The notes beneath the pieces are model-generated. The model made no database searches. It was not told where the DNA came from and worked only from the letters and a program-made list of their open reading frames with translations. Source: Fibrobacterota bacterium (GTDB lineage Bacteria; Fibrobacterota; Chitinivibrionia; Chitinivibrionales; Chitinispirillaceae). Taken from it: a stretch of DNA of 64,000 nucleotides. The position numbers and the translations under genes were made by a program. This document shows, piece after piece, positions 1 through 64,000 of this stretch; positions within the stretch are counted from its first letter, which is position 1, and each line of letters starts with the position of its first letter. The DNA lies in NCBI GenBank assembly GCA_023459055.1, contig JAEWVR010000019.1, positions 38,480 to 102,479 of the forward strand. Direction: 5' to 3'.

Positions 1-317
1 TTAAAATGATATCTACACTCTGTCTGCAGTGTTAATGGTGACTTAAGCAAGTTCATCCTGATTTAAATTCAGGGTACGACGTCTGATCTATGAGCATCAA
101 TCATAGCGATTCAAGTACCAGCACTGCCGAATTTTCAATAAAACCATGCAGTTATTTTTTTGACTGCAAGCCTCACAATTAATATACAATCCGCGCGTGA
201 ACAATGGAAGACAATGTTAAGGAATTGAAAAAAACACAGCGATTCCCGGTGATAATTACAGATTTAACAAGCATAGTGTAAAGCACTTACAACAAAATCA
301 CCTTAAAAATGCAGGAG

Positions 318-1238
318 TTATTCAGGCAACACCGGATTTAATGTATCTGAAAATGATTGCTCCATTTGGGATGAATCTATTTTCGGCACTGCTACCATTC
401 CTGAATCAGAGATAGTATCTGCTGTCAGCTTATCCGTCTCAACAACCGTATCAGCCATTGATCTGTCCGGCGCTTTTTTCTGTGGTGTTTCATGGAGTGC
501 AATCGCTGCTTTCATATCACCACCAAGGGCACGGGTGATTAGTCTTGATCGCCGTGAAACAAACCGGGAGTTCTTAAGCGGATTAAACAGAATTGGATTT
601 GGCAGAACCGCTGCAAGCCGCACAGCTTCACTCTTTGTTAACTCTGATGCACTATGTCCGTAATACGTTCTTGACGCCATTTCAATTCCGAAGATTCCAT
701 CCCCCCACTCTGCTATATTCAGATACAATTCAAGTATTCTGTTTTTTGACAACGTACGTTCGATCCGCCAGGTAAGAATCGCCTCATGAATCTTCCTGAC
801 AGGATTTTTTGATGGAGACAGAAACAGATTTTTTGCGAGTTGCATTGTTATGGTACTTGCACCGACAGCCATCTTCCGCTTTTCGATATTTGTTTCGAAT
901 GCTTTTCTCATTGCATCAAAATCGAATCCATCATGTTTCCAAAACTTTGCGTCCTCACCGACAATCACCGCTTTACGAATATGAGGGGAAATTCTGTTCA
1001 GTGGCACCCACACCTGCTTTATCTTTGTTGTCCGGCCCTTTGCTCTCCACTGCGCTTCCCGATATTTCATGAATGCTGTTTTTACCGGATTCTTGGCTGC
1101 ATATTTTTTGACATCAACGATAACGGAATAATAAGCAAGATCAAATGCAATAATTGCCAGAATCAGTATGAATAGTTTGATCCATAATGATACTTTCTTT
1201 TTTTTCTTCTTTTTTATCAAACGTTTAACCATAATCAA
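318..1238 (-). CDS. mtgA: Monofunctional peptidoglycan glycosyltransferase (GT51 transglycosylase domain) with N-terminal membrane anchor
   Basis: N-terminal hydrophobic helix. The GT51 signature 'GASTITMQLAKNLFLS' and 'RILELYLNIAEWG' is present. No transpeptidase domain follows. Confidence 0.8.
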   Translation of the reverse strand: MIMVKRLIKKKKKKKVSLWIKLFILILAIIAFDLAYYSVIVDVKKYAAKNPVKTAFMKYREAQWRAKGRTTKIKQVWVPLNRISPHIRKAVIVGEDAKFWKHDGFDFDAMRKAFETNIEKRKMAVGASTITMQLAKNLFLSPSKNPVRKIHEAILTWRIERTLSKNRILELYLNIAEWGDGIFGIEMASRTYYGHSASELTKSEAVRLAAVLPNPILFNPLKNSRFVSRRSRLITRALGGDMKAAIALHETPQKKAPDRSMADTVVETDKLTADTISDSGMVAVPKIDSSQMEQSFSDTLNPVLPE

Positions 1239-1277
1239 CAGTAATCCAGACTGTAAAGGTCAATTTGCAGCAGCCAT

Positions 1278-3083
1278 TTAAATATCAATGCCAATCATCC
1301 TGATCAGAAACATTGCATTCTTTGTTGTTGAACGTCCCTTTTTCAGTGTGTAATCAAACTCTATCGTATTATTTCTGTAAAACTCTTCAAAATGAAAATT
1401 TACAAAACGTTCCGGATTATTCTCCGCAAGATTGCAAAGCTCCAGATCATGCGTTGACACAATGCCTATAGTATTACTATTCGACAGCGTTTTCAGTACT
1501 GCCACTGCGCCATCATGACGATCCTGGGAGTTGGTTCCACGAAAAAGTTCATCGAGGAGAAACAGTACCTTTTCACCTCTTTTTACCGCTTCAACAACCA
1601 TCCTGATTCGTACAAGTTCAGCATAGAATGTTGACACGTGCGACGAGAGGTCATCACTGATACGCATTGAACTGTATATATTGACAAGTGGAAGTACAAA
1701 ATGCACTGCACATACAGGCGCTGCAGCATATGCCAGCACCGCATTTATTGCCAGTGTACGAAGGAACGTACTTTTTCCAGACATGTTTGACCCGGTAATT
1801 ACAGCAACAACACCTGAATGATCAATTGTTATGTCGTTTGCAATCCGTGTATCTGAATGAATCAACGGATGACCGATTTTTTCTGCATTGATTTTTACTA
1901 CGGTATCACTGATTTCCGGATAGATCCACTGAGGGTTTTCAAATCCCGGAATTGCAAGACTTGCAACAACTTCAAATTGTCCGATTGCACTAATCCATGT
2001 CCTGAAACTATTACCATATAGAGTTTTCAGCGTATCAGCTTTGATAACACACTGAACATCCCAGAGCCACACAGCATTTGCAATTGCGTGCATCATCGGA
2101 CTTGAACGAATTTCTGTCGCACTGATTATTTTTGATAACGATGCCAGTATTGATGACGCAGTTTTATGATTACCGGTTGTCAACCTGTTTTTCAGCGTTA
2201 TATTATATGTCGATTTAAACTGCTGCCGCTCTGTTGTATTTACAAGCTGCGAAAATGTCAGAAGCAGTTTCCCGTTTTTTTCATATTTTTCGATGACTGG
2301 AGATGTTCTGGAATGAAGTACCACACCAAAAAGAGCAAGCTGCAATCCATAAACAACTGCGAAGTAGACAAGCGTATCATGAAAAAGAAATCCATACAGA
2401 CCGATGCAGAGCGAGATGTAAGGCAAAATGCGCAGCAGTGACAAAACGAGCGGATTATTAAACGTTTTCTTTTTGTCTTCAGCCCATTCGAGAAACCGTG
2501 ATGGATCATCGGCGGTTTCGCTAAGCATTCCGTAAAGTTCAAACTGCTGCCGCCAATCGGGCAGCGCGGCAAGCTCCTTTACAGCGTCCTGTTTCTCAAG
2601 AATAGCAGATCGTTCCTTCTGCTGAGAACTGAGAGCATCAGCAAGAGCTTTTCTGCCACTATGTGTGTGAGCAGCACAGATCCATTGATAGAGCGAATGT
2701 TTTCCAAATATGTCGAGATCGTAAGTATAGGGATGTGCATGATCAATAAATTGATCCCCGGTATCTTCAAAATCACCCCACTCGCCATTGATTCGTGACA
2801 ATCCCTTTTTGTTGATAATCAGTTTCTTTTCAACAACAAATCTTTTTTTATAAAGATCAGAATGAAAAAGCACTGCAGCCACAAATAACACTGTACTCGT
2901 AACAAGCTCAATAGTCAGAAGAACATACTGATGTGACCGCCAGATAAGTGCAGCACCGATCACCGCTGCAATAAAAATAAACAGTCTGAGATTACTGAAC
3001 ATTTTTATTTTATTATCTATTACGGTAAGTTCACTGGTAAACTGTTGTATGTTTTTTTCGTAGTAGTTTTTTGCGTTTGTCAT
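1278..3083 (-). CDS. MutS-family (domain V ATPase) protein with N-terminal transmembrane segments; MutS2-like, not the canonical mismatch-repair MutS
   Basis: Walker A 'GSNMSGKSTFLRTL' and MutS Walker B/signature 'LFLLDELFRGTNSQDRHDGAVAV...STHD' are present. Two hydrophobic helices lie near the N-terminus. There is no mismatch-binding domain. Confidence 0.75.
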   Translation of the reverse strand: MTNAKNYYEKNIQQFTSELTVIDNKIKMFSNLRLFIFIAAVIGAALIWRSHQYVLLTIELVTSTVLFVAAVLFHSDLYKKRFVVEKKLIINKKGLSRINGEWGDFEDTGDQFIDHAHPYTYDLDIFGKHSLYQWICAAHTHSGRKALADALSSQQKERSAILEKQDAVKELAALPDWRQQFELYGMLSETADDPSRFLEWAEDKKKTFNNPLVLSLLRILPYISLCIGLYGFLFHDTLVYFAVVYGLQLALFGVVLHSRTSPVIEKYEKNGKLLLTFSQLVNTTERQQFKSTYNITLKNRLTTGNHKTASSILASLSKIISATEIRSSPMMHAIANAVWLWDVQCVIKADTLKTLYGNSFRTWISAIGQFEVVASLAIPGFENPQWIYPEISDTVVKINAEKIGHPLIHSDTRIANDITIDHSGVVAVITGSNMSGKSTFLRTLAINAVLAYAAAPVCAVHFVLPLVNIYSSMRISDDLSSHVSTFYAELVRIRMVVEAVKRGEKVLFLLDELFRGTNSQDRHDGAVAVLKTLSNSNTIGIVSTHDLELCNLAENNPERFVNFHFEEFYRNNTIEFDYTLKKGRSTTKNAMFLIRMIGIDI

Positions 3084-3104
3084 GATTCTCTTTCCAATTT
3101 ACAT

Positions 3105-3923
3105 TTATCTACTAAAAACAAATGGCCAAACACACTGTGTTATATCGGTATTGGATAATATATGCTCAAATTTCCAATGCATTATTTGTTGTAGTGTAGC
3201 TTGCTCAAGTAACGTATCATTAACGGTAGATTCAATAATTGACGCGTTTGCAACTCGTCCAAAGGGATCGATAAAAAATTTGACTGTTATTTTCCCTTTC
3301 AAACTAGGTCTCTTGTCAAGCCTGCGATTATATAACGCCTGCAGTTTATCTATATATGACAAAATAATTTCATGAACACTTGCACGTGATCGTCCTTGAT
3401 TTGAATACCTGATTTTATCACTGACTTTAATCGCACTTTTTTCATTATCTTTTTTTATTAAAATTTGAATTATGGCAGAAAAATTAGAATCTTTTGTCAT
3501 ACCAAAATTAATTTTTTCCAATTTTTTGTTAATGGTTTCAACTAATAAGGTATCAATTGTTCTATTTGAAGGAAAACCTGTACATATGGCAATACCATTT
3601 GACTTAATAAGAAATTCCAATGTATCTGTATAGTTTAATTTGTTACTTTCTACAAATGGTAATACCGTATTGATTAAATCAGAACTGGCTGAATTGATAA
3701 TTCTTGAAATTTCAGGATATCGTCGATTTTCTGTAATGCAACCAACTAAATACTCGTTGTATCTCTTTTCCATTGAAATTGTGTCTACAATGGAACTATC
3801 TATTAATCCCCTGTTCACTTTAGCAACTGGATCATAAGCAGTTTTATTCTGCAATGTTACAGTACATCCTGCAAACAATAGTATTACGATAAATGCCAAT
3901 TTATTAACAAACAATTTACACAT
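3105..3923 (-). CDS. Lipoprotein with C-terminal TonB-C-like domain (hypothetical)
   Basis: Lipobox 'LLFAGC'. The C-terminus 'GKITVKFFIDPFGRVANASIIESTVNDTLLEQATLQQIMHWKF' resembles the TonB C-terminal fold. Confidence 0.4.
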   Translation of the reverse strand: MCKLFVNKLAFIVILLFAGCTVTLQNKTAYDPVAKVNRGLIDSSIVDTISMEKRYNEYLVGCITENRRYPEISRIINSASSDLINTVLPFVESNKLNYTDTLEFLIKSNGIAICTGFPSNRTIDTLLVETINKKLEKINFGMTKDSNFSAIIQILIKKDNEKSAIKVSDKIRYSNQGRSRASVHEIILSYIDKLQALYNRRLDKRPSLKGKITVKFFIDPFGRVANASIIESTVNDTLLEQATLQQIMHWKFEHILSNTDITQCVWPFVFSR

Positions 3924-4074
3924 AAGCCAGAGACCTTTAAATTATAGATTATTTTTCTTGAAAACCTCAGATTATCAACATAGTAATTGCTTCTAATGAA
4001 ATTGAAATATGAAGCTCACATCAAATGCAATCCGTATGAAAACGCCACAACCAGAAATGATGCAGATAAAAAAA

Positions 4075-4145
4075 GCGGGAAACGAGAGTCGAACTCGCAA
4101 CCTTTACCTTGGGAAGGTAACACTCTACCATTGAGTTATTCCCGC
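4075..4145 (-). tRNA. tRNA-Gly (anticodon CCC), 71 nt, CCA not encoded
   Basis: The reverse complement folds into a cloverleaf: acceptor GCGGGAA/TTCCCGC, D-stem ACTC/GAGT, anticodon stem TTACC/GGTAA with loop TTCCCAA, T-stem GCGAG/CTCGT with loop TTCGACT. Confidence 0.85.
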
Positions 4146-4409
4146 AATTGTGTATCAAAGATAATTTGTTATTAGAAAAAAGTCAATTACTCATTGCAGA
4201 CAGCGATTGTATTTTCAAAACCCACCTTTTTTCAAGAAGTATCCCCTTGTGTTCTGCATCATTATATATAGAGATTCTTGTAAATAGTTGCGGACAGACG
4301 TATTTTACAGAGCTGAAGTTCAATTTATTGCACTGAATTCTATCAGAATTTTGATAGTGCCTGGTAAGTAATACATTTTTATATACATATAGTAAGGAGT
4401 GCTTTCGAG

Positions 4410-5615
4410 ATGGCAGAGAAAATTTCAATGAAAAACGGCGTGCTTAATGTACCTGATCAGACAATAATTCCTTTCATTGAAGGTGACGGAACCGGGCCAG
4501 ATATCTGGCGCGCATCAAAATTCGTTCTTGAAAAAGCTGTTGAGAAAGCATACAAAGGAAAGCGTTCAATCGAATGGAAAGAGGTTCTCGCCGGAGAAAA
4601 AGCATTCAATCAGACCGGTAACTGGCTTCCTCAGGAAACTGTTGATATTTTCTCAGAATATCTCGTAGGTATCAAGGGACCGCTTACTACTCCGGTTGGT
4701 GGCGGAATACGCTCTCTGAATGTAGCACTTCGTCAGCTGCTTGACCTCTACGTTTGTCTCAGGCCTGTCCAATATTTCGCAGGTGTTCCATCACCGGTTA
4801 AAAATCCTGAAAAAGTAAATATGGTCATTTTCCGTGAAAATACCGAGGATGTCTACAGCGGAAAAGAACTTGAAGCAAATTCGGATAAAGTGAAAAAGCT
4901 GCTTGCATTCCTTAAAAGTGAATACAACTGGGATATTAAGGAAGATAGCGGCATTGGTATCAAACCGATTTCAAAATCCGGTTCAGAGCGTCTGATACGG
5001 GCAGCATTCGATTATGCTATTGAAAACAACAGAAAAAGCGTTACTCTGGTTCATAAGGGCAATATTCAGAAATTTACTGAAGGTGCATTCAGGGCATGGG
5101 GATATGAACTGGCTAAAAAAGAGTACGCCGGAAAACTCATCTCCTGGGAAGAGTGTAACGGAAATCCTGCGCCGGGTCAAATCCTTGTAAAGGATGCAAT
5201 TGCAGATATCTTTTTCCAGCAGGCACTTACACGCGCAGAGGAGTTTGATGTCGTTGCAACGATGAATCTTAACGGTGATTATATCAGTGATGCACTTGCG
5301 GCACAGGTTGGTGGTATCGGTATCGCTCCCGGGGCAAATATCAACTATAAAACCGGTCATGCAATCTTTGAAGCAACACATGGAACAGCACCAAAGTATG
5401 CAAATCAGGATAAAGTAAATCCCAGCTCGGTAATTTTAAGCGGAGAGATGATGCTGCGCTACATGAAATGGACTGAAGCTGCCGACCTTATTATCAAAGG
5501 TGTCGAAAAAGCAATTGCATCGCGAACTGTGACATATGATTTTGCACGTCTGATGGAAAACGCAACAACAGTATCATGTTCTCAGTTTGGACAGAAAATA
5601 GTAGAAAATATGTAG
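4410..5615 (+). CDS. icd: NADP-dependent isocitrate dehydrogenase (prokaryotic homodimeric type)
   Basis: The N-terminus '[20 protein letters not shown]' and '[13 protein letters not shown]...LRPV' show full-length Icd-like conservation. Confidence 0.9.
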
Positions 5616-5762
5616 TATAAAGAGTAGTATTTCTTTACCCGTGGTTGTTTAGCGGAAAGTGGATATTTCTTTATAACGCATTGTTTTAAAGTAATTTATT
5701 ACTATACCACTCAATAACCACCCGTTTCTCATTAGTGAGTTTCAATAACGGAAAGGTATACA

Positions 5763-6380
5763 ATGTTCTACATTCTGGTCAGTCTGATCCTGTTTGGAAT
5801 CCTGATTCTGGTTGCGATCAGTGTGAGTTTCAATAAAAAAGAAACCTCAGAAGAGCCAAATCCAGTACTGCATCAAAGCGGTATTTATTCGATCGTACGG
5901 AAAACACCACGGGATCAGCTCAGGGATGTTAAACCATCAAATGAAGAAATACGAAAATATCTGGAAAAGATAAACGTAAACAATAGAGATCCGGAAAATA
6001 TCAGCCTAACAACATCAGAAATAGATGCTTATGTTCGTGACTGGGATGATTCTCTGGACAGAAATATTGGATTAATTGAACAGGGTGATAGCGGTGGGAT
6101 TTCTTTCTATTACTATGATTTTAAACCAGATTACTGTGAAATCTGCGCAGATTACCTCAAAAAGGGGCAATTTGTGACACGGGAAGAAATTTATCAGTAT
6201 CCTCAAATAATTCCACCTTTTCATATCGGCTGTACATGCACACTTGTTGCGCATCACGGCGAAACACTTCAGGAAACAACAGAAATCGGTATGGTTCCCC
6301 TTTTTAAAAACGAAATCGCTCCGCGCCTCCCCGAGTGGCGCATGATTCAACAAACTAATGCAGTACGAGGTACAATCTAA
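5763..6380 (+). CDS. Hypothetical membrane-anchored protein with a C-terminal Cys/His cluster
   Basis: N-terminal TM helix. 'CEICADY...HIGCTCTL' has an H-x-G-C-x-C pattern reminiscent of phage Mu F / SPP1 gp7-like domains. The stop overlaps the start of the next gene (TAATG). Confidence 0.45.
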   Translation: MFYILVSLILFGILILVAISVSFNKKETSEEPNPVLHQSGIYSIVRKTPRDQLRDVKPSNEEIRKYLEKINVNNRDPENISLTTSEIDAYVRDWDDSLDRNIGLIEQGDSGGISFYYYDFKPDYCEICADYLKKGQFVTREEIYQYPQIIPPFHIGCTCTLVAHHGETLQETTEIGMVPLFKNEIAPRLPEWRMIQQTNAVRGTI

Positions 6381-8791
6381 TGACTTCAAACAGTAAGTTA
6401 AAAATCTTTGCCGGTATGATTGCAATTGCACTATCCGGTATGATGAGTTCATCATTTGCGGCAGTTGGTGAGTCTGCAATAATTACCCTGGTTTTTCCTC
6501 CAGGCGCACGTGCCACCGCACTTGGTGAGGCATTTACCGGGCTGAGTGATGACGCAAATGCGACATTTTTTAACCCTGCCGGGCTTGGCCAGGCTCCTCT
6601 TGCCAACTCCTGGAAACTTCACATGAAGAATACCGACAGGATGTTTACGTCAATTGCTGCAAAAAAACGGAAAGATTTCAGTGGAAAAGATCTGATCTGG
6701 CTTGGAACAAATAAGGGTCTCCTTCGCTACAACGGCAGAGCATGGCAGGAATATGAAAGCTACCTGATCGAGCAAAGGGATGATTTGCAGAGTATTGCAT
6801 CAAAGTTTCTCAAAATTGACAATGACAAACTGATAAGTAACGCAGTCTGGTCAATTATGACCTATAATAAATTGTCCCAAAAGCATTATGCCTCATGTAA
6901 AGCAGTGCTTCTGACAGAATTCCAGAACCGTAAACTTGAAGATGCCGCAAACAGAGCAGATTCACTTGCACGCGAGATTACCCTGCTTTCATCAGTAGAA
7001 CGCAGCGCTGCAAAAATATATGCAATGATCTCTCCAAGTGTCGATTCATTACGCGCAGATACACTTTCTGATCAACTGGCATCAGTATTTACCGCTGCAG
7101 ACATCACTTTCAAAGATGTTGATGAACTGAAAATTCCTTTCTCAATTGCGACAACTGACAGTATCACCTGTTTGACTATTGATAATTCTGAACGTTTGTG
7201 GGTTGGTACGCGAAACGGTTTATGGCGTTACAGCAATAATGAATGGAACCTTTACACTGTAACTGACGGGCTGCCATCAAATAATATTACATCCTTAGCT
7301 ACTTCACAAACAAGTAAGATGGCAGTTGGTACAGACGCAGGTATCGCAAGTTATGTTGATGGTCAGTGGAAGTCATTTGATTCATCCGATGGCCTTCCCG
7401 CTAATTACATTAATGCTATCGCCTATGGTTTAAACAATGCACTCTATGTTGGAACTGATGTCGGTCTTGTAAAAACTACCGATTCAACAATTACTGTATA
7501 TGATACATCAAATGGACTCCTTTCAAATGAAGTCCGCTCTCTTTTCTTCGATTCCCAGGAACGTCTCTGGATCGGTGGTGATAACGGTGTAACGATTTCA
7601 ACACTATCCGCCTGGAAACGGTTTAAATTCCCAGATAGTAAGGTTGTTTCATTTACAGAACACAAAAAGGGCAATATCTGGATTGCAACAAATAAGGGAG
7701 TTATCAGCTACGAGGCTGGTAAAACAGAAACAGATAAAAACGGAGTTACAAAAGAAGGTCCTCCGGAATGGAAGTCGTTCCATTCAAAGAACGTTCTTGC
7801 TGATGACAACGTCAAAGGCCTTATTGATCATGACAATGATATCTGGATCGCGTCCGGCAATGCTGTGAATCAGTTCGACAACGCACAGCGTCAGGTTTTT
7901 CTTTTTTACGAAACACTGCTCCCCGAGTTCAACATTCCCGATCTCTGGCATGCGTATGCTGCATTTGTTTATCCGACGCAGGATTGGGGTACTATTGGTG
8001 GATTTGTCAACTATATCATGATGGGCGAAAATGCAGTTGTTGACGCAATGGGACATGAAGGAGAGACTCGTAAATCATGGGAAGGTGTATTTGGTCTATC
8101 CTATGGTCTTTCGCTCAAAGAAGATTTTTCAATTGGTCTTAATGCGAAATATGTACACAGTGCCCTTGCACCTGGTCTTGAAAATGATCAGGGTGTTGGT
8201 CAGACATTTGCCATTGATGCATCACTATTGAAACGTAATCTTCTTATCAAAAACCTTGACCTGGGTTTTATGCTTCAGAATATGGGACCGAATATTTTCT
8301 ATATGGATAGATCTAATCCGGACCCGATTCCCTTTACCTTGCGTTTAGGACTTGTGTATCGTGCGTTGCAGACTCCGATTCACGATCTGAAATTCCTTCT
8401 TGATCTCAACCGTGAATTTGTCCGTAGCGATTCAAGTGGTAAACCGGACCCATTCTATAAGGCACTCTTTACCGACCTTGCTAAAGACGATGTTACTGGC
8501 GAGTCAACGATGGAGAAGCTTGAAGAGACCAACGTTAACCTTGGTATGGAATACTGGTATGCAAACTTTGTTGCATTACGTACCGGTTTCCTTGCCGATT
8601 ACATCGGGGTTCGCTGGGAATGGACGCTTGGACTTGGTATTAAATATGGAACATTGAATGCCGACTTTTCATATATCTATTCGCCGGAAGGATTTATGAA
8701 AAATATTCTTAAGCATACAAAAAATGGAAAAACAGGATCAACCGGTGTACGTAACGGTCAATGGCGTGTATCGTTTCTGTTCCATTTTTAA
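6380..8791 (+). CDS. Outer-membrane beta-barrel protein (PorV-like N-terminal motif) with inserted two-component-regulator-propeller (Reg_prop-like) repeats
   Basis: Signal peptide. 'PPGARATALGEAFTGLSDDANATFFNPAGLG' matches the PorV/PorQ-type hallmark. Repeats 'LWVGTRNGLWRY', 'LYVGTDVGL', 'LWIGGDNGV' and 'IWIATNKGVISY' follow. The C-terminal 300 aa is rich in amphipathic beta strands. Confidence 0.5.
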   Translation: MTSNSKLKIFAGMIAIALSGMMSSSFAAVGESAIITLVFPPGARATALGEAFTGLSDDANATFFNPAGLGQAPLANSWKLHMKNTDRMFTSIAAKKRKDFSGKDLIWLGTNKGLLRYNGRAWQEYESYLIEQRDDLQSIASKFLKIDNDKLISNAVWSIMTYNKLSQKHYASCKAVLLTEFQNRKLEDAANRADSLAREITLLSSVERSAAKIYAMISPSVDSLRADTLSDQLASVFTAADITFKDVDELKIPFSIATTDSITCLTIDNSERLWVGTRNGLWRYSNNEWNLYTVTDGLPSNNITSLATSQTSKMAVGTDAGIASYVDGQWKSFDSSDGLPANYINAIAYGLNNALYVGTDVGLVKTTDSTITVYDTSNGLLSNEVRSLFFDSQERLWIGGDNGVTISTLSAWKRFKFPDSKVVSFTEHKKGNIWIATNKGVISYEAGKTETDKNGVTKEGPPEWKSFHSKNVLADDNVKGLIDHDNDIWIASGNAVNQFDNAQRQVFLFYETLLPEFNIPDLWHAYAAFVYPTQDWGTIGGFVNYIMMGENAVVDAMGHEGETRKSWEGVFGLSYGLSLKEDFSIGLNAKYVHSALAPGLENDQGVGQTFAIDASLLKRNLLIKNLDLGFMLQNMGPNIFYMDRSNPDPIPFTLRLGLVYRALQTPIHDLKFLLDLNREFVRSDSSGKPDPFYKALFTDLAKDDVTGESTMEKLEETNVNLGMEYWYANFVALRTGFLADYIGVRWEWTLGLGIKYGTLNADFSYIYSPEGFMKNILKHTKNGKTGSTGVRNGQWRVSFLFHF

Positions 8792-8948
8792 TAGTATTTT
8801 TCACTGTCAGGTGAATTTACAAGTTTGTAAACGTTGCTCATTCCCTGAATGTAACTTTCATACATGGAATGAGCTTATTTTTTGTTAATCATTCGTTGTG
8901 TCAGCAGAATGAGATATCTTTGATTTTTAACGATATGGGGTCTTTTCG

Positions 8949-11900
8949 ATGATCAAGTCAATCAGAATACTTTTTACAGGAGTAGTGTGCGCATATTCGG
9001 CAGTTCTTTCAGCGGCGCTTGATTCTGAAATCGGTATCGGGCTAAGTGGCCCATATCCGTTTCTATTAAAAAGCACCTCATCAAAACAACTGGTCGAAAC
9101 CGCACGGGATCATCAGTGGTCCATAAACTTCACCCGAAGTAATCAGGCTGACACCATAAAACTTATTGCTATCCGTGTACAATTCCAGAAAGATGTTTCA
9201 ACATTGACAACGGGTAACGGCTTGTTTTTCACAACCGCAAACCTTGATAATGGTGATCAGGATGAGAAAATCAACTACTCCACCATTGAGAAGAATAACG
9301 ATACACTCTACAAATACGACAGATTGCCTCATGATTCGACCTATTTCGCACTGCAGCTGGAAATGGTAAAATCATATTATAAGAAAGTTTCAAAAGGTAA
9401 ACTTATCATCACCAGTGAAATTTATCCGAAATCAAACAACGAAGTGGGTTATTCTGTAAAAGACGCGCTGCCAGCTTATTCACCTGGTGGAAAGAAAAAG
9501 AAGGAATCATATGATGATTACTACAATAGAAAGACTGCGGGGCTCATGCGGTTTATAAATGATGCAATTGCGGCAGCTAATGATGCAAAAACAAATTCTC
9601 CTTTTGCAAACATTACCTATAATGCATCAGACAAGACCTTCCGTGATCAGGCAGGCCATAAAACTGTTTTCATGATTATTCATGCAGGAGCCTCCTATTT
9701 GACAAACGGTGGTGATGGCCGCGGGAAATACAACGATACACCGTCAGACCTTATTGACGCATTCATCAACCGTGATTTTATTAAATATTACAAGGATTCA
9801 CTCAAATTAAAAACAGCAGGTTTTCCGGTCAATGGTAAAAACGGAGAGATGCTTCTTGACGAAATAATGATGTGCGCCGAAACATCTAACCAGGACGGGC
9901 TCAACTGGGGTATTCAGGGTGTTCTTGTTAATCAGATAGCACGTCAACTGGGTATCCCCGACCTATTTTCTACGTCAAGCGGAACATCAGCAATCGGTTC
10001 ATTCTGCATTATGGATTTTGCCGGATACTCAGCAGGAAAAGGATTTATTCCCCCCTACCCTTCTGCATGGGTACGCGCATTTATGGGATGGGATAATGTA
10101 AAAATTGCATCACCGGGTGTAAGAAAAAACTATCAGGTAAAAGCACTAACCTCAGTACTTGATCGTGACAGTGCAACCGCCGCAGCGTATACCGGTGATG
10201 ATACAACGATCCTTTTAGTACCGATAAATGATCATGAGTACTATCTTGTTGAAAACAGGCAGCGCAATCTCAGCGGAAACAAGGATCTGTTCAAATATGA
10301 TACTACCGAGGATGATAATATTGTTCATATTGCGGAATATCCCAACAATGTCAATATCGAAAAAAATGTAGTGACCACCAACAATTACCGGGTGATTGAA
10401 AAAGTAAACAATAATGATATCAGCCTTCCGGCATCAGGAATTCTTGTCTGGCATGTCGACGAAAACATAATCAGAAACCGCCTTGCAAATAATTTCATCA
10501 ATGCCGATTCTTTGTACCGCGGCGTTTCACTGGTAGAAGCTGACGGTGTCAATGATCTTGGTATCACTTTCTCCAACGCATTTTATTCTGCAATTTACGA
10601 TTACGGCGGGTCTGAGGATATCTTTCCGCATCAGACAACAATTAAATCTGAACTATCAACCTACGATTCCATCGGCCCTTACACACGGCCATCAACGCGT
10701 GCAAAAGATGGAGGACATACCTACCTGTCAATGAAAATCGGGACAACATCACCCGTTGTCAATAAAGAGTTATATTATCTTTCAAAAAATGATGGCGATC
10801 ATTACATCACAAATTTTTCCGATAGTGTCTTTAATGTTCAGTTGAAATGGGATTTCAGCGTTGATAACTGGCCCAAGCGTGCAGCTCCGGATCAATTTCT
10901 TGAACCGCTGGTGGTTGACATTGACAAAACACAACCAGAAAAAGAGTTTTTCCTTATTGGCAAATCGGGCAGATGTTACCTCTGGCCATCAGATACATCA
11001 GTTAATCCATATAATAAGAAGCAAACACTGGTAAACCGCAGTGATATTTTTGGATCAGCAGTTGCGTCAGCGGATACGGTTGCATATCTTGACAGTATAC
11101 CAAATCCCGTTGCAATGCCATCAACAGTTGCCGGATCAATCATGATTCCATCATCGAATGGAAAAGTGTACATTCTAAAATCAGTTTCTGTTGCAACAGG
11201 AATGATTCTTGACACGCTACGACTCAATGCTATTCCATCAACAACACTCTGCAACTACCGGGATTCATCCTGGGCGGCAGGAACAACAACCGGTCAGATC
11301 GTTTTCGGAAAAACATTTGACACACTGCATTCTGTTAAGCTTCAGTCCGACAGTGCAGTCTGTGCCATCGCGGCAGTACGGGAGCTTGGTGCAATTGCGG
11401 TCATGCAAATTGATGGTACCCTATCGCTGCTGTCAGTGAACAGTACAAAAGCAGATTCAACAGTGAAGATTACTACCGGTATCGGCCCATACACGCTTAT
11501 CACCGGCGATCTTGATAAAGATAATGCAAGTGAAATTATCGTTGCAGACAGCAGGCATGGTATATGGGTTTACAATAGAAATCTGACTCTTGCAGAAGGC
11601 TGGACTGTGGAGCCGAATGACCTTTGCAACATCTACTCATATACTGCGGAAAATGTTGAACGGCGTGGTGCAAACAGGGCATTGTTTCCGGCCAATACCG
11701 GTCTACCCTCTCTTGCAGATATCAACCGTGACGGATATCTTGATATTGTGGCTGGTGGTTCCAATGGCATCTATGCAATTAATTATAAAGGGGTACTCGT
11801 TTACGGATGGCCTGCATATCTTGACAAAAAATACTGGTATCAAAAAGGTGCCGTAAATACATCACCGGTAGTTGTTACAGGAAAAAGCCGGGATCCGCTT

Positions 11901-12713
11901 GTCCTGTTCGCATCACCAACAGGAGAAAATGCGACATTTGCAATTAAAAAAATCACAAAAGCAGATCCTCAGCGTGGCATTGTCTGGTTTACAAAAAGTG
12001 ATGGATCGACTGATAGTTTAACCGATCTTCGAAAAGGTGAAGTTGACACGATGATTGGTATAGGAGATTCATTAGTACTTCCATATATAATCCCCGGTAG
12101 TTTTGTTGATGCCATAGGTAGCAACGCAAAACGTCCCTCATCGGTTATTATGAAAAATTACCAATCAAGCTGGCCGCTTACCACAGGAAGCACAATGTCA
12201 ACATCGCCTATGATTGCATTTACAAATACTAATACGACACCGGATCTTTTCGCCGTAACGACTGAAGGGTGGATCTATCGCTGGCAGCTTGCAAAAGATA
12301 TCCTTCCCGATTCAGTGTTCTGGGCGCAGTGCGGTTATGATAACGGCAGATCATGTGCATACGGTGGTGCACAGCTTTCTTCTCTTGTAAACGATAAAGA
12401 ACCGTTGTCGTTATTCAGCTATCCCAACCCCGCACTGATCAGGAAAAATGTTACTGATGTTGTCTTCAGATACAAATTCAATGGTCCGGCTACCAATGTA
12501 AAGCTTGAGATATTTACCTATTCCGGGTTTAAGGTTTATTCAAATTCAACCATGGGCAAAGCACCGGATCAGCTAAGTGGCAGCTACCCCGACTGGAACG
12601 AACTCAATGTTTCTGTTAAGGATTTCGGCCCTGCGGTTTATCGCTGCCGGATGGAAGCGAAAATAAACGGCAAGACTTATTCGCAATACTGGAAAATGGC
12701 AATCATAAAATAA
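8949..12713 (+). CDS. Large secreted protein (1254 aa) with FG-GAP-like repeats and type IX secretion C-terminal sorting domain
   Basis: Signal peptide. FG-GAP-like 'ITGDLDKDNASEIIVADS' and 'ADINRDGYLDIVAGGSNG' are present. The C-terminal about 90 aa, 'FSYPNPALIRKNVTDVVFRYKF...LEIFTYSGFKVYS', resembles a T9SS sorting domain. Confidence 0.6.
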   Translation: MIKSIRILFTGVVCAYSAVLSAALDSEIGIGLSGPYPFLLKSTSSKQLVETARDHQWSINFTRSNQADTIKLIAIRVQFQKDVSTLTTGNGLFFTTANLDNGDQDEKINYSTIEKNNDTLYKYDRLPHDSTYFALQLEMVKSYYKKVSKGKLIITSEIYPKSNNEVGYSVKDALPAYSPGGKKKKESYDDYYNRKTAGLMRFINDAIAAANDAKTNSPFANITYNASDKTFRDQAGHKTVFMIIHAGASYLTNGGDGRGKYNDTPSDLIDAFINRDFIKYYKDSLKLKTAGFPVNGKNGEMLLDEIMMCAETSNQDGLNWGIQGVLVNQIARQLGIPDLFSTSSGTSAIGSFCIMDFAGYSAGKGFIPPYPSAWVRAFMGWDNVKIASPGVRKNYQVKALTSVLDRDSATAAAYTGDDTTILLVPINDHEYYLVENRQRNLSGNKDLFKYDTTEDDNIVHIAEYPNNVNIEKNVVTTNNYRVIEKVNNNDISLPASGILVWHVDENIIRNRLANNFINADSLYRGVSLVEADGVNDLGITFSNAFYSAIYDYGGSEDIFPHQTTIKSELSTYDSIGPYTRPSTRAKDGGHTYLSMKIGTTSPVVNKELYYLSKNDGDHYITNFSDSVFNVQLKWDFSVDNWPKRAAPDQFLEPLVVDIDKTQPEKEFFLIGKSGRCYLWPSDTSVNPYNKKQTLVNRSDIFGSAVASADTVAYLDSIPNPVAMPSTVAGSIMIPSSNGKVYILKSVSVATGMILDTLRLNAIPSTTLCNYRDSSWAAGTTTGQIVFGKTFDTLHSVKLQSDSAVCAIAAVRELGAIAVMQIDGTLSLLSVNSTKADSTVKITTGIGPYTLITGDLDKDNASEIIVADSRHGIWVYNRNLTLAEGWTVEPNDLCNIYSYTAENVERRGANRALFPANTGLPSLADINRDGYLDIVAGGSNGIYAINYKGVLVYGWPAYLDKKYWYQKGAVNTSPVVVTGKSRDPLVLFASPTGENATFAIKKITKADPQRGIVWFTKSDGSTDSLTDLRKGEVDTMIGIGDSLVLPYIIPGSFVDAIGSNAKRPSSVIMKNYQSSWPLTTGSTMSTSPMIAFTNTNTTPDLFAVTTEGWIYRWQLAKDILPDSVFWAQCGYDNGRSCAYGGAQLSSLVNDKEPLSLFSYPNPALIRKNVTDVVFRYKFNGPATNVKLEIFTYSGFKVYSNSTMGKAPDQLSGSYPDWNELNVSVKDFGPAVYRCRMEAKINGKTYSQYWKMAIIK

Positions 12714-12732
12714 CAACATTGGAAAAATCATT

Positions 12733-15700
12733 GTGAAACTTCGACTACGCGCTCTTTTTCTCGTTCTTTTTGCAGTTACTTCTGTGTTTGCGGCAAAATT
12801 TAACGCCCATGGCTTAAAATTTCACACCGTTGAAACAGAACATTTTATTATTAGTTACATGGATGGAACCGGGCATCTTGTAAAAAAAGTTGCATCACGC
12901 TTTGAAGAACTATACTCGATTTACAGGCACACTTACAATATCGCACTGCCAAATAAGACCAATGTAGTGATCCTCGACAGTGATGAGAGTAACGGCTGGG
13001 CACTTCACTATACCAACACGATCACCCTCTGGACTCACGATTTTGATTTCAACATGCGCGGAAGCCATGACTGGTTCGAAGATGTCATTGCCCATGAGTA
13101 TGCACATATTGTTTCAATGTCATCAGCAATAAAAACGCCATCTGTTATATCCGATTTTCGAATTGGCTATTTTTCCCATCCTAACGAAGTAAACCGTGTG
13201 GAAGCGATTCACTCGTTTCCATCAGAGATGCTCCCGCGCTGGTTTTCTGAGGGTATCGCTCAATACGAGAGTACACGAAATAATGGTGATTCTTGGGATT
13301 CACATCGTGATATGATTATGCGATCACTGTCGCTTTCTAATAACATTCTCTCCTGGAATCACATGCAGGTTTTTACCGGTAAGGGTGATGATTATGAAAA
13401 AACATACAACCACGGTTTCTCTCTTGTTAAGTACATTGCAGAAACCTACGGTTATGACAAGGTTCCGGCCCTGCTGCGTGCATCCAGTAAATTGCCCCGT
13501 CTTACGTTCGACCGATCGATAAAGGAAGTGCTTGGTATCAGCGGAAAACGCTTATATGAAGACTGGAAAAAGCATCTTGAAAAGCACTACAAGGAACAGG
13601 TTAAAAACCTTGGAACTCAGGTGTATGGCAAAAAAATCAATAAGTATGGTTATGAAAACTTCTGGCCTCAGTTTACCCCTGACGGTAAAGGGATATTCTT
13701 TTTATCGAACGGTAAGAGCGAGTACGGACGCAAGATGATGTATCTGTATTCACTTTCTGATACAGTCAAGGAAGATGACAAAATTAAACTGGTCAAGCCA
13801 TTAGGTGGTTTTTACAGCATTAATGCCGCTACTGGTAAAATCTGTTATACATCACCAAAATCACGCAAATCGATTTTGCCACCGGAGCGTGGCGGTGAAC
13901 CGGTCCGTGATATTTTCATTGATACGATGCCATCAGGAAAAAAGCCAAAAGGGCTCTTTCATAAAAAAACTGAAAAACAGATTACCTTTGGCAAAGATAT
14001 TATGAATGCTGTATTTTCGCCTGATGGCAAAACATTTGCTGGAGCACAGCGTGATGTTGACAAATTCAGGCTTATTCTCACCGATACATCCGGTAAAATC
14101 CTGAAAACAATGTACCCTGTAGATACGACTAAAAATGATCTGTTCTTTATCTATACAATCGACTGGGCTCCTGATGGATCAAAAATTGCATTCAGCTACT
14201 TCGATTATAAAAACCGTAAAGTTGCAATCTTTGATACAACAACAAAAAAATGTGAGATCATCTGTGATACCGAGCACGATGAGCGTGATCCCCGTTTCAG
14301 CCCCGACAGCAAACACCTCTATTTTTCATCCGACAGAACCGGTATTTTTAACATCTACCGGTATGAATTTGCATCAGGTAAACTGGAGCAGATCACTAAT
14401 GTAACCGGCGGAGCTTTTGCACCATCAATTTCGCCTGACAATAAAAAACTTGTCTACGCCGGATATGCCAAGGAAGGATACGGAATTTACTATATCGACA
14501 ACATCGTACCGGTTACCGCCGCTGACTCAGCCACAGTGCACCCAACGGTTACGGAAAAAGGATATACACCGGAAGAGCCATGCACATTGTCAATATCAAC
14601 ACCACGAAAATATTCACGAATGCCGCGTCAGTTACTTCTCGTTCCGACATTTTTCGCAGAACAGGCTGTAACAGAAACAAACAATGTCAACAAAGGCAAA
14701 ACTGTTTTTAAAACAGGATTAATTTTCAATCTTATTGAGCCGCTTACTTTATCAAATCTTGGAAACGAAATTGACGGGTACTTTTTATTCGAACCAAAAC
14801 ATTTTCCCATTGACCTGAACCGAGGATTCTTTAATCCCGATGCCAATTACGATATTGGCCTTATAGGAACTACCCATGCTCTTCCTTTTGATATCTCCAT
14901 GGATTACAGTTTACGGGGTATAGCTGGTGTTGATACATTTTACAATGAGGGAAGAGATGAGATTGATGAACTCCCCTATAATGTACAGTATCAGAAATTA
15001 AATCTGCAGGTTTCTCATTATTTCTTTAAAAGTCTCAATCAAAATACGACACTTGCACAAGGCCCCGGAGCACATCTGCTCCTTGGCGGCAATATGACTG
15101 ATGTTAATGTGTACATTGACAGTGTGGTAGATTTTAAATACACACTTGATCAAGGGTTTCGTTTTGGTGCTATGGCAACGACGGGTAAAATCGGCATGAA
15201 CAGCAGGAGTACGATCTCACCTGAAGGCCATGTATTGAAGCTTCAATACACCTATAATACCATGCTTGCACTAAAGGAGGAAAACAGTTTTAATCAGAAT
15301 AAGGAACGATTTGACAAGTACACGTATCATGAGATACGGGGTCACCTGAAAATGGGTATACCAACACCATGGTATAAAAAACATGATTTCCATATTGATC
15401 TTAATGGTGTTACTATAGAAAATACGACAAAAGGTGACACACCGCTGCCATCATATTTTCAACCGGCCGGATGGTTACCCGGTTACTCCTATTTCTACAA
15501 GTCCCAAAAGACAAAAGCTATTAAAACAAATAAAGACTCCATTGTATCATTTGATACACTCGTCCTTACCGGCAATACAGTTATCCAGGGTGAGTTCTCG
15601 TACAGATTCCCATTATGGAAAGGGCTAATTGACAAAAGATTTAGTTTTATCTATTTCGATCAGCTCTATGGTGCATTTAACATTTCAGGTGGTGCGGCAT

Positions 15701-15942
15701 TTGATAATCCATCCGATATCCGGGATCTTGGACGTGATGATGTCTTACTGTCTGTTGGCGGAGAGATCAGACTTGAGACAAAAACATTCAGCTCATTTCC
15801 AATGGCAATCAAACTCCGTTACGATCGCGGCCTTGACAGAGACAGACCAATCGGCGGGGACCGTCTGACCTTTACATTAGGGTATGATTTTGACAACTGG
15901 GGAACGGTACTCTCACCCGATTATTCACGGCAGAGGCGGTAG
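12733..15942 (+). CDS. Secreted HExxH metallopeptidase-like domain + TolB-like beta-propeller repeats + C-terminal barrel-like region (1069 aa)
   Basis: Signal peptide. 'HEYAHIVSM' is an HExxH motif. Repeated 'FSPDGK', 'WAPDGSKIAFS', 'FSPDSKHLYFSSDRTG' and 'ISPDNKKLVYAGY' are typical of TolB/WD40-like propellers. Confidence 0.5.
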   Translation: MKLRLRALFLVLFAVTSVFAAKFNAHGLKFHTVETEHFIISYMDGTGHLVKKVASRFEELYSIYRHTYNIALPNKTNVVILDSDESNGWALHYTNTITLWTHDFDFNMRGSHDWFEDVIAHEYAHIVSMSSAIKTPSVISDFRIGYFSHPNEVNRVEAIHSFPSEMLPRWFSEGIAQYESTRNNGDSWDSHRDMIMRSLSLSNNILSWNHMQVFTGKGDDYEKTYNHGFSLVKYIAETYGYDKVPALLRASSKLPRLTFDRSIKEVLGISGKRLYEDWKKHLEKHYKEQVKNLGTQVYGKKINKYGYENFWPQFTPDGKGIFFLSNGKSEYGRKMMYLYSLSDTVKEDDKIKLVKPLGGFYSINAATGKICYTSPKSRKSILPPERGGEPVRDIFIDTMPSGKKPKGLFHKKTEKQITFGKDIMNAVFSPDGKTFAGAQRDVDKFRLILTDTSGKILKTMYPVDTTKNDLFFIYTIDWAPDGSKIAFSYFDYKNRKVAIFDTTTKKCEIICDTEHDERDPRFSPDSKHLYFSSDRTGIFNIYRYEFASGKLEQITNVTGGAFAPSISPDNKKLVYAGYAKEGYGIYYIDNIVPVTAADSATVHPTVTEKGYTPEEPCTLSISTPRKYSRMPRQLLLVPTFFAEQAVTETNNVNKGKTVFKTGLIFNLIEPLTLSNLGNEIDGYFLFEPKHFPIDLNRGFFNPDANYDIGLIGTTHALPFDISMDYSLRGIAGVDTFYNEGRDEIDELPYNVQYQKLNLQVSHYFFKSLNQNTTLAQGPGAHLLLGGNMTDVNVYIDSVVDFKYTLDQGFRFGAMATTGKIGMNSRSTISPEGHVLKLQYTYNTMLALKEENSFNQNKERFDKYTYHEIRGHLKMGIPTPWYKKHDFHIDLNGVTIENTTKGDTPLPSYFQPAGWLPGYSYFYKSQKTKAIKTNKDSIVSFDTLVLTGNTVIQGEFSYRFPLWKGLIDKRFSFIYFDQLYGAFNISGGAAFDNPSDIRDLGRDDVLLSVGGEIRLETKTFSSFPMAIKLRYDRGLDRDRPIGGDRLTFTLGYDFDNWGTVLSPDYSRQRR

Positions 15943-16042
15943 AGAGGTACACTAAACGCCACTATACTGACGGCCCCCTCAATCCCCGGGACTTAAATAA
16001 TAATTGCAATGTGATAAAGAAATTTATCGGTGAAAGATGAGC

Positions 16043-16095
16043 CCTCCCTGACGGTCAGGCCTCTGAATTCCGAACCCCGATCGTCAGGGAGATGG
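16043..16095. terminator. GC-rich hairpin between convergent genes (likely bidirectional terminator; member of the CCCTCC palindrome family)
   Basis: CTCCCTGACG ... CGTCAGGGAG forms an inverted repeat with a loop of about 28 nt. It lies between the + strand gene ending at 15942 and aroD ending at 16139. Confidence 0.4.
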
Positions 16096-16138
16096 GTGAT
16101 TCAAGGTAGTGCCTGGACTTAAAGAAATCAATTTGGTC

Positions 16139-16834
16139 TCACGCGAAGTACAACCCGATCTCCTCAACCAGTTTCTTTGCACTTAATTGACCCGGTGCGA
16201 CTGGCTTCTCAATGAATCCATAGGTAAACAAAGATCCGAACAGCGGAGCAATCACCCTTGAGATTGTTCCGTGAGATCCCATTGCGATGGTGACAACCGG
16301 TATAGTGCACTCCTGTGTAAAAGTAAACAACCGGCGGACATCATCGCGACTGTTTGCCATCACTGCAAGCTTTACAATATCGGCACCCTGATCAAGGGCG
16401 CGTTTCACCATATCGTTCATCATATCATTTGATGGCGTTTTATTGTAGTCATGCTCCGAAACGATTACTGTTTTACCTTTTGCGAAGCCACGAACCTCGT
16501 TTGAAATCGGTGTGCCGAGCTCAAGATCAATGCTGTCAACAAACGGCATAATCGCTCTGAAAATGGCGATACGATCCTTTGATGTCCACTCGTTTTCACG
16601 CACCGTTCCGATCATCGGAAGCGCAGCTTCACTCTTTACTTTTTGAAGATATGCGACAATAGTGTCAAGTGGTGTCTTGTAACAATCAATGCGCATTTCA
16701 AACATAGCTGCACCAGCCTGCTTTACATCAAGAATCTTTTCCACACAGAAAAGTTCATCAATAACAGCAACGACCTTCGGTTCTTTCCCAAGTAAACAAC
16801 TGCCGATTGATAGCATTCTATTCTCCGTTTGCAT
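16139..16834 (-). CDS. aroD: 3-dehydroquinate dehydratase, type I
   Basis: 'VVAVIDELF...AGAAMFEMRIDCY' and 'TVRENEWTSKDRIAIFRAI...SIDLEL' match the type I DHQase TIM-barrel family, and the length is typical. Confidence 0.7.
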   Translation of the reverse strand: MQTENRMLSIGSCLLGKEPKVVAVIDELFCVEKILDVKQAGAAMFEMRIDCYKTPLDTIVAYLQKVKSEAALPMIGTVRENEWTSKDRIAIFRAIMPFVDSIDLELGTPISNEVRGFAKGKTVIVSEHDYNKTPSNDMMNDMVKRALDQGADIVKLAVMANSRDDVRRLFTFTQECTIPVVTIAMGSHGTISRVIAPLFGSLFTYGFIEKPVAPGQLSAKKLVEEIGLYFA

Positions 16835-16841
16835 CCGTTTT

Positions 16842-16896
16842 GCCTCACCCCCCCGACCCCCTCTCCAATAAGAATTGTAGAGGGGGAGCTGGAGGT
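16842..16896. repeat. GC-rich palindromic repeat unit (GCCTCACCCCC...CCCCCTCTCCA-loop-TAGAGGGGGAG)
   Basis: Near-identical to the unit at 22032-22078. It forms an imperfect hairpin. Confidence 0.7.
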
Positions 16897-16952
16897 TAAT
16901 TGTGATCAGTCTTATTTCAATTCGATATAGTATGTAACAGGAAAATAAGGAT

Positions 16953-17027
16953 CTACTTCTTCACTTCCTTACTTCTTCACTTCCTTACTTCCTTACTTCC
17001 TTACTTCCCTATTTCCCTACTTCCCTT
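16953..17027. repeat. CTTCC-rich microsatellite (CTTACTTCC / CTTCACTTCC units)
   Basis: About 10 tandem copies of a CTTCC-containing unit in the aroD 5' region, immediately 3' of the SP-lyase-like gene. The complement is GGAAG-rich, like the repeat at 56233-56335. Confidence 0.8.
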
Positions 17028-17994
17028 TAATCATTGCTTCAGCTCTTTTATCAAGATATGCCACCAGCCCATCAGGTATTCTCGGTCTCATACCGCTGTC
17101 GTCCCAGACTTCAGGGCTTTCCATGCACATGTAGAGCGTTATACCATTGTGCATTGCATCAAATTCTTCCCGCATTGCACGGTACATCTCTGTTCTGACC
17201 GGCCTGAAATAGCGCAGTTTTCCATCCGCTCCGTTAATCATTTCACCCGAAAACAGGGGTACGTGCAATCCATTTTCCTTTAGAAAGGACTTCAGTGATG
17301 GCATCGTGCGAAAACCGCCCATACTGACATAGGCTATCTTTTCCGGTTTGCTGATATAATCAAATATTTTCCTGACCACCATCCGGTATTCATCAAGACT
17401 CTGTTCATACCGGAACATCGGATCAAAATGAAACGCCACATAAAAGCCCATCTCTACGCACCTCCTTGCAGCATCAAGCCGCGAATCAAGCGGTGCAGTC
17501 CCGCGCTCCATCAGTGCAATCATCGCCGGTGTATTAAGAGAGAATCCGATAATCACCCTGCCTGGATCTTTTATCTTACTAAGATTTCCGATATTGGTAC
17601 TTTTTGTCTTATATTCAATCACCGCGTTATACGGCTGTAACAACGCTGCGATCTTTACTGAAAATTCTGTCTGATGATCGAGATAGAGGCTGTCACCAAA
17701 TTCTCCAGTGCCAAACCGGACTATTCCTTTTCTGCTTGCCATTTTTTCATGTAGTTCCCGTTCAAGATCACCGAAATTATCACAAATTGTCTGTCCATGA
17801 TTTTCAAAATATGCCTGAAGCACACAGTACCGGCAGTACATGCCGCAACCTGTTCCGGGTGTAATAATCTGGTAGCCACAGCAATAGTACGGCGCATTTG
17901 TCCCCGGACAGGGTTTCCAGAACTCCCCCTGAAATGTTTTGTTACTTATTCGCTGACGCTGCTCTGCGTTAGGAATTTCACAGGTTTTCATCAT
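17017..17994 (-). CDS. Radical SAM protein, spore-photoproduct-lyase (SplB)/DNA-photolyase-like family
   Basis: 'GCGMYCRYC' is a CxxxCxxC cluster. The length and surrounding conservation fit the SP-lyase-like family. Confidence 0.55.
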   Translation of the reverse strand: MMKTCEIPNAEQRQRISNKTFQGEFWKPCPGTNAPYYCCGYQIITPGTGCGMYCRYCVLQAYFENHGQTICDNFGDLERELHEKMASRKGIVRFGTGEFGDSLYLDHQTEFSVKIAALLQPYNAVIEYKTKSTNIGNLSKIKDPGRVIIGFSLNTPAMIALMERGTAPLDSRLDAARRCVEMGFYVAFHFDPMFRYEQSLDEYRMVVRKIFDYISKPEKIAYVSMGGFRTMPSLKSFLKENGLHVPLFSGEMINGADGKLRYFRPVRTEMYRAMREEFDAMHNGITLYMCMESPEVWDDSGMRPRIPDGLVAYLDKRAEAMIKGK

Positions 17995-18279
17995 GTGCGC
18001 ATACTCTTCTGCTAAAAAGCTAGTAGTGTATCATCGATTTCCGTCAGACAGCATCCGCCAGAACAATTGTAAAAACCGTCTGATTTGTAACAGAAAATAC
18101 AAAATTAACGCTGCTCTTATTGACATTTTTTTAAAATTCGTTGCATGATTAAAGCATACAGGCGTTTTTAGAACTTGCGTATATTATTTTAAATTCTTCG
18201 ACAGTTTGCGGCAATGCCTGTATTTGACAATTATTTCGGGCCATAATCGTAATGCTTATAAAATCTGGAGGGTATTTAT

Positions 18280-19011
18280 ATGACTATTAGCAAATTTGCA
18301 ACAGCGACACTTTTTCTCAGCCAGCTCTTACTTATTTCAGTTATTGGTGCACCAATGATCAGTGTGGATTCATCAGACTTTGATGCAGGTCCAATGTTTC
18401 AGGGTGATGTCAAAAAAGTGGAACACACCTTTATTATTAAAAATACCGGGGACAGTACCCTCACAATCAGCAAAGTGAAGGCATCATGTGGCTGTACCAC
18501 TGTTGGATACGACTCAATTATTGCCCCGGGAAAAACCGGAAAGGTAATTCAGTCAATTGACTTAAAGAGTATACACACCGGTCCGTTCAAGAAAAACATG
18601 ACTATCTATTCAAATGCAAAAAATACTCCGGAGCTTGTGGTAGCACTTGGTGGTACGCTCAAGTCATATGTGACATTATCAAAAGAGAGTCTTCAGCTTG
18701 TCTCTGCAGATCAGAAACCCTTTACCGATAGCCTGACATTATCTACAGAAAAAGCAGATCTTGCAGTTACATCAATATCCTTTAAAATGTATGATTCAAA
18801 CCAGGGAACACCCGCATGGCAGGCGGATCTTGAACTTTTTCCGCAGTATAAACTTACAAAAGTTGAAAGCAGTGACAAGAAGCTGTCTGTTTACAAACTA
18901 ATAGTTTCTCATACAGTAAAGGAAAAGGAGCCGAGGTTCGGTGATTTCACCATCACAACAAATCATCCGAAGGTTCCTGAAATAAAGCTGCCGGGAGCTA
19001 TAGCGAATTAA
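18280..19011 (+). CDS. DUF1573 domain protein (secreted)
   Basis: Signal peptide. 'KNTGDSTLTISKVKASCGCTT' is the DUF1573 hallmark. Confidence 0.6.
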   Translation: MTISKFATATLFLSQLLLISVIGAPMISVDSSDFDAGPMFQGDVKKVEHTFIIKNTGDSTLTISKVKASCGCTTVGYDSIIAPGKTGKVIQSIDLKSIHTGPFKKNMTIYSNAKNTPELVVALGGTLKSYVTLSKESLQLVSADQKPFTDSLTLSTEKADLAVTSISFKMYDSNQGTPAWQADLELFPQYKLTKVESSDKKLSVYKLIVSHTVKEKEPRFGDFTITTNHPKVPEIKLPGAIAN

Positions 19012-19074
19012 AATGATCAGGCTCAGATCATTCTGATTTGACACTACCGGCATACTCAACAATACGAGAATACG

Positions 19075-20028
19075 ATGTCATACAAATATCTTTTTGGTCC
19101 AGTGAATTCACGTCGCCTTGGTATCTCTCTTGGTGTGGATATGGTTCCTTTTAAAACCTGTTCACTTAACTGTGTCTATTGTGAATGTGGTGACACAACG
19201 GTGTTAAGTTGTGACCGTAAAGAATATGTCAGTTTTGATGCACTGAAAAGTGAGCTGACCGACTATCTTGCAAAAAATCCGAAACTTGACTATGTGACTT
19301 TTGCCGGAAGCGGAGAACCAACACTGAACTCATGCCTTGGCAGGATTGTTAATTTTGTCAAAACATCGTATCCACAGTACAAGACCGCACTACTTACCAA
19401 TGGCACACTTTTTTATGATCCACATGTTCGCCGTGATTGTCTGAATTTTGATCTTATCTGCCCTTCCCTTGATGCAGTTTCAGATGAAGCCTTTGCAGCA
19501 GTTAACCGTCCGGACAGGGCACTGGACAACAAAAAGGTAATTGACGGACTTATACAGTTCGCGCATGAATATAAGGGTGTTATGTGGGTTGAGGTATTTA
19601 TCGTACCGGATATCAACGACACAGAATCTGAATTGAAGTTATTCAAGGAAATGTTGACAAAAATACAACCTCAGCGGGTGCAGCTCAACAGTCTTGACAG
19701 ACCAGGAGCCTGCGACTGGGTTACCCCGGTATTACCACAAAAACTTTCTTACATTGCTCAGTACCTCTCTCCTCTTCCTGTTGAAATCATTTCACGCAGT
19801 GGTTCGCGTCCAAAATCAGAGATTACAGGAGCGGATCTTGAGGAAACAGTTTTAAGCCTTATCCGCCGGCGACCATCAACACTTGAAGAGCTCTCGGTGA
19901 TCGCGGGAAAAACAATAAACGAGATCCATGCTGCACTTGACAATGTAACTGCTAATGGTACTGCTGAAACATACTCTGTTAATGATAAGTTATTTTACAG
20001 GGTGAGAAAGATCTCTGCAGAATCGTAA
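19075..20028 (+). CDS. Radical SAM domain protein
   Basis: 'CSLNCVYCECG' is a CxxxCxxC motif. A glycine-rich SAM-binding motif, 'FAGSGEPT', follows. Confidence 0.65.
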   Translation: MSYKYLFGPVNSRRLGISLGVDMVPFKTCSLNCVYCECGDTTVLSCDRKEYVSFDALKSELTDYLAKNPKLDYVTFAGSGEPTLNSCLGRIVNFVKTSYPQYKTALLTNGTLFYDPHVRRDCLNFDLICPSLDAVSDEAFAAVNRPDRALDNKKVIDGLIQFAHEYKGVMWVEVFIVPDINDTESELKLFKEMLTKIQPQRVQLNSLDRPGACDWVTPVLPQKLSYIAQYLSPLPVEIISRSGSRPKSEITGADLEETVLSLIRRRPSTLEELSVIAGKTINEIHAALDNVTANGTAETYSVNDKLFYRVRKISAES

Positions 20029-20305
20029 CCAATTGAATCCTGGCCTGGTTAACCCGGTGGTTTACAACCGGGTGTTGTCTGTATTGTAGACATTTTTCAT
20101 TTTCGATATTACAGGTTGATTCCAGTGCTGTAACTTATTATATAACAATATTTTATAATTTTTTACCATCGTTTGGATGCAATACTTTTGTACACAACTT
20201 GTGTACGGAAAAGGCCACGGACTTTCAGTATTTCCATAGAGTTTTTCAATGTATCTTTATATTTGGGACAGATAAGGTACAATTTTCATTTAAAAAGGAG
20301 TTTTA

Positions 20306-21970
20306 ATGAGGGGGCTCATAATTACGTTATTCATGCTGGTTGCACTTCTGCAGTCACTTGCTACAGCACAGACAATTTCGATTAGCGGAACAGTTAAAAA
20401 TAGTGGTGGAGGTGCCATCAAAGATGTTACCTGTACGCTCGCCAAAGTCAGTGGTGTCAGTGCTACAACTGATGCCTCGGGCAATTTTTCCATCGTAACA
20501 ACAGCTGTAGTAAAAATGTCATCATCGGGAGCACAGCCATTAAGTTTCAGTCTGAATGGCAGAGAGCTATACATTCATAGCACCGATAAAGAGCTCAACG
20601 GTACAGCATCAGTATATAGCAGTGATGGCAAAAGGGTTTCTTCCGTAAACTTTACAAAAACAAATAGTTCATCCGGCTCGATTCTGTTACCAGCTTTTAC
20701 TGCCGGCCTTAACATTTTGAAAATCACCCTGAACGGAAAAACCTATACAAGCCCGCTCCTGCAACTCCCGGGTCTTTCAGCAAGACTTCAGTGTGTATCC
20801 GGCAATTCCGAAATAAACCAGCTCACACTTGCAAAGAGTGCTGCAGCAGCGGCTGATGTTGATACACTCATTATGAGAAAAACCGGTTTTACCGAGAAAC
20901 GTACACCGATCAGTTCATATACAGTATCAAATCTTGCAATTACTATGGATTCAATTGTTGCTACTACCTGTAATGCAACAACGCTCAAGGCTGCTGGAAT
21001 GTGCAGAAGTAATCATCAGATATTAATCGGTGCTGCGGTAAACCAGAGCGGTGTTAATAACGCTCTTATCGGTCAGGAGTTCAATTATGTAACAGCCGAT
21101 AATGCAATGAAATGGGATGCTACGGAGGGTAGTGAAGGTGTGTTTAATTTCAGTGCGGCTGATCAAATTGTAAGTGCTGCACAATCAAAAGGGGTGAAGG
21201 TAAAAGGCCACGCTCTTGTCTGGCATAACCAGCTCCCGAATTGGGTAAAATCAATTAACAGCCGTGATCGTATCCAGGCAGTAATGAAAAATCACATCGA
21301 AAAGGTTATGGAACATTTTGGCAATAAAATTATTGCATGGGATGTTGTTAATGAAGCGCTCTATACAGACAATGATAACGGTTCGGGTAATGCAAAAATG
21401 CGTGATACAGTGTTTTATAAACTGCTTGGCGAAGACTTCATTCCGCTGGCATTTAAATATGCCCGTGAATATGCAGACAGCCATAATATGAAAGAAATGA
21501 AACTGTACTATAATGATTATAGCATCGATGGCGATAATGACAAATCCCGTTTCCTTCGTAAAAAAGTAAAGGAATGGCTTGACAAAGGTGTACCTATTGA
21601 CGGAATTGGATTCCAGATGCATATCGGTCCTCCGAATAATATTCCCACTGCCCAGGCTGTAAAGGATAATATGGACTATTACGCAAGCCTTGGTCTTGAT
21701 GTCCTGATTTCTGAATGGGATATTAATCTTTGCGGCGGCGATGTGAGTTCATCACAGCAATCACAGTTATATCATGATATCACTGCTGTATGTGTCAATA
21801 ATCCCAGATGCGTAGCGATCACCTGGTGGGGAGTGAACGACAGTGAATCATGGCTTAACAGGTTCAATGGCTCGAAATGCAACGGTTCAAGTTCACAATC
21901 ATTGCTTTTCAATAATAATAAGCCAAAGGCTGTCTATACACAGGTGCTTGATGCACTTAATGGTAAATAA
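20306..21970 (+). CDS. Secreted endo-1,4-beta-xylanase, glycoside hydrolase family 10, with N-terminal Ig/carboxypeptidase-regulatory-like domain
   Basis: Signal peptide. GH10 blocks 'NAMKWDATE', 'GHALVWHNQLPNW', 'WDVVNEAL', 'LYYNDYS' and 'IDGIGFQMHI' are present. Confidence 0.8.
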   Translation: MRGLIITLFMLVALLQSLATAQTISISGTVKNSGGGAIKDVTCTLAKVSGVSATTDASGNFSIVTTAVVKMSSSGAQPLSFSLNGRELYIHSTDKELNGTASVYSSDGKRVSSVNFTKTNSSSGSILLPAFTAGLNILKITLNGKTYTSPLLQLPGLSARLQCVSGNSEINQLTLAKSAAAAADVDTLIMRKTGFTEKRTPISSYTVSNLAITMDSIVATTCNATTLKAAGMCRSNHQILIGAAVNQSGVNNALIGQEFNYVTADNAMKWDATEGSEGVFNFSAADQIVSAAQSKGVKVKGHALVWHNQLPNWVKSINSRDRIQAVMKNHIEKVMEHFGNKIIAWDVVNEALYTDNDNGSGNAKMRDTVFYKLLGEDFIPLAFKYAREYADSHNMKEMKLYYNDYSIDGDNDKSRFLRKKVKEWLDKGVPIDGIGFQMHIGPPNNIPTAQAVKDNMDYYASLGLDVLISEWDINLCGGDVSSSQQSQLYHDITAVCVNNPRCVAITWWGVNDSESWLNRFNGSKCNGSSSQSLLFNNNKPKAVYTQVLDALNGK

Positions 21971-21997
21971 GTAGTTGTTGATTTGATAGTTTGTGAA

Positions 21998-22031
21998 GGC
22001 CGGGATTGATTTAATCCCGGCCTTTTTTTTT
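21998..22031 (+). terminator. Rho-independent terminator of the xylanase gene
   Basis: GGCCGGGATTgatttAATCCCGGCC is followed by T9. Confidence 0.85.
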
Positions 22032-22345
22032 GCCTCACCCCCTGCCCCCTCTCCATTAAGACATGGAGAGGGGGAGTTGAAATGAGGGTTTCAGGGATAA
22101 TCCATGCCAAGGGGAATTACCCTCCCCCTGCCCCCTCCAAGGAGGGGATCTGGTGCGGGGTATGGTTGAGATGGTTGTGTGATAAGATCGGGAGATGTAT
22201 TCAGGCTGAAGCATTGCGGAAGCAGGAGACGCCCACCAGACTTAGACCTTATTCCCCAAAACTACGACCACACAACTCAAAAGTTCCCTCCCTCGGGAGG
22301 GTGGCACGCAGTGCCGGGAGGGGTACCAACGCCACAATTATCGCA
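22032..22345. repeat. Composite GC-rich palindromic repeat element, about 310 bp, containing three CCCTCC...GGAGGG hairpin modules
   Basis: Modules lie at 22032-22078, 22120-22160 and 22286-22333. The last two are paralogous to 25146-25185 and 25378-25432 inside hsdR. The six-frame ORFs here (22082-22390, 22179-22379) are translations of the repeat. Confidence 0.7.
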
Positions 22346-22560
22346 CCCCACCCCCAAATTACCACCTCACCACCATTGACTACTGCATAAATGGGATTTA
22401 GTTTATAATAGTCGGTTATAATGAATATCATTTCAGAAAAGTACAACTGGATCTATACGGGACACAAAAATCCCTGAAATGCACTGAATCACTGCGATTT
22501 TTAGTGAATCACACCAGACCTTTCTGATATTTTTAGTTATGTGTTACCAAAAGGTGGAAA

Positions 22561-22665
22561 ATGGCAAAAGCAACTGCGGCTACCGCAAAGGACGAACCTG
22601 TTCAAAAAGAATCGCTTGGCAATCTTGAAGTCTCACTCTGGAAAGCTGTTAAAGTGTTGGGGTAA
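22561..22665 (+). pseudogene. hsdM: hsdM 5' remnant (type I RM methyltransferase N-terminus, 34 codons then stop)
   Basis: 'MAKATAATAKDEPVQKESLGNLEVSLWKAVKVLG*' matches the conserved HsdM N-terminal 'LWxAADxLRG' region, then terminates. Confidence 0.55.
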
Positions 22666-22669
22666 TGCT

Positions 22670-22750
22670 TCAAAAATCCATATTCTCGAAAAGCTTCGTG
22701 ACACTTTGCTACCAAAGTTAATGAGTGGAGAGATTAGAATTTCAATTTAA
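22670..22750 (+). pseudogene. hsdS: hsdS 3' remnant (C-terminal conserved helix of the type I RM specificity subunit)
   Basis: 'ILEKLRDTLLPKLMSGEIRI' resembles the HsdS C-terminal consensus '...kkgLmqkLltGkiRv'. There are no target-recognition domains upstream. Confidence 0.5.
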
Positions 22751-24215
22751 AGGATCTTATATGATCAAGCTCTATCTTGATTGGAATGTCATTAACGGAA
22801 TGCGGACATGTACAGAAGTTGATGAACTTTTAAGCTTGAGAAAATATATTGAGAAAAATCGGTCTTATTTTGAAATTTACTATTCTCAAGCTCACTTGTC
22901 AGACCTTGCTGGGCAGAGGTATTTGTTTGATGATACAATAAAAGAAGATCTTGAATACTTATCAAAATTAACCGAAAATAAAGCACTTGTTATCAAGAAT
23001 GATATCGTGGATATTCAGTCAATTTCACCATTAGATTGGTATCAAACAATAATTGAGGATCACAAAATTCTGAATGTTGATTCTTTTGATGATTTATTAA
23101 AAATCATTTCAACAGATTGCCCTGAAACAAAACCATTAATTGACAATTACATCAGAGTTCTTAAAAGTACCCTCCTTCCAAGCATTCCAAAACAGTTCGA
23201 ACAACTAATTCCTGATATCGCTGGTAAAACATGTTATGATGCTTTTAACGCAATATTTAAACTGAGTAAATCTTGGATGCAAACAGATGCTTATAGTAAA
23301 GTAAGAAATTTGATTCAAAGTTTGTTAAACTTTAAAACAAGCACTCTTAGCAGTACGACCAAACCATTTATAGACATTAGTAAATCTTTCGAGAATTTGG
23401 GATCAAGTGTTACTTATGAGAATATAGAACAAACTGTTGAAAAATCATTTATCAGCAAAACCCCAGTGTGGTACAACAATATCATTTCGACTTATTTAAA
23501 TCTTGATATGTATGGATACAGTCAAGATGAAATAAGCATCAAAGATAATAAGAAAAAAACATTTCAGAATACTGCAAACGATGCGATACATGCAGCCTAT
23601 GCATCTGTTTGCCATTTTTTTATTATACAAGATAAGAAAGCTCGGCGTAAAACAGAAGCTACTTACAACCACCTTGAGATTAATACAACAGTTTTGAATC
23701 CCGTTAGAAAAAAGGAAAATTCTTCTTACATTTATTTTATCAGTAACGAATATATTGTTAGTCCTCAAACCGTCAAGGATTTATACCAATCTATATTGAA
23801 AACAATTGACATTGGTACTATTTTAAAAGAAACAGCTAATGATGGAACTCAGGTAATATTTTCAGTATATTCAACGAGTATATATTATGGTTTTTTTAAT
23901 AAGATCATTATAATTCCTGAAGAAAAATCATTTCAAATTGCATTAGCATTCAAGAAACCAACAAATTGTCCTATGATTAATCTTGTTTCTGTTGTAAAGT
24001 TAGCAAATCAATTAATTTCTCTTTTTGGTATACCTAATTGTGGTACAAAACAAGTTGAATTGTCACACTTTGATGCGTTTCGCGCAAATCAAAATTCAAA
24101 TTGGACACTTTATTGGCAAGATGCATTCTTAATTGTTTTTTCTGGTGGTGTTCAATTTTATTTCCCATGGATACCTCTTGAAAACACTGAGCCAAAGAAT
24201 CCTCAAACGAATTAA
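22725..24215 (+). CDS. Hypothetical 496-aa protein embedded in the decayed type I RM locus, AT-rich, no recognisable motifs
   Basis: A long ORF with a visibly lower GC content than its neighbours. No signal peptide or TM segment. It is co-directional and tightly spaced with hsdR, 16 bp upstream of it. Confidence 0.5.
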   Translation: MERLEFQFKGSYMIKLYLDWNVINGMRTCTEVDELLSLRKYIEKNRSYFEIYYSQAHLSDLAGQRYLFDDTIKEDLEYLSKLTENKALVIKNDIVDIQSISPLDWYQTIIEDHKILNVDSFDDLLKIISTDCPETKPLIDNYIRVLKSTLLPSIPKQFEQLIPDIAGKTCYDAFNAIFKLSKSWMQTDAYSKVRNLIQSLLNFKTSTLSSTTKPFIDISKSFENLGSSVTYENIEQTVEKSFISKTPVWYNNIISTYLNLDMYGYSQDEISIKDNKKKTFQNTANDAIHAAYASVCHFFIIQDKKARRKTEATYNHLEINTTVLNPVRKKENSSYIYFISNEYIVSPQTVKDLYQSILKTIDIGTILKETANDGTQVIFSVYSTSIYYGFFNKIIIIPEEKSFQIALAFKKPTNCPMINLVSVVKLANQLISLFGIPNCGTKQVELSHFDAFRANQNSNWTLYWQDAFLIVFSGGVQFYFPWIPLENTEPKNPQTN

Positions 24216-24230
24216 CACTCGATACATTTT

Positions 24231-27200
24231 ATGAGCACAAACAAAATCACCGAATCATCAATCGAAGAATACGCAATAAAGCTGCTTGAAAAGCAGGGGT
24301 TTGACTATTATTACGGGCCACAGATCGCACCGGACAGCGAATCACCATTGCGTCAATCGTTTGAGGAGGTGCTGCTTGCCGATCGCGTAAAAAGCGCTGT
24401 CGCACGAATTAATTCATCAGTTCCCGAAAGTGCCCGTGAAGATGCTTGTAAACAGATTGAACGCATCGCATCATCTGATCTTGTTGCCAACAACGAAACC
24501 TTTCACCGCATGCTGACAGAAGGCATATCAGTAGCCTATCAGAAAGACGGCAACAAACGCGGTGATCGAGTGTGGCTTATTGATTTTAATCATCCAGACA
24601 ACAACGACTTTTATGTTGTCAACCAGTTCTCAGTAACCTCAGCCGGTATACATGGTGGCAACGCAACAAAACGACCTGATATCGTACTGTTTGTCAATGG
24701 TATCCCGCTTGTCGTCATCGAACTCAAGAATCCCGCAGACGAAAAAGCAACGTGTCACACTGCCTTTAATCAGCTTCGAACCTACAAAGAGGCAATTCCT
24801 CAACTATTTACCTATAACGGGTTTACTATTATTTCAGACGGGCTCGAAGCAAAAGCCGGCACAATCTCATCAGATTTCAACCGCTTTATGGCATGGAAAA
24901 CAGCCGATGGCAAAAGTGAAGCATCACCGCTTGTCGGTCAGCTCGAAACACTAATCTATGGAATGCTGCACCGATCAACCTTACTTGACCTTATACGACA
25001 TTTTATCGTTTTTGAAAAGTCAAAACGTGAAGATAAAAACACCGGCCTGACAACAATCGCAACAGTAAAAAAGATGGCTGCATATCATCAGTACTATGCT
25101 GTCAACAAAGCAGTGGAGTCGACCCTCCGGGCCGCCGGGTTTGGACCCTCCCCTAACCCCTCCGAGGAGGGGAACTGGTGCGGTGGTGGTTGGGATGGTG
25201 GTGATGAGTTCGGGCCGGAGTTTGAGGCTGGGGGTGTTGAGGAAAACGAAGAGTCTGATCAGGTGTACACAAGTGCAGACCTTGACATTACGGGTAGATC
25301 GTCAAATAAGAATCATATCCCTACAAACGGCACCAGCCCCTCAAGCGCGGACGGTTCAAAGAGCCCCCCCGAAAAATCCCTCCCCGGGGAGAGTGGCACG
25401 CAGTGCCGGGAGGGGTACCAACGCCGCATCCTCCCCTACAACCCCATCCTGAAACAACGCGCCCACAACTTACGAGCAAACATGACCCTCCCCGAGGTCC
25501 TGCTGTGGAACCATCTAAAAAACGGGCAGATCCATGGTTTCGATTTCGACAGACAGCGGCCGATCGATAACTTTATTGTCGATTTCTATTGTAAAGATCT
25601 CATGCTCGCTATCGAGGTTGACGGAAGTAGTCATGATGGTGAAGAGGCTCAGACCCGTGATCGTATTCGTCAGAGCAGGCTTGAAAATCTTGGTGTACAT
25701 TTTTTGCGATTTGACAACGATGAGGTTCGTCAGAATATTCGCTCTGTCGTTGCAACAATTTCCGATTGGGTTTACAAACACAAAAACAACCTTGTCGGAC
25801 GATATACAAAACCGCTCCGGCGGCTTCCATCGTCGCTGAAGGTTGATCCTGCAGAGTATGGTTTACCGGATGTGAAAGTGCAAACTGCCGGTGACAAAAA
25901 AGGTGGTGTGGTCTGGCATACGCAGGGTTCCGGCAAATCGCTCACAATGGTGTTTTACACCGGGAAAATCGTTCTTGCCATGAATAACCCGACGGTACTG
26001 ATCATAACAGACCGCAATGATCTTGATGACCAGCTTTTCGATACTTTTGCTGCATCAAAACAACTGCTTCGTCAGGAACCGGTTCAGGCCGAAAATCGTG
26101 ATCATCTCAAGGACCTGCTCAAAGTTGCGTCCGGAGGTGTAGTGTTTACAACAATTCAGAAGTTTCAGCCGGATGATGGTAATGTGTATGAAATGCTGTC
26201 TGACCGTACAAACATCGTGGTAATTGCTGATGAAGCACACCGCACACAGTATGGATTCAAACCAAAAACGATCGACGCCAAAGATGAATCAGGTGCGATT
26301 ATCGGGAAAAAGGTAGTTTACGGTTTTGCAAAGTACATGCGTGATGCACTCCCTAATGCGACCTATCTTGGATTTACCGGTACACCAATTGAAAATGTCG
26401 ATGTTAACACTCCGGCAGTGTTTGGTAATTATGTTGACATTTATGATATTTCACAAGCGGTTGAAGATGGTGCAACGGTGCGTATCTATTACGAAAGCCG
26501 CCTTGCTAAAATCGTACTGAGTGATGAGGGTCGGAAACTGATTCAGGAGCTTGATGACGAACTGAAACAGGAGGATCTGACTGATACACAGAAAGCAAAA
26601 GCGAAGTGGACACAGCTTGAAGCGTTAATTGGCAGTGCAGACAGAATACAGCAGGTTGCCCGCGACATAGTAACCCATTTTGAACTGCGTCAAGAAGCAA
26701 TTGACGGTAAGGGAATGTTTGTCACCATGTCGCGAAGAATTGCTGCTGAGCTTTACAATGCAATAATAGCATTAAGACCGCAGTGGCATAGCGATGACCG
26801 CAAAAAAGGGGTGATAAAAGTCGTCATGACATCTGCATCTTCGGATGGCCCTGAAATTGCGCGGCATCATTCAACCAAAGATGATCGCAGAGCACTAGCA
26901 GAAAGAATGAAAGATCCCGATGATGAATTGAAACTGGTAATTGTCCGTGACATGTGGCTTACCGGTTTTGATGTTCCATCACTGCATACCCTCTACATTG
27001 ACAAACCGATGAAAGGTCATACCCTGATGCAGGCAATTGCACAGGTAAACCGAATTTACAAAGATAAAACAGGTGGTCTTGTTGTTGACTATCTCGGAAT
27101 TGCAGCAGATCTAAAAAAAACACTCTCCTTTTATGCTGATTCGGGTGGAAGAGGTGATCCGGCACTTGCTCAGGAAAAAGCGGTTCAGCTCATGCTTGAG

Positions 27201-28145
27201 AAACTTGAAGTTGTATCGCAGATGTTCCATGGGTTTCCCTATGAGGATTATTTTGAAGCAGACACCGGGGCAAAATTATCAATAATCCTTGCAGCAGAGG
27301 AACATATTCTCAGTATTGATGAAGGAAAAAAACGTTTTATTAATGAAGTAGTTTTGTTGTCACAGGCATTTTCAATTGCACTGCCACATGATCAGGCAAT
27401 GGATGTAAAGGACGAAACTGCGTTCTTTCAGGCAGTAAAGGCACGTCTTGCAAAATTTGACAGAACAGGAACAGGTAGAACTGATGAGGAACTTGAGACC
27501 GCAATTCGTCAGATAGTTGACAAGGCGCTTGTTACCGAAAAGGTAATCGACATCTTTGATGCTGCCGGAATCAGGAAACCTGATATTTCGATTTTGTCAG
27601 AAGAGTTTCTGCTTGAAGTGCAGAATATGAAACATAAGAATCTTGCTCTGGAAGTACTCAAAAAATTATTGAATGATGAGATCAGTGTACGGTTGACAAA
27701 AAACATGATTCAGGGAAAAACACTGATGGAGATGCTTGAGAACTCTATCAGAAAATACCACAATAAAATCCTTACTGCAGCAGAGGTAATAGAAGAGCTG
27801 ATCAAACTCAGTAAAGAAATCACTGAAATGGATAAGATTCCCAAAGCTATGGGATTGTCAGATTATGAATATGCGTTCTATACTGCAATCGCTGATAATG
27901 ACAGCGCAAAGCAGCTCATGAAAAAAGAGCAATTACGGGAACTGGCTGTTGTTTTGTATGAGAAGGTACGCGAGAATGCATCAATAGACTGGACAATTAA
28001 AGAAAGTGTTAGAGCAAAGCTCAAGGTAATAGTAAAGCGGATTCTCAGACAATATGGGTATCCCCCGGATATGCAGATGCTCGCAACGGAAACCGTGCTC
28101 AAACAGGCAGAAAAGATAGCAGATGAACTGACAAAGGATAAGTAG
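24231..28145 (+). CDS. hsdR: Type I restriction enzyme R subunit (HsdR) carrying an in-frame DUF559-domain insertion of about 248 aa
   Basis: PD-(D/E)xK 'RPDIVLF...VVIELK'. 'QLRTYKEAIPQLFTYNGF...SDG' and 'AAYHQYYAVNKA' are HsdR-specific. Helicase motif I 'GGVVWHTQGSGKSLTM' and motif II 'VVIADEAHRTQYG' are present. The ORF is 1304 aa long, whereas HsdR is usually about 1000-1100 aa. Confidence 0.85.
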   Translation: MSTNKITESSIEEYAIKLLEKQGFDYYYGPQIAPDSESPLRQSFEEVLLADRVKSAVARINSSVPESAREDACKQIERIASSDLVANNETFHRMLTEGISVAYQKDGNKRGDRVWLIDFNHPDNNDFYVVNQFSVTSAGIHGGNATKRPDIVLFVNGIPLVVIELKNPADEKATCHTAFNQLRTYKEAIPQLFTYNGFTIISDGLEAKAGTISSDFNRFMAWKTADGKSEASPLVGQLETLIYGMLHRSTLLDLIRHFIVFEKSKREDKNTGLTTIATVKKMAAYHQYYAVNKAVESTLRAAGFGPSPNPSEEGNWCGGGWDGGDEFGPEFEAGGVEENEESDQVYTSADLDITGRSSNKNHIPTNGTSPSSADGSKSPPEKSLPGESGTQCREGYQRRILPYNPILKQRAHNLRANMTLPEVLLWNHLKNGQIHGFDFDRQRPIDNFIVDFYCKDLMLAIEVDGSSHDGEEAQTRDRIRQSRLENLGVHFLRFDNDEVRQNIRSVVATISDWVYKHKNNLVGRYTKPLRRLPSSLKVDPAEYGLPDVKVQTAGDKKGGVVWHTQGSGKSLTMVFYTGKIVLAMNNPTVLIITDRNDLDDQLFDTFAASKQLLRQEPVQAENRDHLKDLLKVASGGVVFTTIQKFQPDDGNVYEMLSDRTNIVVIADEAHRTQYGFKPKTIDAKDESGAIIGKKVVYGFAKYMRDALPNATYLGFTGTPIENVDVNTPAVFGNYVDIYDISQAVEDGATVRIYYESRLAKIVLSDEGRKLIQELDDELKQEDLTDTQKAKAKWTQLEALIGSADRIQQVARDIVTHFELRQEAIDGKGMFVTMSRRIAAELYNAIIALRPQWHSDDRKKGVIKVVMTSASSDGPEIARHHSTKDDRRALAERMKDPDDELKLVIVRDMWLTGFDVPSLHTLYIDKPMKGHTLMQAIAQVNRIYKDKTGGLVVDYLGIAADLKKTLSFYADSGGRGDPALAQEKAVQLMLEKLEVVSQMFHGFPYEDYFEADTGAKLSIILAAEEHILSIDEGKKRFINEVVLLSQAFSIALPHDQAMDVKDETAFFQAVKARLAKFDRTGTGRTDEELETAIRQIVDKALVTEKVIDIFDAAGIRKPDISILSEEFLLEVQNMKHKNLALEVLKKLLNDEISVRLTKNMIQGKTLMEMLENSIRKYHNKILTAAEVIEELIKLSKEITEMDKIPKAMGLSDYEYAFYTAIADNDSAKQLMKKEQLRELAVVLYEKVRENASIDWTIKESVRAKLKVIVKRILRQYGYPPDMQMLATETVLKQAEKIADELTKDK
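25132..25875 (+). mobile_element. In-frame insertion within hsdR: GC-rich palindromic repeats followed by a DUF559 (Vsr-like endonuclease) domain
   Basis: It sits between 'AVNKAVESTLRA' and 'QTAGDKKGGVVWHTQGSGKS', which are normally adjacent. The DUF559-like block is 'LPEVLLWNHLKNGQIHGFDFDRQRPIDNFIVDFYCKDLMLAIEVDGSSHDGEEAQTRDRIRQSRLENLGVHFLRFDNDEV'. GC-rich modules at 25146-25185 and 25378-25432 are paralogous to those at 22120-22333. Confidence 0.6.
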
Positions 28146-28337
28146 TCATTGTTCAGTATGTCGGTAATTCCGACATACTGCCTCTAAAGGTAAAGATTAC
28201 TCGGTTAATTACTGCAATCCTGTTGTTTTTATTTCAGTCTGTTAATATAGGTATCATTTGAATAGTTTGGAACATTTGTACATTGAGCATACTTTTATGT
28301 TGTCATCAAAAATACCAATCAAGAAAGTCTCCACATC

Positions 28338-29474
28338 ATGACAAAAGAAAAATTCGCAATATTCATTGACGCCGAAAATCTCATTAACTGGATCAAAAAC
28401 GATGGTCCGGAGAAGCTGCTTGAGGAGTTGAGTACGCAGGGGCAGGTTATTGTGCGTCGGGCGTATGGGAAATGGACAAATCAGAATCTGAGCCAGCTTC
28501 AGGAGAATCTGAATCGCAACGGATTTGAACTGCTGCATAATTTTCATCCTGTCAGTGGGAAAAATTCAAGCGATATTCAGATGACCGTTGACGCAATGGA
28601 GTATGCACTTAAACTATCTGATGTTAGCTGGTTTGTTCTGGCAACCGGCGACAGTGATTTTTCTCCGCTCTTTAGAAAGCTGCGGGAGATTGGCAAAGAG
28701 GTTATCGGGATTGGTCCCAAATCACCCTTAAGTGAATGCGTAAAAACATCATGCTCACGATATATCTACACATATGATGAAAATGCGGATGAAAAAGAGA
28801 TACTCGCATTTGAACGTGACGAAATTGAGGAGCTGCTGGAATCAATTGTAGTAACCCATGATGGGCCAATAAATATTTCACATCTAAAAAATCATATTCT
28901 TCAAATAGACAATGCATTCAATGAAAAACAAATGGGGTTTAAGAATTTCAGCAGTTTTATTGATTCCTTTGACTTTCTTAAGATTGAAAAAGATATGGTG
29001 AGTTACGTTCGTGTCTCTGATGCAAAAAACAGCTATAAAACACTACTCAAAAGAAAAAACTGGGACTTTCTTCCAAAAACAATAATTGACAAATTGTATA
29101 AAGAATGTATCACCATACCAGCGCTTCCCCGCCAGCAGCTTATTGATAAAGTGATTGCAAAAAATATCGAAGGAACCTCGTCCAGTATCGTCAGGAAGTT
29201 TTTACAGATAATTTACAAAGCAAGACTTATGCAGACTCAGCTGACAAACGGTGATGACAAAATCGTGAAAGTAATTTTAACTGACGAGTATCTTCAAAAA
29301 ATCGACCTCGCAATGCTCTCCCGGTTACTTTCTGCGATCAACGAAACAAGCAGCAAGATAGAAAAAGATGAACTGAAAAAACTATTATATGGTAACTATA
29401 CCGATAAGGAATTTGAGAAAATTATGCTGATTGCAAAAGAGAATATGATAAACAAGGATGACAATGATCATTGA
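28338..29474 (+). CDS. NYN-domain (LabA-like RNase) protein with two OST-HTH/LOTUS domains
   Basis: The N-terminus '[10 protein letters not shown]...[10 protein letters not shown]...[18 protein letters not shown]' is NYN-like. The downstream repeats '[31 protein letters not shown]' are OST-HTH-like. Confidence 0.65.
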
Positions 29475-29847
29475 GCAGTGTCCCTGCAGTGCAATAGTTT
29501 TTGGGTTGGTACGCAGTGTCAGCAGCCTGCAAAATGTCCGAACTGTGACGATAATACACTGCTCTCCTATCCAGCAAATAAATAGTAACCGGATTCTGAA
29601 ATCATCTTAGAACGTTCGCATATTCTTACAAGACAACTTTTGCAAAACATTTGGATCATTTTAAAACACTTGAATTAATCACATATAAAACAACATGTTA
29701 TGCACTCATTGACAGATAATGATCCTTCGCATAAACCATTACCTATTCCGCTATTAGTTCCGCCAAACGGTACACTGCTCTCCGATTTCATCCATAATTT
29801 CCTGAAACTATTGCAGAAGTCAGGATTTTAGGATATATTACATTATT

Positions 29848-30714
29848 ATGAAAAACAGCAAAATAGTGCTGAAAGACTATCTTGATTTCAGATCATATAT
29901 AAAAGATTATATTGAATACAAAAATGCACACGGCGAACAGCTTACCAATCGTTCGTTTGCTTCAGCCGTTGGTATTAGCTCATCCTCCTGGTTGACTACA
30001 ATTTTAAATGGAAAAAAAGGGATCACCGATAAAACAGTCGGTGCTATTTCAGATTTCTTTAAGCATAACGATTGGGATCGAGAGTACTTCAGGATCCTTG
30101 TCAATTTCAATCAGGCAAAGACAGTTGAAAGTCGAAACGTTTTTTTCACTCAACTGAAACAACTTCTTTTAAAAAGAGGTTATCTGGCCATACGGGTTCT
30201 TGATAACGATCAGTACGAATACTATTCCAAATGGTATTATAGTGCAGTCCGGTCAATTATTGGAATGATACCTGTTGGTGATGAATATGAACGGCTTGCA
30301 CGTTATGTTTCACCATCAATTACCGCAGCCCAGGCTAAAAAGTCAATCAAATTACTTTTAAAACTTGGGTTGATCGAGAAATTGGATGCAGGATATTATA
30401 GACTGACGAATAGTGCAATTTCAACTGGTTACAATGTAAAATCGCTTGCAGTCGCCAATTTTCAGAGAGAAACAATGAAACTTGGTATTGAGGCAATCGA
30501 TCGTTATGATTCATCAATACGTGATATATCATCTCTGAGTATTGGAATCTCCGAAGCCGGTTTTCAGAAGATTTCCGCTATGATCGCAGAATTCAGAAAA
30601 GCGATAGTAGAGGTTGCCAATACCGACAATGATGCCGACAGGGTGTATCAGGTCAATTTTCAGGTTTTTCCATTATCCAGGGTACTCAACCATGATGAGA
30701 ATGAGAAACTATGA
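29848..30714 (+). CDS. Putative HTH-type regulator resembling the Fibrobacter-type TIGR02147 paralogous family
   Basis: 'YLDFRSYIKDYIEYKNAHGEQLTNRSFASAVGISSSSWLTTILNGKKGIT' matches that family's N-terminal pattern as I recall it. This was not verified by search. Confidence 0.4.
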   Translation: MKNSKIVLKDYLDFRSYIKDYIEYKNAHGEQLTNRSFASAVGISSSSWLTTILNGKKGITDKTVGAISDFFKHNDWDREYFRILVNFNQAKTVESRNVFFTQLKQLLLKRGYLAIRVLDNDQYEYYSKWYYSAVRSIIGMIPVGDEYERLARYVSPSITAAQAKKSIKLLLKLGLIEKLDAGYYRLTNSAISTGYNVKSLAVANFQRETMKLGIEAIDRYDSSIRDISSLSIGISEAGFQKISAMIAEFRKAIVEVANTDNDADRVYQVNFQVFPLSRVLNHDENEKL

Positions 30715-31952
30715 CGAGTAAAAACATTAGTATTTGTAACGTACTACTCCTGATAGTTGGAGTGATTATCATGTGTACCTCCTGTACGTCTGATAATCTT
30801 GCCGGCGGAAATTCGTCCGAAACAACCAATACAAAGATCCTCGCGAGCACCAGTGATGTCGCCAAAGGTGCTAAACTATATCTTATTGATGCCGAAAACT
30901 GGACCTATTATGTTTCGAGAAATAAAAGCCCGATACTTGACAGTACCGTATCAGATAATGACGGCAATTTTAAATTTGACTCGCTTCCTTTGACAAATTG
31001 CAACCTCCAGATCGATCACGAATCAAGCGGGTTACTGCTCAGGAATTTCAGCCGGGATGGAAAAGAGACGAATCACAGTGATACCCTGCAGCTGCTTGAC
31101 TATGCAGCGATTAACGGATCGTGTCTTGTCCATTCTGACAGTGTCAACCTTGCTCTGCTTGAAGGTTCAGGCTATACATCATCCATTATCAGCAACAGGA
31201 AGTTTTCTCTTTCAAAAGTTGCACCTGGTACATATCCGCTTCTCTTTAAATCACCGGTCGGATTTATTGACATTATACGTGCCGACTCACTTCATCCGCG
31301 TCAGAGCAAATCACTTGATAACCTTGTTGTCAATTTCAAGGAGTATTTCATAGATGATTTCGAGGATGGAGATTCGATCAGTATTCCAGGCCTCATAACT
31401 GGTGCTCACTGGTACAGTTTTGTCGATGTCGAATCATCAATGAGTAAAACGATTGCTTATACTCCTGAGAATGATAATTACTATCTCAGTACCGATATTA
31501 TGCTACGCACTAATCAGATCGGATCATTTGCCGGTACCGGAGTATACCTTGACAAAAATCACGGGGAGTGGGATCTCTCGACAATCAAGTCAATCTCCTT
31601 TTTGGCAAAAGGATCCGGGACTTTCAGAATAAGCATGGAGTCAGCACACATTGATGATCTCTCGCCAGACTCAATATATTCCTGGCCTCATTTCGGTGCA
31701 CTCTTTACCGTTGATTCAACATGGAGATCATTTACAATTCCAGTCGATTCACTAACGATCATACCAAACACGCCACTTTCCGGTAGTGGAATTACCTGGG
31801 CTGAAGCAGTCAAAAGAATTGTTCGTATTGAATTTGAAGTGTCACCGATGTACAGTTCACTTGGCGAGCATAGTCTCATGATTGACAATGTAAAACTTGA
31901 TGGTATCTCGGATACCGAGTTTTTCAGACAGATCAAACTGAGTGGAAGGTAA
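30711..31952 (+). CDS. Lipoprotein, hypothetical (translationally coupled to the upstream regulator-like gene)
   Basis: The start overlaps the upstream stop (ATGA). A TM/signal segment is followed by Cys ('CTSCTS'). Composition is beta-rich. Confidence 0.5.
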   Translation: MTSKNISICNVLLLIVGVIIMCTSCTSDNLAGGNSSETTNTKILASTSDVAKGAKLYLIDAENWTYYVSRNKSPILDSTVSDNDGNFKFDSLPLTNCNLQIDHESSGLLLRNFSRDGKETNHSDTLQLLDYAAINGSCLVHSDSVNLALLEGSGYTSSIISNRKFSLSKVAPGTYPLLFKSPVGFIDIIRADSLHPRQSKSLDNLVVNFKEYFIDDFEDGDSISIPGLITGAHWYSFVDVESSMSKTIAYTPENDNYYLSTDIMLRTNQIGSFAGTGVYLDKNHGEWDLSTIKSISFLAKGSGTFRISMESAHIDDLSPDSIYSWPHFGALFTVDSTWRSFTIPVDSLTIIPNTPLSGSGITWAEAVKRIVRIEFEVSPMYSSLGEHSLMIDNVKLDGISDTEFFRQIKLSGR

Positions 31953-31966
31953 TGCAGGCGCTTCTA

Positions 31967-34900
31967 TCAATTGTGCGACTTACGTTTCTCCTGACGTTTA
32001 CGTTCCCGTTCCTCTTTTAAAAAACGGGCAATCAACTCTCTTTGAAACCACAGGCTTCTATTAATGGTCGTTTCCAACGCAGCAATCGTTCCACTTTTTT
32101 CTGCACCTTCAATTTCGATCATCTCCGATACTGGTGCATTTTTCAGTGAAGGCTGTGTGTGCAAATCTTTATTACTTTGTAAATATTTTAGCCATTCCTG
32201 CATAATATTCATCTGATTCTCAAGAACACTTAATACAGACTTCATTGTATCGGGGTTGACCGTATCACTCACACCGGTATCCGCATTGTTCAATGATGAT
32301 GCCACTTTATTCATTCCGGAAGTCAATGCAGCACTTAATTCGTTAGCGATTTTTACAATTGACGCTTCAGTAACCTGATTTTTATGTTCTTTTTCCTGAA
32401 TCACAATTTGTGGAGATAGATTCTTACCTTGTGCAATTGCATTGCTGATATCACTCAGGCCATCACCAACTTTACATAACTGTAATACCGCCTGCCCTAC
32501 CTTATCATCAGCTTTTGCAAACTTATTCTGATTAAAGGATCGTTTAATTTCCTCCCAACGTAACCGCTCAACTTCAGAAAGACACCCCAGAAGCTCTTTC
32601 CACTTAAGTAAATTGGCTTCTGCCCCCGTAGTCAATGTCTGGGCATCATTTTCGTAGGAGCGCAAGACGGTTCCGAATAATTCTTCATCATTCATAACAG
32701 GTACAATACGTTCTGCAATACGGTTCATATTTCTGTATGATCCCTGAAGCTTAAAAGCAGGTTCAGTCCTGTATTCATTTGCCTGTGCAGCGCTGCGTAT
32801 ATACTCCTGATTTACTTTTAAAACGATATCCCGTACGCGCAGTAATTTTCGTATTACCGAAACAAGATCACTCATGAGGTTGGCACTGTAATCACCACTC
32901 AGCTCAATTTTTTCCATTGAGTTGTTTTCGCATGCATTTACAAAAGCATAGAGATCACAAAGCGGTCGTTTTGTCATTTCACTTAAAACGGGATTTGATG
33001 TCAATGCATTTTCGATATAACTGAGTTTAAAGGCTTTTTCATTGGCGCTCAGCATGTCACCAAGATTATAGGTATCTGCACGGTTTGCAAGCATATCGGG
33101 TATTTTAAATCGTTCGCCGCTTTCGGTATACGGGTTACCGGCCATAACAACGGCAACTTTCTTGCCCCTGAAATCATAAGTACGACTTTTACCATTGTAA
33201 ACGCCCTCAATTTTACGCTGGGCATCACAAAGTGAAATGAATTTTTCCAGAAACTCCGGATTACAATGCTGAATATCGTCAACATAGATCATGACATTGT
33301 TTCCCATTTCAAGCGCAAGATTCAGTTTCTGCAGCTCCTCACGGGAACTTGCGTTTGGAGCCTCCGCCGGATCCAGTGATGTAACCTTATTACCAACTGC
33401 GGGACCGTTGATTTTCATAAATATCAATCCAACCCTGCTTGCAACATATTCCATCAATGTTGTTTTTCCATAGCCCGGTGGTGAGATCAGAAGCAACATT
33501 CCCGATAAGTCAGTACGTTTCTTTTCGCCAACAACGCCGATCTGCTTTGCGAGGTTATCACCAATAAGTGGCAGATACAACTCATTAATTAGCTTATTAC
33601 GCACAAAGGAGCTCATGATTTTCGGATTAAACTCATCAAGTTTCAGCCTTTGTTTATAGGAATCACGAACGGTTCTTTTTATGTCCCTGCATGCCTGGAA
33701 TTTGACAACCACATTTTTCTCGTAAACATCCAGTTCATGCACAAACATTGCGTATGTCAACTTTAATTCTCCATTGACAATTTTAGGATGATCACCCCGA
33801 AGCCCCTTAATTGTCCGTGATGTCGGTGTTTCAATGATTTCACCCGGTAGTCGTACTTGTAAACCGGTAATTAATTCAAGTGCGATTAGCACTGCTGCTT
33901 CTTCAATAAAAGGTTTCAACTCAGGAACATTTAATTCACTGAAGCAGGCCCGGATCCAGCTATGCACCATTTCAAACTGCGCTGCAGGATCTCCATTAAG
34001 CAGATTAACCGATTCTATAAATTTCTGATAAACAGTTTTTTCTTTCAGACAGGCAGTCACTTTCCGGCATAGTGTATCAGCTTCAATGCTGATTACAAAT
34101 TTATTACCTCTACCCCGTTCATCACACAAATACCTGACAGCATCGGAAGCAAGCGAATCATCACAAAAGCAGACAGTTTTACAGAAATCCGCAACCATGC
34201 GTTGCAATTCCTTAATACAAGAGTGATCATACATTCCTTTATTAAAAGTAGTCTGCGCAATATGCATGCCTTTTAATTGCTTGTCAATCCTCTCCTTGAT
34301 CTCCTGATCCTGCGGCCATAGCCAGAATAATCGCGCGAGTGCCCGTGCTGATGGCATATAGGTTAGAAGATCTATTGACAAACTTAATTCCGCACAGTTT
34401 TTTATGATCAGCGCGGCATCGAAATCATGTACACCCTTCACATACCCTTCATCATAACGGCTGGTCATGAATTTAGAGACTTTTACAACAAGTTCATCGA
34501 CCTGACTTGCTGCAATTGAATCCATTGGATCAAACGATCCATCCTTTGATGCCTTAATAATCTGAAAGGCAAGATATTCCGCTCTGTAAACATTACTATT
34601 TTCAGAAATCAGTTCCTGTGCCCAGACATTCTTTGTGGAATCAAGCTCTTCAGAAACGATTGGTTCGTAAAAATCGGTTCCTGTAAGATGGAAATACATT
34701 TGCTCATTTTTGTAGATGATGGCAAGATCAAGTGGCTGGGTATTTACAGAAAAATTATGACGCCCGAGCTTTATAATATCTTTTCCATCAACATATAATT
34801 CCAATGAATCAAGAAGTTTACGTGATGCATCTTCATGAAGCGTTTTAAGGCGGCTCTGGATATCATCTGCTTTTACCGAATCACCAAGCGTATCAAGCTT

Positions 34901-37369
34901 CTCAATCAGCTCCCGCACTTTGTCAACCATCATATCTGATGCAAGATAGGTATTGATATCATTCTGAGTTGTAAATGAACGCAGACGGGTTTCAATTCCC
35001 TGCAAAATGCGCTCGGCAGCGCTCATAAGTGATGTACATGTGCGGTTACGCTGTTCCTGAAGCATTACCCTTTTAGACTCAAACGCCTGATTAACTTCAA
35101 TTCTCTTCTGAGCAAGTACCGGTACAAATTCATCAAAGTCGGCGAATCTGCTATCAAGTTCTTCAAACAGTACCATAATTTTTGATAAAAATTCATCGCA
35201 CTTTGAAGCATCATCGGTAATATCAAGATAATTTGCAATTGACTGATCAAGCAGTTTAATCTGTGCGTTAAATTCTGCCGTCCCCTCACCACTACGCAGG
35301 TTTTTCACGTGCATCCTCAGACGGCTTCTTATCCTGTTAAGTTCTCCGAATATCAATGCAATTTTTTCTGTGATTTGTGTAGCATTGACAGGATCATCAA
35401 TTTTAAGATTACCGACAATCTCGACCAGAAGCTCAAGATCTTTACCCGTTTTATCAATTTCAGCCTCAACCCTGCGTCCATCAGATGTTTTCGTAACCGA
35501 AGCGACATCATTATCGTGCTTTACAACAGCATCATGATATGCCCGAAGCCCATCAGGGGTAAGTAGAAACGCGATACAGGCGCTGCTGATCTTTTCGAAT
35601 GCATCCTTTGCACTTTTCTCCAGAATACTGATTGCCTCAAGATCAGCATATTTCATCTCTTTTAGAGATGTAATATCGCCACGAAGTGAACGGATATCAG
35701 CCAGCGCCGTTACAAATCTATCAATACGTTTCGGCTCAAGATTACCTGTTGACAGCAGAAGTTCATCTGAGCGCTGCGTTACTTTGGAAAGTGCATCACG
35801 TGTCTGCTTTTTTACTGCATTCACTTTCTCAAACTCTTCAACCGCTGATGCAGCAATGGTTCTTATGGCGATAAGTGTATTCTTTAAACCAAAACCTTCC
35901 GGTTTATCAATCCAGAAATGAGAATCGAGTATGCGATTCGCTTCCCGTGAAATATCGATGTATAAGTTGGCATATGAATCCTCTTTTAGCAGCAGACTTA
36001 AAACAGTCTGACATTCAGACATGCAACGAACGATTTCCTTATTTCCAACTTTGTAGAGAAGGGAATCGGTATTGACTGCAGGTGGTATATAACCGGTACC
36101 AAAAAACGGTGTCTGCCATATTTGTAATACATGACTGTTTCGAGGTTCTTTTTCTGCTTTAAACAGAACCTGTTCTCCATTGTCAAAGTAGGTAAAGCCA
36201 TGGCAGATAACCGGAGTGTCTACTTTCTGTTCAATTCGATTGTAAGGTAATATGACACAAATACCATCAACAGCATTATAGAAAACATATTGAAAATCTT
36301 CACCATTAGGTGCGGCTATTTTTTTCTCGAAGCGTAAATTTTCAATTGTCGAATCAAATATTTTAAATACACCAGTCTGAAGGTAATACCCATTTGGAAA
36401 AATGATACCGCTGTTATCAGGAAGTAATATGCAGGCATCCTCAATGGTGTCGATTCGTACAACTTTCTGAGTTTTTTCGTTGTAAAGAAGATATCTGAAA
36501 TTCTTCTCCTGAAAAGGGCGAACTTTAAGAAGAATTAAATTTCCGACAATTGCATAAAATATTTCAGCGTCATCAAGTGTCTGATCTTTATTCTCCACTG
36601 ATTCACAATAGATACCTCTTCCGGTGCTCGTATTATCTTCAACCTTTATTGTAAGATCACCACCGATTGTTTCAACAAACAAGCGGTCATCTATAGAAAT
36701 GTGTGGATGCTCACCCGGACGGAAATTTTCTCTTCTTGTCCGTTTCCATTCAAATTCATGCTGCGGAGGCGATACCAGCTCCTGTTCACTGCGATTGTTG
36801 ATATATATGAGTTTACCTTTTTCAAAACCCCATTTGAATGTCTTTATATCAGAGACATTATTACCGGTTCTGAAAACCATATACAGAAAAGGACCATTAA
36901 CAACGAGTTTAGTCAGAAACGTGTTTCTATAGTATTTATAGAGTTCCTGAAAATCACGGATAAAATTGTCATTTTTTAAAATATCAATCGATACTTCATT
37001 AAAATGATGATTTTCATATTCATAAACAGAAAAAACATCTTCAATAGCCGTTGTCGATTTAAGACCGAATTGTACATTATAACCAAAGATAAAACGGTTT
37101 CCAAATGATGCCAGATCCCGCGGAATGCAGCTGTTTTCGGTAGTAATCCGTTCACTGCATATGAGAGCTGTATTCACAGCTCCAAAGACATCTTTACGTG
37201 CTTTATTAACTTTATCAAGTGTGTCACGAAGCTGTTTGGCACATTGATCAAGACGCTGCCTGATCACTACATAGGTGCCACTATCAATCTGGTTTTGTTC
37301 AATATCATTTGAAGTATTCTGAACGGGTTCCTTATCCTGTGGATTATCTGTCTTTTCCATATATGTCAA
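31967..37369 (-). CDS. Giant (1800 aa) soluble protein with a single MoxR/dynein-type AAA+ ATPase module in its C-terminal third; function unknown
   Basis: Walker A 'ISPPGYGKTTLMEY'. Walker B 'VMIYVDDIQHCNP'. Sensor region 'VVMAGNPYTESGERFKIPDMLANRADTYNLG' follows the MoxR 'NP...xLxxAxxDRF' pattern. No TM or signal peptide. Long predicted helical and coiled regions. Confidence 0.7.
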   Translation of the reverse strand: MTYMEKTDNPQDKEPVQNTSNDIEQNQIDSGTYVVIRQRLDQCAKQLRDTLDKVNKARKDVFGAVNTALICSERITTENSCIPRDLASFGNRFIFGYNVQFGLKSTTAIEDVFSVYEYENHHFNEVSIDILKNDNFIRDFQELYKYYRNTFLTKLVVNGPFLYMVFRTGNNVSDIKTFKWGFEKGKLIYINNRSEQELVSPPQHEFEWKRTRRENFRPGEHPHISIDDRLFVETIGGDLTIKVEDNTSTGRGIYCESVENKDQTLDDAEIFYAIVGNLILLKVRPFQEKNFRYLLYNEKTQKVVRIDTIEDACILLPDNSGIIFPNGYYLQTGVFKIFDSTIENLRFEKKIAAPNGEDFQYVFYNAVDGICVILPYNRIEQKVDTPVICHGFTYFDNGEQVLFKAEKEPRNSHVLQIWQTPFFGTGYIPPAVNTDSLLYKVGNKEIVRCMSECQTVLSLLLKEDSYANLYIDISREANRILDSHFWIDKPEGFGLKNTLIAIRTIAASAVEEFEKVNAVKKQTRDALSKVTQRSDELLLSTGNLEPKRIDRFVTALADIRSLRGDITSLKEMKYADLEAISILEKSAKDAFEKISSACIAFLLTPDGLRAYHDAVVKHDNDVASVTKTSDGRRVEAEIDKTGKDLELLVEIVGNLKIDDPVNATQITEKIALIFGELNRIRSRLRMHVKNLRSGEGTAEFNAQIKLLDQSIANYLDITDDASKCDEFLSKIMVLFEELDSRFADFDEFVPVLAQKRIEVNQAFESKRVMLQEQRNRTCTSLMSAAERILQGIETRLRSFTTQNDINTYLASDMMVDKVRELIEKLDTLGDSVKADDIQSRLKTLHEDASRKLLDSLELYVDGKDIIKLGRHNFSVNTQPLDLAIIYKNEQMYFHLTGTDFYEPIVSEELDSTKNVWAQELISENSNVYRAEYLAFQIIKASKDGSFDPMDSIAASQVDELVVKVSKFMTSRYDEGYVKGVHDFDAALIIKNCAELSLSIDLLTYMPSARALARLFWLWPQDQEIKERIDKQLKGMHIAQTTFNKGMYDHSCIKELQRMVADFCKTVCFCDDSLASDAVRYLCDERGRGNKFVISIEADTLCRKVTACLKEKTVYQKFIESVNLLNGDPAAQFEMVHSWIRACFSELNVPELKPFIEEAAVLIALELITGLQVRLPGEIIETPTSRTIKGLRGDHPKIVNGELKLTYAMFVHELDVYEKNVVVKFQACRDIKRTVRDSYKQRLKLDEFNPKIMSSFVRNKLINELYLPLIGDNLAKQIGVVGEKKRTDLSGMLLLISPPGYGKTTLMEYVASRVGLIFMKINGPAVGNKVTSLDPAEAPNASSREELQKLNLALEMGNNVMIYVDDIQHCNPEFLEKFISLCDAQRKIEGVYNGKSRTYDFRGKKVAVVMAGNPYTESGERFKIPDMLANRADTYNLGDMLSANEKAFKLSYIENALTSNPVLSEMTKRPLCDLYAFVNACENNSMEKIELSGDYSANLMSDLVSVIRKLLRVRDIVLKVNQEYIRSAAQANEYRTEPAFKLQGSYRNMNRIAERIVPVMNDEELFGTVLRSYENDAQTLTTGAEANLLKWKELLGCLSEVERLRWEEIKRSFNQNKFAKADDKVGQAVLQLCKVGDGLSDISNAIAQGKNLSPQIVIQEKEHKNQVTEASIVKIANELSAALTSGMNKVASSLNNADTGVSDTVNPDTMKSVLSVLENQMNIMQEWLKYLQSNKDLHTQPSLKNAPVSEMIEIEGAEKSGTIAALETTINRSLWFQRELIARFLKEERERKRQEKRKSHN

Positions 37370-37587
37370 TTTCCTGAGGAATGTACAATGCAGTCTTGAA
37401 AAATGTGATTAACAGCCCTGCCGTGATAGTGTTATTGTGTCATTAACAAGGAAGGATTAGTGCCAATTGAGTACCCCTACCTCAGCTAAAAGCAGCGGGA
37501 CCTCCCCAGACAATGTCGTTAACTTAGTGTTTAAAAGGTGGCAGTGTACTTAGACGCTCGCCCCCACCCGCTCGCAAAGCCGAGCGA

Positions 37588-37648
37588 CCTCCCCCGCAGG
37601 AGGGAGATATAATTGTTTAAAAACCAAAGAATACCTCCCTCCTGCAGG
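37588..37648. promoter_or_regulatory. Perfect 11-12 bp GC-rich inverted repeat (GCAGGAGGGAG ... CTCCCTCCTGC) in the 333-bp gap between the flotillin and giant AAA+ genes
   Basis: Read directly. The loop is about 28 nt and no U-tract follows on the transcribed (minus) strand. It belongs to the CCCTCC palindrome family. Confidence 0.4.
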
Positions 37649-37701
37649 AAAGATCTGGTTGCTTTGAGCCAGGGTTAGTGCGTTCAGTCGTCACAGTGGC
37701 A

Positions 37702-39963
37702 TTACATATTGATTATCGACTCAGCCGGTTTACTGCCAATACCAAGTTTTTCAACAGTACTCAGTATCCCCTGAAGCATCCCCTTTTCATCACCTTTTGA
37801 CAAGGACAAGAGCTTCATGATAAGTGCACTGACCGTTAGGTTTTTAAGATCTCCGGAACTCAGATTGAATTTAGCAACAAACTCTTTTATCTGATGTTTA
37901 AAATAATCACCGTCACCATTGACAAACGTTTTCTTTACATCGGTGAGGACCGCACTGTTATTAACCAGTTTATCAACTGATTTACCTTGAACAATTGAAC
38001 CGATGACCTTGTCGAAGAACATGGTTTCACCACCAACAATATCAATCTTGGCACTCTTGAGCGCTTCCTGAATAACAGCAGCCTGTGCATCAGCGATTTT
38101 TGCCTGTGTCTCAATGGATGCAATCTCAATGGTTTTATCTTTGTCAAGTTTTAGTTTGAACTCTTCGTGATCTCTTCCCGGACCGTCAAAGTTTTTCATC
38201 GCATCGGATTTTTCCTTTATGCCGAGAGCTTCTGCGGAATACCTTTTTGACAATACTGATGCCTCGGCTGTTCCCTTCTTTTCGATGGTGGTCGCCATTG
38301 CTTCACCACCTTTAGCCTCTGCCAGTGCTTTTGCCTCAATACCCTTTGCTTCAGCAAGACCTTTCAGTTCAAGTACGTGAGCTTCTGCGGTACCTTGTTT
38401 TTCCAATGCAACAGCTTTAGCCTCAAGGCCTTTGCTTTCGGCAACAATCTTAAGTTCAATACCTTTTGCCTCTGCTGCAGCTTTTACCTCGATACCCTTA
38501 GCTTCTGTTGTATAGTTCATCTCCTGAACCTTTACTTTTGCACCACCTTCAAGTTCAATTGCTTTGGCACGTGCTTCCATGACCCTTACTTCTGCCATTC
38601 CGTTAATCGCCTCTTCAGATGCACGTACGTCAGCAATGATCTTACGCGCTTCAGCATCCTTCTCTGATGCACGAAGTTTTGCGTCGGCTTCGAGGATCTG
38701 CTGTTCACATATCTGCTGAGCTGCCTTTTTACTTGTCTCTGCCGCAACAAGTTCTTTCACCTGGCTGGCAAGCGCTGCTTCTTCCGCTTGTGTCAACGTC
38801 ACCTTTTTCTGACGATCCGCAGCGGCAAAAGCTTCCGTATCTTTAATCCGCTGCTGTTCTGCAACAGTTTCCTTTTCTACGGCAACACGTTCACGTATAA
38901 CGCTTTGAATATTTTTACGTTCTTCTTCAACCGCACGCTCTTTTGCAATTTCGGCCAGTGTGACGATCTTTTCTTTTTCTGTTTTTTCAATGAGTCTGTC
39001 TTTGTCAACCCGCTCAGCTTCAACCAGTTCAACACGTTCACGTGCTTTCTGTGCAACAATAATCTGACGATTCTTGTTTTCTTCAGCAATTGCAATTTCC
39101 TCTTCCGTCGTGATACGTGCACGCTCAGCTTTCAGCCGTTCCTCGCTTGCGATTTTTTGTGCTTCAGCCTGTTCTCTTGACTTGATTGCAGCTATTTCAC
39201 GTATCTGCTTCTCCTGAGCTTCTGTCTGCTGACGCTGCAATTCAAGGATTGCCTCTTTAGCCTGAACATCCTGCTGTTCAATAGTCTTTTCCTTATCACG
39301 CTGGATCTGGTTTGCCTTTATCATTTCGCGAGCTGTTATTTCTGTAATCTTCTTAAATCCTTCAACATCGAGGATATTATCTTTACTCAAATGTTCAATC
39401 GATGTCTGTTCGAGATAGTCAATTGCGGCATCGTCAAGAACATATCCATTAAGATCTGTTCCGATTACCTGCAAAATCTCCTCTTTAAATTTATTTCTCT
39501 CGGTATAGAGTTGTACAAAATCAAACTTCTTTCCTACAGTCTTAAGAGCTTCAGAGAATTTTGCATCAAAGAAAGCCTCCATTGTTTTATGATCTGATGC
39601 TTTTTCACACCCGAGTGACTGTGCTACTTTAAGGACATCCTCGGCACGATGATTTACACGAACAAAGAATGCGACTTTGATATCTGCGCGAATATTATCC
39701 TGGCACAGAAGACCATCAGGTCCGCGGCGATCAGTTTCGATACGTTTCACAGAAATATCCATAATTTCACATTTATGAATTATCGGTACAACCCAGATTC
39801 CACCAAAAGAGACCTTCTGCCCCCCGATTCCATTTCTGACAAGTGCTTTTCCCTGATCGACCTTTTTATAAAATTTTGATAATGCGGTAAGAAATGCAAT
39901 CAAAAAGAAAACTACAACACCTACAATAATTAGTGCTAACATTGGAATTTGCTCAAAATTCAT
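37702..39963 (-). CDS. SPFH/band-7 flotillin-like protein (YqiK/FloT-like) with extended EA-repeat coiled-coil
   Basis: N-terminal TM helix. SPFH core 'GGQKVSFGGIWVVPIIHKCEIMDISVKRIETDR...IRADIKVAFFVRV'. Long E/A/K-rich heptads with tandem 'EAKGIE(V/A)KA' units. Flotillin-like C-terminus. Confidence 0.8.
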   Translation of the reverse strand: MNFEQIPMLALIIVGVVVFFLIAFLTALSKFYKKVDQGKALVRNGIGGQKVSFGGIWVVPIIHKCEIMDISVKRIETDRRGPDGLLCQDNIRADIKVAFFVRVNHRAEDVLKVAQSLGCEKASDHKTMEAFFDAKFSEALKTVGKKFDFVQLYTERNKFKEEILQVIGTDLNGYVLDDAAIDYLEQTSIEHLSKDNILDVEGFKKITEITAREMIKANQIQRDKEKTIEQQDVQAKEAILELQRQQTEAQEKQIREIAAIKSREQAEAQKIASEERLKAERARITTEEEIAIAEENKNRQIIVAQKARERVELVEAERVDKDRLIEKTEKEKIVTLAEIAKERAVEEERKNIQSVIRERVAVEKETVAEQQRIKDTEAFAAADRQKKVTLTQAEEAALASQVKELVAAETSKKAAQQICEQQILEADAKLRASEKDAEARKIIADVRASEEAINGMAEVRVMEARAKAIELEGGAKVKVQEMNYTTEAKGIEVKAAAEAKGIELKIVAESKGLEAKAVALEKQGTAEAHVLELKGLAEAKGIEAKALAEAKGGEAMATTIEKKGTAEASVLSKRYSAEALGIKEKSDAMKNFDGPGRDHEEFKLKLDKDKTIEIASIETQAKIADAQAAVIQEALKSAKIDIVGGETMFFDKVIGSIVQGKSVDKLVNNSAVLTDVKKTFVNGDGDYFKHQIKEFVAKFNLSSGDLKNLTVSALIMKLLSLSKGDEKGMLQGILSTVEKLGIGSKPAESIINM

Positions 39964-40667
39964 CTGCTACCTCCTTTTGAATCCTCAACGTGAAGTATAT
40001 CTTTTGTTAGTTTTATTTCGTAAAGATCTTTTTCCTTGTCATAATGCACAACAAATGCATCATCCCCTTTATGGATAATTGTGCCATCAACACTTTTTAC
40101 ATTAATACGAATAGGTGCACCATCACGTTCAATCTCAGCCTGACCGATCCTGCCAGGTTGAACATCAGTTATCAAGGTGCATACTTTGTTGACAATCTGA
40201 ACAGGTTGAGCGATCCCTTTCAGTTCACGAAAGAATTTCCTGAATGGTGATGTAATCGCTTTTGTAATAAATGCGGCCAATAAAATTGCGGGTAATTGAA
40301 TCACTCCACTTAACAAAACAGTGAGATCAAAGCTAAGTTGAAGCCCAACGGCTATCGCCCACCAGAAAAGCGTGATAAAACTGAACAGAAGCATCACGGG
40401 AACATCGCGAAGGTTTAAAAAAACCAGAATTCCCTGCCCAATACCTTCAGCATCCACATCAGTGTCAAGATCAGCATCAAAATCAAAATGTGCGTCAAGA
40501 ATATTATGCTCTATCCCACCAATAACAACCGTTAACCAGTAAAGCAGCGCAAGAACCAGAAGTATTGATGGTACAACATTAAAACCAAAAATAGATGCGG
40601 TAAAAATTTCTAACAAAATGTAATCCTGATGATAGCGTTTACAATCATAAGCAGCACATATGATCAC
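39960..40667 (-). CDS. NfeD-like membrane protein (short form: TM helices + C-terminal OB-fold)
   Basis: Multiple N-terminal TM helices. The C-terminus 'VCTLITDVQPGRIGQAEIERDGAPIRINVKSVDGTIIHKGDDAFVV' follows the NfeD OB-fold pattern. It overlaps the flotillin start by 4 bp, the classic NfeD-SPFH operon arrangement. Confidence 0.7.
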   Translation of the reverse strand: MIICAAYDCKRYHQDYILLEIFTASIFGFNVVPSILLVLALLYWLTVVIGGIEHNILDAHFDFDADLDTDVDAEGIGQGILVFLNLRDVPVMLLFSFITLFWWAIAVGLQLSFDLTVLLSGVIQLPAILLAAFITKAITSPFRKFFRELKGIAQPVQIVNKVCTLITDVQPGRIGQAEIERDGAPIRINVKSVDGTIIHKGDDAFVVHYDKEKDLYEIKLTKDILHVEDSKGGSR

Positions 40668-40787
40668 GGCTAACGCGAACTGGCTGCTTAGAAAACTTAA
40701 TGATTTTTTTAATATAATAGAATTGGAAAATACAATGCAATATCGTAACAGTCTTTTTAAAACAAAAAAGAGTCCACCTGATATTGT

Positions 40788-41630
40788 TCAGCAATAGTTG
40801 ACAAACAATGCAGTTCCCACCATTGTCATGTCAGTAATCGTTGTAAATTCAAAATCAACATATTTACTGATAATATCCCAATCACCTCCGGTACAAACAA
40901 TCCTGAAGTTTTTTGATTCCCTGCGTTTGAATCCCAAGATGATTTTATTCATTGCACCGCTGACACCGAGGATAACACCAGCTTTGATACACTCCTCTGT
41001 TGAAAGTCCCGGATAGTCTATCGTGCTATCCAGTATTGTATCGAGCAACGGTAATGCATCAGTATTCTGATTGAGACTGGCAAATTGTGTCCGTATGCCA
41101 GGAATAATCGCACCACCCCGAAACGTTGCATTCTGTAAGACATCAATGGTTACTGCTGTTCCCGCACTGACAAGTATTGCATCCGCACCATTAAATGCTG
41201 TATATGCAAATAATGCATTCGCAAGCCTGTCAGTCCCAAGCGTTTCCGGTTTCCGGTAGCTTACCTCAAAAGGTAATTCCGGAGTGTACGAAGCAATCGA
41301 TATATTTCCGGGAAATAGCTCATCAAGTTTTGACTTTGCTATACCGGTGTACTTTTTTATTACACTTGAAATCACGATCTGTGCACAGTATGAACGGTCA
41401 TATCGTTCGAAAATTTCGATAACCGTTGAAACGAGTTGATCCCGAAATGTGCTCGATTCAATGTTTCTAACTGCGATACACTTAAGTTTTTCCATATCGA
41501 CAACACCAAAATGAGTCCTGGTATTTCCGATGTCAATTGCAAGTGTAAATTTACTTTTTACAGCACTATCCATATTAAATCCGATTATTGAATGTACACG
41601 TTCCGGAAGCGACTTCAATACACTTTCCAT
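40788..41630 (-). CDS. coaX: Type III pantothenate kinase
   Basis: 'FTLAIDIGNTRTHFGVV' and ASKHA-fold motifs. Adjacent to and overlapping a birA-like gene, which is the classic birA-coaX linkage. Confidence 0.8.
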   Translation of the reverse strand: MESVLKSLPERVHSIIGFNMDSAVKSKFTLAIDIGNTRTHFGVVDMEKLKCIAVRNIESSTFRDQLVSTVIEIFERYDRSYCAQIVISSVIKKYTGIAKSKLDELFPGNISIASYTPELPFEVSYRKPETLGTDRLANALFAYTAFNGADAILVSAGTAVTIDVLQNATFRGGAIIPGIRTQFASLNQNTDALPLLDTILDSTIDYPGLSTEECIKAGVILGVSGAMNKIILGFKRRESKNFRIVCTGGDWDIISKYVDFEFTTITDMTMVGTALFVNYC

Positions 41631-42321
41631 CTATGTTCAGCCAGGCAATCCCGTTTTCATCAACATGATCAAGTGTACCGCACTTTCCATCAATTGTGAC
41701 ATTTTGTCCTCTGCCGTAAAGATATTCATTATAGTCATGATTCAAGTGCTTTCCAGTCATTTGAATATTTTTGTCAAATTCTTCGACAACATTCCTGAGT
41801 GTCGTCCCGATGGTCTGACAGCTTCCTGTTTCTGCAAGCATTGTCGTATACTGTTCTTCAAGTCCACTTTTGATCTGATCAGGAAAAACATTAATTAGCA
41901 ACTCAAAGCCAATAATTGCAACATCATTCTCGTCTGGAAAAGGTTCACCTCTGATGAATCCAACAATTTTATTATTACACCACAATTCATTTGGCCAGCC
42001 GATCATAACATTATTACTATCAATACATTGGCCAAGCACCTCCTGTATTGCAAGCGCAGCAGCCTGCATATAAAATGCAAGCGGACGTCCGTTATGAAGC
42101 CGTACCACAAAACTGACCCAAAATCCGCCACGGGTATCTTTGAGGATTTCATAGTCCGATGTAAGCATATCAGCCTGAAATACATAAAAACCTTTTGATG
42201 GTTTTTCTTTTATTCTTTTAGCGACCTGGCTTGTAAGTTCACTTTCAGCATAGCAATATAGTCTTTCCACATATGTCAAGCCGTTCAGTGCATGAGGTAT
42301 CATAACGTATCCTTTATACAA
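41575..42321 (-). CDS. birA: Biotin--protein ligase family (BPL/LPL catalytic domain)
   Basis: 'GWPNELWCNNKIVGFIRGE' resembles the BirA 'KWPNDL...KIAGIL.E' block. 'TRGGFWVS' resembles the GRGRxGRxW loop. There is no N-terminal HTH. Confidence 0.55.
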   Translation of the reverse strand: MYKGYVMIPHALNGLTYVERLYCYAESELTSQVAKRIKEKPSKGFYVFQADMLTSDYEILKDTRGGFWVSFVVRLHNGRPLAFYMQAAALAIQEVLGQCIDSNNVMIGWPNELWCNNKIVGFIRGEPFPDENDVAIIGFELLINVFPDQIKSGLEEQYTTMLAETGSCQTIGTTLRNVVEEFDKNIQMTGKHLNHDYNEYLYGRGQNVTIDGKCGTLDHVDENGIAWLNIDGKCIEVASGTCTFNNRI

Positions 42322-43198
42322 TCAACAGATGAATATCCACTGATGGAGCACTGTGTGTTATGGAGCCACAGGAAATAAAATCAACCCCGGTTTCAGCAAC
42401 AGATGCAATTGATGCCAGTGTTATATTACCACTTGCCTCAAGCTCAATCTTTTTTCCTGATGCACGTATGATAGCAACACATTTGCGCATATCATCAAGA
42501 CTCATATTATCAAGCATTATACGATCGGGTGAATGCACCATTGCTTCTTCAAGTTCGCTGACCGACTGAACCTCTGCCTCGATCTTGAGAGAGTGATCGC
42601 TTCCACGAAACTCAATTGCTTTAGCAAGTGCGTTTCCAACTCCGCCAGCCCGTTTCACATGCGTATCCTTGATTAGTATCATATCAAATAATCCGATACG
42701 ATGATTACAGCCTCCACCATGCACCACAGCAAGCTTTTCAGGAAGGCGTAACATTGGCGTTGTTTTTCTTGTGTCAAGAAGTCGTGCATTTGTATGCGAT
42801 ATAGCTGCAACGTATTTAGAAGTCATTGTTGCAACACCACTCAGACGCTGCAGGAAATTGAGCGCAAGACGTTCACCGGCAAGAATCGTTTTTACTTTAC
42901 CTTTCAGCGTACAGAGAATTGTTCCATGCTGCATTTTTGCGCCATCCTGTACTTTTAGTTCGACCTGTATCGAGCTATCCAGTCTTGTAAACAATGGTTT
43001 AAGCAGGTATACGCCGCTGCAAACACCCTCACATTTACTTCTGATAACAGCATCTGCCATGTCGGAATCCTTAAAAATTGACTCTGTAGTAATGTCACCA
43101 CGATCGCCAAGATCCTCTTTCAGTGCAGCATCAATTAATTGTCCAATTACTTTTTCATCAATGTTCATAAAAAACCCCATACGATTCCACAATACCAT
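42314..43198 (-). CDS. nadC: Nicotinate-nucleotide pyrophosphorylase (quinolinate phosphoribosyltransferase)
   Basis: 'LDTRKTTPMLRLPEKLAVVHGGGCNHRIGLFDMILIKDTH' is strongly NadC-like. Confidence 0.9.
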   Translation of the reverse strand: MVLWNRMGFFMNIDEKVIGQLIDAALKEDLGDRGDITTESIFKDSDMADAVIRSKCEGVCSGVYLLKPLFTRLDSSIQVELKVQDGAKMQHGTILCTLKGKVKTILAGERLALNFLQRLSGVATMTSKYVAAISHTNARLLDTRKTTPMLRLPEKLAVVHGGGCNHRIGLFDMILIKDTHVKRAGGVGNALAKAIEFRGSDHSLKIEAEVQSVSELEEAMVHSPDRIMLDNMSLDDMRKCVAIIRASGKKIELEASGNITLASIASVAETGVDFISCGSITHSAPSVDIHLLIV

Positions 43199-45339
43199 TC
43201 AATAATGTGATCATTTTTATTAATTGCCCTGGTTTGTTTTAATGCATTTTCCATATAGAAATACCTAAATGAACTTTCGAGTGCGATGTTATAAAACAGA
43301 GGATTTGTCTGAAGATCAATTCCGGCCTCTGTCTGCCATGAAACTGCAGGTTTTCCACCAATTGGAAAATACGTACCGTTACGCTGTGTTACATATCCGC
43401 CTGCATATTTTATATACCGTACTAAAGAGTCATTGATACCAATACTTACCTTTATCGAATAGTTAAGCGGAAATGAAGTCTCAATAGAATCAACTACATC
43501 GTTAAATGTATTTCTTTCCACAAAGTTTTGAATATATAATACCGACAGATCAATTCCCTTTACAGGATTAAATCCATACTTTGCCGTCATGCCAATAGCA
43601 CGACGATCTTTTGAGAACATTGAATTTACTGTTTCGATTGTATAATTATGTGTTGTAGTATCATCATTGATAAAATTCCTGTGCATCATGTAAAATTCAT
43701 TGAAAACGCCATTTGATAACCGGCCATTTTCGAGAAATAAACTGAGCCACAGATGTGATTTGTAAAAATCAATGTACAATGATGGCAGCCGCAGAATCCG
43801 TCCATCACTATGTCTTTCATGAACCTTCTGGGCGAACTCTCCAAAGATACGTGCATGAAACTCATAGTTTAACGCAAGATCCAACCCAGCCAGCAGCTCG
43901 ACAATATGTACCTCTTTTTTTTCATGCGCCGGTTTGATAGTATCCCTGAATGCCGGAATACTATACTTATAGTTATCATCATTGACAATTTTGTAGTATT
44001 GATCAAGATCGAAATAATACCCGAGACCAAGATAATAGCTTGATGGTTCATATCCCAGATAGAAACCACCTACATATGGATTAAGTACATCAGCCAGATA
44101 ACCCTTTATTGATACATCATTATTGAACTGTGCATGAGCATTCACTCCAGCCGTATGATAGATAGTGCCACTATGTGAATTTCTGAAATTGTCAACAACA
44201 AGACCGTTTCCATATGTCAGGTCCTTAATACCACCGAGGTTGATAAACAGACTGTCAGCGGAATAGCCAAGTGTAAAATGGTCTATTTTATCAAGCAAGC
44301 CTTCAGCACTTGAAAAGTTCATAGTAACATGATCCAGCTGTTCCCTGTATAAACCAAAGCGTAGTCCGAAATCGATAAATTTATAATTCATTGCACCGGT
44401 CAACATGTAAGCGCTATATGTCTGATCATTACCAGTCCCCTGTAATGTGCCCAATGTAAACCGTACCTTTTTTCTTGTGACATTATTTACTGTGGAGTAA
44501 TGTTTATAAAATCCGTATTTATTCACCTGATCATCAATAATACTACCATAGATCTTTTCAACATCAAAGAGAACCTTATACATGTCATCATTTGCCGGTG
44601 ATTGTACGCGGGCAGACAGATTTTTTGATATTGTCAATCTGTTACCCGCTTTTTCCTCTGTAGGTTTAACTCCCGCCTGATCCAACTGAAGCTGAATGTA
44701 TTCATCGCCAAAAAAATGTTTCAGGACGGTGACATGCCTGTTTGTCAGATATAACGCGGCACTTGGTTCCTTATTGGGTAATACCACTGTGGTAAGACCG
44801 GAACGCAGAATCTTTCCTTTACTTTGTGTGATATTTCGAACGTTAACAATACCGTTTATTACCTGAAAACCCGATTCTCCAGTCTTGCCATCAGCAACTG
44901 TTGACAATGTCGCACTATCAGTTTCAGCAACAGCATTGGTAGTAAAGACTCTAAGTTTACAGCCGCGACTTGATATTGTCAAAGCCCCACCGGAAAATAC
45001 CGTCACACTGATTTCAGTATTAATCGAATCCCCTAAACCACGGCTTTTGTAGTCAATCAATGTTTTCGTGTTTGATCCCAGGACAACAATGGTCCCATTT
45101 AATGATAGTTGTAGTTTTGTCTGAAAGTCGGTTTCAAATATGTCACCTGGCTTCACGTGGTCACCGGCAGCAACCTTGTTCCACTGATATTGCTCTGAAT
45201 GTTGCACACTTGCAGAGCCATCAAGTTGCGTAACTGTGAAATTGAGTGCCTGTTGAGAAAAAACCGTTGTTAGCAGTAATAGTTGAATAAAAACTGATTT
45301 CAAGAGAGTCTTTTTTGAAATGATCAGCGCACACATCAT
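43165..45339 (-). CDS. Secreted protein with FecR-like domain and beta-rich C-terminal region (hypothetical)
   Basis: Signal peptide. 'VKPGDIFETDFQTKLQLSLNGTIVVLGSNTKT' is FecR-like. Confidence 0.45.
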   Translation of the reverse strand: MMCALIISKKTLLKSVFIQLLLLTTVFSQQALNFTVTQLDGSASVQHSEQYQWNKVAAGDHVKPGDIFETDFQTKLQLSLNGTIVVLGSNTKTLIDYKSRGLGDSINTEISVTVFSGGALTISSRGCKLRVFTTNAVAETDSATLSTVADGKTGESGFQVINGIVNVRNITQSKGKILRSGLTTVVLPNKEPSAALYLTNRHVTVLKHFFGDEYIQLQLDQAGVKPTEEKAGNRLTISKNLSARVQSPANDDMYKVLFDVEKIYGSIIDDQVNKYGFYKHYSTVNNVTRKKVRFTLGTLQGTGNDQTYSAYMLTGAMNYKFIDFGLRFGLYREQLDHVTMNFSSAEGLLDKIDHFTLGYSADSLFINLGGIKDLTYGNGLVVDNFRNSHSGTIYHTAGVNAHAQFNNDVSIKGYLADVLNPYVGGFYLGYEPSSYYLGLGYYFDLDQYYKIVNDDNYKYSIPAFRDTIKPAHEKKEVHIVELLAGLDLALNYEFHARIFGEFAQKVHERHSDGRILRLPSLYIDFYKSHLWLSLFLENGRLSNGVFNEFYMMHRNFINDDTTTHNYTIETVNSMFSKDRRAIGMTAKYGFNPVKGIDLSVLYIQNFVERNTFNDVVDSIETSFPLNYSIKVSIGINDSLVRYIKYAGGYVTQRNGTYFPIGGKPAVSWQTEAGIDLQTNPLFYNIALESSFRYFYMENALKQTRAINKNDHIIEWYCGIVWGFL

Positions 45340-45571
45340 GCAGACTATTTTCCCATTATTAAGCTAATCTACGCTTCATGTTATTGATTAATAACAAATT
45401 GAACGATATCTGCATAATTGGCAGATATTATTGTATTGAATATACTATAAAGTGATGATTATTAGAAGACTGAAGTGTAAGGTTACTGAGTGATACAAAA
45501 AACCGGATAATCGTTTACCGGTTATTCAATACACAACACAAATAAAACACAATCTGGAAAGGTATGACACG

Positions 45572-46591
45572 TCAGATCGCAGTAACATTATATGTTTCAA
45601 TTTTGCGATACAGCGAACTCAACGATATTCCCAGAGCAAGGCTTGCCTTGTTTTTATCGCCATTGAAATGTTTAAGCGCTGCAAGAATATGGCGTTTTTC
45701 CAATTCCGCAAGATCCCAGGTATCAAATCCAGTTTCTGATTCGTTTCCTACTGGAAGTTCCGGTGCGGAAAAATTTGCTCTTGTCAATTCAGAGCCATCA
45801 GAAAGCAGTATTGCCCGTTCAAGAACATTTTTTAATTCACGGATATTCCCATGCCAGTGATTTCGCACCAGAAGATTAAGCACATCGTTTTGTAAAGGAA
45901 ACTGTGTATAACCGAGACTCTTAAGAATATGCTCGATAAGTGATGGCAGTTCCTCTTTTCTTTTCCGTAATGGCGGGAGATTGATAGGAAACACACAGAT
46001 CCGGTAAAACAGATCAAGACGAAAAGATCCACTTGCAATTGCAGCCATCAAATCACGGTTGGTTGCGCATATCAACCTGAAATTACTATATCGTAAACGA
46101 TCGTCACCAATTCTTCGGAATGATTTTTCCTCAATAAGTTTGAGCAGTTCAGCCTGAACCCCCAGATCCATTTCTCCTATTTCATCAAGAAACAATGTAC
46201 CGCCATCAGCACTCTCGATAAGCCCGGCTCTGTCACGGATTGCAGATGTAAACGCACCGCGAGCATGCCCATAGAGCTCGCTGCGTAGAAGATCTCCCCG
46301 AAGTGATGAACAGTTAAGCGATACAAACGGTCGGCCTTTTCGTGAACTGTTATCATGAATCCAGCGAGCAATAACACTTTTACCGGTTCCCGTCTCACCA
46401 AGCAGCAATACAACCGAGTCCTTTTTTGCAGCAATTTTAGTATGCCCTATACTCTCAACCATTGCAGGACTTGTACCAAAAAATATTGGTGATTGAGGTG
46501 TATGCTGCGACTCGCCTGACTCATTCATGATTACATTCTCCAGTTCTGCAATTTCATCTTTTCCTACAACATAAACATCATGTACATTCAT
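45572..46591 (-). CDS. Sigma-54-dependent transcriptional activator (AAA+ and Fis-type HTH domains only, no receiver domain)
   Basis: 'LLLGETGTGKSVIARWIH', the GAFTGA variant 'GAFTSA', 'FRLDLFYRI', and the C-terminal HTH 'ASLALGISLSSLYRKI'. Confidence 0.8.
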   Translation of the reverse strand: MNVHDVYVVGKDEIAELENVIMNESGESQHTPQSPIFFGTSPAMVESIGHTKIAAKKDSVVLLLGETGTGKSVIARWIHDNSSRKGRPFVSLNCSSLRGDLLRSELYGHARGAFTSAIRDRAGLIESADGGTLFLDEIGEMDLGVQAELLKLIEEKSFRRIGDDRLRYSNFRLICATNRDLMAAIASGSFRLDLFYRICVFPINLPPLRKRKEELPSLIEHILKSLGYTQFPLQNDVLNLLVRNHWHGNIRELKNVLERAILLSDGSELTRANFSAPELPVGNESETGFDTWDLAELEKRHILAALKHFNGDKNKASLALGISLSSLYRKIETYNVTAI

Positions 46592-46944
46592 ACATAATCC
46601 TCCACATTCAGGTGTTTTTAACTAATCTGCGAATACGAAAAGTTAAATGTAGTAATACAACAAGGTCGGATACACCCTGCAATTATCAATAGGAATTAAT
46701 TAAAATAAACTTACAATATTCAAAAATCAACTATCCTTATGTAATAGGTGATTCATATCAATTTATATCTGAAACAGAAATCACGTTGCGATACCATTAA
46801 ACGGATAATGTATTGATGCAACAAAAGGCTCAGCATTTACCAGGATTTCCACAAGATGATTGCATAATGCAGTTCACTATGTTAAGCCTCGTAATTTCAA
46901 TATAGTTAATGTACTCTATATGGCAAACAGGAAATTATATTTTT

Positions 46945-47976
46945 TTATACCCACCCGGTAACGGTTCCAATAAGCGAACTGAGTTCATGTGCTATTTTTT
47001 CATGATCTTTAGCAGATGGATGTCCATAGAGTGAATTATTTTCAGTCTCATATTCGAAATAGTATACACCATTATCTCCCTTTTCCCTGAAGTACTCAAC
47101 AATAGCACGAACTCTGGGGATAAGCGTATCTGCAGGTTTAATCTTAGTTGCACAACAGATAATTTCCACGCCAGGGTGTTTGGCTTTGAGCGACAGGATA
47201 AAATTCTGATAACTACTATCAAATTGCAACGCATCAGCATACGGGGGATCTTCCTGAAAATCATTGATTCCAAGTCCAATCACGATAACATCCGGATGCC
47301 ACGCATAATCCCAGAGCACATCATTTACTGCCGGATTATGTACACTTGTCAAAAGAGTACGCTCGTAATACTTTAAAAATTCCATTCCCTTATCAGACCA
47401 GCCATAGTTTCTGACAATACCTTTGCCGGAAATAGCATTAATATATCGCTCAGCATTAAACATTTCGGCAATAAGACTTCCAAATGATTTACCGGCATTT
47501 GTCATTGAAAACACAATCGAATCTGACTCATCGTTCTCACACTCACGGGATGAATACTCATTTGCATACCCGACAGTATAAGAATCACCAATAAATTCAA
47601 TTTTTCTGCTGTTTTTTTGTGTAATTTTGGAAATTTTTGCATTGTTATCAATAATCACACCATGAAAAACAACTGGCTTGATGAGTGACTCATTTCGTTT
47701 TACAAGCTTGACATAATGCGTTTTATTTTTGAGTTTATCAGCAAGAAGAACTGTCTCTTTTTCAGTAACCGCACAGACAGTATTTACAAATTGATTATCA
47801 ATAAAAAGATCAAACATACATGGCCCATCAATAACAGCCGCACATGACGTACCCGAAAAACCAAAGGAAATGATTATTCCCGGCCAGTCAAACGCTACCT
47901 GATTTATTGTTGTAAAATCACATCTGCCACTGAATGTAAATACATCATTATCACCAGGAACCAGATACCCTGCCAC
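46945..47976 (-). CDS. SGNH/GDSL-family hydrolase (probable carbohydrate esterase) with N-terminal beta-sandwich domain
   Basis: Block I 'FIGDSYTVGYANE'. The C-terminal 'GHPS' block supplies the catalytic His. Confidence 0.6.
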   Translation of the reverse strand: MAGYLVPGDNDVFTFSGRCDFTTINQVAFDWPGIIISFGFSGTSCAAVIDGPCMFDLFIDNQFVNTVCAVTEKETVLLADKLKNKTHYVKLVKRNESLIKPVVFHGVIIDNNAKISKITQKNSRKIEFIGDSYTVGYANEYSSRECENDESDSIVFSMTNAGKSFGSLIAEMFNAERYINAISGKGIVRNYGWSDKGMEFLKYYERTLLTSVHNPAVNDVLWDYAWHPDVIVIGLGINDFQEDPPYADALQFDSSYQNFILSLKAKHPGVEIICCATKIKPADTLIPRVRAIVEYFREKGDNGVYYFEYETENNSLYGHPSAKDHEKIAHELSSLIGTVTGWV

Positions 47977-48060
47977 AGTTATACTCCATTAAAAGAAAAT
48001 CAACATAAAACTGTAGTATTATTAGTTTAACGTTTAGACCATGCACTATACAGGAAAAAA

Positions 48061-48972
48061 TTATTTGCTCAGTTCAAGCATCTTTTTAAGTGAGACCATT
48101 GCCTTTGATGCAATATCACTATCCAGTTTTATTATCTCACCATACGTTCCTTCAAGCGCACGTTTGACATTTTCAAGTTTCCCCTTTTTCATATTAGGAC
48201 ATAAGAGCTCATCTGAGAGAGGAATAAACGTTTTATCAGGATTTTCTTTTCGAAGTGTATGCATTATTCCGAGCTCGGTTGCAATAACAAACACACTATG
48301 ATCGCTATTCTTTACAAATTCGCACATCTGCCCGGTTGACAAAACCTTATCTGCAAGGATACGACAATCATGCTCGGCTTCAGGGTGAATCATAATAATT
48401 GCATCAGGATAATTTTGTCTTGCACGAACAATCATTGATGGTATTATACGCAGATGCGTGGGACAGAATCCATCCCATAAATACATGTTCCGTCCGGTCT
48501 GTTCCTGAACAACTGATCCAAGATGCATATCAGGTACAAAAATGATCCCCTTATCCGGCGGTAATTTCTTTGCAATGGTAACTGCATTTGAACTTGTGCA
48601 ACAAACATCTGAAAGAGCCTTTATTTCAGCCGTTGAATTGACATAACACATAACGATATAGTCTGGGTACTTTTCCTTCAGTTCCCTGAGTTCCTCTTCG
48701 TTAATCATATCCGCCATCGGACAACCGGCATCAGGTTCAGCAAGAATGACTTTTCTTGACGGATTAAGTATGGCAGCGGTTTCTGCCATAAACCGGACAC
48801 CACAGAAAACAATAACATCTGCACTGACTTTGGTTGCCTCGACACTCAAACCGTACGAATCACCAACAAAATCAGCGGCGTCCTGAATTTCACCCGGCTG
48901 ATAGGTATGTGCGAGAACAACTGCATTCTTCTCTTTTTTTAACCGTTCTATATCCTGTAGTAATGAATTCAT
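48061..48972 (-). CDS. nadA: Quinolinate synthase
   Basis: 'AVVLAHTYQPGEIQDAADFVGDS' and NadA-type conservation throughout. Confidence 0.85.
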   Translation of the reverse strand: MNSLLQDIERLKKEKNAVVLAHTYQPGEIQDAADFVGDSYGLSVEATKVSADVIVFCGVRFMAETAAILNPSRKVILAEPDAGCPMADMINEEELRELKEKYPDYIVMCYVNSTAEIKALSDVCCTSSNAVTIAKKLPPDKGIIFVPDMHLGSVVQEQTGRNMYLWDGFCPTHLRIIPSMIVRARQNYPDAIIMIHPEAEHDCRILADKVLSTGQMCEFVKNSDHSVFVIATELGIMHTLRKENPDKTFIPLSDELLCPNMKKGKLENVKRALEGTYGEIIKLDSDIASKAMVSLKKMLELSK

Positions 48973-48981
48973 TATTAATCG

Positions 48982-50154
48982 TTACCTGTTGACGTATGGT
49001 GAAATTTTTCTTAATTTATCAACAATACCGGGCATCACTGCTATAACCTTATCAATCTCAGCCTCAGTTGTAAATCTGCTCAGAGAGAAACGGGTTGAAC
49101 TATGAGCAAAGGTATATGGTATACCCATCGAACGCATAACATGTGATGGTTCAAGGGAACCGGTTGTGCAGGCAGATCCGGATGATGCAGCAATACCTGA
49201 TTCATCAAGATGCAACAGAATCGCTTCACCTTCGATAAATTCAAAGCTGATATTTGTCGTATTTGGTAAACGAGCATCAACACGACCATTCAATTTAGCA
49301 CCGGTACATTTTTCCAGAAGCGCATGTTCGAGTTTATCCCGTAATTTACGCACTGTTGTATTTTCTTCATTAATGTGCTTTGCTGCAAGTTCACACGCTT
49401 TGCCAAGACCCACTATATATGCAACATTTTCTGTTCCGGCTCTGACTCCCTGCTCCTGATGCCCGCCATGAAGTAACGGTGCAAGCATGGTGCCTTTCTT
49501 TATGTAAATTGCACCAACTCCTTTGGGGGCATGAAGTTTGTGACCACTAAGAGCCAGTATGTCAACCATATCTTTCTGCACATCAATGGGAACCTTCCCT
49601 ACTGCCTGAACTGCATCAGTATGCATATACCCGCCACGGGCTTTTACTTCAGCAGCAATTTTCGCAATGGGGAAAATTACTCCGGTTTCGTTATTTGCCC
49701 ACATCAGACTCACGAGTGTATCCGGTGTAATTGATAACGACTCAAACACCGATGTATCAATCATTCCCTCTGAATCAACCCCAAGCTCAACAACACTTAC
49801 TCCGTTGCCTTTCAGATATTTTGCTGTTGAAAGTACAGCTGCATGTTCAACAGCAGAAGTAACAATCGTTGTTTTACTCCCGTGTACCTCTGCGAATCCT
49901 TTAAGTGCCATATTGTCACTCTCTGAACCGCAGCTTGTAAAGAAGACTTCATCCGGTGATGCACCAATCAGGGATGCGACCTGCTCACGGGCATTCTCCA
50001 CATAGCGTTTTACATGTCCGCCAAACCGGTGAATACTCGATGGATTACCATATTTTTCTGTAAAGAACGGCTGCATTGCATCAAGCACTTCAGGATCAAT
50101 GGCCGTTGTTGCATTATTGTCAAGATATACTGTTGTACCCATAGTTAACCTCAA
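48982..50154 (-). CDS. nifS: Cysteine desulfurase (NifS/IscS family)
   Basis: 'SGHKLHAPKGVGAIYIKKG' carries the PLP lysine, and the active-site Cys lies in 'SSGSACTTGS'. Confidence 0.85.
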   Translation of the reverse strand: MRLTMGTTVYLDNNATTAIDPEVLDAMQPFFTEKYGNPSSIHRFGGHVKRYVENAREQVASLIGASPDEVFFTSCGSESDNMALKGFAEVHGSKTTIVTSAVEHAAVLSTAKYLKGNGVSVVELGVDSEGMIDTSVFESLSITPDTLVSLMWANNETGVIFPIAKIAAEVKARGGYMHTDAVQAVGKVPIDVQKDMVDILALSGHKLHAPKGVGAIYIKKGTMLAPLLHGGHQEQGVRAGTENVAYIVGLGKACELAAKHINEENTTVRKLRDKLEHALLEKCTGAKLNGRVDARLPNTTNISFEFIEGEAILLHLDESGIAASSGSACTTGSLEPSHVMRSMGIPYTFAHSSTRFSLSRFTTEAEIDKVIAVMPGIVDKLRKISPYVNR

Positions 50155-50375
50155 TTGATTGATTTGCCTTTATAAGCAATCAGAACATAATTTAATACTG
50201 CGATACCAAATACTACCAGTCCGCGAATAATTGATACGCCACGGAAAAGATGTATTGCCGGTGCACCAAATTTTTTACCATAAAAAGGACGAAATGCAGT
50301 ACCGAGACTATCCAGCGCCACATAAACTATCCAGAGAAAAACAAGGTATCTGATTCTTTTTGCAGTTCTATCCAT
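50151..50375 (-). CDS. Small membrane protein (74 aa), hypothetical
   Basis: Two predicted TM helices. Its stop overlaps the nifS start. Weak support. Confidence 0.3.
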   Translation of the reverse strand: MDRTAKRIRYLVFLWIVYVALDSLGTAFRPFYGKKFGAPAIHLFRGVSIIRGLVVFGIAVLNYVLIAYKGKSIN

Positions 50376-50682
50376 ATATACTACTCCTGTTCATTCAAGT
50401 TACAGAAGGTGCCTTTCTGGCATGTTCACTTACAAGTCTTTGTATTATATACATATTATAACTTGCAGCGTGATAAGCCCTACCTGTTTCTAATAAAATA
50501 TAACCCGACAATGGAAAGGGAAAGTGTTATCCGTGAATCGTGAACCGTGACACTGCATGGTTCGTTATTACGGAAGTTCTGCCATCGGTACAGTGATGAT
50601 TGAGTGTTTTCTGTTAGTGAACACATTTATATATAATGTAGAAATTTTTAAATGAATAGGTACTCATCACATTGTATATTAT

Positions 50683-51480
50683 TTGAAAAGTAGGTCTTTC
50701 AGCTTTCTGAAATTTCTCATCTCAGTTATTTTCCACGGGAGTACTTTTATGTTAAAAAAACTTTTATCTTTTAGTATTGTTGTACTATCTGTGCTATTTT
50801 TGGGAAGTTGTTCCGATAATAATAACCCAATTCATTCTAATTTCACAAAAGATAATAGTATATCATTGTCGTTAGCTTTACCTGATTGCGATTCGATATC
50901 AAAAGGTGTTGTAACTATATCCAAACCAGGTCTTGATACTATCACCAAGGTACTTACCATTGAAAAAGATCGGGTTTATGGGACTGTTGAAAACATTCCT
51001 TCAGCTCAGAACCTGCATATCGTTATTAGTATTTATGATAAAAATATGACTATTGTTTACAGTGGTGAAACATATGCAGATGTCATCTCAAATAAAGTTA
51101 CCGATGTCGTTATTAAGCTCAGAAAGGTCAAAGGTGCTATTAATGTAATCGGCGTTTTTGATGATGATACAATGGCATATGATATTTCCGGTAATTGGAA
51201 TATTTCACAATCCAATAATCATTCAGGTACAATCGAATTGACACAGACAGGGACATCTATTACAGGGTATTCATACTGGTCAACTCACAGTAACGGTCCA
51301 ATTACAGGTACTATTAAAGGGGATTCTATCAACTTCAAAATTACATATCCCGATGGTATCGGTTATTATTCAGGATTGATCAAAAGTACCGGGGATTATA
51401 TGGATGGCCTTACTACCAGCAGCAGAGTAGGAGATTCAGCGATTTGGGAGTCTAAAAAGATCACCATTCTTCCTCAATAA
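50683..51480 (+). CDS. Hypothetical lipoprotein
   Basis: Signal peptide with lipobox 'FLGSC'. Beta-rich. Confidence 0.45.
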   Translation: MKSRSFSFLKFLISVIFHGSTFMLKKLLSFSIVVLSVLFLGSCSDNNNPIHSNFTKDNSISLSLALPDCDSISKGVVTISKPGLDTITKVLTIEKDRVYGTVENIPSAQNLHIVISIYDKNMTIVYSGETYADVISNKVTDVVIKLRKVKGAINVIGVFDDDTMAYDISGNWNISQSNNHSGTIELTQTGTSITGYSYWSTHSNGPITGTIKGDSINFKITYPDGIGYYSGLIKSTGDYMDGLTTSSRVGDSAIWESKKITILPQ

Positions 51481-51633
51481 ATAAGTACTTCAAAGATTGT
51501 AAAATTTTTCAAGTACTAAAGAATCCATTGTACCCTCCAACATTATACACGATCCTGATTACTTCGGGATCGTGTATACGACGGTTCGATAATTGTTACA
51601 TCAGGGAAATGGCAATTTACGAAAAACAACCAT

Positions 51634-52218
51634 TTACTTAGGTATACTTTTTGGTTTGATAGCATTCTGGTAACTTGATACACCGCCGGATCGTCCATTA
51701 ATCAATAGCATTTTGTAATTGTGAATCTCTTTTTTACTCAATCCATGTTGGATCGATACCCCATACTGCTGTTTTTGACAGACAGAACGCATTGATGTGT
51801 TCTTAATCGATATCGCACTTGCAATTTTGAGTGCCTCAATTGACGGGTGTAGTGAGAATTCATCACCACTAAGGTAGTATTTAGAAATCGATATAGTTTT
51901 TCCAACAAGGGTACGAAAAAGCGTGTCTGTAGAGTAAATTAAAAATGAATCTTTGTGATGAGTTATTCCTTTTTCATAATCGGGATAGTTTGGTCCCTGG
52001 ATTACTTCATAATCAACATTCTTCAGGATGATTTCATATCCGGGCTTTGATGAGCAAACACCCTCTGCTTTTCCCCAAACGGAGCAAAAATCACCCTCAT
52101 AGATAGAACTTACAGTACCAGTAAGATTCTCCAGTTTTATAGGAACCATTGGAGCTGAGTGAACAGAAGCTATAAGTAAACATAAGCAAAAAAACAATAC
52201 TGTTCTTATTGTAATCAT
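51634..52218 (-). CDS. Hypothetical secreted protein
   Basis: Signal peptide 'LLIASVHSA'. Confidence 0.4.
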   Translation of the reverse strand: MITIRTVLFFCLCLLIASVHSAPMVPIKLENLTGTVSSIYEGDFCSVWGKAEGVCSSKPGYEIILKNVDYEVIQGPNYPDYEKGITHHKDSFLIYSTDTLFRTLVGKTISISKYYLSGDEFSLHPSIEALKIASAISIKNTSMRSVCQKQQYGVSIQHGLSKKEIHNYKMLLINGRSGGVSSYQNAIKPKSIPK

Positions 52219-52518
52219 AATTACAGTCCTTTAATATGTGTTTGATACTTTTAGGAATGACCATAGTATTAATGGTAAATATATCTTTTATATATCACGC
52301 CAATCAATCGCTACAGGTTATTCGTGTATTCAGTTGTATCCACTGCATGCGAAAAACAGATAAAAAAGGTTTTTCTGTATAGTAGCATTCTATCATATAT
52401 GAAAGTGAACAGGAAAAAGTATATGTACAGATCAACCAGGTGAATACGTGTTTGTCAAATGTTGATTCGTTCCGTCAGTTCGAAGGAAAATAAACAGCAC
52501 TAAGTGTTTTTTACCGGA

Positions 52519-53268
52519 TTACGTATCTTCTGTCAAATACTTCACAAGCATCGACCGTAACCCGGTCTCCTCAGGAAAGCGCTGATACCGGAAATGTAAC
52601 CTGTCAAGTATCTCGCTTGCGTTTTCGTCAAGGTTTAACAAATAGGTAGGTATATCATCTGTTTCCTGATATTCCGGAGCACATAGTGCATTCTCGGAAA
52701 AGCTCATATATATTCTGCAGGTAAGCGGACGCACCTTGTAAATACTGCACGCACCGTTTTCTGAAAGCAGCGGACAGGTACGGTTCATCTGATAAAAAAC
52801 GGATAATACGAGATCAATATAATCAATAGTACCAGTATCATCGATATCGCTCATTCTGTCAATAGTCAGCTTCTCGATATTATTCAAAATCGCTTCGTCC
52901 TCAATACATTGAGCAACAATCTTTTCAATGCTGTCAGGAAAATATTTCCTAAGATACTCAGCAATAATCGCTGCTTCAAATGAGTTGACATCCTCAACCC
53001 AGTGGTTGCAGCAATATGCACAGCCCCGCTTGCAGCTGACTTTATAATTATTATGCTGTATCACCATCTGCTGATATTGTTCAAACAGCTCAAACACCCT
53101 AAAATAGCTCAGCTTGAAATCGTCAGCAAGACATGACTGCGCATTGCCGTTTTCCATGGACTCCAACGCACGCACAATCCCATTATGTACCGCACGCGCT
53201 TCAGGAGGTATCCTGAGGAGCTCTTTCTGAACAGGGAATTTTTGAATATTATCAGTATCGTTATGCAT
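52519..53268 (-). CDS. YkgJ/UPF0153-like Cys-cluster (putative Fe/Zn-chelating) protein
   Basis: 'CKRGCAYCCNHW' and 'CPLLSENGACSIYKVRPLTCRIY' match the two halves of the YkgJ family Cys motif. Confidence 0.45.
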   Translation of the reverse strand: MHNDTDNIQKFPVQKELLRIPPEARAVHNGIVRALESMENGNAQSCLADDFKLSYFRVFELFEQYQQMVIQHNNYKVSCKRGCAYCCNHWVEDVNSFEAAIIAEYLRKYFPDSIEKIVAQCIEDEAILNNIEKLTIDRMSDIDDTGTIDYIDLVLSVFYQMNRTCPLLSENGACSIYKVRPLTCRIYMSFSENALCAPEYQETDDIPTYLLNLDENASEILDRLHFRYQRFPEETGLRSMLVKYLTEDT

Positions 53269-53271
53269 CTG

Positions 53272-54753
53272 TTAATCCGGCAGTTTGATGATAAGGTCGC
53301 TGTAATGAAGTGTTACTGTTGCATTGATACGTGGCTCGTAATCACTGTCCTTCACACCGTTTATTTCACTTTTTGTAAACACATTGTCAAAAGTCAAAGC
53401 TATATTGACATAATCCCTGAAGTATCCGTTAACGGTCAACCCTATAGTTGCCGTACGAATCTCTGTTGTGACAGCATCTTCATAGGGTAATCCGTGAGTG
53501 TGCTGAAGATCATTCCATTTACTTAATGGTGAATTTTCTCCTTTAATACCATAGCCGCCATGCAGTGATGCAGCCCAGTAATTTTTCCCGATTACTGTAT
53601 AACCTGCATTTATATCAAAACCATCATTCTGCGCAAATCCAAGACTTTTCCCAAGATACGTATATCGTTCACCATTGAGTGTATTTGCATCCGGAACCGT
53701 ATAGAGCCATTTGGAACGGTAATTGTACTCCAGCTTAACCGAATTCTCAAGCTGCAAAGGTACCGGATTGCGCCAGTAAAGCCCCATATCCATCCCCCAG
53801 TGCGCAGGTTCCTTATCAGTAACAACCTCATTGTCAACCTGAAAATCATCCCAGACAACCTGCCCCTTGAACGCGATATTCTCAGTGAACGGTTTGATAT
53901 CCCATTGCACTCCGATCATCAGATTGCCATCACCTTCCATGTTGGTATTGATAACCGAATAAATCGAAAACGGGTTAACGTATGAGAAATCGGGAAATCC
54001 ACCATGACGGGTAAAAAGAAGACTCTCAAAAATGCCAAAAGTCAACCATTTTGCCGGCATGATATTCAACACATGTGCAGTAAAATAACGATTAATTTCA
54101 CCTTGTGCATCCCATTCTGAATGTTTCAACGGGAACGCTGTAAAGAGATGCCTGAATTCAAAAATCCGCGAATAGAGCTGCCACTCAAATGCATCATAGG
54201 TATAAGGAATTGACGAAAGAAAAAGACTGCGGTCTGCAAACGGACCCCAGTTCCGTTCTGTTCTTCCAAGACGAAACATTCCATGTTTCCAGTTTGCCTG
54301 CAAGAATGCCTCTTCAATGCGCCCGCGTACAATGCGGTCCGGATGTGCGGGATAAAATCCATCGTAATCATAGGCCTTATCAACATGCAAGGTTTGACGA
54401 ACAAGAACATTGTGATAAACGATACTATTGAGAAACGCTATTTCCAGAGGAGCTTCATTACCAAGTACAGGATCATTGTAATAACCACCACTTGAAAACT
54501 GTGGTTCAAAGTACCAGTGATTATGGCTCATTTTTACACTATCAGGCCACATTGATTTGTCAAAAAGAGATACACCACTGATACCATCATGAAACATATC
54601 ACTCACTGAACTTTTTTCTGCTGCAAGAGCATCTCTGGCCATAAGATAGTATGGATACCGCCAGTTTGCGTTCTGCACAGTCTCAGCAGCAAGCGTCGCC
54701 ACGACAGACACAATAATAATCATTATTCTTTTCATTACCAGAATCCTGTTCAT
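53272..54753 (-). CDS. Outer-membrane beta-barrel protein, possibly Wzi-like capsule assembly protein
   Basis: Signal peptide. Aromatic-rich alternating pattern. It is adjacent to a polyprenyl-phosphate sugar transferase gene. The family assignment is tentative. Confidence 0.3.
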   Translation of the reverse strand: MNRILVMKRIMIIIVSVVATLAAETVQNANWRYPYYLMARDALAAEKSSVSDMFHDGISGVSLFDKSMWPDSVKMSHNHWYFEPQFSSGGYYNDPVLGNEAPLEIAFLNSIVYHNVLVRQTLHVDKAYDYDGFYPAHPDRIVRGRIEEAFLQANWKHGMFRLGRTERNWGPFADRSLFLSSIPYTYDAFEWQLYSRIFEFRHLFTAFPLKHSEWDAQGEINRYFTAHVLNIMPAKWLTFGIFESLLFTRHGGFPDFSYVNPFSIYSVINTNMEGDGNLMIGVQWDIKPFTENIAFKGQVVWDDFQVDNEVVTDKEPAHWGMDMGLYWRNPVPLQLENSVKLEYNYRSKWLYTVPDANTLNGERYTYLGKSLGFAQNDGFDINAGYTVIGKNYWAASLHGGYGIKGENSPLSKWNDLQHTHGLPYEDAVTTEIRTATIGLTVNGYFRDYVNIALTFDNVFTKSEINGVKDSDYEPRINATVTLHYSDLIIKLPD

Positions 54754-54833
54754 TCAAACAGTTTCAACACTGCCGAATCGATATGGGGTATTAAAACATT
54801 GTCAATAGACGAAAAACCATGGTGCAGGAATAA

Positions 54834-56210
54834 TCAATACGCGCTGTCGCGTTCAAACAGCACCAGTACAGTTTTAATAATAATCTTTACATCTTTCCAG
54901 ATGCTCCAGTGGTCAATATATTTCAGATCAAGCTTAACAATTTCATCAAAGTTTGTGATACGGTTTCTGCCACTGACCTGCCACATACCGGTAATACCCG
55001 GTTTAATGCTTATTCTGCGGTGATGCCACTTCTGATATTTTGATACCTCATCGGGTGTCGGAGGCCTTGTTCCGACAAGTGACATTTCACCTTTGATAAC
55101 ATTGATAAACTGCGGCAGTTCATCAAGACTCAATTTCCGCATGAACTTGCCGATTGTTGTCACACGCGGATCATCCTTCATTTTAAACACCGCACCATCA
55201 CACTGATTGAATTTTGCAAGCTCTTTTTTCTTCGCCTCTGCATCATTACACATTGATCTGAATTTGTAAATAATAAACCGTTTGCCGTTTTTCCCGACAC
55301 GTACCTGCTTAAAAAATACCGGACCGCTGGATGTCAGTTTTATGGCGAGTGCAAGCCAGGGATAAAGAAAAAGAAGAATTCCAACGCCGGCAAAACCACC
55401 TGCAAGATCAAAAATACGCTTAAAGACAAGCTGATCGGGATCAAGTTCCACGGTATGCGAGAGAAGTGTCGGTCTGTCAAGAAACCGGTGATATTCCCAA
55501 CGTGCAAACAATGTCGCACCGGAAATATTCATAAATACACGGGCCGGCCTACCCATCTCTTCACAGATCTGAAGAAACGTATCAATTGAAACCCCATCTT
55601 TTGTCAACTTCCGTGGCACACAGATAAAAACCTCTTCGATGTATGCGGTTTTCAGGTATTCTTCAAACTCAGGCGGCGATATCGAAATATCAAATTTTTC
55701 AACAACACGAAGTCCCCACTCAGGATGACAACTGATCTCCTGGTATACCTGTGACGCTCCCCGTCCCCGCCCGAGAATAAGAATCGGAGTGATATTTTTA
55801 TTATTTCTGCGCAGTTTCCAGATAATCGATTTTATCAGCATCTTTTCAGCTGCGATAAAAACAAATGCAATAACACTGAATATCAGGTACAGGTAACGAC
55901 TGTTATAGCTATCGGGAACCAGGTACATTAACGCAGCACCAAGTATACATGCACTTAAAAAGATCATCACTATCCGCCTGAATAACCGGTCCATCCAGTT
56001 AAAATTCAAAATGGAAAAAAGTTGACGAGTCCAGGCAAAATAGAGATAAAAAATCAGCAATCCTATAAGTATAAACAGATAGTTCGTAATCGGACCAAGT
56101 GGTCGGTACAGGTGTGAGACTGTGTACCCGATATAAAACGCCAGTGCAATCAGTACGCAATCCAGAACAGCAATAGACTGTTTAACAAATGATGAGTGTT
56201 CTTTTAGCAT
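54834..56210 (-). CDS. Exopolysaccharide biosynthesis polyprenyl glycosylphosphotransferase (bacterial sugar transferase, WbaP/WcaJ-like)
   Basis: Five N-terminal TM helices. The C-terminus is 'KLSLDELPQFINVIKGEMSLVGTRPPTPDEV'. Confidence 0.8.
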   Translation of the reverse strand: MLKEHSSFVKQSIAVLDCVLIALAFYIGYTVSHLYRPLGPITNYLFILIGLLIFYLYFAWTRQLFSILNFNWMDRLFRRIVMIFLSACILGAALMYLVPDSYNSRYLYLIFSVIAFVFIAAEKMLIKSIIWKLRRNNKNITPILILGRGRGASQVYQEISCHPEWGLRVVEKFDISISPPEFEEYLKTAYIEEVFICVPRKLTKDGVSIDTFLQICEEMGRPARVFMNISGATLFARWEYHRFLDRPTLLSHTVELDPDQLVFKRIFDLAGGFAGVGILLFLYPWLALAIKLTSSGPVFFKQVRVGKNGKRFIIYKFRSMCNDAEAKKKELAKFNQCDGAVFKMKDDPRVTTIGKFMRKLSLDELPQFINVIKGEMSLVGTRPPTPDEVSKYQKWHHRRISIKPGITGMWQVSGRNRITNFDEIVKLDLKYIDHWSIWKDVKIIIKTVLVLFERDSAY

Positions 56211-56232
56211 ATGTTGAAAAATAACAAATGGG

Positions 56233-56335
56233 CAGGGGGAAAGGAAGGAAAGGAAGATAAGGAAGAGAAGAAGGAAAGGAAGAAGAAGGAAGGTTGAGGT
56301 TGAGGTTGAGGAAGAGGTTTAAGATGAGGCGGAGA
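56233..56335. repeat. GGAAG / GGTTGA purine-rich microsatellite
   Basis: (GGAAG/GGAAAGGAAG)n followed by (GGTTGA)3. It lies between the coaE stop and the sugar-transferase start. ORF 56182-56370 is a translation artefact of this repeat. Confidence 0.8.
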
Positions 56336-56942
56336 TTTTTGCTTCCAATAGTTCCTTTACATGAGTGCATTTGGACTTAAGGTCGTCGATAGAACCATTG
56401 TTTAGTATATCGATCCACATGTAACCATTTGATTTTTTGAATAGTGTTTCCTGTTCGGTAATTCGTTTCTGAAGATCATTCTTTGAAAGTACACCTTGCG
56501 ACCGCTTAAAAAGCCGCTCCAAACGCAACTCTGTCGGAGCATCAACCCAGATAAGCAGATCAAACCAGGGCTCAATCTTCCATAATGGAATCAACGCGGC
56601 ATCAAGAAGGACACATCGAATCGCAGGGGCATAGGATTTAGTCATATGGTGATACAAATGCTGAAGCAACGGCGGATGAACTATGGTATTAAGCTTTTTA
56701 AGTGCAACGGGTGAGTTAAAAACAATTGATCCGAGCAAGGTAAAATCGATAGATTGATCAGGGCAAACATTTTCACCAAATGTTTTTTTTAATTCCAGTT
56801 TGATCTCTGTACTTTCAAGCATCAGTGATTTTGCAATTTGATCTGCATCTAAGCTTAGTAAGGATGGTAATTCAAGCAACTTTATACAGGATGATTTTCC
56901 GGAACCCATATATCCTGCAATACCGATTTTCAGAGGTGACAT
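56319..56942 (-). CDS. coaE: Dephospho-CoA kinase
   Basis: 'IGIAGYMGSGKSS' P-loop, and the length is typical. Confidence 0.75.
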   Translation of the reverse strand: MSPLKIGIAGYMGSGKSSCIKLLELPSLLSLDADQIAKSLMLESTEIKLELKKTFGENVCPDQSIDFTLLGSIVFNSPVALKKLNTIVHPPLLQHLYHHMTKSYAPAIRCVLLDAALIPLWKIEPWFDLLIWVDAPTELRLERLFKRSQGVLSKNDLQKRITEQETLFKKSNGYMWIDILNNGSIDDLKSKCTHVKELLEAKISASS

Positions 56943-58147
56943 CAGGTCTCGCTTATTGAGAATTTCTTAACAATTCTGATTCTGTTGCCCCGCTCATTAA
57001 AGTCTATTTCATCAACATAGTGACGGACAATGAACAATCCGCGTCCACAATCCCTTTCGAGATTTTCAGGAAGTGTCGGATCCGGCAACGCATTCGGATC
57101 ATACCCCGGCCCCTCATCCATGATTGCAATCTCAGCCTTTACACGTGAGATTACATGACCGATGGTGACTTTTTTGGTATAATCACGCTTATGACCATGT
57201 AATATCGCATTTACTATTAGTTCTGTCAATGTAATTTTCATTTTCCGGATTGCTTCATCAGGGTACCCGTAAACATCAAGCGTACTCAGAATGACACCGA
57301 TCGCACTATCCATCTCCTCAAAGTAACTTATAAACTGAAGATACACAGGGTCACCGGTATCAAAGCCAAGCTGTTCCTTGATCTGGTTCTTTCTTGACTG
57401 AGTAAGAACTTCAATTGCCACCGCGGTAACATCATCCCGCACTGCCTCCTGTTCGACACATTTCGAGTATTTTTCTCTTAATGAATCCAGTAATTTATTA
57501 TGTGTTCCATTGTTTAATTCATCAAGTGCATGTTTCTCAAACATTTTTCGTGCAATCTGGACATTATCGGCATAGAGTTGGTAAATGCCGTCGGTAAACA
57601 TCAAAAGACAATCACCCGGACTAAGATAGATACTCTGTTCATCGTAGAAACCATTTTCAAAAACACCGATAAACGTCCCTGTTCCTTTCAACGGAATAAG
57701 CGTAGCATCCTTTTTGCGATAAACGACAGGATAAATATGCCCTGCATTTCCATAGGTCAGTTTATTATCATGAAGATCAAGGTAGCCTAAAAATGCGGTG
57801 AAATGAAATTCAGCCGGAACATCACGGATTATTTCCATATTCACCCGCTCAAGGACAGCCCGTGGCGACTGGATGTTGCGGATATGTTTGGAAAAGCAGA
57901 CCTTTGCCATAGCAGAGATCAGCGTTGATGTAACCCCATACCCGCTTACATCATAGATAAGAAAGGCAAGAATATCTTTGGAGATGTGAATAATATCAAA
58001 AAGATCACCACCAAGTGCGTTGCATGGCATAAACATGGAGTCGATATCCAGCCCATCAATAGCAGGAATAGTATGAGGAACCATAGCAAGCTGGATCTTC
58101 CTCGCTACGCTGAGATCTTTGTCATTTTCAGTCAAACTATTTTCCAT
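56942..58147 (-). CDS. Fusion of PP2C-type (SpoIIE/RsbU-like) phosphatase and HATPase_c anti-sigma-factor-type kinase
   Basis: 'NALGGDLFDII...YDVSGYG' is PP2C-like. The C-terminal 'NAILHGHK...GRGLFIVRHYVDEI' is RsbW-like. Confidence 0.65.
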   Translation of the reverse strand: MENSLTENDKDLSVARKIQLAMVPHTIPAIDGLDIDSMFMPCNALGGDLFDIIHISKDILAFLIYDVSGYGVTSTLISAMAKVCFSKHIRNIQSPRAVLERVNMEIIRDVPAEFHFTAFLGYLDLHDNKLTYGNAGHIYPVVYRKKDATLIPLKGTGTFIGVFENGFYDEQSIYLSPGDCLLMFTDGIYQLYADNVQIARKMFEKHALDELNNGTHNKLLDSLREKYSKCVEQEAVRDDVTAVAIEVLTQSRKNQIKEQLGFDTGDPVYLQFISYFEEMDSAIGVILSTLDVYGYPDEAIRKMKITLTELIVNAILHGHKRDYTKKVTIGHVISRVKAEIAIMDEGPGYDPNALPDPTLPENLERDCGRGLFIVRHYVDEIDFNERGNRIRIVKKFSISET

Positions 58148-58468
58148 TCAAACAAATAACTTCTAAACAGGAAGTGTGCCCTGCACTAACAGCTGTGTAT
58201 CTATACTATTGTATCTTAATAACTAAAAAAGTCGATAGTAATTCGTATGATGGACGGAGGTGCCGGTTGATAGCGGGAATTGGAGTATAACGTGAAGCGT
58301 TTCTCACGCGGAGACGCGGAGCGCGCGGAGTTTAAGAATGAAGACTGTAAAAAATCCGGGTAAACCCTCTTGAATTTCTGCTGCTAAAAACTATATTACA
58401 GTTAATTCCGCATGAATCTGGATGTGAAGATTCTGCAAATTGATTAAAAAAATACCGTTTTATGCAAA

Positions 58469-59020
58469 ATGATGAGGAGTCCGCGTATGTTGGCAAAACT
58501 TCGCTCTATGGCAGTTCTGGGAATTGATGCATTCGAAATTACAATTGAATCGGATCTTACTGAAATGATCCCGAGTTTTACGATTGTCGGTCTGCCCGAC
58601 GGAGCGGTTCGTGAGTCAAAGGAACGGGTGCTGTCCGCAATGAAAAACTGTGGCTATGAGTTCCCGCTTGGTAAAATCACGATCAATATGGCACCCGCCG
58701 ATATGAAAAAAGAGGGATCTGCATTCGACCTGCCAATTGCTATCGGTATTCTCATGACATCCGGTCAGGTTTCTATTAAATCAATCGACCTTTACACAAT
58801 CATTGGCGAACTGTCTCTTGATGGTTCCGTAAAAAAAGTAAAAGGGGCACTCTCGATGGCGATCAGGGCACGGGAGATGGGAATTAAAAAGATGCTCGTC
58901 CCGCGGGAGAATGCAATGGAAGCCTCTGTAGCTGACGGTGTTGATATCTATCCAGTCGACAACTTGTCAGACGCGATCTCATTTCTACAGTGCTTGCCCA
59001 TTATTGCTCCTATGTTGTAA
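58469..59020 (+). pseudogene. comM: comM/yifB N-terminal (Lon-like) domain only; the AAA+ Mg-chelatase-like domain is missing (truncated gene?)
   Basis: 'MAVLGIDAFEITIESDLTEMIPSFTIVGLPDGAVRESKERV' is the YifB N-terminal domain. The ORF stops after 183 aa where ComM normally continues into an AAA+ module. rhs cassettes follow immediately. Confidence 0.5.
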
Positions 59021-59114
59021 TTTGTATCGTAGCGTAGGAGTAATATGTTTTACCGGGTCTAGAAAAAATCGTGGGTTGGTCGAGCGTTTACGTTGCTCTG
59101 GTGCAACTCATCAC

Positions 59115-59651
59115 TTACAGTTTAATATACTTTTTATACCGATTGATATAATTTGTACTAAATTCTATAGTCGTTATATCCTTAATTTTAAGCTCAAACA
59201 CTTTTTTAACCCATTTACCAGTTCCATCAAAGTGCCTCATTTTTATGGTCTCGCCATTTACATCTAATAAAGAGCCAATAAGAAATTGTTCGATTTTTGG
59301 TCCTTCTATTTGGACATTAACAATCACACATTTATCTTTAAGATCAGATAGCACAGTATACATGTCATGCATATCAATTTTACAAGGCACTCTTATTTTA
59401 TTTATATCTCCATCATTTTTCAGTATCTTTTCCTGAAATTTGATAGTTTCATTAGTTTCTACTTTTATAATATCCTCCATACGGATTATTTTAAAACCGT
59501 CAAGGTAAAAGTCATATTTTTTTAAAATTAGTACAAGATTTTTACTATAGCCAAAAACAAATCCATATAAAATATTCTCATCTATTTTTCCATTTCGTTG
59601 AATAGAAATTAGCGAATAGTTAGTATGGTAACGTTTTAATCGAATAGCCAT
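59115..59651 (-). CDS. Putative immunity protein for the downstream-most orphan rhs toxin tip
   Basis: Position immediately 3' of the rhs-CT fragment (59737-60156). No TM. Inferred from the cassette architecture only. Confidence 0.4.
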   Translation of the reverse strand: MAIRLKRYHTNYSLISIQRNGKIDENILYGFVFGYSKNLVLILKKYDFYLDGFKIIRMEDIIKVETNETIKFQEKILKNDGDINKIRVPCKIDMHDMYTVLSDLKDKCVIVNVQIEGPKIEQFLIGSLLDVNGETIKMRHFDGTGKWVKKVFELKIKDITTIEFSTNYINRYKKYIKL

Positions 59652-59736
59652 ATTTCATTGCCTTTTTTTAAATTATAAATTATATACAAATATACATCAA
59701 CCTGACAGACGTTTTCATTGTCAATATGTTGTTTTA

Positions 59737-60156
59737 TCAATAAGGTCTTCTTGCATCGCCTTTCTCTCCCCTTTTATCTTTCTTTTTCCTGGCTTGACCC
59801 TTTTGATGTTTTTCCTCTGTACTTGGTCTTGCATTCTTAGTATGCTCGCCTTCTTGTTTGATTGCCTCATCGTCAGCTAACTTACAAATATCAGCAATTT
59901 TGTCACCAATTATTGCACCAACTATTATACCAATTCCAGCCTCTATCGCTTTTTCACCTATTACTAAAGGAATGAGAATGACAATTGCAAGTTTGCCCTC
60001 TGGATCCATAAAATTGACAGGATCACTATTTACATACCGGTATAAATTCGCATCCCCACCCTCAAACCCTATTGGGTCTTTACTTGTCCACCGCCCTGCA
60101 AAAGCATCATAATCACGTACGCCAAATCGTACAAAACCTGTTTCTGAATCATACAA
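59737..60156 (-). CDS. Orphan rhs C-terminal fragment: conserved YD/RHS core end + short variable toxin tip
   Basis: '[53 protein letters not shown]' is the RHS core end with its DPxG boundary. A variable tip of about 60 aa follows. Confidence 0.7.
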
Positions 60157-60214
60157 CCCTCCGGCGAATCCAAAGGGGGTAAATCGTTTGTTGGGATTTT
60201 TTTGGAGTATATTT

Positions 60215-60679
60215 CTAAGGATGATCTACTGTCAACGAATATTTATTAATCATAGTGATGGATTTTGATCGTGCCTGAGCAGCAGAGTTTTTCTTCCCTT
60301 TACACCAGCAAAAATAAAACTGTAATTGATATGCAATTGAAGACAAAATGCCTGCAAGCGCATTATCTCTTCCAATTTCCTTCTTTTTAATTAAAAAATC
60401 TCCAGTCGCAACTTTAATATACGGTTCACAATTTTTATTAAAAGGTTCGAAAAAAATTGAGTAACATAAATCTCCATCTTTTGCATAGATTTTTTCTTCA
60501 GGATACAAATAGATGGGCACACGAATCGGAAAAACATAATACATCCTCAACCACTTTGCAAATCTCAGCACAGCCAAAGCAACTTCAGGATCCACTTTAT
60601 TGGTTCTGATTCTAAGACCAGTTCGTTTAGTTTTTTGCATTAACACCCCATTTAGATCATTTGTATTTTCTATGGTCAC
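60215..60679 (-). CDS. Putative immunity protein for the upstream rhs toxin tip
   Basis: Wedged between two rhs-CT units and overlaps the upstream one by 23 bp. Inferred from architecture. Confidence 0.4.
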
Positions 60680-61523
60680 GGCCAGGCGTATGACTTTTTA
60701 GTGGTTTTGGAGGATTGCGCTGTTTCCAATTTTCATTTTTCTTTTTCTCTTTCATTTCTCTACCTTGTTTTTTCTGACCCGGTCTTGCATTTATATCATT
60801 TTTCGATCTTTCTAAATAATTATCCACTAATTCACAAATTTCATACCCGACATAAATCGCTGATCCAACAATTACGACAGTAATCACTATTTCAGGAGCA
60901 AATATTGCTGCTGCAACAGGACCTACAGTGACAACCTGCTGTACAAGAGTCGCATTTTCCCCCTCAGGATCAACAAAATTGACAGGATCACTACTTACAT
61001 ATCGGTAAAGATTTACATCTCCACCCTCAAACCCGATCGGATCCTTACTTGTCCACCTCTCTGCAAAAGCATCATAATCACGTACGCCAAATCGTACAAA
61101 ACCTGTTTCTGAATCATACAACCCTCCGGCAAATCCAAATGGAGTAAATCCGGGGTTGTTATCTGATAATACTATACCGTACTCATCATAGTCAATTCTT
61201 TGGACGATTTCACCGGTGTTACTTTTTACAACCGCACGGACACTCCCAAGATGATCGGTTATCAATCGGAAGGTTTCGCCATTTTTCACCATGTATTCCG
61301 GAACATTAATTTGTGTTCCGTAAACATACCGGGCAACTACATTGTTCTGACCATCGTATTCGAGAGCTGGTTTTAACAGACCATCGTAGACCCATTTTTT
61401 AACAAGAACACCATTAACCTTTTTTCCGATCCTTCTGTTTTTGTCATCAACAATGTATTCAATTGTTTTCCCATTCGGTAACACAACAGACTTAATATTA
61501 CCCAGTACATCATAAGTATATAT
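60657..61523 (-). CDS. C-terminal portion of an rhs/YD-repeat toxin gene, with its 5' part separated by an IS-like insertion
   Basis: YD repeats 'YDGQNNVVARYVYG' and 'IDYDEYGIV', the core end '...[28 protein letters not shown]', and a variable tip. The frame stays open (IYTYDVLGNIKSV...) right up to the terminal inverted repeat at 61524. Confidence 0.7.
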   Translation of the reverse strand: MYTYDVLGNIKSVVLPNGKTIEYIVDDKNRRIGKKVNGVLVKKWVYDGLLKPALEYDGQNNVVARYVYGTQINVPEYMVKNGETFRLITDHLGSVRAVVKSNTGEIVQRIDYDEYGIVLSDNNPGFTPFGFAGGLYDSETGFVRFGVRDYDAFAERWTSKDPIGFEGGDVNLYRYVSSDPVNFVDPEGENATLVQQVVTVGPVAAAIFAPEIVITVVIVGSAIYVGYEICELVDNYLERSKNDINARPGQKKQGREMKEKKKNENWKQRNPPKPLKSHTPGRDHRKYK

Positions 61524-61580
61524 TCAGACCACCTGACCTATCTGGATTTTTAGTTGACACCAAATTTGCCGCAGACTGAT

Positions 61581-63338
61581 TTATGGGTCGTCTTTACACG
61601 TAGTAATACTGTAGATCATACGCATATCAGTTCCAGGAAAGGTGACCTCCGTTTCGTTGAGTTCGTCACATAGTTTTTTAATCGCCATATCTTGTGATTT
61701 GCAGGCCTGATGTGGCAAAATAACTGTTAGTGTATTTTTTTCTTTGTCAGGAATCAATTCTGCATTTGAAGTAAAAATCCTTTTAATCAGCATTCTTGCA
61801 TCTTCACTATCAGATAAATATTCTCGTAATGTTTCCACTAATGCACACTCAGAACGATATGCTATCATTTTTATTGTGTCAACGAGGTGTTTACTTTCAA
61901 CACTCAGCGCTTTAAATTGTTGATCCGGGGGAAGATCCTTTACTTGTATGTGACTTGATAGCTCTTTACGATTATTTTTAAGCTCAATTAGATTATTTGC
62001 CAGCCCTTCGATAGTATGGCGAAGATCTGCTTTCTTTTGAGCATACGACTCAACTTCACCTGGTTCGAGTTCTCCCGTAAACTCAATGTCACAGAAAACA
62101 GCCTTTAAACGTGTCAATTTTGATGTCGTTGCTTTAATCGTAGTTGTCAAAGCTCTATAGGCTGGATTTACCACCTTTGTAGTCTCAGGAATTTGCTCCG
62201 TTGAATAGTCCAATAACCTATCTAAATTATAATTCTCTCTCATATATTTAAAGTAGTTTTCCTGAGACCATCTTGAGAATAATTCAATTGCAATAGTTAA
62301 CAAGTCAGAGATATAGTCAGTTGACAGCATCGAAGTCTGGTGATCCTCTTTTTTTAAGCACCGTATCTCTCGTACCCATAATCCATTTGATAATTTCGAA
62401 CCTCGCTCTGCCAGTACAATCGTTTTTGACATACCTGTAACTTTGTCAATACTTGTATACTCTGAAAACTCTTCTTTATCCCAGGTGTCTTTAGGAAACT
62501 TATGGTAGGTGATTATTGCAATTCGTTGATTTTTCATTTCAGACATAAAGGCAGGACTGTATCCCTCACGATCAAAAATTACGGTAAAACGATGAAGGTG
62601 TGGATTAGCACCAAGCTCTTCTGGACTTGGTTGAGAGGGCACATCTTTTAGTAAGACAGGTATTATTTCTCTTCTCAGTACAGCAAGTAAACCATCATTA
62701 ACAGCCACACTTACGCAGAAAAAAGGTTTCCCATCCATCGCATTTACCCAATAGTCAACCGTTGCGCGCAAACACAACTTCTCACGCGCGACATAGTGAC
62801 GAGGAAGTTTCGTCGCACTTCCATGATAAACGCGCGTATGCCCATCAACACATAACACACCAGCACTTTTAACATCAGCATTCATCCACTTCTTAGAAAG
62901 CATCGCACTCCAGCTCTCAGTTTTTCTTTGTTCTGCTAAGAACTCAACTTTCTTTCGTAACGTTTTAACCTCCGGTATGCGGTCTATTCCAAGAATCTTT
63001 CCCCATTCTCCAGGTGTGCTATAGCGAAGTTGTTCAAATGTTTTTACACGGCATAGTGCAAGAAATGCAATAACAAGAAAAATCTGCGGAAGCGTATAAT
63101 AACCTTGTGGAAACTTAAAATGTTCTTCAATGGAATCTAATAAACCATTGCTTAGCAGTGCCGCCAGAGAAAACAATACACCAGCATTTTCAACATCACA
63201 ATGGTGGCCAAACTCAGTATCAACACCGTCTATCAGGCCAAAACGGGCACAAACTCTGTCAAGCACATTTGTTGCACCCATTCCTATAGGGGAACACGCA
63301 TCAAGAGTATTTCGCAGACTACGAGTTACTGGGGTCAC
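61581..63338 (-). CDS. Putative transposase (family unresolved)
   Basis: A 585-aa ORF inside the element bounded by terminal inverted repeats, downstream of the HTH ORF. Candidate acidic residues 'CVDGHT' and 'VIFDREGY'. No confident family assignment. Confidence 0.45.
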   Translation of the reverse strand: MTPVTRSLRNTLDACSPIGMGATNVLDRVCARFGLIDGVDTEFGHHCDVENAGVLFSLAALLSNGLLDSIEEHFKFPQGYYTLPQIFLVIAFLALCRVKTFEQLRYSTPGEWGKILGIDRIPEVKTLRKKVEFLAEQRKTESWSAMLSKKWMNADVKSAGVLCVDGHTRVYHGSATKLPRHYVAREKLCLRATVDYWVNAMDGKPFFCVSVAVNDGLLAVLRREIIPVLLKDVPSQPSPEELGANPHLHRFTVIFDREGYSPAFMSEMKNQRIAIITYHKFPKDTWDKEEFSEYTSIDKVTGMSKTIVLAERGSKLSNGLWVREIRCLKKEDHQTSMLSTDYISDLLTIAIELFSRWSQENYFKYMRENYNLDRLLDYSTEQIPETTKVVNPAYRALTTTIKATTSKLTRLKAVFCDIEFTGELEPGEVESYAQKKADLRHTIEGLANNLIELKNNRKELSSHIQVKDLPPDQQFKALSVESKHLVDTIKMIAYRSECALVETLREYLSDSEDARMLIKRIFTSNAELIPDKEKNTLTVILPHQACKSQDMAIKKLCDELNETEVTFPGTDMRMIYSITTCKDDP

Positions 63339-63361
63339 GGGGAGCTGCAGGGCACCACTAT

Positions 63362-63832
63362 TTACAGAGTTTTTTTTAATTGTTCGTTTACATGAAGCTT
63401 CTTTGCGGCAATTGCTTTTCTAATCGTGTCAGATTTCACACCTAATTTTTCTGAAACTTCATTGCGTGATAAACCCTCATCAAATAACTCCTGAGCTTTT
63501 TTTAAAACATCAGCCGTTAAAACCGTTGCACCTCTATGCACTTTTGGTGCAAAAAAAGAATTTATCCCTTTTTCCCGAAACTGCCTAACATATCTCTTTA
63601 CCGTTACTGGAGATAATCCAAATGCCCGTTGAATCTGGGCTCCTGTGACGGAACCATTGACAATAAGTTGGCTTGTATACATTCTAAATGAACGAAGGTC
63701 ATCTTTATGATGAGTGAAGACAGGATGAGCGCCATAGAAATAGGTAATAGTATCATCACGCTCTTCAAAGGCGATGTGTGAATTTATGTCATTACAACCC
63801 ATCGGAAAGATTGGCAGGTGAATCTGGGGCAT
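63362..63832 (-). CDS. HTH-domain protein (transposase OrfA-like)
   Basis: 'TGAQIQRAFGLSPVTVKRYVRQFREKG' and 'LSRNEVSEKLGVKSDTIRKAI' are two HTH motifs typical of IS OrfA / transposase N-termini. Confidence 0.5.
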   Translation of the reverse strand: MPQIHLPIFPMGCNDINSHIAFEERDDTITYFYGAHPVFTHHKDDLRSFRMYTSQLIVNGSVTGAQIQRAFGLSPVTVKRYVRQFREKGINSFFAPKVHRGATVLTADVLKKAQELFDEGLSRNEVSEKLGVKSDTIRKAIAAKKLHVNEQLKKTL

Positions 63833-64000
63833 ACATTACTCCGACTTTATAGATGGTATCACTGCAAAATCCGTATAAAAAATATAGTATCTGTTGGGTG
63901 TTGTTGTCCAAAACTTAATTAACGTTGATGGTATTAGACTTGACGGCTGTTTTGCTTTACATGTACGACTCAGCAAAAAACACTAGGTCAGGTGGTCTGA

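Follow-up and report, generated by a model that had tools for sequence, protein, structure and literature searches.

How a complete nuclease domain comes to lie in frame within a type I restriction subunit is the question raised by hsdR in the window, the 64,000-nucleotide stretch of DNA analyzed here (Table 1). An earlier note, made from the letters of the sequence, had described a single in-frame product of 1304 residues with a DUF559 insertion in a linker, and the open reading frame (ORF) list and the Pfam matches bear out both points. Pfam places HSDR_N at residues 6-217, DUF559 (PF04480) at residues 408-511 (E 3.5e-29, 101 bits versus a cut-off of 20.6), SWI2_SNF2 at residues 552-784 (SWI2_SNF2/ResIII matches), a T1R_D3-like domain at residues 881-954, and a T1RH-like_C domain at residues 971-1298, with the native PD-(D/E)xK domain of HsdR intact. 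Likewise, the PADLOC REase_I model PDLC03040 matches the protein at 1248 bits, the match being broken in two at about model position 283. Without the insert, the protein is ~80% identical to HsdRs of ~1077 residues from many phyla. Because the identical protein is present on six contigs and HsdRs with a DUF559 domain in the linker are found in dozens of independent assemblies, isolate genomes (Flagellimonas) among them, the insert-bearing gene is not an artefact of assembly, a doubt that the earlier note had raised.

Table 1. Features of the hsdR insertion and its surroundings (positions in the window).
Feature	Position	Strand	Basis
Separate GC-rich hairpin, 12-bp stem, 'CCCCCTCTCCATTAAGACATGGAGAGGGGG', edge of module-rich junction	22038..22079	.	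repeat D7/I8
Copy of the 5' part of the element between genes, without DUF559	22100..22390	+	alignment, repeat D4
hsdS remnant, last 28 codons and stop	22664..22750	+	similarity to L002 HsdS
hsdR, type I restriction enzyme, 1304 aa, element in frame	24231..28145	+	ORF list, Pfam, PADLOC
Left host flank 'YHQYYAVNKAVESTLRAAGF', residues 285-304, last conserved helix before insertion point	25083..25142	+	homologue alignment, AF2
Inserted element, residues 305-537, maximal extent; right end uncertain within 25800-25841	25143..25841	+	linker length, DNA alignments
Repeat module 1, 'GACCCTCCCCTAACCCCTCCGAGGAGGGGAACTGGTGCGG...' (peptide PSPNPSEEGNWCGGGW...), CCCCTAACCCCTCC-NN-GGAGGGGAA family	25144..25213	+	copy at 22118-22190
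Repeat module 2, 'AAAAATCCCTCCCCGGGGAGAGTGGCACGCAGTGCCGGGAGGGGTACCAACGCCGCA' (peptide SLPGESGTQCREGYQRR), directly 5' of DUF559 reading frame	25372..25428	+	repeat family D4
DUF559 (Vsr-like PD-(D/E)xK) nuclease domain, residues 393-523 ('RRILPYNP...LVGRY')	25407..25799	+	Pfam PF04480, PDB, AF2
Fast-evolving tail 'TKPLRRLPSSLK', residues 524-537	25800..25841	+	aa identity, AF2
Right host flank 'VDPAEYGLPDVKVQTAGDKKGGVVWHTQGSGKS', conserved linker end and helicase motif I	25842..25940	+	homologue alignment

The limits of the insertion follow from comparison with relatives that lack it. Between the conserved blocks YHQYYAVNKA (residues 285-294) and GGVVWHTQGSGKS (residues 558-570), the linker from nuclease to motor domain spans 263 residues in the window protein versus 40-44 in most insert-less relatives (range 15-78). 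The normal spacing had earlier been taken as about 20 residues and the excess as 248 (nt 25132-25875); with a spacing of 40-44, the excess is instead ~220 residues. When alleles with and without the insert are aligned pairwise as DNA, the boundaries fall behind RA(A/S)G(Y/F) and ahead of (V/x)ESPESYG, so that the insert starts at nt 25143 (residue 305), right after VESTLRAAGF, whereas nt 25842-25875 (VDPAEYGLPDVK), formerly counted as inserted, are conserved host linker that is also found in insert-less homologues. The left host flank, an AF2 helix at residues 285-301, is kept in all 120 homologues with or without an insert, and the right flank is kept as ESPESYGVPGVKSQPVGDKKGGVVWHTQGSGKS in those that have none.

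The extra sequence of ~220-233 residues comprises a disordered stretch derived from two GC-rich modules, followed by an intact DUF559 domain. In the structure prediction that had been proposed as a check, AF2 pLDDT is below 50 at residues 306-398 and 524-537 and 83-96 at about 400-523, and the insert is accordingly modeled as a separate globular domain on disordered tethers. The tail at its right end (20-27% amino acid identity to the homologues P0002, P0003, and P0122) has no CCCCTCC/GGAGGGG module, in contrast to the right flank of L009 and L011, and may be either a degenerate right-hand module or what is left of the variable linker that was there originally. There was no sign of a target-site duplication. 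An intein, already discounted in the earlier note, was rejected on the grounds that the HsdR reading frame has no Hint/intein Pfam match and that the junction residues are F|G and V|D, and an intron on the grounds that no Rfam match falls within the insert.

The two modules stand out in base composition, with a GC content of 0.63 at 25100-25249 and 0.64 at 25325-25474 versus 0.38-0.48 around them. Both are present as first described, but the term "palindromic" holds for short stems only: they contain inverted repeats of 5-7 bp (e.g. CCCCTCC-GA-GGAGGGG and GGCAC-GCA-GTGCC) and are no more stable when folded than dinucleotide-shuffled sequences (z = +0.2 and -0.6). Their distinguishing mark is repetition. 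The exact 25-nt pattern of the family to which module 1 (GC 0.63, pLDDT <50) belongs is found in at least 120 genome stretches from at least five phyla, the 57-nt block of module 2 is 89% identical to 22280-22336 (family D4), and L006 has a homologous module ahead of its DUF559. The 5' third of the insert is itself a dispersed repeat, found also between genes at 22.1-22.4 kb, where module 1 is separated by a spacer from module 2, behind which the first ~12 codons of DUF559 survive as a degenerate trace; in the alignment of 25135-25460 with 22100-22400, mean column identity is 73%, reaching ~90% in blocks, with part of the insert-side segment opposite gaps. The ORF list has no DUF559 frame after this intergenic copy. 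The separate hairpin nearby, of which a second copy is at 16850-16891, has a DNA fold of -13.5 kcal/mol (z = -3.65; none of 200 shuffles as stable). The intergenic repeat had been overlooked in the earlier note, as had the hot-spot character of the insertion site and the missing hsdM and most of hsdS, which are taken up below.

Modules and DUF559 genes also keep company elsewhere. Six of 120 genomic loci picked by the module alone hold a DUF559 gene, in each case 15-229 nt from a module, and four free-standing DUF559 genes chosen irrespective of modules all have CCCCTCC-loop-GGAGGGG modules within 200 nt, one being flanked by a direct repeat of ~68 nt. This resembles the REP/RAYT systems (REPtrons/REPINs), in which short hairpin repeats are dispersed between genes and a few protein genes are always flanked by repeats. 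The enzymes differ, RAYTs being HUH/Y1 transposases and DUF559 a PD-(D/E)xK nuclease, and the likeness is in genomic pattern only.

The restriction-modification locus around the gene is decaying. Upstream, gene calling gives a GH10 xylanase, and hsdS is reduced to a stub that matches the C-terminal 28 residues of L002 HsdS at 64% identity (E 2e-11). A motif screen (NPP[FYW]; D-x-x-G-x-G) flagged no HsdM-like ORF among window ORFs of at least 120 aa, and no HsdM or HsdS Pfam match was found among the called genes of L001, a 24-kb stretch around hsdR. With hsdM not found and hsdS a stub, the HsdR::DUF559 protein is most likely an orphan unable to restrict DNA, unless hsdMS lie elsewhere in the genome. 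A relative of ~90% nucleotide identity has a 2038-nt deletion of the 3' part of hsdR. Insert-bearing HsdRs elsewhere are encoded in complete hsdM-hsdS-hsdR operons, and the insertion itself is thus compatible with an intact system.

The nearest relatives of the embedded domain are short free-standing genes with the same flanking modules, the window copy being 60-73% identical to free-standing DUF559 proteins of 122-175 residues. In a phmmer search of the PDB, the closest solved structure is the structural-genomics entry 3HRL (E 1.9e-16), with the IVDF and E-x-DG-x-x-H residues aligned; the Vsr-like entry 3R3P was not among the matches. Catalytic-type residues are kept in all 34 embedded copies. 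We know of no DUF559 protein with demonstrated nuclease activity or mobility.

Selection has acted quite differently on the parts of the insert. Between the window and its close relative L007, dN/dS is 0.030 for the DUF559 part (dS 0.67, 106 codons) and 0.064 for the host part of hsdR; the domain evolves as a protein under purifying selection, and the suggestion that it was inserted neutrally fails on this point. For the module region, dN/dS is 0.93 versus L002 and 1.16 versus L009, with pS well below that of neighboring regions, and the modules evolve as nucleotide sequence that is neutral at the protein level. That the insert is a dead passenger, a decaying relic left open because hsdR stays in frame, or an assembly chimera formed at a repeat is extremely improbable. 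The degenerate locus, the disorder and neutrality of the module-encoded part, and the tendency of assemblies to break at modules (the contigs of L006 and L007 begin inside the element) speak for such an explanation, but the low dN/dS, the full-length Pfam match, the six contigs, the many independent assemblies and isolate genomes, and the collinear homologue in L002, in which the domain is 79% identical at the amino acid level, all argue against it.

Nor is the arrangement as unusual as it had at first seemed. Among the 120 best-scoring homologues, a sample in which insert-bearing proteins are over-represented, their score being raised by the insert, about a third (34) have a linker of more than 100 residues with a DUF559 domain at the identical insertion point; alignment of homologues thus confirms that point and shows an insert shared by some relatives, and a domain that is not universal in the family because most homologues lack it. 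The domains embedded at this site belong to two lineages, types A and B, which are only 43-46% identical in their cores. Pairs of nearly identical hosts differ in what they carry: P0003 (type A) and P0041 (solo module) share 93.4% identity in the host part, P0004 (type B) and P0052 (no insert) share 92.1%, and P0091 (type A) and P0108 (type B) share 94.3%. In neighbor-joining (NJ) trees computed without support values, the DUF559 lineages do not track the HsdR tree. Embedded type-A copies resemble one another no more closely than they do free-standing genes (up to 81%), their non-monophyly resting on small identity differences (78-81%). Solo modules occupy the linker in P0017, P0041, and P0101. 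Judged by these sequences, the linker position is shown to be a recurrent hot spot for either of two DUF559 lineages or for solo modules, in related genes of several bacterial phyla.

Further sites are occupied in the same family. In P0025 and P0107, DUF559 of a third type follows residue ~266. Beyond query residue ~1000, P0107 additionally bears a GIY-YIG domain, and P0120 shows modules only at ~1000, so that three DUF559 lineages and a GIY-YIG domain are spread over three different HsdR sites. In L009, the cassette sits between direct repeats of TACCCACCCCTARCCCCTCCCAGGAGGGGAAYATAATTTC (a module of ~40 nt), and L010, the matching empty allele from a 93%-identical relative, retains exactly one such module there. 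A single ancient fusion in an ancestor of the HsdR family, from which the insert-less genes would descend by many independent and precise deletions, is very unlikely in light of this distribution. Such a history would account for the insertion point being identical in 34 of 34 copies, and flanking direct repeats would ease precise deletion, with L010 as a possible solo-module footprint. It is at odds with the divergence of types A and B in hosts up to 94% identical, with the nearness of type A to free-standing genes, and with the ordinary conserved length (40-44 aa) of most insert-less linkers, which bear no module footprint.

Taken with the selection acting on it, the insert is probably a selfish nuclease mini-element, made up of a DUF559 gene and its flanking GC-rich hairpin modules, that is tolerated in a permissive HsdR linker. 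The element would be lodged in frame in the variable, disordered linker between nuclease and motor, with no RNA or protein splicing. Modules would first seed permissive, stop-free sites; DUF559 cassettes would then enter or leave via recombination between modules; and the nuclease would probably promote this movement through cleavage in or close to sites that bear modules, much as in homing. The host may tolerate the extra domain because it hangs on floppy tethers. Identity within the HsdR family is ~80% even between phyla, suggesting that it has spread horizontally, and the element may therefore travel between phyla with HsdR. The window copy, having no right-hand module, is probably immobilised.

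Several observations count against a selfish origin. Embedded copies, that of the window included, have no start codon of their own, so that the nuclease can be produced only within HsdR, a circumstance that sits uneasily with pure selfishness. One whole Bacteroidota-like clade of the NJ tree has the insert in every sampled HsdR, which fits long vertical retention and possibly a benefit to the host. Genes inside type I operons, such as a free-standing type-A DUF559 between hsdS and hsdR in Acidiluteibacter and a GIY-YIG gene between hsdM and hsdS in L002, could hint at a functional link rather than hitch-hiking. The lack of support values in the trees, the biased sample, the target-site duplication not seen, and the absent right-hand module of the window weigh in the same direction.

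The dependence of translation on hsdR, the all-insert clade, and the genes within operons would also suit an adaptive accretion of domains, in which DUF559 is a working part of the enzyme that has been recruited to the linker more than once as useful, for example to cleave or nick DNA alongside the native nuclease, to sense mismatches or modifications in DNA, or to serve as an anti-restriction back-up. The strong purifying selection, the conservation of catalytic-type residues in every embedded copy, and the complete operons around insert-bearing genes can be read in the same way. Recruitment in these or similar roles nevertheless appears unlikely. Most close homologues work without DUF559, with insert-less forms of ~1077 aa dominating and some of them 92-93% identical to insert-bearing HsdRs; the native nuclease domain is intact; the tethers are disordered and fast-evolving; and the acquisitions involve several lineages at three different sites, as described above. 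Flanking modules, alleles with a solo module, and direct repeats arranged as around a cassette typify mobile elements, not fused domains.

The insertion has a partial precedent in the GIY-YIG (Slx1-like) domain at ~800 of the HsdR MCA0838 of Methylococcus capsulatus (Dunin-Horkawicz, Feder and Bujnicki 2006, PMC1564403). MCA0838 has an ~80%-identical homologue without GIY-YIG in another phylum, and the authors took the domain to have invaded recently and to be probably without function. In both cases, a small nuclease domain from a family rich in selfish members lies in frame inside a type I HsdR. The GIY-YIG domain of P0107, a member of the window's HsdR family, would fall at ~780 without the DUF559 insert and is thus probably at the same site as that of MCA0838. 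Unlike MCA0838, the window protein has a DUF559/Vsr-like PD-(D/E)xK fold, rather than GIY-YIG, in the linker before motif I; and whereas MCA0838 was reported as a unique instance, DUF559 insertion is recurrent, involves several lineages, and is tied to hairpin-repeat modules.

The Rickettsia palindromic elements (RPEs) offer a different parallel. These and other MITE-like repeats, which are short, dispersed and of inverted-repeat structure, occur in intergenic DNA as well as in frame inside ORFs, where they add a peptide at permissive surface positions (PMC10969869), much as modules 1 and 2 are both in hsdR and intergenic and as solo modules lie within the linkers of some homologues. RPEs bring no enzyme, in contrast to the hsdR element with its complete, folded, and selected nuclease domain, and they belong to one genus, whereas the module family extends across several phyla, with 4 of 120 surveyed modules located in long ORFs.

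Vsr, DUF559, and DUF2726 have been grouped in one clade (review PMC3424549), which places DUF559 in the same nuclease superfamily and clade as the intron-encoded, Vsr-like homing endonuclease I-Bth0305I (PDB 3R3P). Unlike homing endonuclease genes, the embedded DUF559 is removed by no intron or intein and stays in the mature protein, and its homing cleavage is putative. Like them, it is present in some copies of a conserved gene and absent from others at a single, precise position, and its phylogeny disagrees with that of its host.

The product of the window's hsdR gene has the domain makeup of an HsdR, with a PD-(D/E)xK nuclease, an SF2 motor and a C-terminal helical domain. All four Pfam HsdR families (HSDR_N, SWI2_SNF2/ResIII, T1R_D3-like and T1RH-like_C) are matched far above their cut-offs, the PADLOC REase_I score is 1248 bits, EcoR124I HsdR in the PDB is matched at E about 1e-30, and the translation shows 'PDIVLF...VIELK', 'GSGKS' (motif I) and 'ADEAHR' (DEAH box). 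Within the linker between the nuclease and motor domains lies a further domain, which sequence comparison assigns to the DUF559, or Vsr-like, PD-(D/E)xK family and for which nuclease activity is predicted. Its match to DUF559 (PF04480) reaches 101.3 bits against a gathering score of 20.6 and covers profile positions 4-105 of 109. In the PDB it matches 3HRL (E 1.9e-16), in an alignment that pairs the IVDF / E-x-DG-x-x-H core and sets 'IVDFYCKDLMLAIEVDGSSHD' of the window domain against 'IVDFMCVTPKLIVEADGGQHA' of 3HRL, and the D ... E-x-D-G-x-x-H core is kept in all DUF559 copies embedded in HsdR. No biochemical data on close relatives of this domain were found in the searchable literature.

Features of the window, of its HsdR and of homologous HsdR proteins (handles beginning with P)
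Feature	Position	Remark
hsdR ORF	nt 24231-28145 (+)	1304 aa
HSDR_N	residues 6-217	Pfam
YHQYYAVNKA block	residues 285-294	
DUF559	residues 408-511	Pfam, E 3.5e-29
SWI2_SNF2/ResIII	residues 552-784	Pfam
GGVVWHTQGSGKS	residues 558-570	
T1R_D3-like	residues 881-954	Pfam
T1RH-like_C	residues 971-1298	Pfam
Further hot spot, third DUF559 type	after query residue ~266	P0025, P0107
Further hot spot, GIY-YIG domain	after query residue ~1000	P0107
Further hot spot, module-only peptides	after query residue ~1000	P0120
Further hot spot, 24-aa inserts	after query residue ~1000	P0007, P0036
GC-rich hairpin, stem up to 12 bp, leader 'TTGCCTCACCCCC'	nt 16850-16891 and 22038-22079	two copies
496-aa ORF	nt 22725-24215	GC 0.26-0.35
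NYN/OST-HTH (LOTUS) protein	nt 28338-29474 (+)	next to hsdR
1800-aa protein, DUF3686 'ATPase involved in DNA repair' + DUF7902 + AAA domain	nt 31967-37369 (-)	next to hsdR
Imperfect 8-nt tandem repeats (CTTCACTTCCTTA-type) with purine-rich counterpart (AGGAAGGAAAGG)	nt 16954-17025 and 56234-56285	same strand, 39 kb apart
199-nt direct repeat	nt 59987-60185 and 60952-61150	88% identical, 965 nt apart

The extent of the insert is defined by comparison with homologues that do not carry it. In a MAFFT alignment of the best 120 homologues, the insert-less proteins (~1071-1120 aa) place 40-44 residues (range 15-78) between the YHQYYAVNKA block and GGVVWHTQGSGKS, with a linker of the pattern 'VESTLRASGY - about 15 variable residues - ESPESYGVPGVKSQPVGDKK'. 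As the same spacing is 263 residues in the window protein, the excess is ~220 aa and not the 248 of the earlier note, whose in-frame insertion is otherwise real. It starts at nt 25143, directly after VESTLRAAGF, and ends within 25800-25841, while 'VDPAEYGLPDVK' (from nt 25842) belongs to the host part of the protein, outside the insert. In an AF2 prediction of residues 1-800 from a 64-sequence alignment, the insert follows the helix at 285-301. Its module-encoded residues 306-398 are predicted to be disordered (pLDDT 24-38), as are residues 524-537, and between these stretches residues ~400-523 are confidently predicted to fold into a compact alpha/beta domain (pLDDT 83-96), bearing out the suggestion that the DUF559 part folds separately on the linker.

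HsdR is translated with the element inside it. The criteria for an intein were a Hint domain, Cys/Ser/Thr as first residue of both intein and C-extein, and His-Asn at the intein C-terminus; no Hint-family Pfam match is found in the window HsdR at E <= 0.01, and the junctions ...RAAGF/GPSP... and ...SSLK/VDPAEYG lack the expected residues, in agreement with the first reading of the insert as not intein-like. Likewise, an E-value scan of 21900-26100 against Rfam found no intron or other known RNA family in the insert, with no intron match within 25100-25900.

DUF559 occupies the same linker, at the identical point, in 34 of the best 120 homologues, a sample in which insert-bearing proteins are over-represented, since the insert raises the search score, and lies elsewhere in HsdR in two more (P0025 and P0107). 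An artefact is unlikely, and most of the homologues are insert-less, so that the domain is not a universal part of HsdR. The embedded copies comprise two lineages with 43-46% identity over 124 core columns: type A ('RKILPYNP...FIVDFYCKDLMLAIE.DG.SH...LVGR'), found in the window protein and in P0002, P0003, P0005, P0007, P0036, P0051 and P0091, and type B ('NYF.LPYNPKLKERARELR.AGNLSEVLFWNQVK...'), to which the remaining copies belong. Host-part identity to the window protein is ~80% for nearly all of the 120, despite their origin in Planctomycetota, Leptospirales, Spirochaetes, Lentisphaerota, Gammaproteobacteria, Bacteroidota and others, which points to a horizontally mobile restriction-modification family.

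A neighbor-joining tree of the host part contains one Bacteroidota-like clade that is entirely insert-bearing, and scatters P0001, P0002, P0003, P0004 and the pair P0028/P0039 among insert-less proteins. A single ancient fusion followed by many losses is unlikely, and three pairs of close relatives are decisive for recurrence as against uniqueness or universality. P0003 (type A) and P0041 (a solo module, that is, a module without DUF559) are 93.4% identical in their host parts, P0004 (type B) and P0052 (ordinary linker) 92.1%, and P0091 (type A) and P0108 (type B) 94.3%. Solo modules also occupy the HsdR linkers of P0017 and P0101, and in P0051 (1405 aa) the right-hand module has grown, within the reading frame, to a ~150-aa tandem array of 'QEGNLTFQEG(D/N)TAS' units. 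The linker is thus a hot spot, and HsdR has others (see the table), of which the one near residue 1000 is probably the published GIY-YIG site of Methylococcus capsulatus.

At the DNA level the insert proves to be a cassette. Among the genomic loci compared with the window (handles beginning with L), L009, which encodes P0003, holds a cassette of 669 nt that has a ~40-nt module, TACCCACCCCTARCCCCTCCCAGGAGGGGAAYATAATTTC, as a direct repeat at either end, and on the right the module is present in two additional tandem copies; L010, which encodes P0041 and has nearly identical flanks, has exactly one module at the site. This single module is what recombination between the flanking modules would be expected to leave, and could equally be a landing pad for the copying-in of a module-flanked cassette. 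In the L011/L012 pair the ~15 variable codons of the linker have given way to the element. Other relatives are truncated. Positions 1-1967 of L007/L008 align with window 25481-29484 at ~90% nucleotide identity, with a deletion of 2038 nt of the hsdR 3' part (window 26151-28188, most of the motor and C-terminal domains) that leaves the DUF559 codons intact, and the contig begins inside the element, at the modules. L006 (1-700) carries four tandem copies of module 1, module 2, a type-A DUF559 and then 'ETPASYEVPGTELQPAGDRKGG' of the HsdR right flank, where the frame stops directly after 'GDRKGG' and an unrelated methyltransferase gene follows; it is another hsdR cut off just 3' of the element.

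The window's own insert is made of distinct parts, the one at the 5' end being a dispersed repeat. GC content rises from 0.38-0.48 in the surroundings to 0.63-0.64 in the two modules, and the module pair occurs twice in the window, once in hsdR and once between genes. Module 2 (25372-25428) is 89% identical to intergenic 22280-22336, and 25135-25460 compared with 22100-22400 gives 73% mean column identity with two blocks at ~90%; at its end the intergenic copy retains the first DUF559 codons as a degenerate trace, and it lacks a nuclease ORF. The description of the modules as palindromic holds insofar as both contain short inverted repeats, but neither is more stable than shuffled sequence, and exceptional hairpin stability can be set aside (z = +0.2 and -0.6). 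No target-site duplication was recognised, an inverted 8-nt pair at 25131-25138 and 25817-25824 is too short to count, and the window-specific module 2 pattern has 0 matches in the genome collection. Another GC-rich hairpin in two copies is a repeat family distinct from the DUF559 modules; its copy at 22038-22079, next to the intergenic modules, is the sole significant hairpin among those tested, far more stable than shuffles (z = -3.65).

Selection acts differently on the two parts of the element. By Nei-Gojobori estimates, the DUF559 codons of the window and L007 differ by dN 0.020 and dS 0.67 (dN/dS 0.030), with 0.064 for the adjoining host codons. The nuclease is thus under purifying selection, and a dead relic is unlikely. 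Against L002, the P0002 locus, the domain has 79% amino acid identity and has diverged about as far as the host (72-80%), which fits a single shared insertion in the sub-lineage of P0001, P0002, P0121 and P0122. Over the module region dN/dS is 0.93 (against L002) and 1.16 (against L009), with pS well under that of neighbouring regions, so that the modules are conserved as nucleotide sequence, not as peptide; tail residues 524-538 are barely conserved. Purifying selection also speaks for the main rival reading, DUF559 as a useful accessory nuclease domain of the restriction enzyme, as do the clade whose sampled HsdRs all carry an insert, the dependence of DUF559 translation on hsdR, and the free-standing DUF559 and GIY-YIG genes inside type I operons. 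We nevertheless consider an accessory domain improbable, given the closely related alleles with and without the insert, and judge that a selfish element of DUF559 plus modules has probably lodged in frame in a permissive, disordered HsdR linker.

The closest relatives of the window's DUF559, among the matches listed, come from Bacteroidota and Cyanobacteria; they are free-standing, 122-175 aa long and 60-73% identical to it. In a neighbor-joining tree, where identity differences are small, the embedded type-A copies are not monophyletic with respect to the free-standing ones. These genes, too, are accompanied by modules. In L004 the ATG is preceded at a distance of 25 nt by CCCCTCCAAAGGAGGGGCCAGGGGTGGGTG and the stop codon is followed by CCCACCCCTAACCCCTCC, the modules being inverted on the two sides of this gene and direct repeats in L009 and L135. 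Of the loci picked without regard to modules, L133, L134 and L135, all three have CCCCTCC-loop-GGAGGGG within 200 nt, the gene of L135 being bracketed by a ~68-nt direct repeat, and several ORFs run into 'PTPNPSGEGN' module repeats. The exact module 1 core, CCCCTAACCCCTCCNNGGAGGGGAA, occurs in at least 120 genomic stretches from Cyanobacteriota, Bacteroidota, Calditrichales, Planctomycetota and Hydrogenedentota. At six of the 120 listed loci there is a DUF559 gene, in every case 15-229 nt from the module, and four of the 120 modules lie inside long ORFs; the picture is therefore one of many solo hairpin repeats and a few nuclease genes always adjoining them.

Nuclease genes also occur unfused within restriction operons. 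In L133 (1-2393; Acidiluteibacter ferrifornacis, GCA_009909615.1) a free-standing type-A DUF559 lies between hsdS and an insert-less hsdR from the window's HsdR family, and begins 2 nt beyond the end of hsdS. Type I operons therefore seem a preferred home of DUF559 genes even when unfused. In L002 (5850-6980), hsdM and hsdS are separated by a ~1.09-kb segment that has ~40 nt of the hsdM 3' end as direct repeats on its two sides. Besides an 85-aa ORF and other hairpin modules ('tcggtcgcttcggctccgctcagcgaccg'-type), the segment contains a free-standing GIY-YIG gene, apparently another selfish nuclease gene within the P0002 operon.

If a selfish element is indeed at work, modules would seed the linker site, cassettes would move by recombination between modules, and the nuclease would promote movement by cutting at module-bearing sites. 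The nearest precedent is HsdR MCA0838 of M. capsulatus, whose GIY-YIG domain at ~800 was called a unique, recent and probably non-functional insertion (PMC1564403); the present case is a variant of such in-frame nuclease insertion. No literature on DUF559 inside HsdR or as a repeat-associated mobile gene was found, mentions of DUF559 being incidental and one of them in fact concerning 'DUF5590'. Vsr, DUF559 and DUF2726 form one PD-(D/E)xK clade with the intron homing endonuclease I-Bth0305I (PMC3424549). With homing endonuclease genes the element shares presence or absence at one precise site and a history unlike that of its host, while homing proper would further involve cleavage of the empty allele by the nuclease and copying-in by repair; the polymorphism is homing-like in its exact DNA boundaries and in the 92-94% host identity between insert-bearing, empty and other-type alleles. 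Unlike them, it is neither in an intron or intein nor free-standing, and stays in HsdR. The modules resemble MITEs and the palindromic RPEs that are inserted in frame in Rickettsia (PMC10969869) in their inverted repeats, many copies, and intergenic and in-frame occurrence, and solo repeats with few adjoining nuclease genes recall REP elements and RAYT transposases, in genomic pattern only.

The case shows that a conserved defence gene can be invaded again and again, at a single precise surface linker, by nuclease mini-elements that are never spliced out, the host protein carrying its parasite as an extra domain. This accounts for a class of over-long annotations, such proteins being labelled 'R subunit/very-short-patch-repair endonuclease' by database pipelines. 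It also ties the very large, uncharacterised DUF559 family to a short hairpin repeat common to Cyanobacteriota, Bacteroidota, Planctomycetota and others, and suggests as its function module-directed cutting or recombination. More tentatively, and as a reading more likely wrong than right, type-A DUF559 proteins can be proposed as dedicated nucleases of a cross-phylum, REP-like hairpin family, ACCCACCCCTNNCCCCTCC-N2-4-GGAGGGG, the pair also spreading as an unspliced in-frame 'homing domain' in a mobile restriction gene with a resident module as landing pad. If true, one large DUF family would gain a function, and a homing-type nuclease would have a third way, besides introns and inteins, of residing inside an essential reading frame. 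This wider pattern may be worth more attention than the decayed copy in the window.

HsdR acts only with the M2S1 complex and is encoded with hsdM and hsdS, whose products are needed to find DNA. Related insert-bearing operons are complete, in the order hsdM, (accessory genes), hsdS, (Abi_C, RhuM, OLD/TOPRIM, UvrD and others), hsdR, and the homologous loci L002 and L009-L012 have both hsdM and hsdS; the insertion is therefore compatible with an intact system. The window order is a GH10 xylanase gene, a module-rich stretch (22030-22390), an hsdS remnant, the 496-aa ORF and hsdR. The remnant consists of the final 28 codons of hsdS and matches the C-terminus of the L002 HsdS with 64% identity (E 2e-11). 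Among window ORFs of 120 aa or more, a motif screen picked out none resembling HsdM, and the called genes of L001 (24 kb around hsdR) gave no HsdM or HsdS Pfam match. With hsdM absent from the window and hsdS a remnant, its hsdR is most likely an orphan, unless hsdMS lies elsewhere in the genome, and it would be wrong to take this decaying locus for a functional restriction system equipped with a novel second nuclease. At the junction (22030-22750), downstream of the xylanase terminator, a module-rich, GC-rich stretch is followed by the hsdS codons; as the deletion stops at a copy of the 5' part of the element that lacks DUF559, recombination between repeats may have caused the loss.

The 496-aa ORF, whose GC content is very low compared with that of hsdR, occupies the slot of accessory defence genes (Abi_C, RhuM, OLD/TOPRIM, TIR, UvrD) in related operons. 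It has no Pfam or PADLOC match and no similarity to the Abi_C gene in the same position in L002. On the other side of hsdR, the NYN/OST-HTH and DUF3686 proteins likewise have no PADLOC match. Two further kinds of repeat in the window, one of tandem 8-nt units and one direct, are listed in the table, and in the region of the latter (59987-61150) the minus-strand ORFs look like RHS/YD-repeat proteins.

Follow-up and report, generated by a model that had tools for sequence, protein, structure and literature searches.

Three co-directional genes were found on the minus strand of the window, i.e., the whole 64-kb stretch of DNA analyzed. They encode, in order of transcription, a YqiJ/NfeD-type membrane protein, a long YqiK-type flotillin and a very large AAA+ ATPase (Table 1). 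All of the ORFs reported in the initial annotation were recovered at the same coordinates, as was the 4-bp overlap of the NfeD-like and flotillin genes (39960–39963). In its longest form, the ATPase ORF (31967–37369) starts from TTG and encodes 1800 aa; however, translation probably begins at the ATG at 37360, since this codon agrees with P0001 and the start region is kept in a 90%-identical relative, so that the annotated length holds for the ORF and the likely product has 1797 aa. Similarly, the longest form of the NfeD-like ORF (39960–40667, 235 aa) begins from GTG, and TTG at 40616, giving 218 aa, is its likely start. More than 4,798 homologues of the large protein were present in the database, many with E = 0, which indicates that these are real genes and not chance ORFs.

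The flanks are housekeeping genes, as previously described. Upstream, Pan_kinase (coaX) and QRPTase (nadC) were identified together with a birA-like gene, whose match to BPL_LplA_LipB was weak, and downstream lies a convergent gene for a 413-aa protein with a lipoprotein-like N-terminus.

The flotillin and ATPase genes are separated by a spacer that contains a hairpin with a 25-bp stem (arms at ~37593–37610 and ~37631–37648, both unique to the spacer within the window). The spacer is predicted to fold at -116 kcal/mol (z = -4.3). Directly before the ATG at 37360, ~45 nt are conserved and include a putative ribosome-binding site (AGGAAA), and a ~100-bp block with the hairpin is missing from the 90%-identical relative (L085). 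Given the 341-bp gap and the strong hairpin, the two genes are not tightly coupled, and their co-transcription is not assured here.

Table 1. Features of the flotillin/ATPase locus, listed in the direction of transcription.
Feature	Nucleotides	Residues	Strand	Basis
YqiJ/NfeD-type membrane protein, ~3 TM and soluble C-terminal ~85 aa	39960–40616		-	YqiJ_N, profile, hydropathy
Long YqiK-type flotillin, 753 aa	37702–39963		-	Band_7, YqiK homology, TM and composition
Flotillin, N-terminal TM		~8–30	-	Hydropathy
Flotillin, SPFH/Band_7	39265–39864	34–233	-	Pfam
Flotillin, E/A/K-rich coiled coil	38254–39264	234–570	-	Composition
Flotillin, conserved C-terminal domain	37705–38253	571–753	-	Conservation; no alignment to YqiK
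Flotillin–ATPase intergenic spacer, 341 bp	37361–37701		-	Hairpin and conserved 3′ end
ATPase, DUF3686, beta-propeller-like, after N-terminal helix	35915–37231	47–485	-	Pfam, AlphaFold, Foldseek
ATPase, long helices/coiled coil, small beta unit (~865–903), helical bundles	33866–36040	~444–1168	-	Pfam, DSSP
ATPase, DUF7902	35306–35551	607–688	-	Pfam PF25472, E 4e-21
ATPase, single AAA+ module, MoxR/midasin/dynein-clade-like	32510–33502	~1290–1620	-	Motifs
ATPase, C-terminal helical tail and stop codon	31967–32509	~1621–1800	-	Model, alignment

Domain organization of the encoded proteins

The NfeD-like protein has about three hydrophobic segments and matched Pfam YqiJ_N slightly above the cut-off (23.6 bits against 23). 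A profile of 28 syntenic homologues was aligned by hhalign to residues 4–200 of the 209 in E. coli YqiJ (probability 96.9%, E 2e-10). The C-terminal ~60 residues align to the YqiJ C-terminus in this comparison and gave no match to the Pfam NfeD or YqiJ OB models.

When the whole flotillin was scanned against Pfam, no match was returned, Band_7 included. We suspect that the repetitive E/A-rich coiled coil suppresses the full-length Band_7 match, as the N-terminus scanned alone gave a clear one (E 1.6e-12; 48.2 bits, cut-off 23.6). The only hydrophobic segment of the protein is N-terminal. The flotillin shares 28% identity with E. coli YqiK over residues 13–445 (E 8e-41), and its profile aligned to YqiK with a probability of 100%, covering residues 25–431 only. 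The C-terminal block, in which some residues are invariant among the 31 ATPase-linked flotillins compared, gave no match to the Pfam Flot C-terminal region (PF15975) either within the full protein or as residues 576–753 alone. This domain may be confined to flotillins linked to the ATPase. As it is kept in these flotillins and does not align to YqiK, it is a possible docking site for the ATPase.

The AAA+ domain had been regarded as the only recognizable catalytic module of the large protein; the remainder is not devoid of domains, as the protein also matches DUF3686 (PF12458, E 1e-180) and DUF7902 in Pfam. These two domains define its family, which carries the NCBI label "DNA repair ATPase"; homologues share its Pfam set and length range (~1,600–2,000 aa) and have one AAA+ domain. 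The AlphaFold model is beta-rich across residues 65–416, and the top Foldseek PDB matches of this region were WD40 and other beta-propellers, among them DCAF1 (E 5e-5), CyRPA and the GH43 and prolyl-oligopeptidase propellers. The propeller is followed by ~700 aa of helices, up to ~58 residues long and mostly with pLDDT of 65–85, which stand N-terminal to the AAA+ module. The tail was modeled as long low-confidence helices; its length and sequence vary between lineages, and alignment columns are poorly conserved past residue ~1640. Overall, confidence in the structure models was moderate (pLDDT 67–71), and pTM was 0.34 for the N-terminal one. When the latter was aligned by Foldseek to dynein heavy chains and IFT-A, TM was low, and these alignments were judged to be artefacts of helical length. 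An NCBIfam search yielded P-loop noise only. Hydropathy analysis found no hydrophobic segment in the ATPase, which is accordingly predicted to be soluble.

Of the AAA+ motifs in the initial annotation, Walker B (VMIYVDDIQH; D1364 and D1365, DD rather than DE) and the sensor were confirmed, and Walker A reads SPPGYGKT (K1302) in place of GPPGYGKT. Sensor-1 N1412 is followed by AGNPYTESGERFKIPDMLANRADTY, R1430 and a helical lid, with an "NP...(I/L)P...L.NR" motif past sensor-1. No variation in Walker A, Walker B, sensor-1 or the candidate arginine finger was seen in the homologue alignment, which makes it likely that the protein is an active ATPase. The usual position of pore loop 1 (residues 1321–1337) is also invariant and has no aromatic residue, which counts against simple substrate threading. 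Between strand 2 and helix 2 there is an invariant 18-residue insert (1322–1339), modeled as a loop and a short helix and not as a hairpin.

The clade of the module was assigned by structure. PDB searches with the single sequence and with a profile matched only ~40 residues around Walker A and thus were of no use for this purpose. Structure comparison of the model gave CbbQ and NorQ as the closest structures, and a beta-hairpin was modeled before the sensor-1 strand (~1386–1399). This hairpin and the motif past sensor-1 are shared with the CbbQ/NorQ and midasin/dynein modules, which were the best structural matches. Based on the model, the module is placed as MoxR-like, within the pre-sensor-1 hairpin clade. 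The Pfam AAA_5 model matched above its cut-off, and AAA_3, the model for MoxR proper, gave no match. The ATPase differs from CbbQ/NorQ in being about six times larger, with a propeller and long helices N-terminal to the module, and from MoxR-family chaperones in lacking a VWA partner and an AAA_3 match and in having DD in Walker B.

Gene neighborhood and relation to described operons

Synteny was counted at 61 genome loci from eight phyla, found by an alignment-based scan and having at least 3.5 kb of upstream DNA. The flotillin gene lies directly upstream of the ATPase gene and is co-directional with it at 58 of them, and an NfeD gene is present in at least 45 of these loci. The same was true without exception for the flotillin of the five most divergent family members looked up (28–33% identity, propeller domain). 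Hence, homologues of the large protein are syntenic with flotillin genes in other genomes, and the suggestion that the three genes form a discrete module is borne out. At five loci (L041, L042, L045, L048 and L063), ORF clustering took long antisense ORFs over the flotillin, which was present in all five according to tblastn; where it was called by clustering, the flotillin–ATPase gap was no longer than 160 bp in 33 of 53 loci. Three loci (L020, L021 and L052) had an ATPase gene with no flotillin nearby.

Among all neighbors at 80 loci, the only recurrent clusters were flotillin, NfeD, PspA, CesT/Tir and HTH-S24; an adjacent gene for a VWA-domain partner was neither recurrent there nor present in the gene list of the window. 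PspA was found upstream in 19 loci, all titled Bacteroidota, with CesT_Tir_1 in 17 of them, and a divergent HTH/S24 regulator is usual at such loci. In one distant lineage (L086), a convergent PspA gene abuts the ATPase gene, and in another (L089), TelA is directly downstream of it.

An operon of this kind has already been reported. Using comparative genomics, Ravi et al. (mSystems 2024, PMC11237479) described YqiJ/YuaF, Band-7/flotillin and beta-propeller/coiled-coil/AAA+ genes with or without a CesT/Tir-PspA dyad, exemplified by Dokdonia donghaensis (ANH61663.1), as a partner of the PSP (phage-shock) membrane-stress system and inferred sub-membrane chaperone or remodeling roles; more widely distributed PspA-less "abbreviated operons" were also noted. 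Comparison with their text and Table S3 showed that the window operon agrees with this description, having the three core proteins in identical order. It differs from the full form, which is reproduced at the Bacteroidota loci of the present survey, in having neither a CesT/Tir-PspA dyad nor a divergent HTH-protease regulator. Since PspA and CesT/Tir gave no significant tblastn match in the 64-kb window, the locus represents the "abbreviated" form, without PspA, of a membrane operon that is widely conserved in bacteria. In the genome studied here, PspA, if present at all, lies outside the window. The initial annotation proposed the system as a candidate undescribed one and took a giant AAA+ partner to be foreign to the known NfeD/SPFH operons; neither stands in light of this earlier description and of the existing Pfam families and NCBI name of the large protein. 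Literature searches for DUF3686, PF12458 and flotillin with MoxR returned nothing relevant, and no experimental work on the flotillin/AAA+ operon was found.

The first two genes are homologous to E. coli yqiJ-yqiK and B. subtilis yuaF-floT and have the same order. However, in E. coli MG1655, yqiK is followed by the annotated sibD/ibsD and sibE/ibsE and by no ATPase gene, and the window flotillin is 200 aa longer than YqiK, with the conserved C-terminal domain described above.

Thus, the discovery of the operon is not new. What is added here is the quantification of its synteny, including the most divergent members, the assignment of the ATPase clade by structure and the identification of a C-terminal domain possibly restricted to flotillins linked to the ATPase.

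Possible function of the module

Based on the above results, we suggest, with somewhat better than even confidence, that the module serves in envelope stress or in the quality control of membrane proteins, with the ATPase acting as a remodeler of the flotillin assembly or of its clients. The flotillin would oligomerize with the NfeD protein to build an SPFH assembly at the cytoplasmic side of the membrane, and the ATPase would oligomerize via its AAA+ ring. For docking, it may use the propeller and the coiled-coil arms, with the additional C-terminal domain of the flotillin as a possible site. Using ATP, it could then open the flotillin assembly, take it apart or reset it, or else free or pull out membrane proteins kept in that assembly, and the module may work alongside PspA. 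In S. aureus, unfolded membrane proteins are held by FloA-NfeD independently of ATP (PMC11222466), which leaves room for an ATP-dependent partner; this recent work describes flotillins as ATP-independent holdases. FtsH was the sole ATPase partner mentioned in a 2009 paper on SPFH evolution and a 2026 paper on Pseudomonas SPFH proteins. Both HflK/C-FtsH and ESCRT-III-Vps4 couple a scaffold of the SPFH or ESCRT-III/PspA type to an AAA+ ATPase, genetically and functionally; they serve as analogies only. The earlier idea of an SPFH-scaffolded, ATP-driven remodeling machine is still a reasonable hypothesis. Counted against the proposal were the gap with its hairpin, the flotillin-less loci (3/61), the lack of PspA in the window, the pore loop 1 position without an aromatic residue, the Walker B DD and the moderate confidence of the models.

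A more specific version is tentative: the large protein may be a dedicated ATP-driven remodeler of flotillin cages, with a hexameric MoxR-like ring whose six propeller/coiled-coil arms grip the flotillin C-terminal domain. In opening or recycling the cage, it would be a bacterial equivalent of what Vps4 is to ESCRT-III. If true, a flotillin would for the first time be known to have an energy-coupled step, and the repeated recruitment of a PspA gene beside the module would be explained. The mechanism of bacterial flotillins is still debated, and a very large, slowly evolving ATPase tied to one flotillin subfamily in at least eight phyla offers a handle on it. The linkage predicts an energy-dependent step, for instance opening of the cage, release of clients or joint action with PspA, and this step is open to genetics, cryo-ET and biochemistry in culturable Bacteroidota.

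Alternatively, the ATPase might be a MoxR-type maturation chaperone for one membrane client, acting in cofactor insertion or complex remodeling, with the flotillin and the NfeD protein as a platform and not as the substrate. The closest structures, CbbQ and NorQ, are both dedicated maturation/activation chaperones, and client binding by the propeller and the coiled-coil arms is conceivable. Nevertheless, neither a recurrent client gene nor a VWA adaptor gene was found among the conserved neighbors, and canonical MoxR proteins are much smaller (~300 aa) and paired with VWA proteins, so we regard this explanation as rather unlikely.

The initial annotation also raised a membrane-associated defense or stress system. 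Some defense systems contain large ATPases and SPFH proteins, and a type I restriction HsdR-like gene and an NYN/OST-HTH gene lie 2.5–8 kb away in the window, which would fit an anti-phage or abortive-infection system built of a membrane scaffold and a large NTPase. However, PADLOC gave no significant match (best E 0.011, over the P-loop only; none for the flotillin or NfeD), in agreement with the earlier statement that no catalogued defense system is matched, and the PHROGs search returned P-loop noise only. Moreover, ATPases from different phyla are ~50% identical along their 1,800 aa, the family collapses to only 689 clusters at 50% identity, and the neighbors elsewhere are unrelated housekeeping genes with no recurrent defense gene. 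This points to a slowly evolving cellular machine and not to a defense-island gene, and a defensive role is highly improbable.

Finally, a role in DNA repair is suggested by the names under which databases list the protein ("ATPase involved in DNA repair", "DNA repair ATPase") and by sub-threshold P-loop matches to RuvB_N (19.7 bits, cut-off 27) and to RuvB and clamp-loader sequences. It can hardly be right, as these matches stay below curated cut-offs and span only ~40–60 residues around Walker A, neither a DNA-binding nor a nuclease domain was identified, a literature search on DUF3686 or PF12458 found nothing, and the gene is fixed beside membrane-protein genes at 63 of 66 loci (58/61 and 5/5). 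Thousands of genes probably carry a misleading name in "DNA repair ATPase".

Conservation and genomic context of the module

Scanning one genome for each species by alignment yielded 570 confirmed loci for the large ATPase, 80 of which were kept. As labelled in the records, they belong to Bacteroidota, Planctomycetota, Verrucomicrobiota, Clostridia, Desulfobacterota, Kiritimatiellota, Lentisphaerota and Fibrobacterota, and the nearest genome match was a Chitinispirillaceae MAG (59% identity). Among the 61 informative loci, defined by at least 3.5 kb of DNA 5′ of the ATPase gene, a same-strand flotillin homologue was located upstream of this gene in 58 (53 from ORF clustering and five via tblastn, where the ORF caller chose antisense ORFs); the exceptions were L020, L021 and L052. 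At least 45 of these loci have the NfeD gene 5′ of flotillin; of the 53 clustered loci, 33 have a flotillin–ATPase gap of 160 bp or less. For five of the most divergent DUF3686 members (28–33% identity), NfeD and flotillin homologues were directly upstream in every case, with profile E-values of 1e-10 to 1e-25 and 1e-98 to 1e-186, respectively. Taken together, 63 of the 66 informative loci therefore keep the module, and its proposed discreteness agrees with the synteny, since SPFH/NfeD genes do accompany the ATPase homologues.

The flotillin and ATPase genes of many Bacteroidota, and of some Verrucomicrobiota, are separated by one to four unrelated small genes (L010, L019, L022, L029, L030, L031, L036, L038, L043, L046, L051 and L057). 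By eye, one of these in L030 was DUF559-type endonuclease-like and one in L038 GxxExxY-type-like, while L051 carried paired small membrane proteins. This junction seems to be tolerant of insertions.

A PspA/IM30 gene (E 4e-42) precedes the module in 19 loci, all labelled as Bacteroidota; 17 of them also contain a CesT_Tir_1 gene (E 7e-56), and the usual further companion is an HTH+S24-like regulator in divergent orientation. The PspA gene of L086 and the TelA gene of L089, loci from two distant lineages, show that the module gained helical membrane-stress proteins on separate occasions. No PspA gene was found across the 64-kb window.

The initial annotation regarded the system as undescribed. 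This was wrong: the operon was described by Ravi et al. (mSystems 2024, preprint 2020; PMC11237479), and the large protein matches existing Pfam families. The text of that paper groups CesT/Tir-PspA with three proteins, one of them a YqiJ/YuaF three-TM protein, and the gene order listed for Dokdonia donghaensis in its Table S3 is the same as in our Bacteroidota loci (PMC11237479). The window module is a further member of this operon type, to all appearance in a Fibrobacterota-like genome, as the nearest genome match and the DUF4423 gene close by suggest. A literature search for DUF3686 or PF12458 found no paper naming either, and the SPFH literature examined did not mention this ATPase; the system is therefore known solely as a comparative-genomics prediction.

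Genes and proteins of the module

The three minus-strand ORFs were found where the initial annotation had placed them, with the features claimed for their translations and the 4-bp overlap of the NfeD-like and flotillin genes, while the starts of the large and NfeD genes and the spacer between the flotillin and large genes had to be amended. The product of the revised large gene equals the database protein P0001, and about 45 nt preceding its ATG are kept in a 90%-identical relative. The spacer (fold z = -4.3) holds a strong hairpin. A block of about 100 bp bearing it is missing in the same 90%-identical relative, and the hairpin arm has no second copy anywhere in the 64-kb window. The block could have been inserted in this lineage and serve to attenuate transcription or to stabilise the RNA.

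Features of the module and neighbouring genes (window positions unless another locus is named)
Feature	Position	Strand	Remarks
NfeD-like gene	39960-40667	-	longest ORF; start most likely TTG at 40616
Flotillin gene	37702-39963	-	753 aa
Flotillin/large-gene spacer	37361-37701		341 bp
Hairpin	37593-37648		25-bp stem, inside spacer
Large ATPase gene	31967-37369	-	longest ORF, 1800 aa; start most likely ATG at 37360, 1797 aa
Walker B pair D1364-D1365	33275-33280	-	in large ATPase gene
724-aa ORF	43165-45339	-	upstream of nadC; no Pfam match
413-aa convergent gene	30711-31952	+	lipoprotein-like N-terminus; weak CarboxypepD_reg match only
HsdR-like type I restriction subunit, 1304 aa	within 24231-30714		extra DUF559 and MTES_1575 domains
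NYN + OST-HTH protein	within 24231-30714
DUF4423 protein	within 24231-30714
PspA gene, locus L086	12902-13648		convergent on ATPase gene, ends overlapping
TelA gene, locus L089	13001-14221		downstream of ATPase gene, co-directional

The smallest protein is hydrophobic, with about three hydrophobic segments and a soluble C-terminus. Its Pfam YqiJ_N score is marginally over the cut-off, and a profile of 28 syntenic homologues aligned across nearly the whole of E. coli YqiJ (probability 96.9%, E 2e-10). Judged by sequence, it is a YqiJ/NfeD-type protein.

The 753-aa protein is a flotillin. It has an N-terminal anchor and a central part rich in E/A/K (E+A = 38% in residues 234–570), and shares 28% identity with E. 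coli YqiK over residues 13–445 (E 8e-41); the profile alignment with YqiK ends at about residue 431. The full-length protein gave no matches in a Pfam scan, and the N-terminus scanned alone matched Band_7 (E 1.6e-12); the E/A-rich coiled coil is the probable cause of this missed match. Naive ORF calling also goes wrong over this coiled coil, preferring long antisense ORFs to the true gene in some genomes (L041, L042, L045, L048 and L063). Residues 571–753 form a block rich in invariant positions among 31 ATPase-linked flotillins, and Pfam gives them no assignment.

Based on Pfam annotation, the large protein belongs to PF12458 (DUF3686, "ATPase involved in DNA repair", E 1e-180), with further matches to PF25472 (DUF7902) and AAA_5/AAA. 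The database search gave more than 4,798 homologues, covering several phyla where the source names the organism; most of the matches listed share 47–53% identity across >90% of the length. Full-length DUF3686 members have about 1,550–2,040 aa and form just 689 clusters at 50% identity among 1.84 billion representatives; the family is compact, slow-evolving and essentially of a single architecture. The Pfam DUF3686 entry lists eukaryotes too. P0096 (EukProt g33011.t1, 1711 aa), from a eukaryotic protein collection, has about 50% identity to the window ATPase and could reflect contamination or horizontal transfer.

A search for hydrophobic segments in the large protein found none. Alignments of segments of the window protein and its homologues were the input for two AlphaFold models. 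The N-terminal model (pLDDT 67, pTM 0.34) comprises an N-terminal helix, a beta-rich domain (~65–416), very long helices (441–853), a small beta unit and helical bundles to ~1165. Foldseek paired the beta-rich part with beta-propellers, WD40 among them (DCAF1, E 5e-5), in agreement with the literature label "Betapropeller+Coiled-coil+AAA-ATPase" (Ravi et al., PMC11237479). The MoxR-like character proposed for the ATPase was supported. The 1800-aa translation contains a single P-loop, SPPGYGKT, together with VMIYVDDIQH and AGNPYTESGERFKIPDMLANRADTY. The enzyme is probably active, because 18 sequences, drawn from several phyla and one entry of a eukaryote database, show no substitution at Walker A K1302, Walker B D1364/D1365, N1412 or R1430. 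The acidic pair of Walker B is always DD, not DE, and is followed by invariant I-Q-H; it may indicate slow hydrolysis or another catalytic residue. The invariant loop at the usual position of pore loop 1 is without an aromatic residue.

Proposed function and alternatives

What is shown is the make-up of the module, that it is conserved and that it is repeatedly linked to PspA; beyond this, we suggest the following mechanism. An SPFH assembly made of flotillin and NfeD would form on the cytoplasmic side of the membrane, and the soluble ATPase would oligomerise via its MoxR-like ring. It could dock via its propeller and coiled-coil arms, perhaps onto the extra C-terminal domain of flotillin, and ATP would then be spent on remodelling the SPFH assembly or releasing membrane proteins held there. 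For S. aureus, the FloA–NfeD pair has been reported to hold unfolded proteins in an ATP-independent manner (PMC11222466); a reset or release driven by ATP would be a complement to this activity. We lean slightly towards this general reading, remodelling or release by a docked ATPase; its specific version, in which the ATPase is a "flotillin-cage remodeller", appears rather unlikely. The module represents a large, ancient and testable system.

It is also plausible that the ATPase is a client-specific MoxR chaperone which matures one defined client, with flotillin merely a platform. The structural neighbours of the ATPase fit this role; however, no recurrent client or VWA gene occurs among the neighbouring genes. 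A defence function, raised in the initial annotation, is opposed by a conservation pattern unlike that of defence genes and by the unrelated housekeeping genes neighbouring the module in other genomes. Neither PADLOC nor PHROGs gave a match, and the module is indeed in no catalogued defence system by the PADLOC search. As for a DNA repair ATPase, the NCBI label "DNA repair ATPase" on many homologues and P-loop matches below threshold, to RuvB and to clamp loaders, point that way, but nothing beyond these names and matches does.

Past the convergent gene downstream of the module, the group of three genes at 24231-30714 may form a small islet, either defensive or mobile; other genomes do not keep it beside the module.

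Follow-up and report, generated by a model that had tools for sequence, protein, structure and literature searches.

The locus raises the question of whether a very large protein with a single AAA+ ATPase module, encoded by a member of the Chitinispirillaceae (Fibrobacterota), belongs to a new kind of ATPase or to a known one, and on what such an enzyme would act. The analysis covered a 64-kb window, meaning the whole stretch of 64,000 nucleotides around the gene. The original prediction had described a soluble protein of 1800 aa with one MoxR-like module and no other known domains, possibly a new architecture.

The protein and its family

31967..37360, minus strand: gene for a 1797-aa β-propeller / helical-bundle / AAA+ protein (ORF, database twin P0001 and gene call)

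The uninterrupted ORF covers 31967..37369 of the minus strand and contains 1800 codons counted from TTG. An ATG at 37360, three codons into the ORF, is the start used both in the database twin P0001 (100% identical, 1797 aa) and in the gene call of the source contig, and is likely to be the true start of the AAA+ gene. The predicted length of 1800 aa is therefore right for the ORF read from TTG, whereas the protein made from the likely ATG would have 1797 aa; residue numbers given below count the TTG at 37369 as residue 1. No transmembrane (TM) segment was found in the protein, in which the 19-residue Kyte-Doolittle mean peaks at 1.59, so that it is predicted to be soluble. The expectation of a very large soluble protein is thereby borne out. 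The regions that precede the AAA+ module are as follows.

37184..37282, minus strand: long N-terminal helix, residues ~30-62 (AF2 model; conservation)
35915..37231, minus strand: Pfam DUF3686 (PF12458), residues 47-485 (E 9.8e-181)
36113..37168, minus strand: DUF3686 core, residues ~68-419 (~28 β-strands by DSSP on the AF2 model)
34799..36061, minus strand: predicted array of long α-helical bundles (spectrin-like, three-helix), residues ~437-857
35306..35551, minus strand: Pfam DUF7902 (PF25472), residues 607-688 (E 3.7e-21)
33539..34777, minus strand: middle region, residues ~865-1277 (AF2 model, conservation)
34154..34183, minus strand: cysteine patch CKTVCFCDDS, residues 1063-1072 (unconserved columns)

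The long N-terminal helix carries a conserved GTYE-I-R-RL motif and leads into DUF3686, whose Pfam match of 601.6 bits (cutoff 25) covers profile positions 2-448 of 448. The core of DUF3686 is predicted to fold as a β-propeller, with Foldseek matches to the propellers of Fbw7, β-TrCP, Elp1, LGI1 and prolyl-oligopeptidase. Since hhalign self-comparison detected no repeat of blades in the sequence, it is the AF2 model and Foldseek that support the propeller assignment. The helical-bundle region, supported by structure-search matches to helical bundles, includes DUF7902 (75.6 bits against a cutoff of 26). In the middle region, two small β units (865-903 and 1184-1205) lie on either side of a helical domain, and the second is followed by long helices running into the AAA+ core. 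The two Pfam matches contradict the claim that no other known domain is present; DUF3686 and DUF7902 are catalogued domains, both of unknown function. Metal binding by the cysteine patch, also proposed earlier, finds no support in the alignment, the columns of which are unconserved at this position.

At least 4,798 homologues share ~50% identity over at least 90% of the length, and they occur in Planctomycetota, Verrucomicrobiota, Bacteroidota, Clostridia and Desulfobacterota. Members from other phyla are collinear with the protein, at 45-59% identity across 90-99% of the length. A search with the N-terminal domain returned 675 clusters at 50% identity, and among the 150 matches listed, this domain lies at the N-terminus of all near-full-length proteins (1,600-2,000 aa) except P0139. 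In addition, a scan of genome contigs for two AAA+ motif peptides, including QGSYRNMN, yielded 587 confirmed relatives. On this evidence, the protein is a genuine representative of the DUF3686-DUF7902-AAA+ family. The combination of a DUF3686 propeller, DUF7902 helical bundles and an AAA+ module is typical of this widespread, catalogued family and is not new: the layout is common to thousands of database proteins, and the literature has already described it as "β-propeller + coiled-coil + AAA-ATPase" together with a CesT/Tir-PspA-YqiJ-flotillin operon, for which the neighbourhood of Dokdonia donghaensis ANH61663.1 serves as an example (PMC11237479). A known multi-domain family assignment consequently exists, and it accounts for the length of the protein descriptively only. 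No experimental study of any family member was found in the literature, and the PDB holds no solved relative, since searches with the protein and with a 32-sequence profile gave matches at the level of Walker A only. The window adds one further member, from a Fibrobacterota-related lineage, to this family.

The AAA+ module and the names given to it

33065..33505, minus strand: AAA+ α/β core, residues 1289-1435 (Pfam, AF2 model, Foldseek, conservation)
33458..33481, minus strand: Walker A PPGYGK1302TT, invariant in 32 sequences
33275..33292, minus strand: Walker B MIYVD1364D1365, invariant in 32 sequences
33173..33214, minus strand: pre-sensor-1 β-hairpin, residues 1386-1399 (AF2 model)
Within the AAA+ core, minus strand: sensor-1 N1412, invariant in 32 sequences
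33074..33091, minus strand: Arg finger R1430 in LANRAD, invariant in 32 sequences
32588..33040, minus strand: AAA+ lid / helical domain, residues ~1444-1594 (AF2 model, conservation)
32720..32746, minus strand: sensor-2 motif QGSYR1546NMNR in the lid, invariant
31970..32587, minus strand: C-terminal tail, residues 1595-1800, poorly conserved (AF2 model)

As originally predicted, there is exactly one AAA+ module near the C-terminus: Pfam AAA_5/AAA matches residues 1292-1418, and in the AF2 model the core spans 1289-1435 and the lid ~1444-1594, followed by a tail that is helical at low confidence and ends in a K/R/E-rich stretch. The AF2 model and structure searches show no second, degenerate AAA module, and a midasin- or dynein-like identity was rejected because tandem AAA+ modules are absent from the chain. 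In an alignment of 32 sequences (the protein and 31 homologues), the Walker and sensor residues proved to be conserved throughout; K1302, D1364/D1365, N1412, R1430 and R1546 are invariant, as are the motifs SPPGYGKTT, DDIQH, MAGNP, LANRAD and QGSYRNMN. The single module is complete, with intact catalytic motifs, and the protein is putatively an active ATPase. Walker B reads DD instead of DE, a difference that might slow hydrolysis or make the enzyme behave like a switch. No aromatic residue is present in the β2-α2 loop, the expected site of pore loop 1, so that classical threading of a polypeptide is doubtful.

Some JGI records name homologues "MoxR-like ATPase". Under this reading, the protein would be a MoxR-class chaperone of new architecture, a ring with giant appendages that serves in metal-cofactor insertion or complex maturation and uses the cysteine patches to bind metal. 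Apart from these names, the reading draws on the Pfam AAA_5 match (30.6 bits, cutoff 22) and on NorQ and CbbQ as the top Foldseek matches. The AAA_5 score is, however, near that of the generic AAA family (27.4 bits), AAA_3 is not matched, and the Foldseek matches are weak (E ~1e-5) and essentially equal for NorQ/CbbQ, RuvB and Lon. At the site of the helix-2 β-hairpin insert of MoxR proteins (compare NorQ, CbbQ and RavA), the AF2 model has a plain loop (1322-1339) and then just one α2 helix (1340-1355). The absence of a VWA/MIDAS motif, noted at the outset for the protein, extends to its neighbours in the window and to the recurrent neighbours at 80 loci, so that the usual MoxR partner is missing. 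Considering also that the cysteine patch is unconserved and the architecture not new, this reading is very unlikely; membership in the MoxR class is not supported, and the label "MoxR-like" is unspecific and misleading.

NCBI names the family "DNA repair ATPase" or "AAA family ATPase", and the former name would make the protein a RuvB-like DNA motor. Similarity to RuvB is seen around Walker A (Pfam RuvB_N, E 8e-4; NCBIfam ruvB, E 5e-4), RuvB heads the PDB profile search (E 4e-4), and the pore loop without an aromatic residue is likewise RuvB-like. The sensor-2 motif of RuvB is GTPRIANR, which GSYRNMNR resembles. These matches nevertheless span ~50 residues and stay below the curated cutoffs, with 19.7 bits against 27 for RuvB_N and 19 and 17.9 bits against 282 and 299 for NCBIfam ruvB. 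Pfam detected neither the RuvB C-terminal domain nor a recognisable DNA-binding domain in the protein, and ruvA is not nearby. The recurrent neighbours of the family are the membrane proteins flotillin, YqiJ and PspA, with repair and recombination genes absent. A role in DNA repair is accordingly very unlikely, and the basis of the label "DNA repair ATPase" is a weak match to RuvB at Walker A.

Features shared more widely with the HCLR clade (RuvB / Lon / Clp) are a Walker A of GPPGxGKT type, a pre-sensor-1 β-hairpin with no helix-2 insert, an Arg finger in an L-x-N/D-R context and a G-x-x-R-x-x-x-R sensor-2 motif. The protein differs from these enzymes in matches that fall below the family cutoffs, in the absence of their accessory domains, in the DD of Walker B and in ~1,290 residues of unrelated N-terminal domains placed before the AAA+ module.

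A conserved module with flotillin and YqiJ

37702..39963, minus strand: 753-aa flotillin / YqiK-type SPFH gene, upstream of the AAA+ gene (Band_7 E 1.7e-12, residues 1-220)
39960..40616, minus strand: 218-aa YqiJ/YuaF (NfeD-like) multi-TM gene, first of the triad (YqiJ_N E 6.4e-5, gene call, TM segments)
37587..37655, minus strand: near-perfect hairpin, stem ~25 bp, between the flotillin and AAA+ genes (332-nt spacer)

The decisive clue to the reading of the ATPase is provided by the flotillin and YqiJ genes just upstream. Besides its Band_7 domain, the 753-aa flotillin has one TM segment at the N-terminus and a long coiled coil rich in E, A and K, and its homologues are named "flotillin family protein" or YqiK. 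Full-length Pfam, NCBIfam and PDB scans of this protein came back empty, which is an artefact of the composition-bias filter, as residues 1-220 alone match Band_7. The TM segment is followed by KFYKK, and by the positive-inside rule the SPFH domain would face the cytoplasm, the same compartment as the soluble ATPase. The YqiJ gene (YqiJ_N score of 23.6 bits, cutoff 23) overlaps the start of the flotillin gene by 4 nt, and such an NfeD-type partner fits the SPFH-NfeD operon rule (PMC2636767).

Among the 80 loci examined overall, 56 loci from other phyla were informative, having at least 3.2 kb of upstream sequence. In 53 of these 56, the next gene upstream on the same strand encodes a flotillin homologue, and YqiJ is detectable in 44. 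The AAA+ gene thus stands third in a conserved yqiJ(nfeD-like)-flotillin-AAA+ module, which confirms independently, on 80 loci, the flotillin linkage reported in the literature. PspA precedes YqiJ in 9 of the 80 loci, and in some Bacteroidota PspA and CesT/Tir precede the YqiJ-flotillin pair; CesT_Tir_1, HTH-S24 and PLD genes are further recurrent neighbours. Many YqiJK operons contain no such ATPase, and that of E. coli is not known to include one. The remaining 3 of the 56 loci have no flotillin next to the AAA+ gene, and YqiJ-flotillin operons are described as carrying the AAA+ ATPase only "in some cases" (PMC11237479), implying that the ATPase is an accessory and not a universal partner. 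Neither a PspA-like sequence nor the CesT/Tir-PspA dyad of the extended operon was found in the 64-kb window, which therefore holds the "abbreviated" three-gene form that the same paper also describes (PMC11237479).

The spacer between the flotillin and AAA+ genes folds strongly as a whole (z = -5.07). Its hairpin is not a dispersed repeat within the window, and an Rfam scan gave sub-threshold look-alikes of miRNA precursors only, as expected of a generic hairpin. It could be a terminator, an attenuator or an RNA-stability element, and with a 332-nt spacer containing so strong a hairpin, co-transcription of the flotillin and AAA+ genes is not certain.

In the window, the AAA+ gene lies ~4 kb from a gene for type I restriction HsdR and from a NYN/OST-HTH gene. 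The genes flanking the other side encode pantothenate kinase and quinolinate phosphoribosyltransferase, enzymes of ordinary metabolism. At another locus (L007), a 5' fragment of the AAA+ gene is duplicated and flanks several inserted genes.

In conflict systems, sensors often consist of a β-propeller joined to an NTPase. The triad may also be read as an anti-phage system, in which the propeller senses infection and abortive infection is executed via flotillin, PspA or PLD; the nearby HsdR and NYN/OST-HTH genes, the PLD-family gene and LexA-like HTH-S24 regulator present at some loci, and the duplication at L007 are all in keeping with this. By contrast, the PADLOC defence profiles gave no significant match to the AAA+ protein (best E 0.011, in the P-loop region only), and the sequence is conserved very highly and evenly (~50% identity between phyla along 1,700 residues), unlike fast-evolving defence genes. 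Moreover, the gene order is fixed, the partners are membrane scaffolds of housekeeping type, and the genes on the other side belong to ordinary metabolism. Defence is hence an unlikely function.

Proposed role and comparison with known systems

The reading we prefer, with moderate confidence, is that the protein is a DUF3686-DUF7902-AAA+ member of a yqiJ-flotillin-AAA+ module that acts on flotillin/PspA scaffolds and not in DNA repair. Its likely role, as far as sequence and gene context indicate, would be ATP-driven remodelling of flotillin/PspA assemblies. The AAA+ domain would assemble the protein into a ring, and a homo-oligomeric ring with big appendages, as originally considered, seems the most sensible structural reading of the model. 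Propeller-tipped helical arms of this ring would touch the flotillin (SPFH) oligomer on its cytoplasmic side and, at loci that have it, PspA. Under envelope stress, ATP hydrolysis would serve to assemble, disassemble or remodel these membrane scaffolds or the clients they hold, in parallel with other pairs of SPFH- or ESCRT-III-type scaffolds and AAA+ enzymes (HflK/C-FtsH, prohibitin-m-AAA and Snf7-Vps4). A chaperone-like role in membrane dynamics has already been proposed for the same operon (PMC11237479). More tentatively, and as a less likely version, six propeller-tipped spectrin-like arms of the ring may grip a cytoplasmic flotillin dome, so that the ATPase would supply microdomains of bacterial flotillins with their missing ATP engine, as a dedicated non-proteolytic disassemblase or client extractor.

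Flotillins are common among bacteria, as are their NfeD/YqiJ partners, and what they do at the molecular level is still debated. An operon-linked, strictly conserved ATPase of 1,600-2,000 residues with intact motifs offers a handle on an energy-dependent flotillin step. The present analysis also corrects the misleading names "DNA repair ATPase" and "MoxR-like".

Compared with the DUF3686/DUF7902/AAA+ family, the protein has the same architecture, the same invariant motifs and the same upstream YqiJ and flotillin genes, at 45-59% identity. Relative to the published operon (PMC11237479), the window differs in its three-gene form, with PspA and CesT/Tir absent within 64 kb, in its host from Chitinispirillaceae (Fibrobacterota) and in the 332-nt hairpin spacer before the AAA+ gene. 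As in HflK/C-FtsH, prohibitin-m-AAA protease and erlin-p97, an SPFH scaffold is coupled to an ATPase, here one that would form a ring; the linkage here is genetic, and this ATPase has neither a protease domain nor a TM anchor. It also has a pre-sensor-1 hairpin and a DD Walker B, which set it apart from the classical clade of FtsH and p97, and its flotillin would face the cytoplasm, in contrast to the periplasmic position of the HflK/C scaffold. With Vps4-ESCRT-III and the PspA-associated AAA+ ATPases it shares the adjacency of an ATPase gene to a membrane-remodelling polymer (PspA in 9/80 loci, absent from this window) and the proposed role in ATP-driven turnover of a membrane-bound assembly. 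Unlike Vps4, it lacks an MIT domain, is not a classical-clade AAA and is ~4x larger, with a propeller and spectrin-like arms. If the six-armed ring on a flotillin dome were true, the system would be mechanistically distinct from both FtsH-HflK/C and Vps4-ESCRT-III, and bacterial flotillins would gain a concrete, testable biochemical function.

The ATPase and its family

The ORF of the ATPase is unbroken on the minus strand from a TTG at 37369 to 31967. The reading frame of the original prediction (1800 aa, 31967-37369) is thus uninterrupted, but its likely start is the ATG at 37360, three codons downstream, which gives 1797 aa; both P0001, a database entry of identical sequence, and the gene called on the source metagenome contig begin there (residues are numbered here with the TTG codon as residue 1). 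As had been predicted, no membrane-spanning hydrophobic segment is found, the maximum 19-residue Kyte-Doolittle mean being 1.59.

The homologues revealed by a word-indexed search number at least 4,798. Of these, the 120 best (1,630-2,020 aa) carry the same Pfam trio as the ATPase and, apart from three close relatives (88-90% identity), are 47-59% identical to it over at least 90% of the query. They belong to Planctomycetota, Verrucomicrobiota, Bacteroidota, Clostridia, Desulfobacterota and Sumerlaeota, plus one EukProt entry, and homologues are named “DNA repair ATPase”, “AAA family ATPase” or “MoxR-like ATPase” in their sources. For one cluster mate, the annotated source is a Chitinispirillaceae bacterium (Fibrobacterota). 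The EukProt record P0096 (1711 aa, 51% identity) is a full-length member of the family from a collection of eukaryotic proteomes and could reflect horizontal transfer or bacterial contamination. In an exhaustive HMMER scan, the N-terminal 477 residues matched 675 clusters at 50% identity; the domain is N-terminal in nearly all near-full-length matches (1,600-2,000 aa), with the exception of the homologue P0139 (best match at 669-963), and the shorter matches look like fragments. PDB searches with the sequence and a 32-sequence profile found no solved structure for any family member, and literature searches turned up no experiments on the protein. The ATPase is a further member of a known family that is computationally described and experimentally uncharacterised.

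Domain architecture and the AAA+ module

Pfam assigns PF12458 (DUF3686, “ATPase involved in DNA repair”) end to end to residues 47-485 (E 9.8e-181), PF25472 (DUF7902) to residues 607-688 (E 3.7e-21), and a single P-loop module to residues 1292-1418 (AAA_5, E 4e-7; AAA, E 5e-6). The expectation of exactly one AAA+ module is borne out, while the accompanying claim of no other known domains was wrong. Two AlphaFold2 models, each built from a 32-sequence alignment, cover residues 4-1103 (pLDDT 79) and 1030-1800 (pLDDT 76).

Modelled regions of the ATPase and invariant motifs of its AAA+ module (32 aligned sequences)
Residues about 30-62: long N-terminal helix
Residues about 68-419: β domain of about 28 strands
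Residues about 437-857: bundled helices of 25-58 residues each
Residues about 865-1170: small β unit and helical domain
Residues about 1184-1277: second small β unit and long helices
Residues 1289-1435: AAA+ α/β core
Residues about 1444-1594: helical lid region of the AAA+ module
After the lid: C-terminal helical tail, poorly conserved, low model confidence
Walker A: PPGYGK1302TT
Walker B: MIYVD1364D1365, with DD in place of the usual DE
Sensor-1: N1412 in MAGNP
Arg-finger context: LANR1430AD
Sensor-2, within the lid: QGSYR1546NMNR

The ATPase is a soluble protein and has in the models a β-propeller, a typical protein-binding platform, carried on long helical arms. The propeller assignment rests on the model, since self-comparison of the sequence detected no blade-type repeat in the β domain. 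The alignment shows a predicted ATPase site that is intact and conserved, with all catalytic elements, including the Walker and sensor residues, present and invariant across the 32 sequences. In the model, a pre-sensor-1 β-hairpin (1386-1399) directly precedes the sensor-1 strand, and a plain loop lies at the site of the helix-2 insert hairpin of MoxR and similar clades. The β2-α2 loop lacks aromatic residues, a point against a standard pore for threading polypeptides. Foldseek matched the module to NorQ/CbbQ (MoxR), RuvB and Lon, all with E around 1e-5. A divergent HCLR-style AAA+ with a pre-sensor-1 hairpin is the best description of the module.

MoxR and RuvB identities were considered and rejected, the former for lack of the helix-2 hairpin in the model, the latter because RuvB sequence matches, like those to p97, extend over no more than the Walker A region and score well below curated cutoffs. 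The original prediction, in which the protein was a MoxR-like ring subunit or a new architecture, is partly confirmed as an observation and mostly unsupported as an interpretation: for a MoxR chaperone, the helix-2 insert is absent from the model and no VWA partner was found in the window or among recurrent neighbours of the surveyed loci, and the architecture is already known from the top 120 homologues and a published operon system (PMC11237479). The Cys-rich patch proposed to bind metal (1063-1072) falls in unconserved alignment columns, which gives that idea no support. A DNA repair or RuvB-like motor, for which sub-threshold P-loop similarity is the sole support, is contradicted by the gene context.

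Gene context of the ATPase

Features of the window near the ATPase gene
39960..40616, minus strand, upstream of the ATPase gene: YqiJ-type multi-TM protein, 218 aa (Pfam YqiJ_N)
37702..39963, minus strand, immediately upstream of the ATPase gene: flotillin, 753 aa (Band_7/SPFH, one N-terminal TM)
37587..37655, minus strand, within the flotillin-ATPase spacer: near-perfect hairpin, stem about 25 bp
29848..30714, plus strand, between the HsdR and ATPase genes: DUF4423 protein
28338..29474, plus strand, between the HsdR and ATPase genes: NYN and OST-HTH/LOTUS protein
24231..28145, plus strand: type I restriction HsdR, 1304 aa

Besides its TM and Band_7/SPFH domain (E 1.7e-12 in a scan restricted to residues 1-220), the flotillin contains a long E/A/K-rich coiled coil, which trips the HMMER bias filter; full-length scans against Pfam, NCBIfam and PDB therefore gave no match. 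Its database homologues are called “flotillin family protein” or YqiK, and most likewise lack a precomputed Pfam domain.

Eighty loci with ATPase relatives, on one-genome-per-species contigs, were searched with the window's neighbour proteins. Among the 56 loci whose upstream sequence reaches 3.2 kb or more from the ATPase start, a flotillin homologue lies directly upstream on the same strand in 53 (gaps 14-1,545 nt) and is absent from that position in three; a YqiJ homologue is also detectable in 44. Clustering of all neighbouring ORFs and Pfam scanning of representatives revealed PspA/IM30 near the ATPase in 10 loci (directly upstream of YqiJ in nine, mostly Bacteroidota), CesT_Tir_1 in six (E 8e-54), an HTH-S24 regulator in eight and a PLD-family protein in seven, none of which occurs within the 64-kb window. 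The very same YqiJ-flotillin-ATPase operon system is described by Ravi et al. (mSystems 2024, PMC11237479), with a PLD-family hydrolase added in some Proteobacteria, a wide distribution of PspA-less “abbreviated operons” and, in a supplementary table, a Dokdonia donghaensis neighbourhood of the same gene order. The survey independently reproduces that description; an earlier SPFH-NfeD operon survey (PMC2636767) leaves the ATPase unmentioned.

Several loci have features of their own. A PLDc_2 gene (E 1.9e-29) lies just upstream of the YqiJ gene at L009:2947-3630 and six other loci; the surveyed PLD genes occur outside Proteobacteria and otherwise match the published remark. A roughly 300-aa protein without Pfam match (L026:12352-13263, directly downstream of the ATPase, and eight other loci) and a 605-aa classical-AAA protein (L010:13447-15264, about 1.6 kb downstream of the matched segment, and three other loci) also recur. 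In L007, a Desulfococcaceae MAG locus with no flotillin upstream, a second copy of the first 229 ATPase codons (132-821) lies some 6 kb upstream of the intact gene (6920-12448); four minus-strand ORFs separate the two, one encoding a 922-aa P-loop protein, and foreign genes look to have been inserted at the 5′ end of the ATPase gene.

The HsdR and NYN genes near the ATPase, together with the PLD and S24-HTH genes recurring elsewhere, would fit a defence system; this is very unlikely for the triad, as PADLOC gives no match and conservation of the ATPase family is far too uniform. The HsdR itself carries, between HSDR_N and the helicase domains, a DUF559 (Vsr-like endonuclease)/MTES_1575 module and a Gly/Glu-rich low-complexity stretch, an unusual R-subunit insertion; the 496-aa ORF upstream of it (22725..24215) has no family match.

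The flotillin-ATPase spacer is 332 nt long with a folding z-score of -5.07. Its hairpin has no further copy in the window and only sub-threshold miRNA-like matches in Rfam; it is a candidate terminator, attenuator or RNA-stability element setting the flotillin:ATPase ratio, and the spacer might attenuate read-through into the ATPase gene.

Proposed role at the membrane

The survey shows near-obligate operon linkage of the ATPase with a membrane-anchored flotillin and occasionally also with PspA. KFYKK follows the flotillin TM segment, and by the positive-inside rule the SPFH domain and coiled coil would face the cytoplasm, the compartment of the ATPase. In the proposed mechanism, the AAA+ domains would assemble into a ring, the arms would engage flotillin/PspA assemblies, and ATP hydrolysis would drive assembly, disassembly or client handling at the membrane under envelope stress. 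Identity and context of the ATPase are assigned with high confidence; remodelling of flotillin/PspA membrane assemblies has about an even chance of being correct, and identity, context and mechanism taken together are somewhat favoured. Caution is advised by the DD Walker B, the aromatic-free pore loop, the three loci of 56 without adjacent flotillin, the many YqiJK operons without the ATPase (PMC11237479), and the spacer with its long stem. The family as a whole is a good experimental target toward understanding bacterial flotillins. The logic of the proposed mechanism would resemble that of HflK/C-FtsH, prohibitin-m-AAA and Snf7-Vps4.
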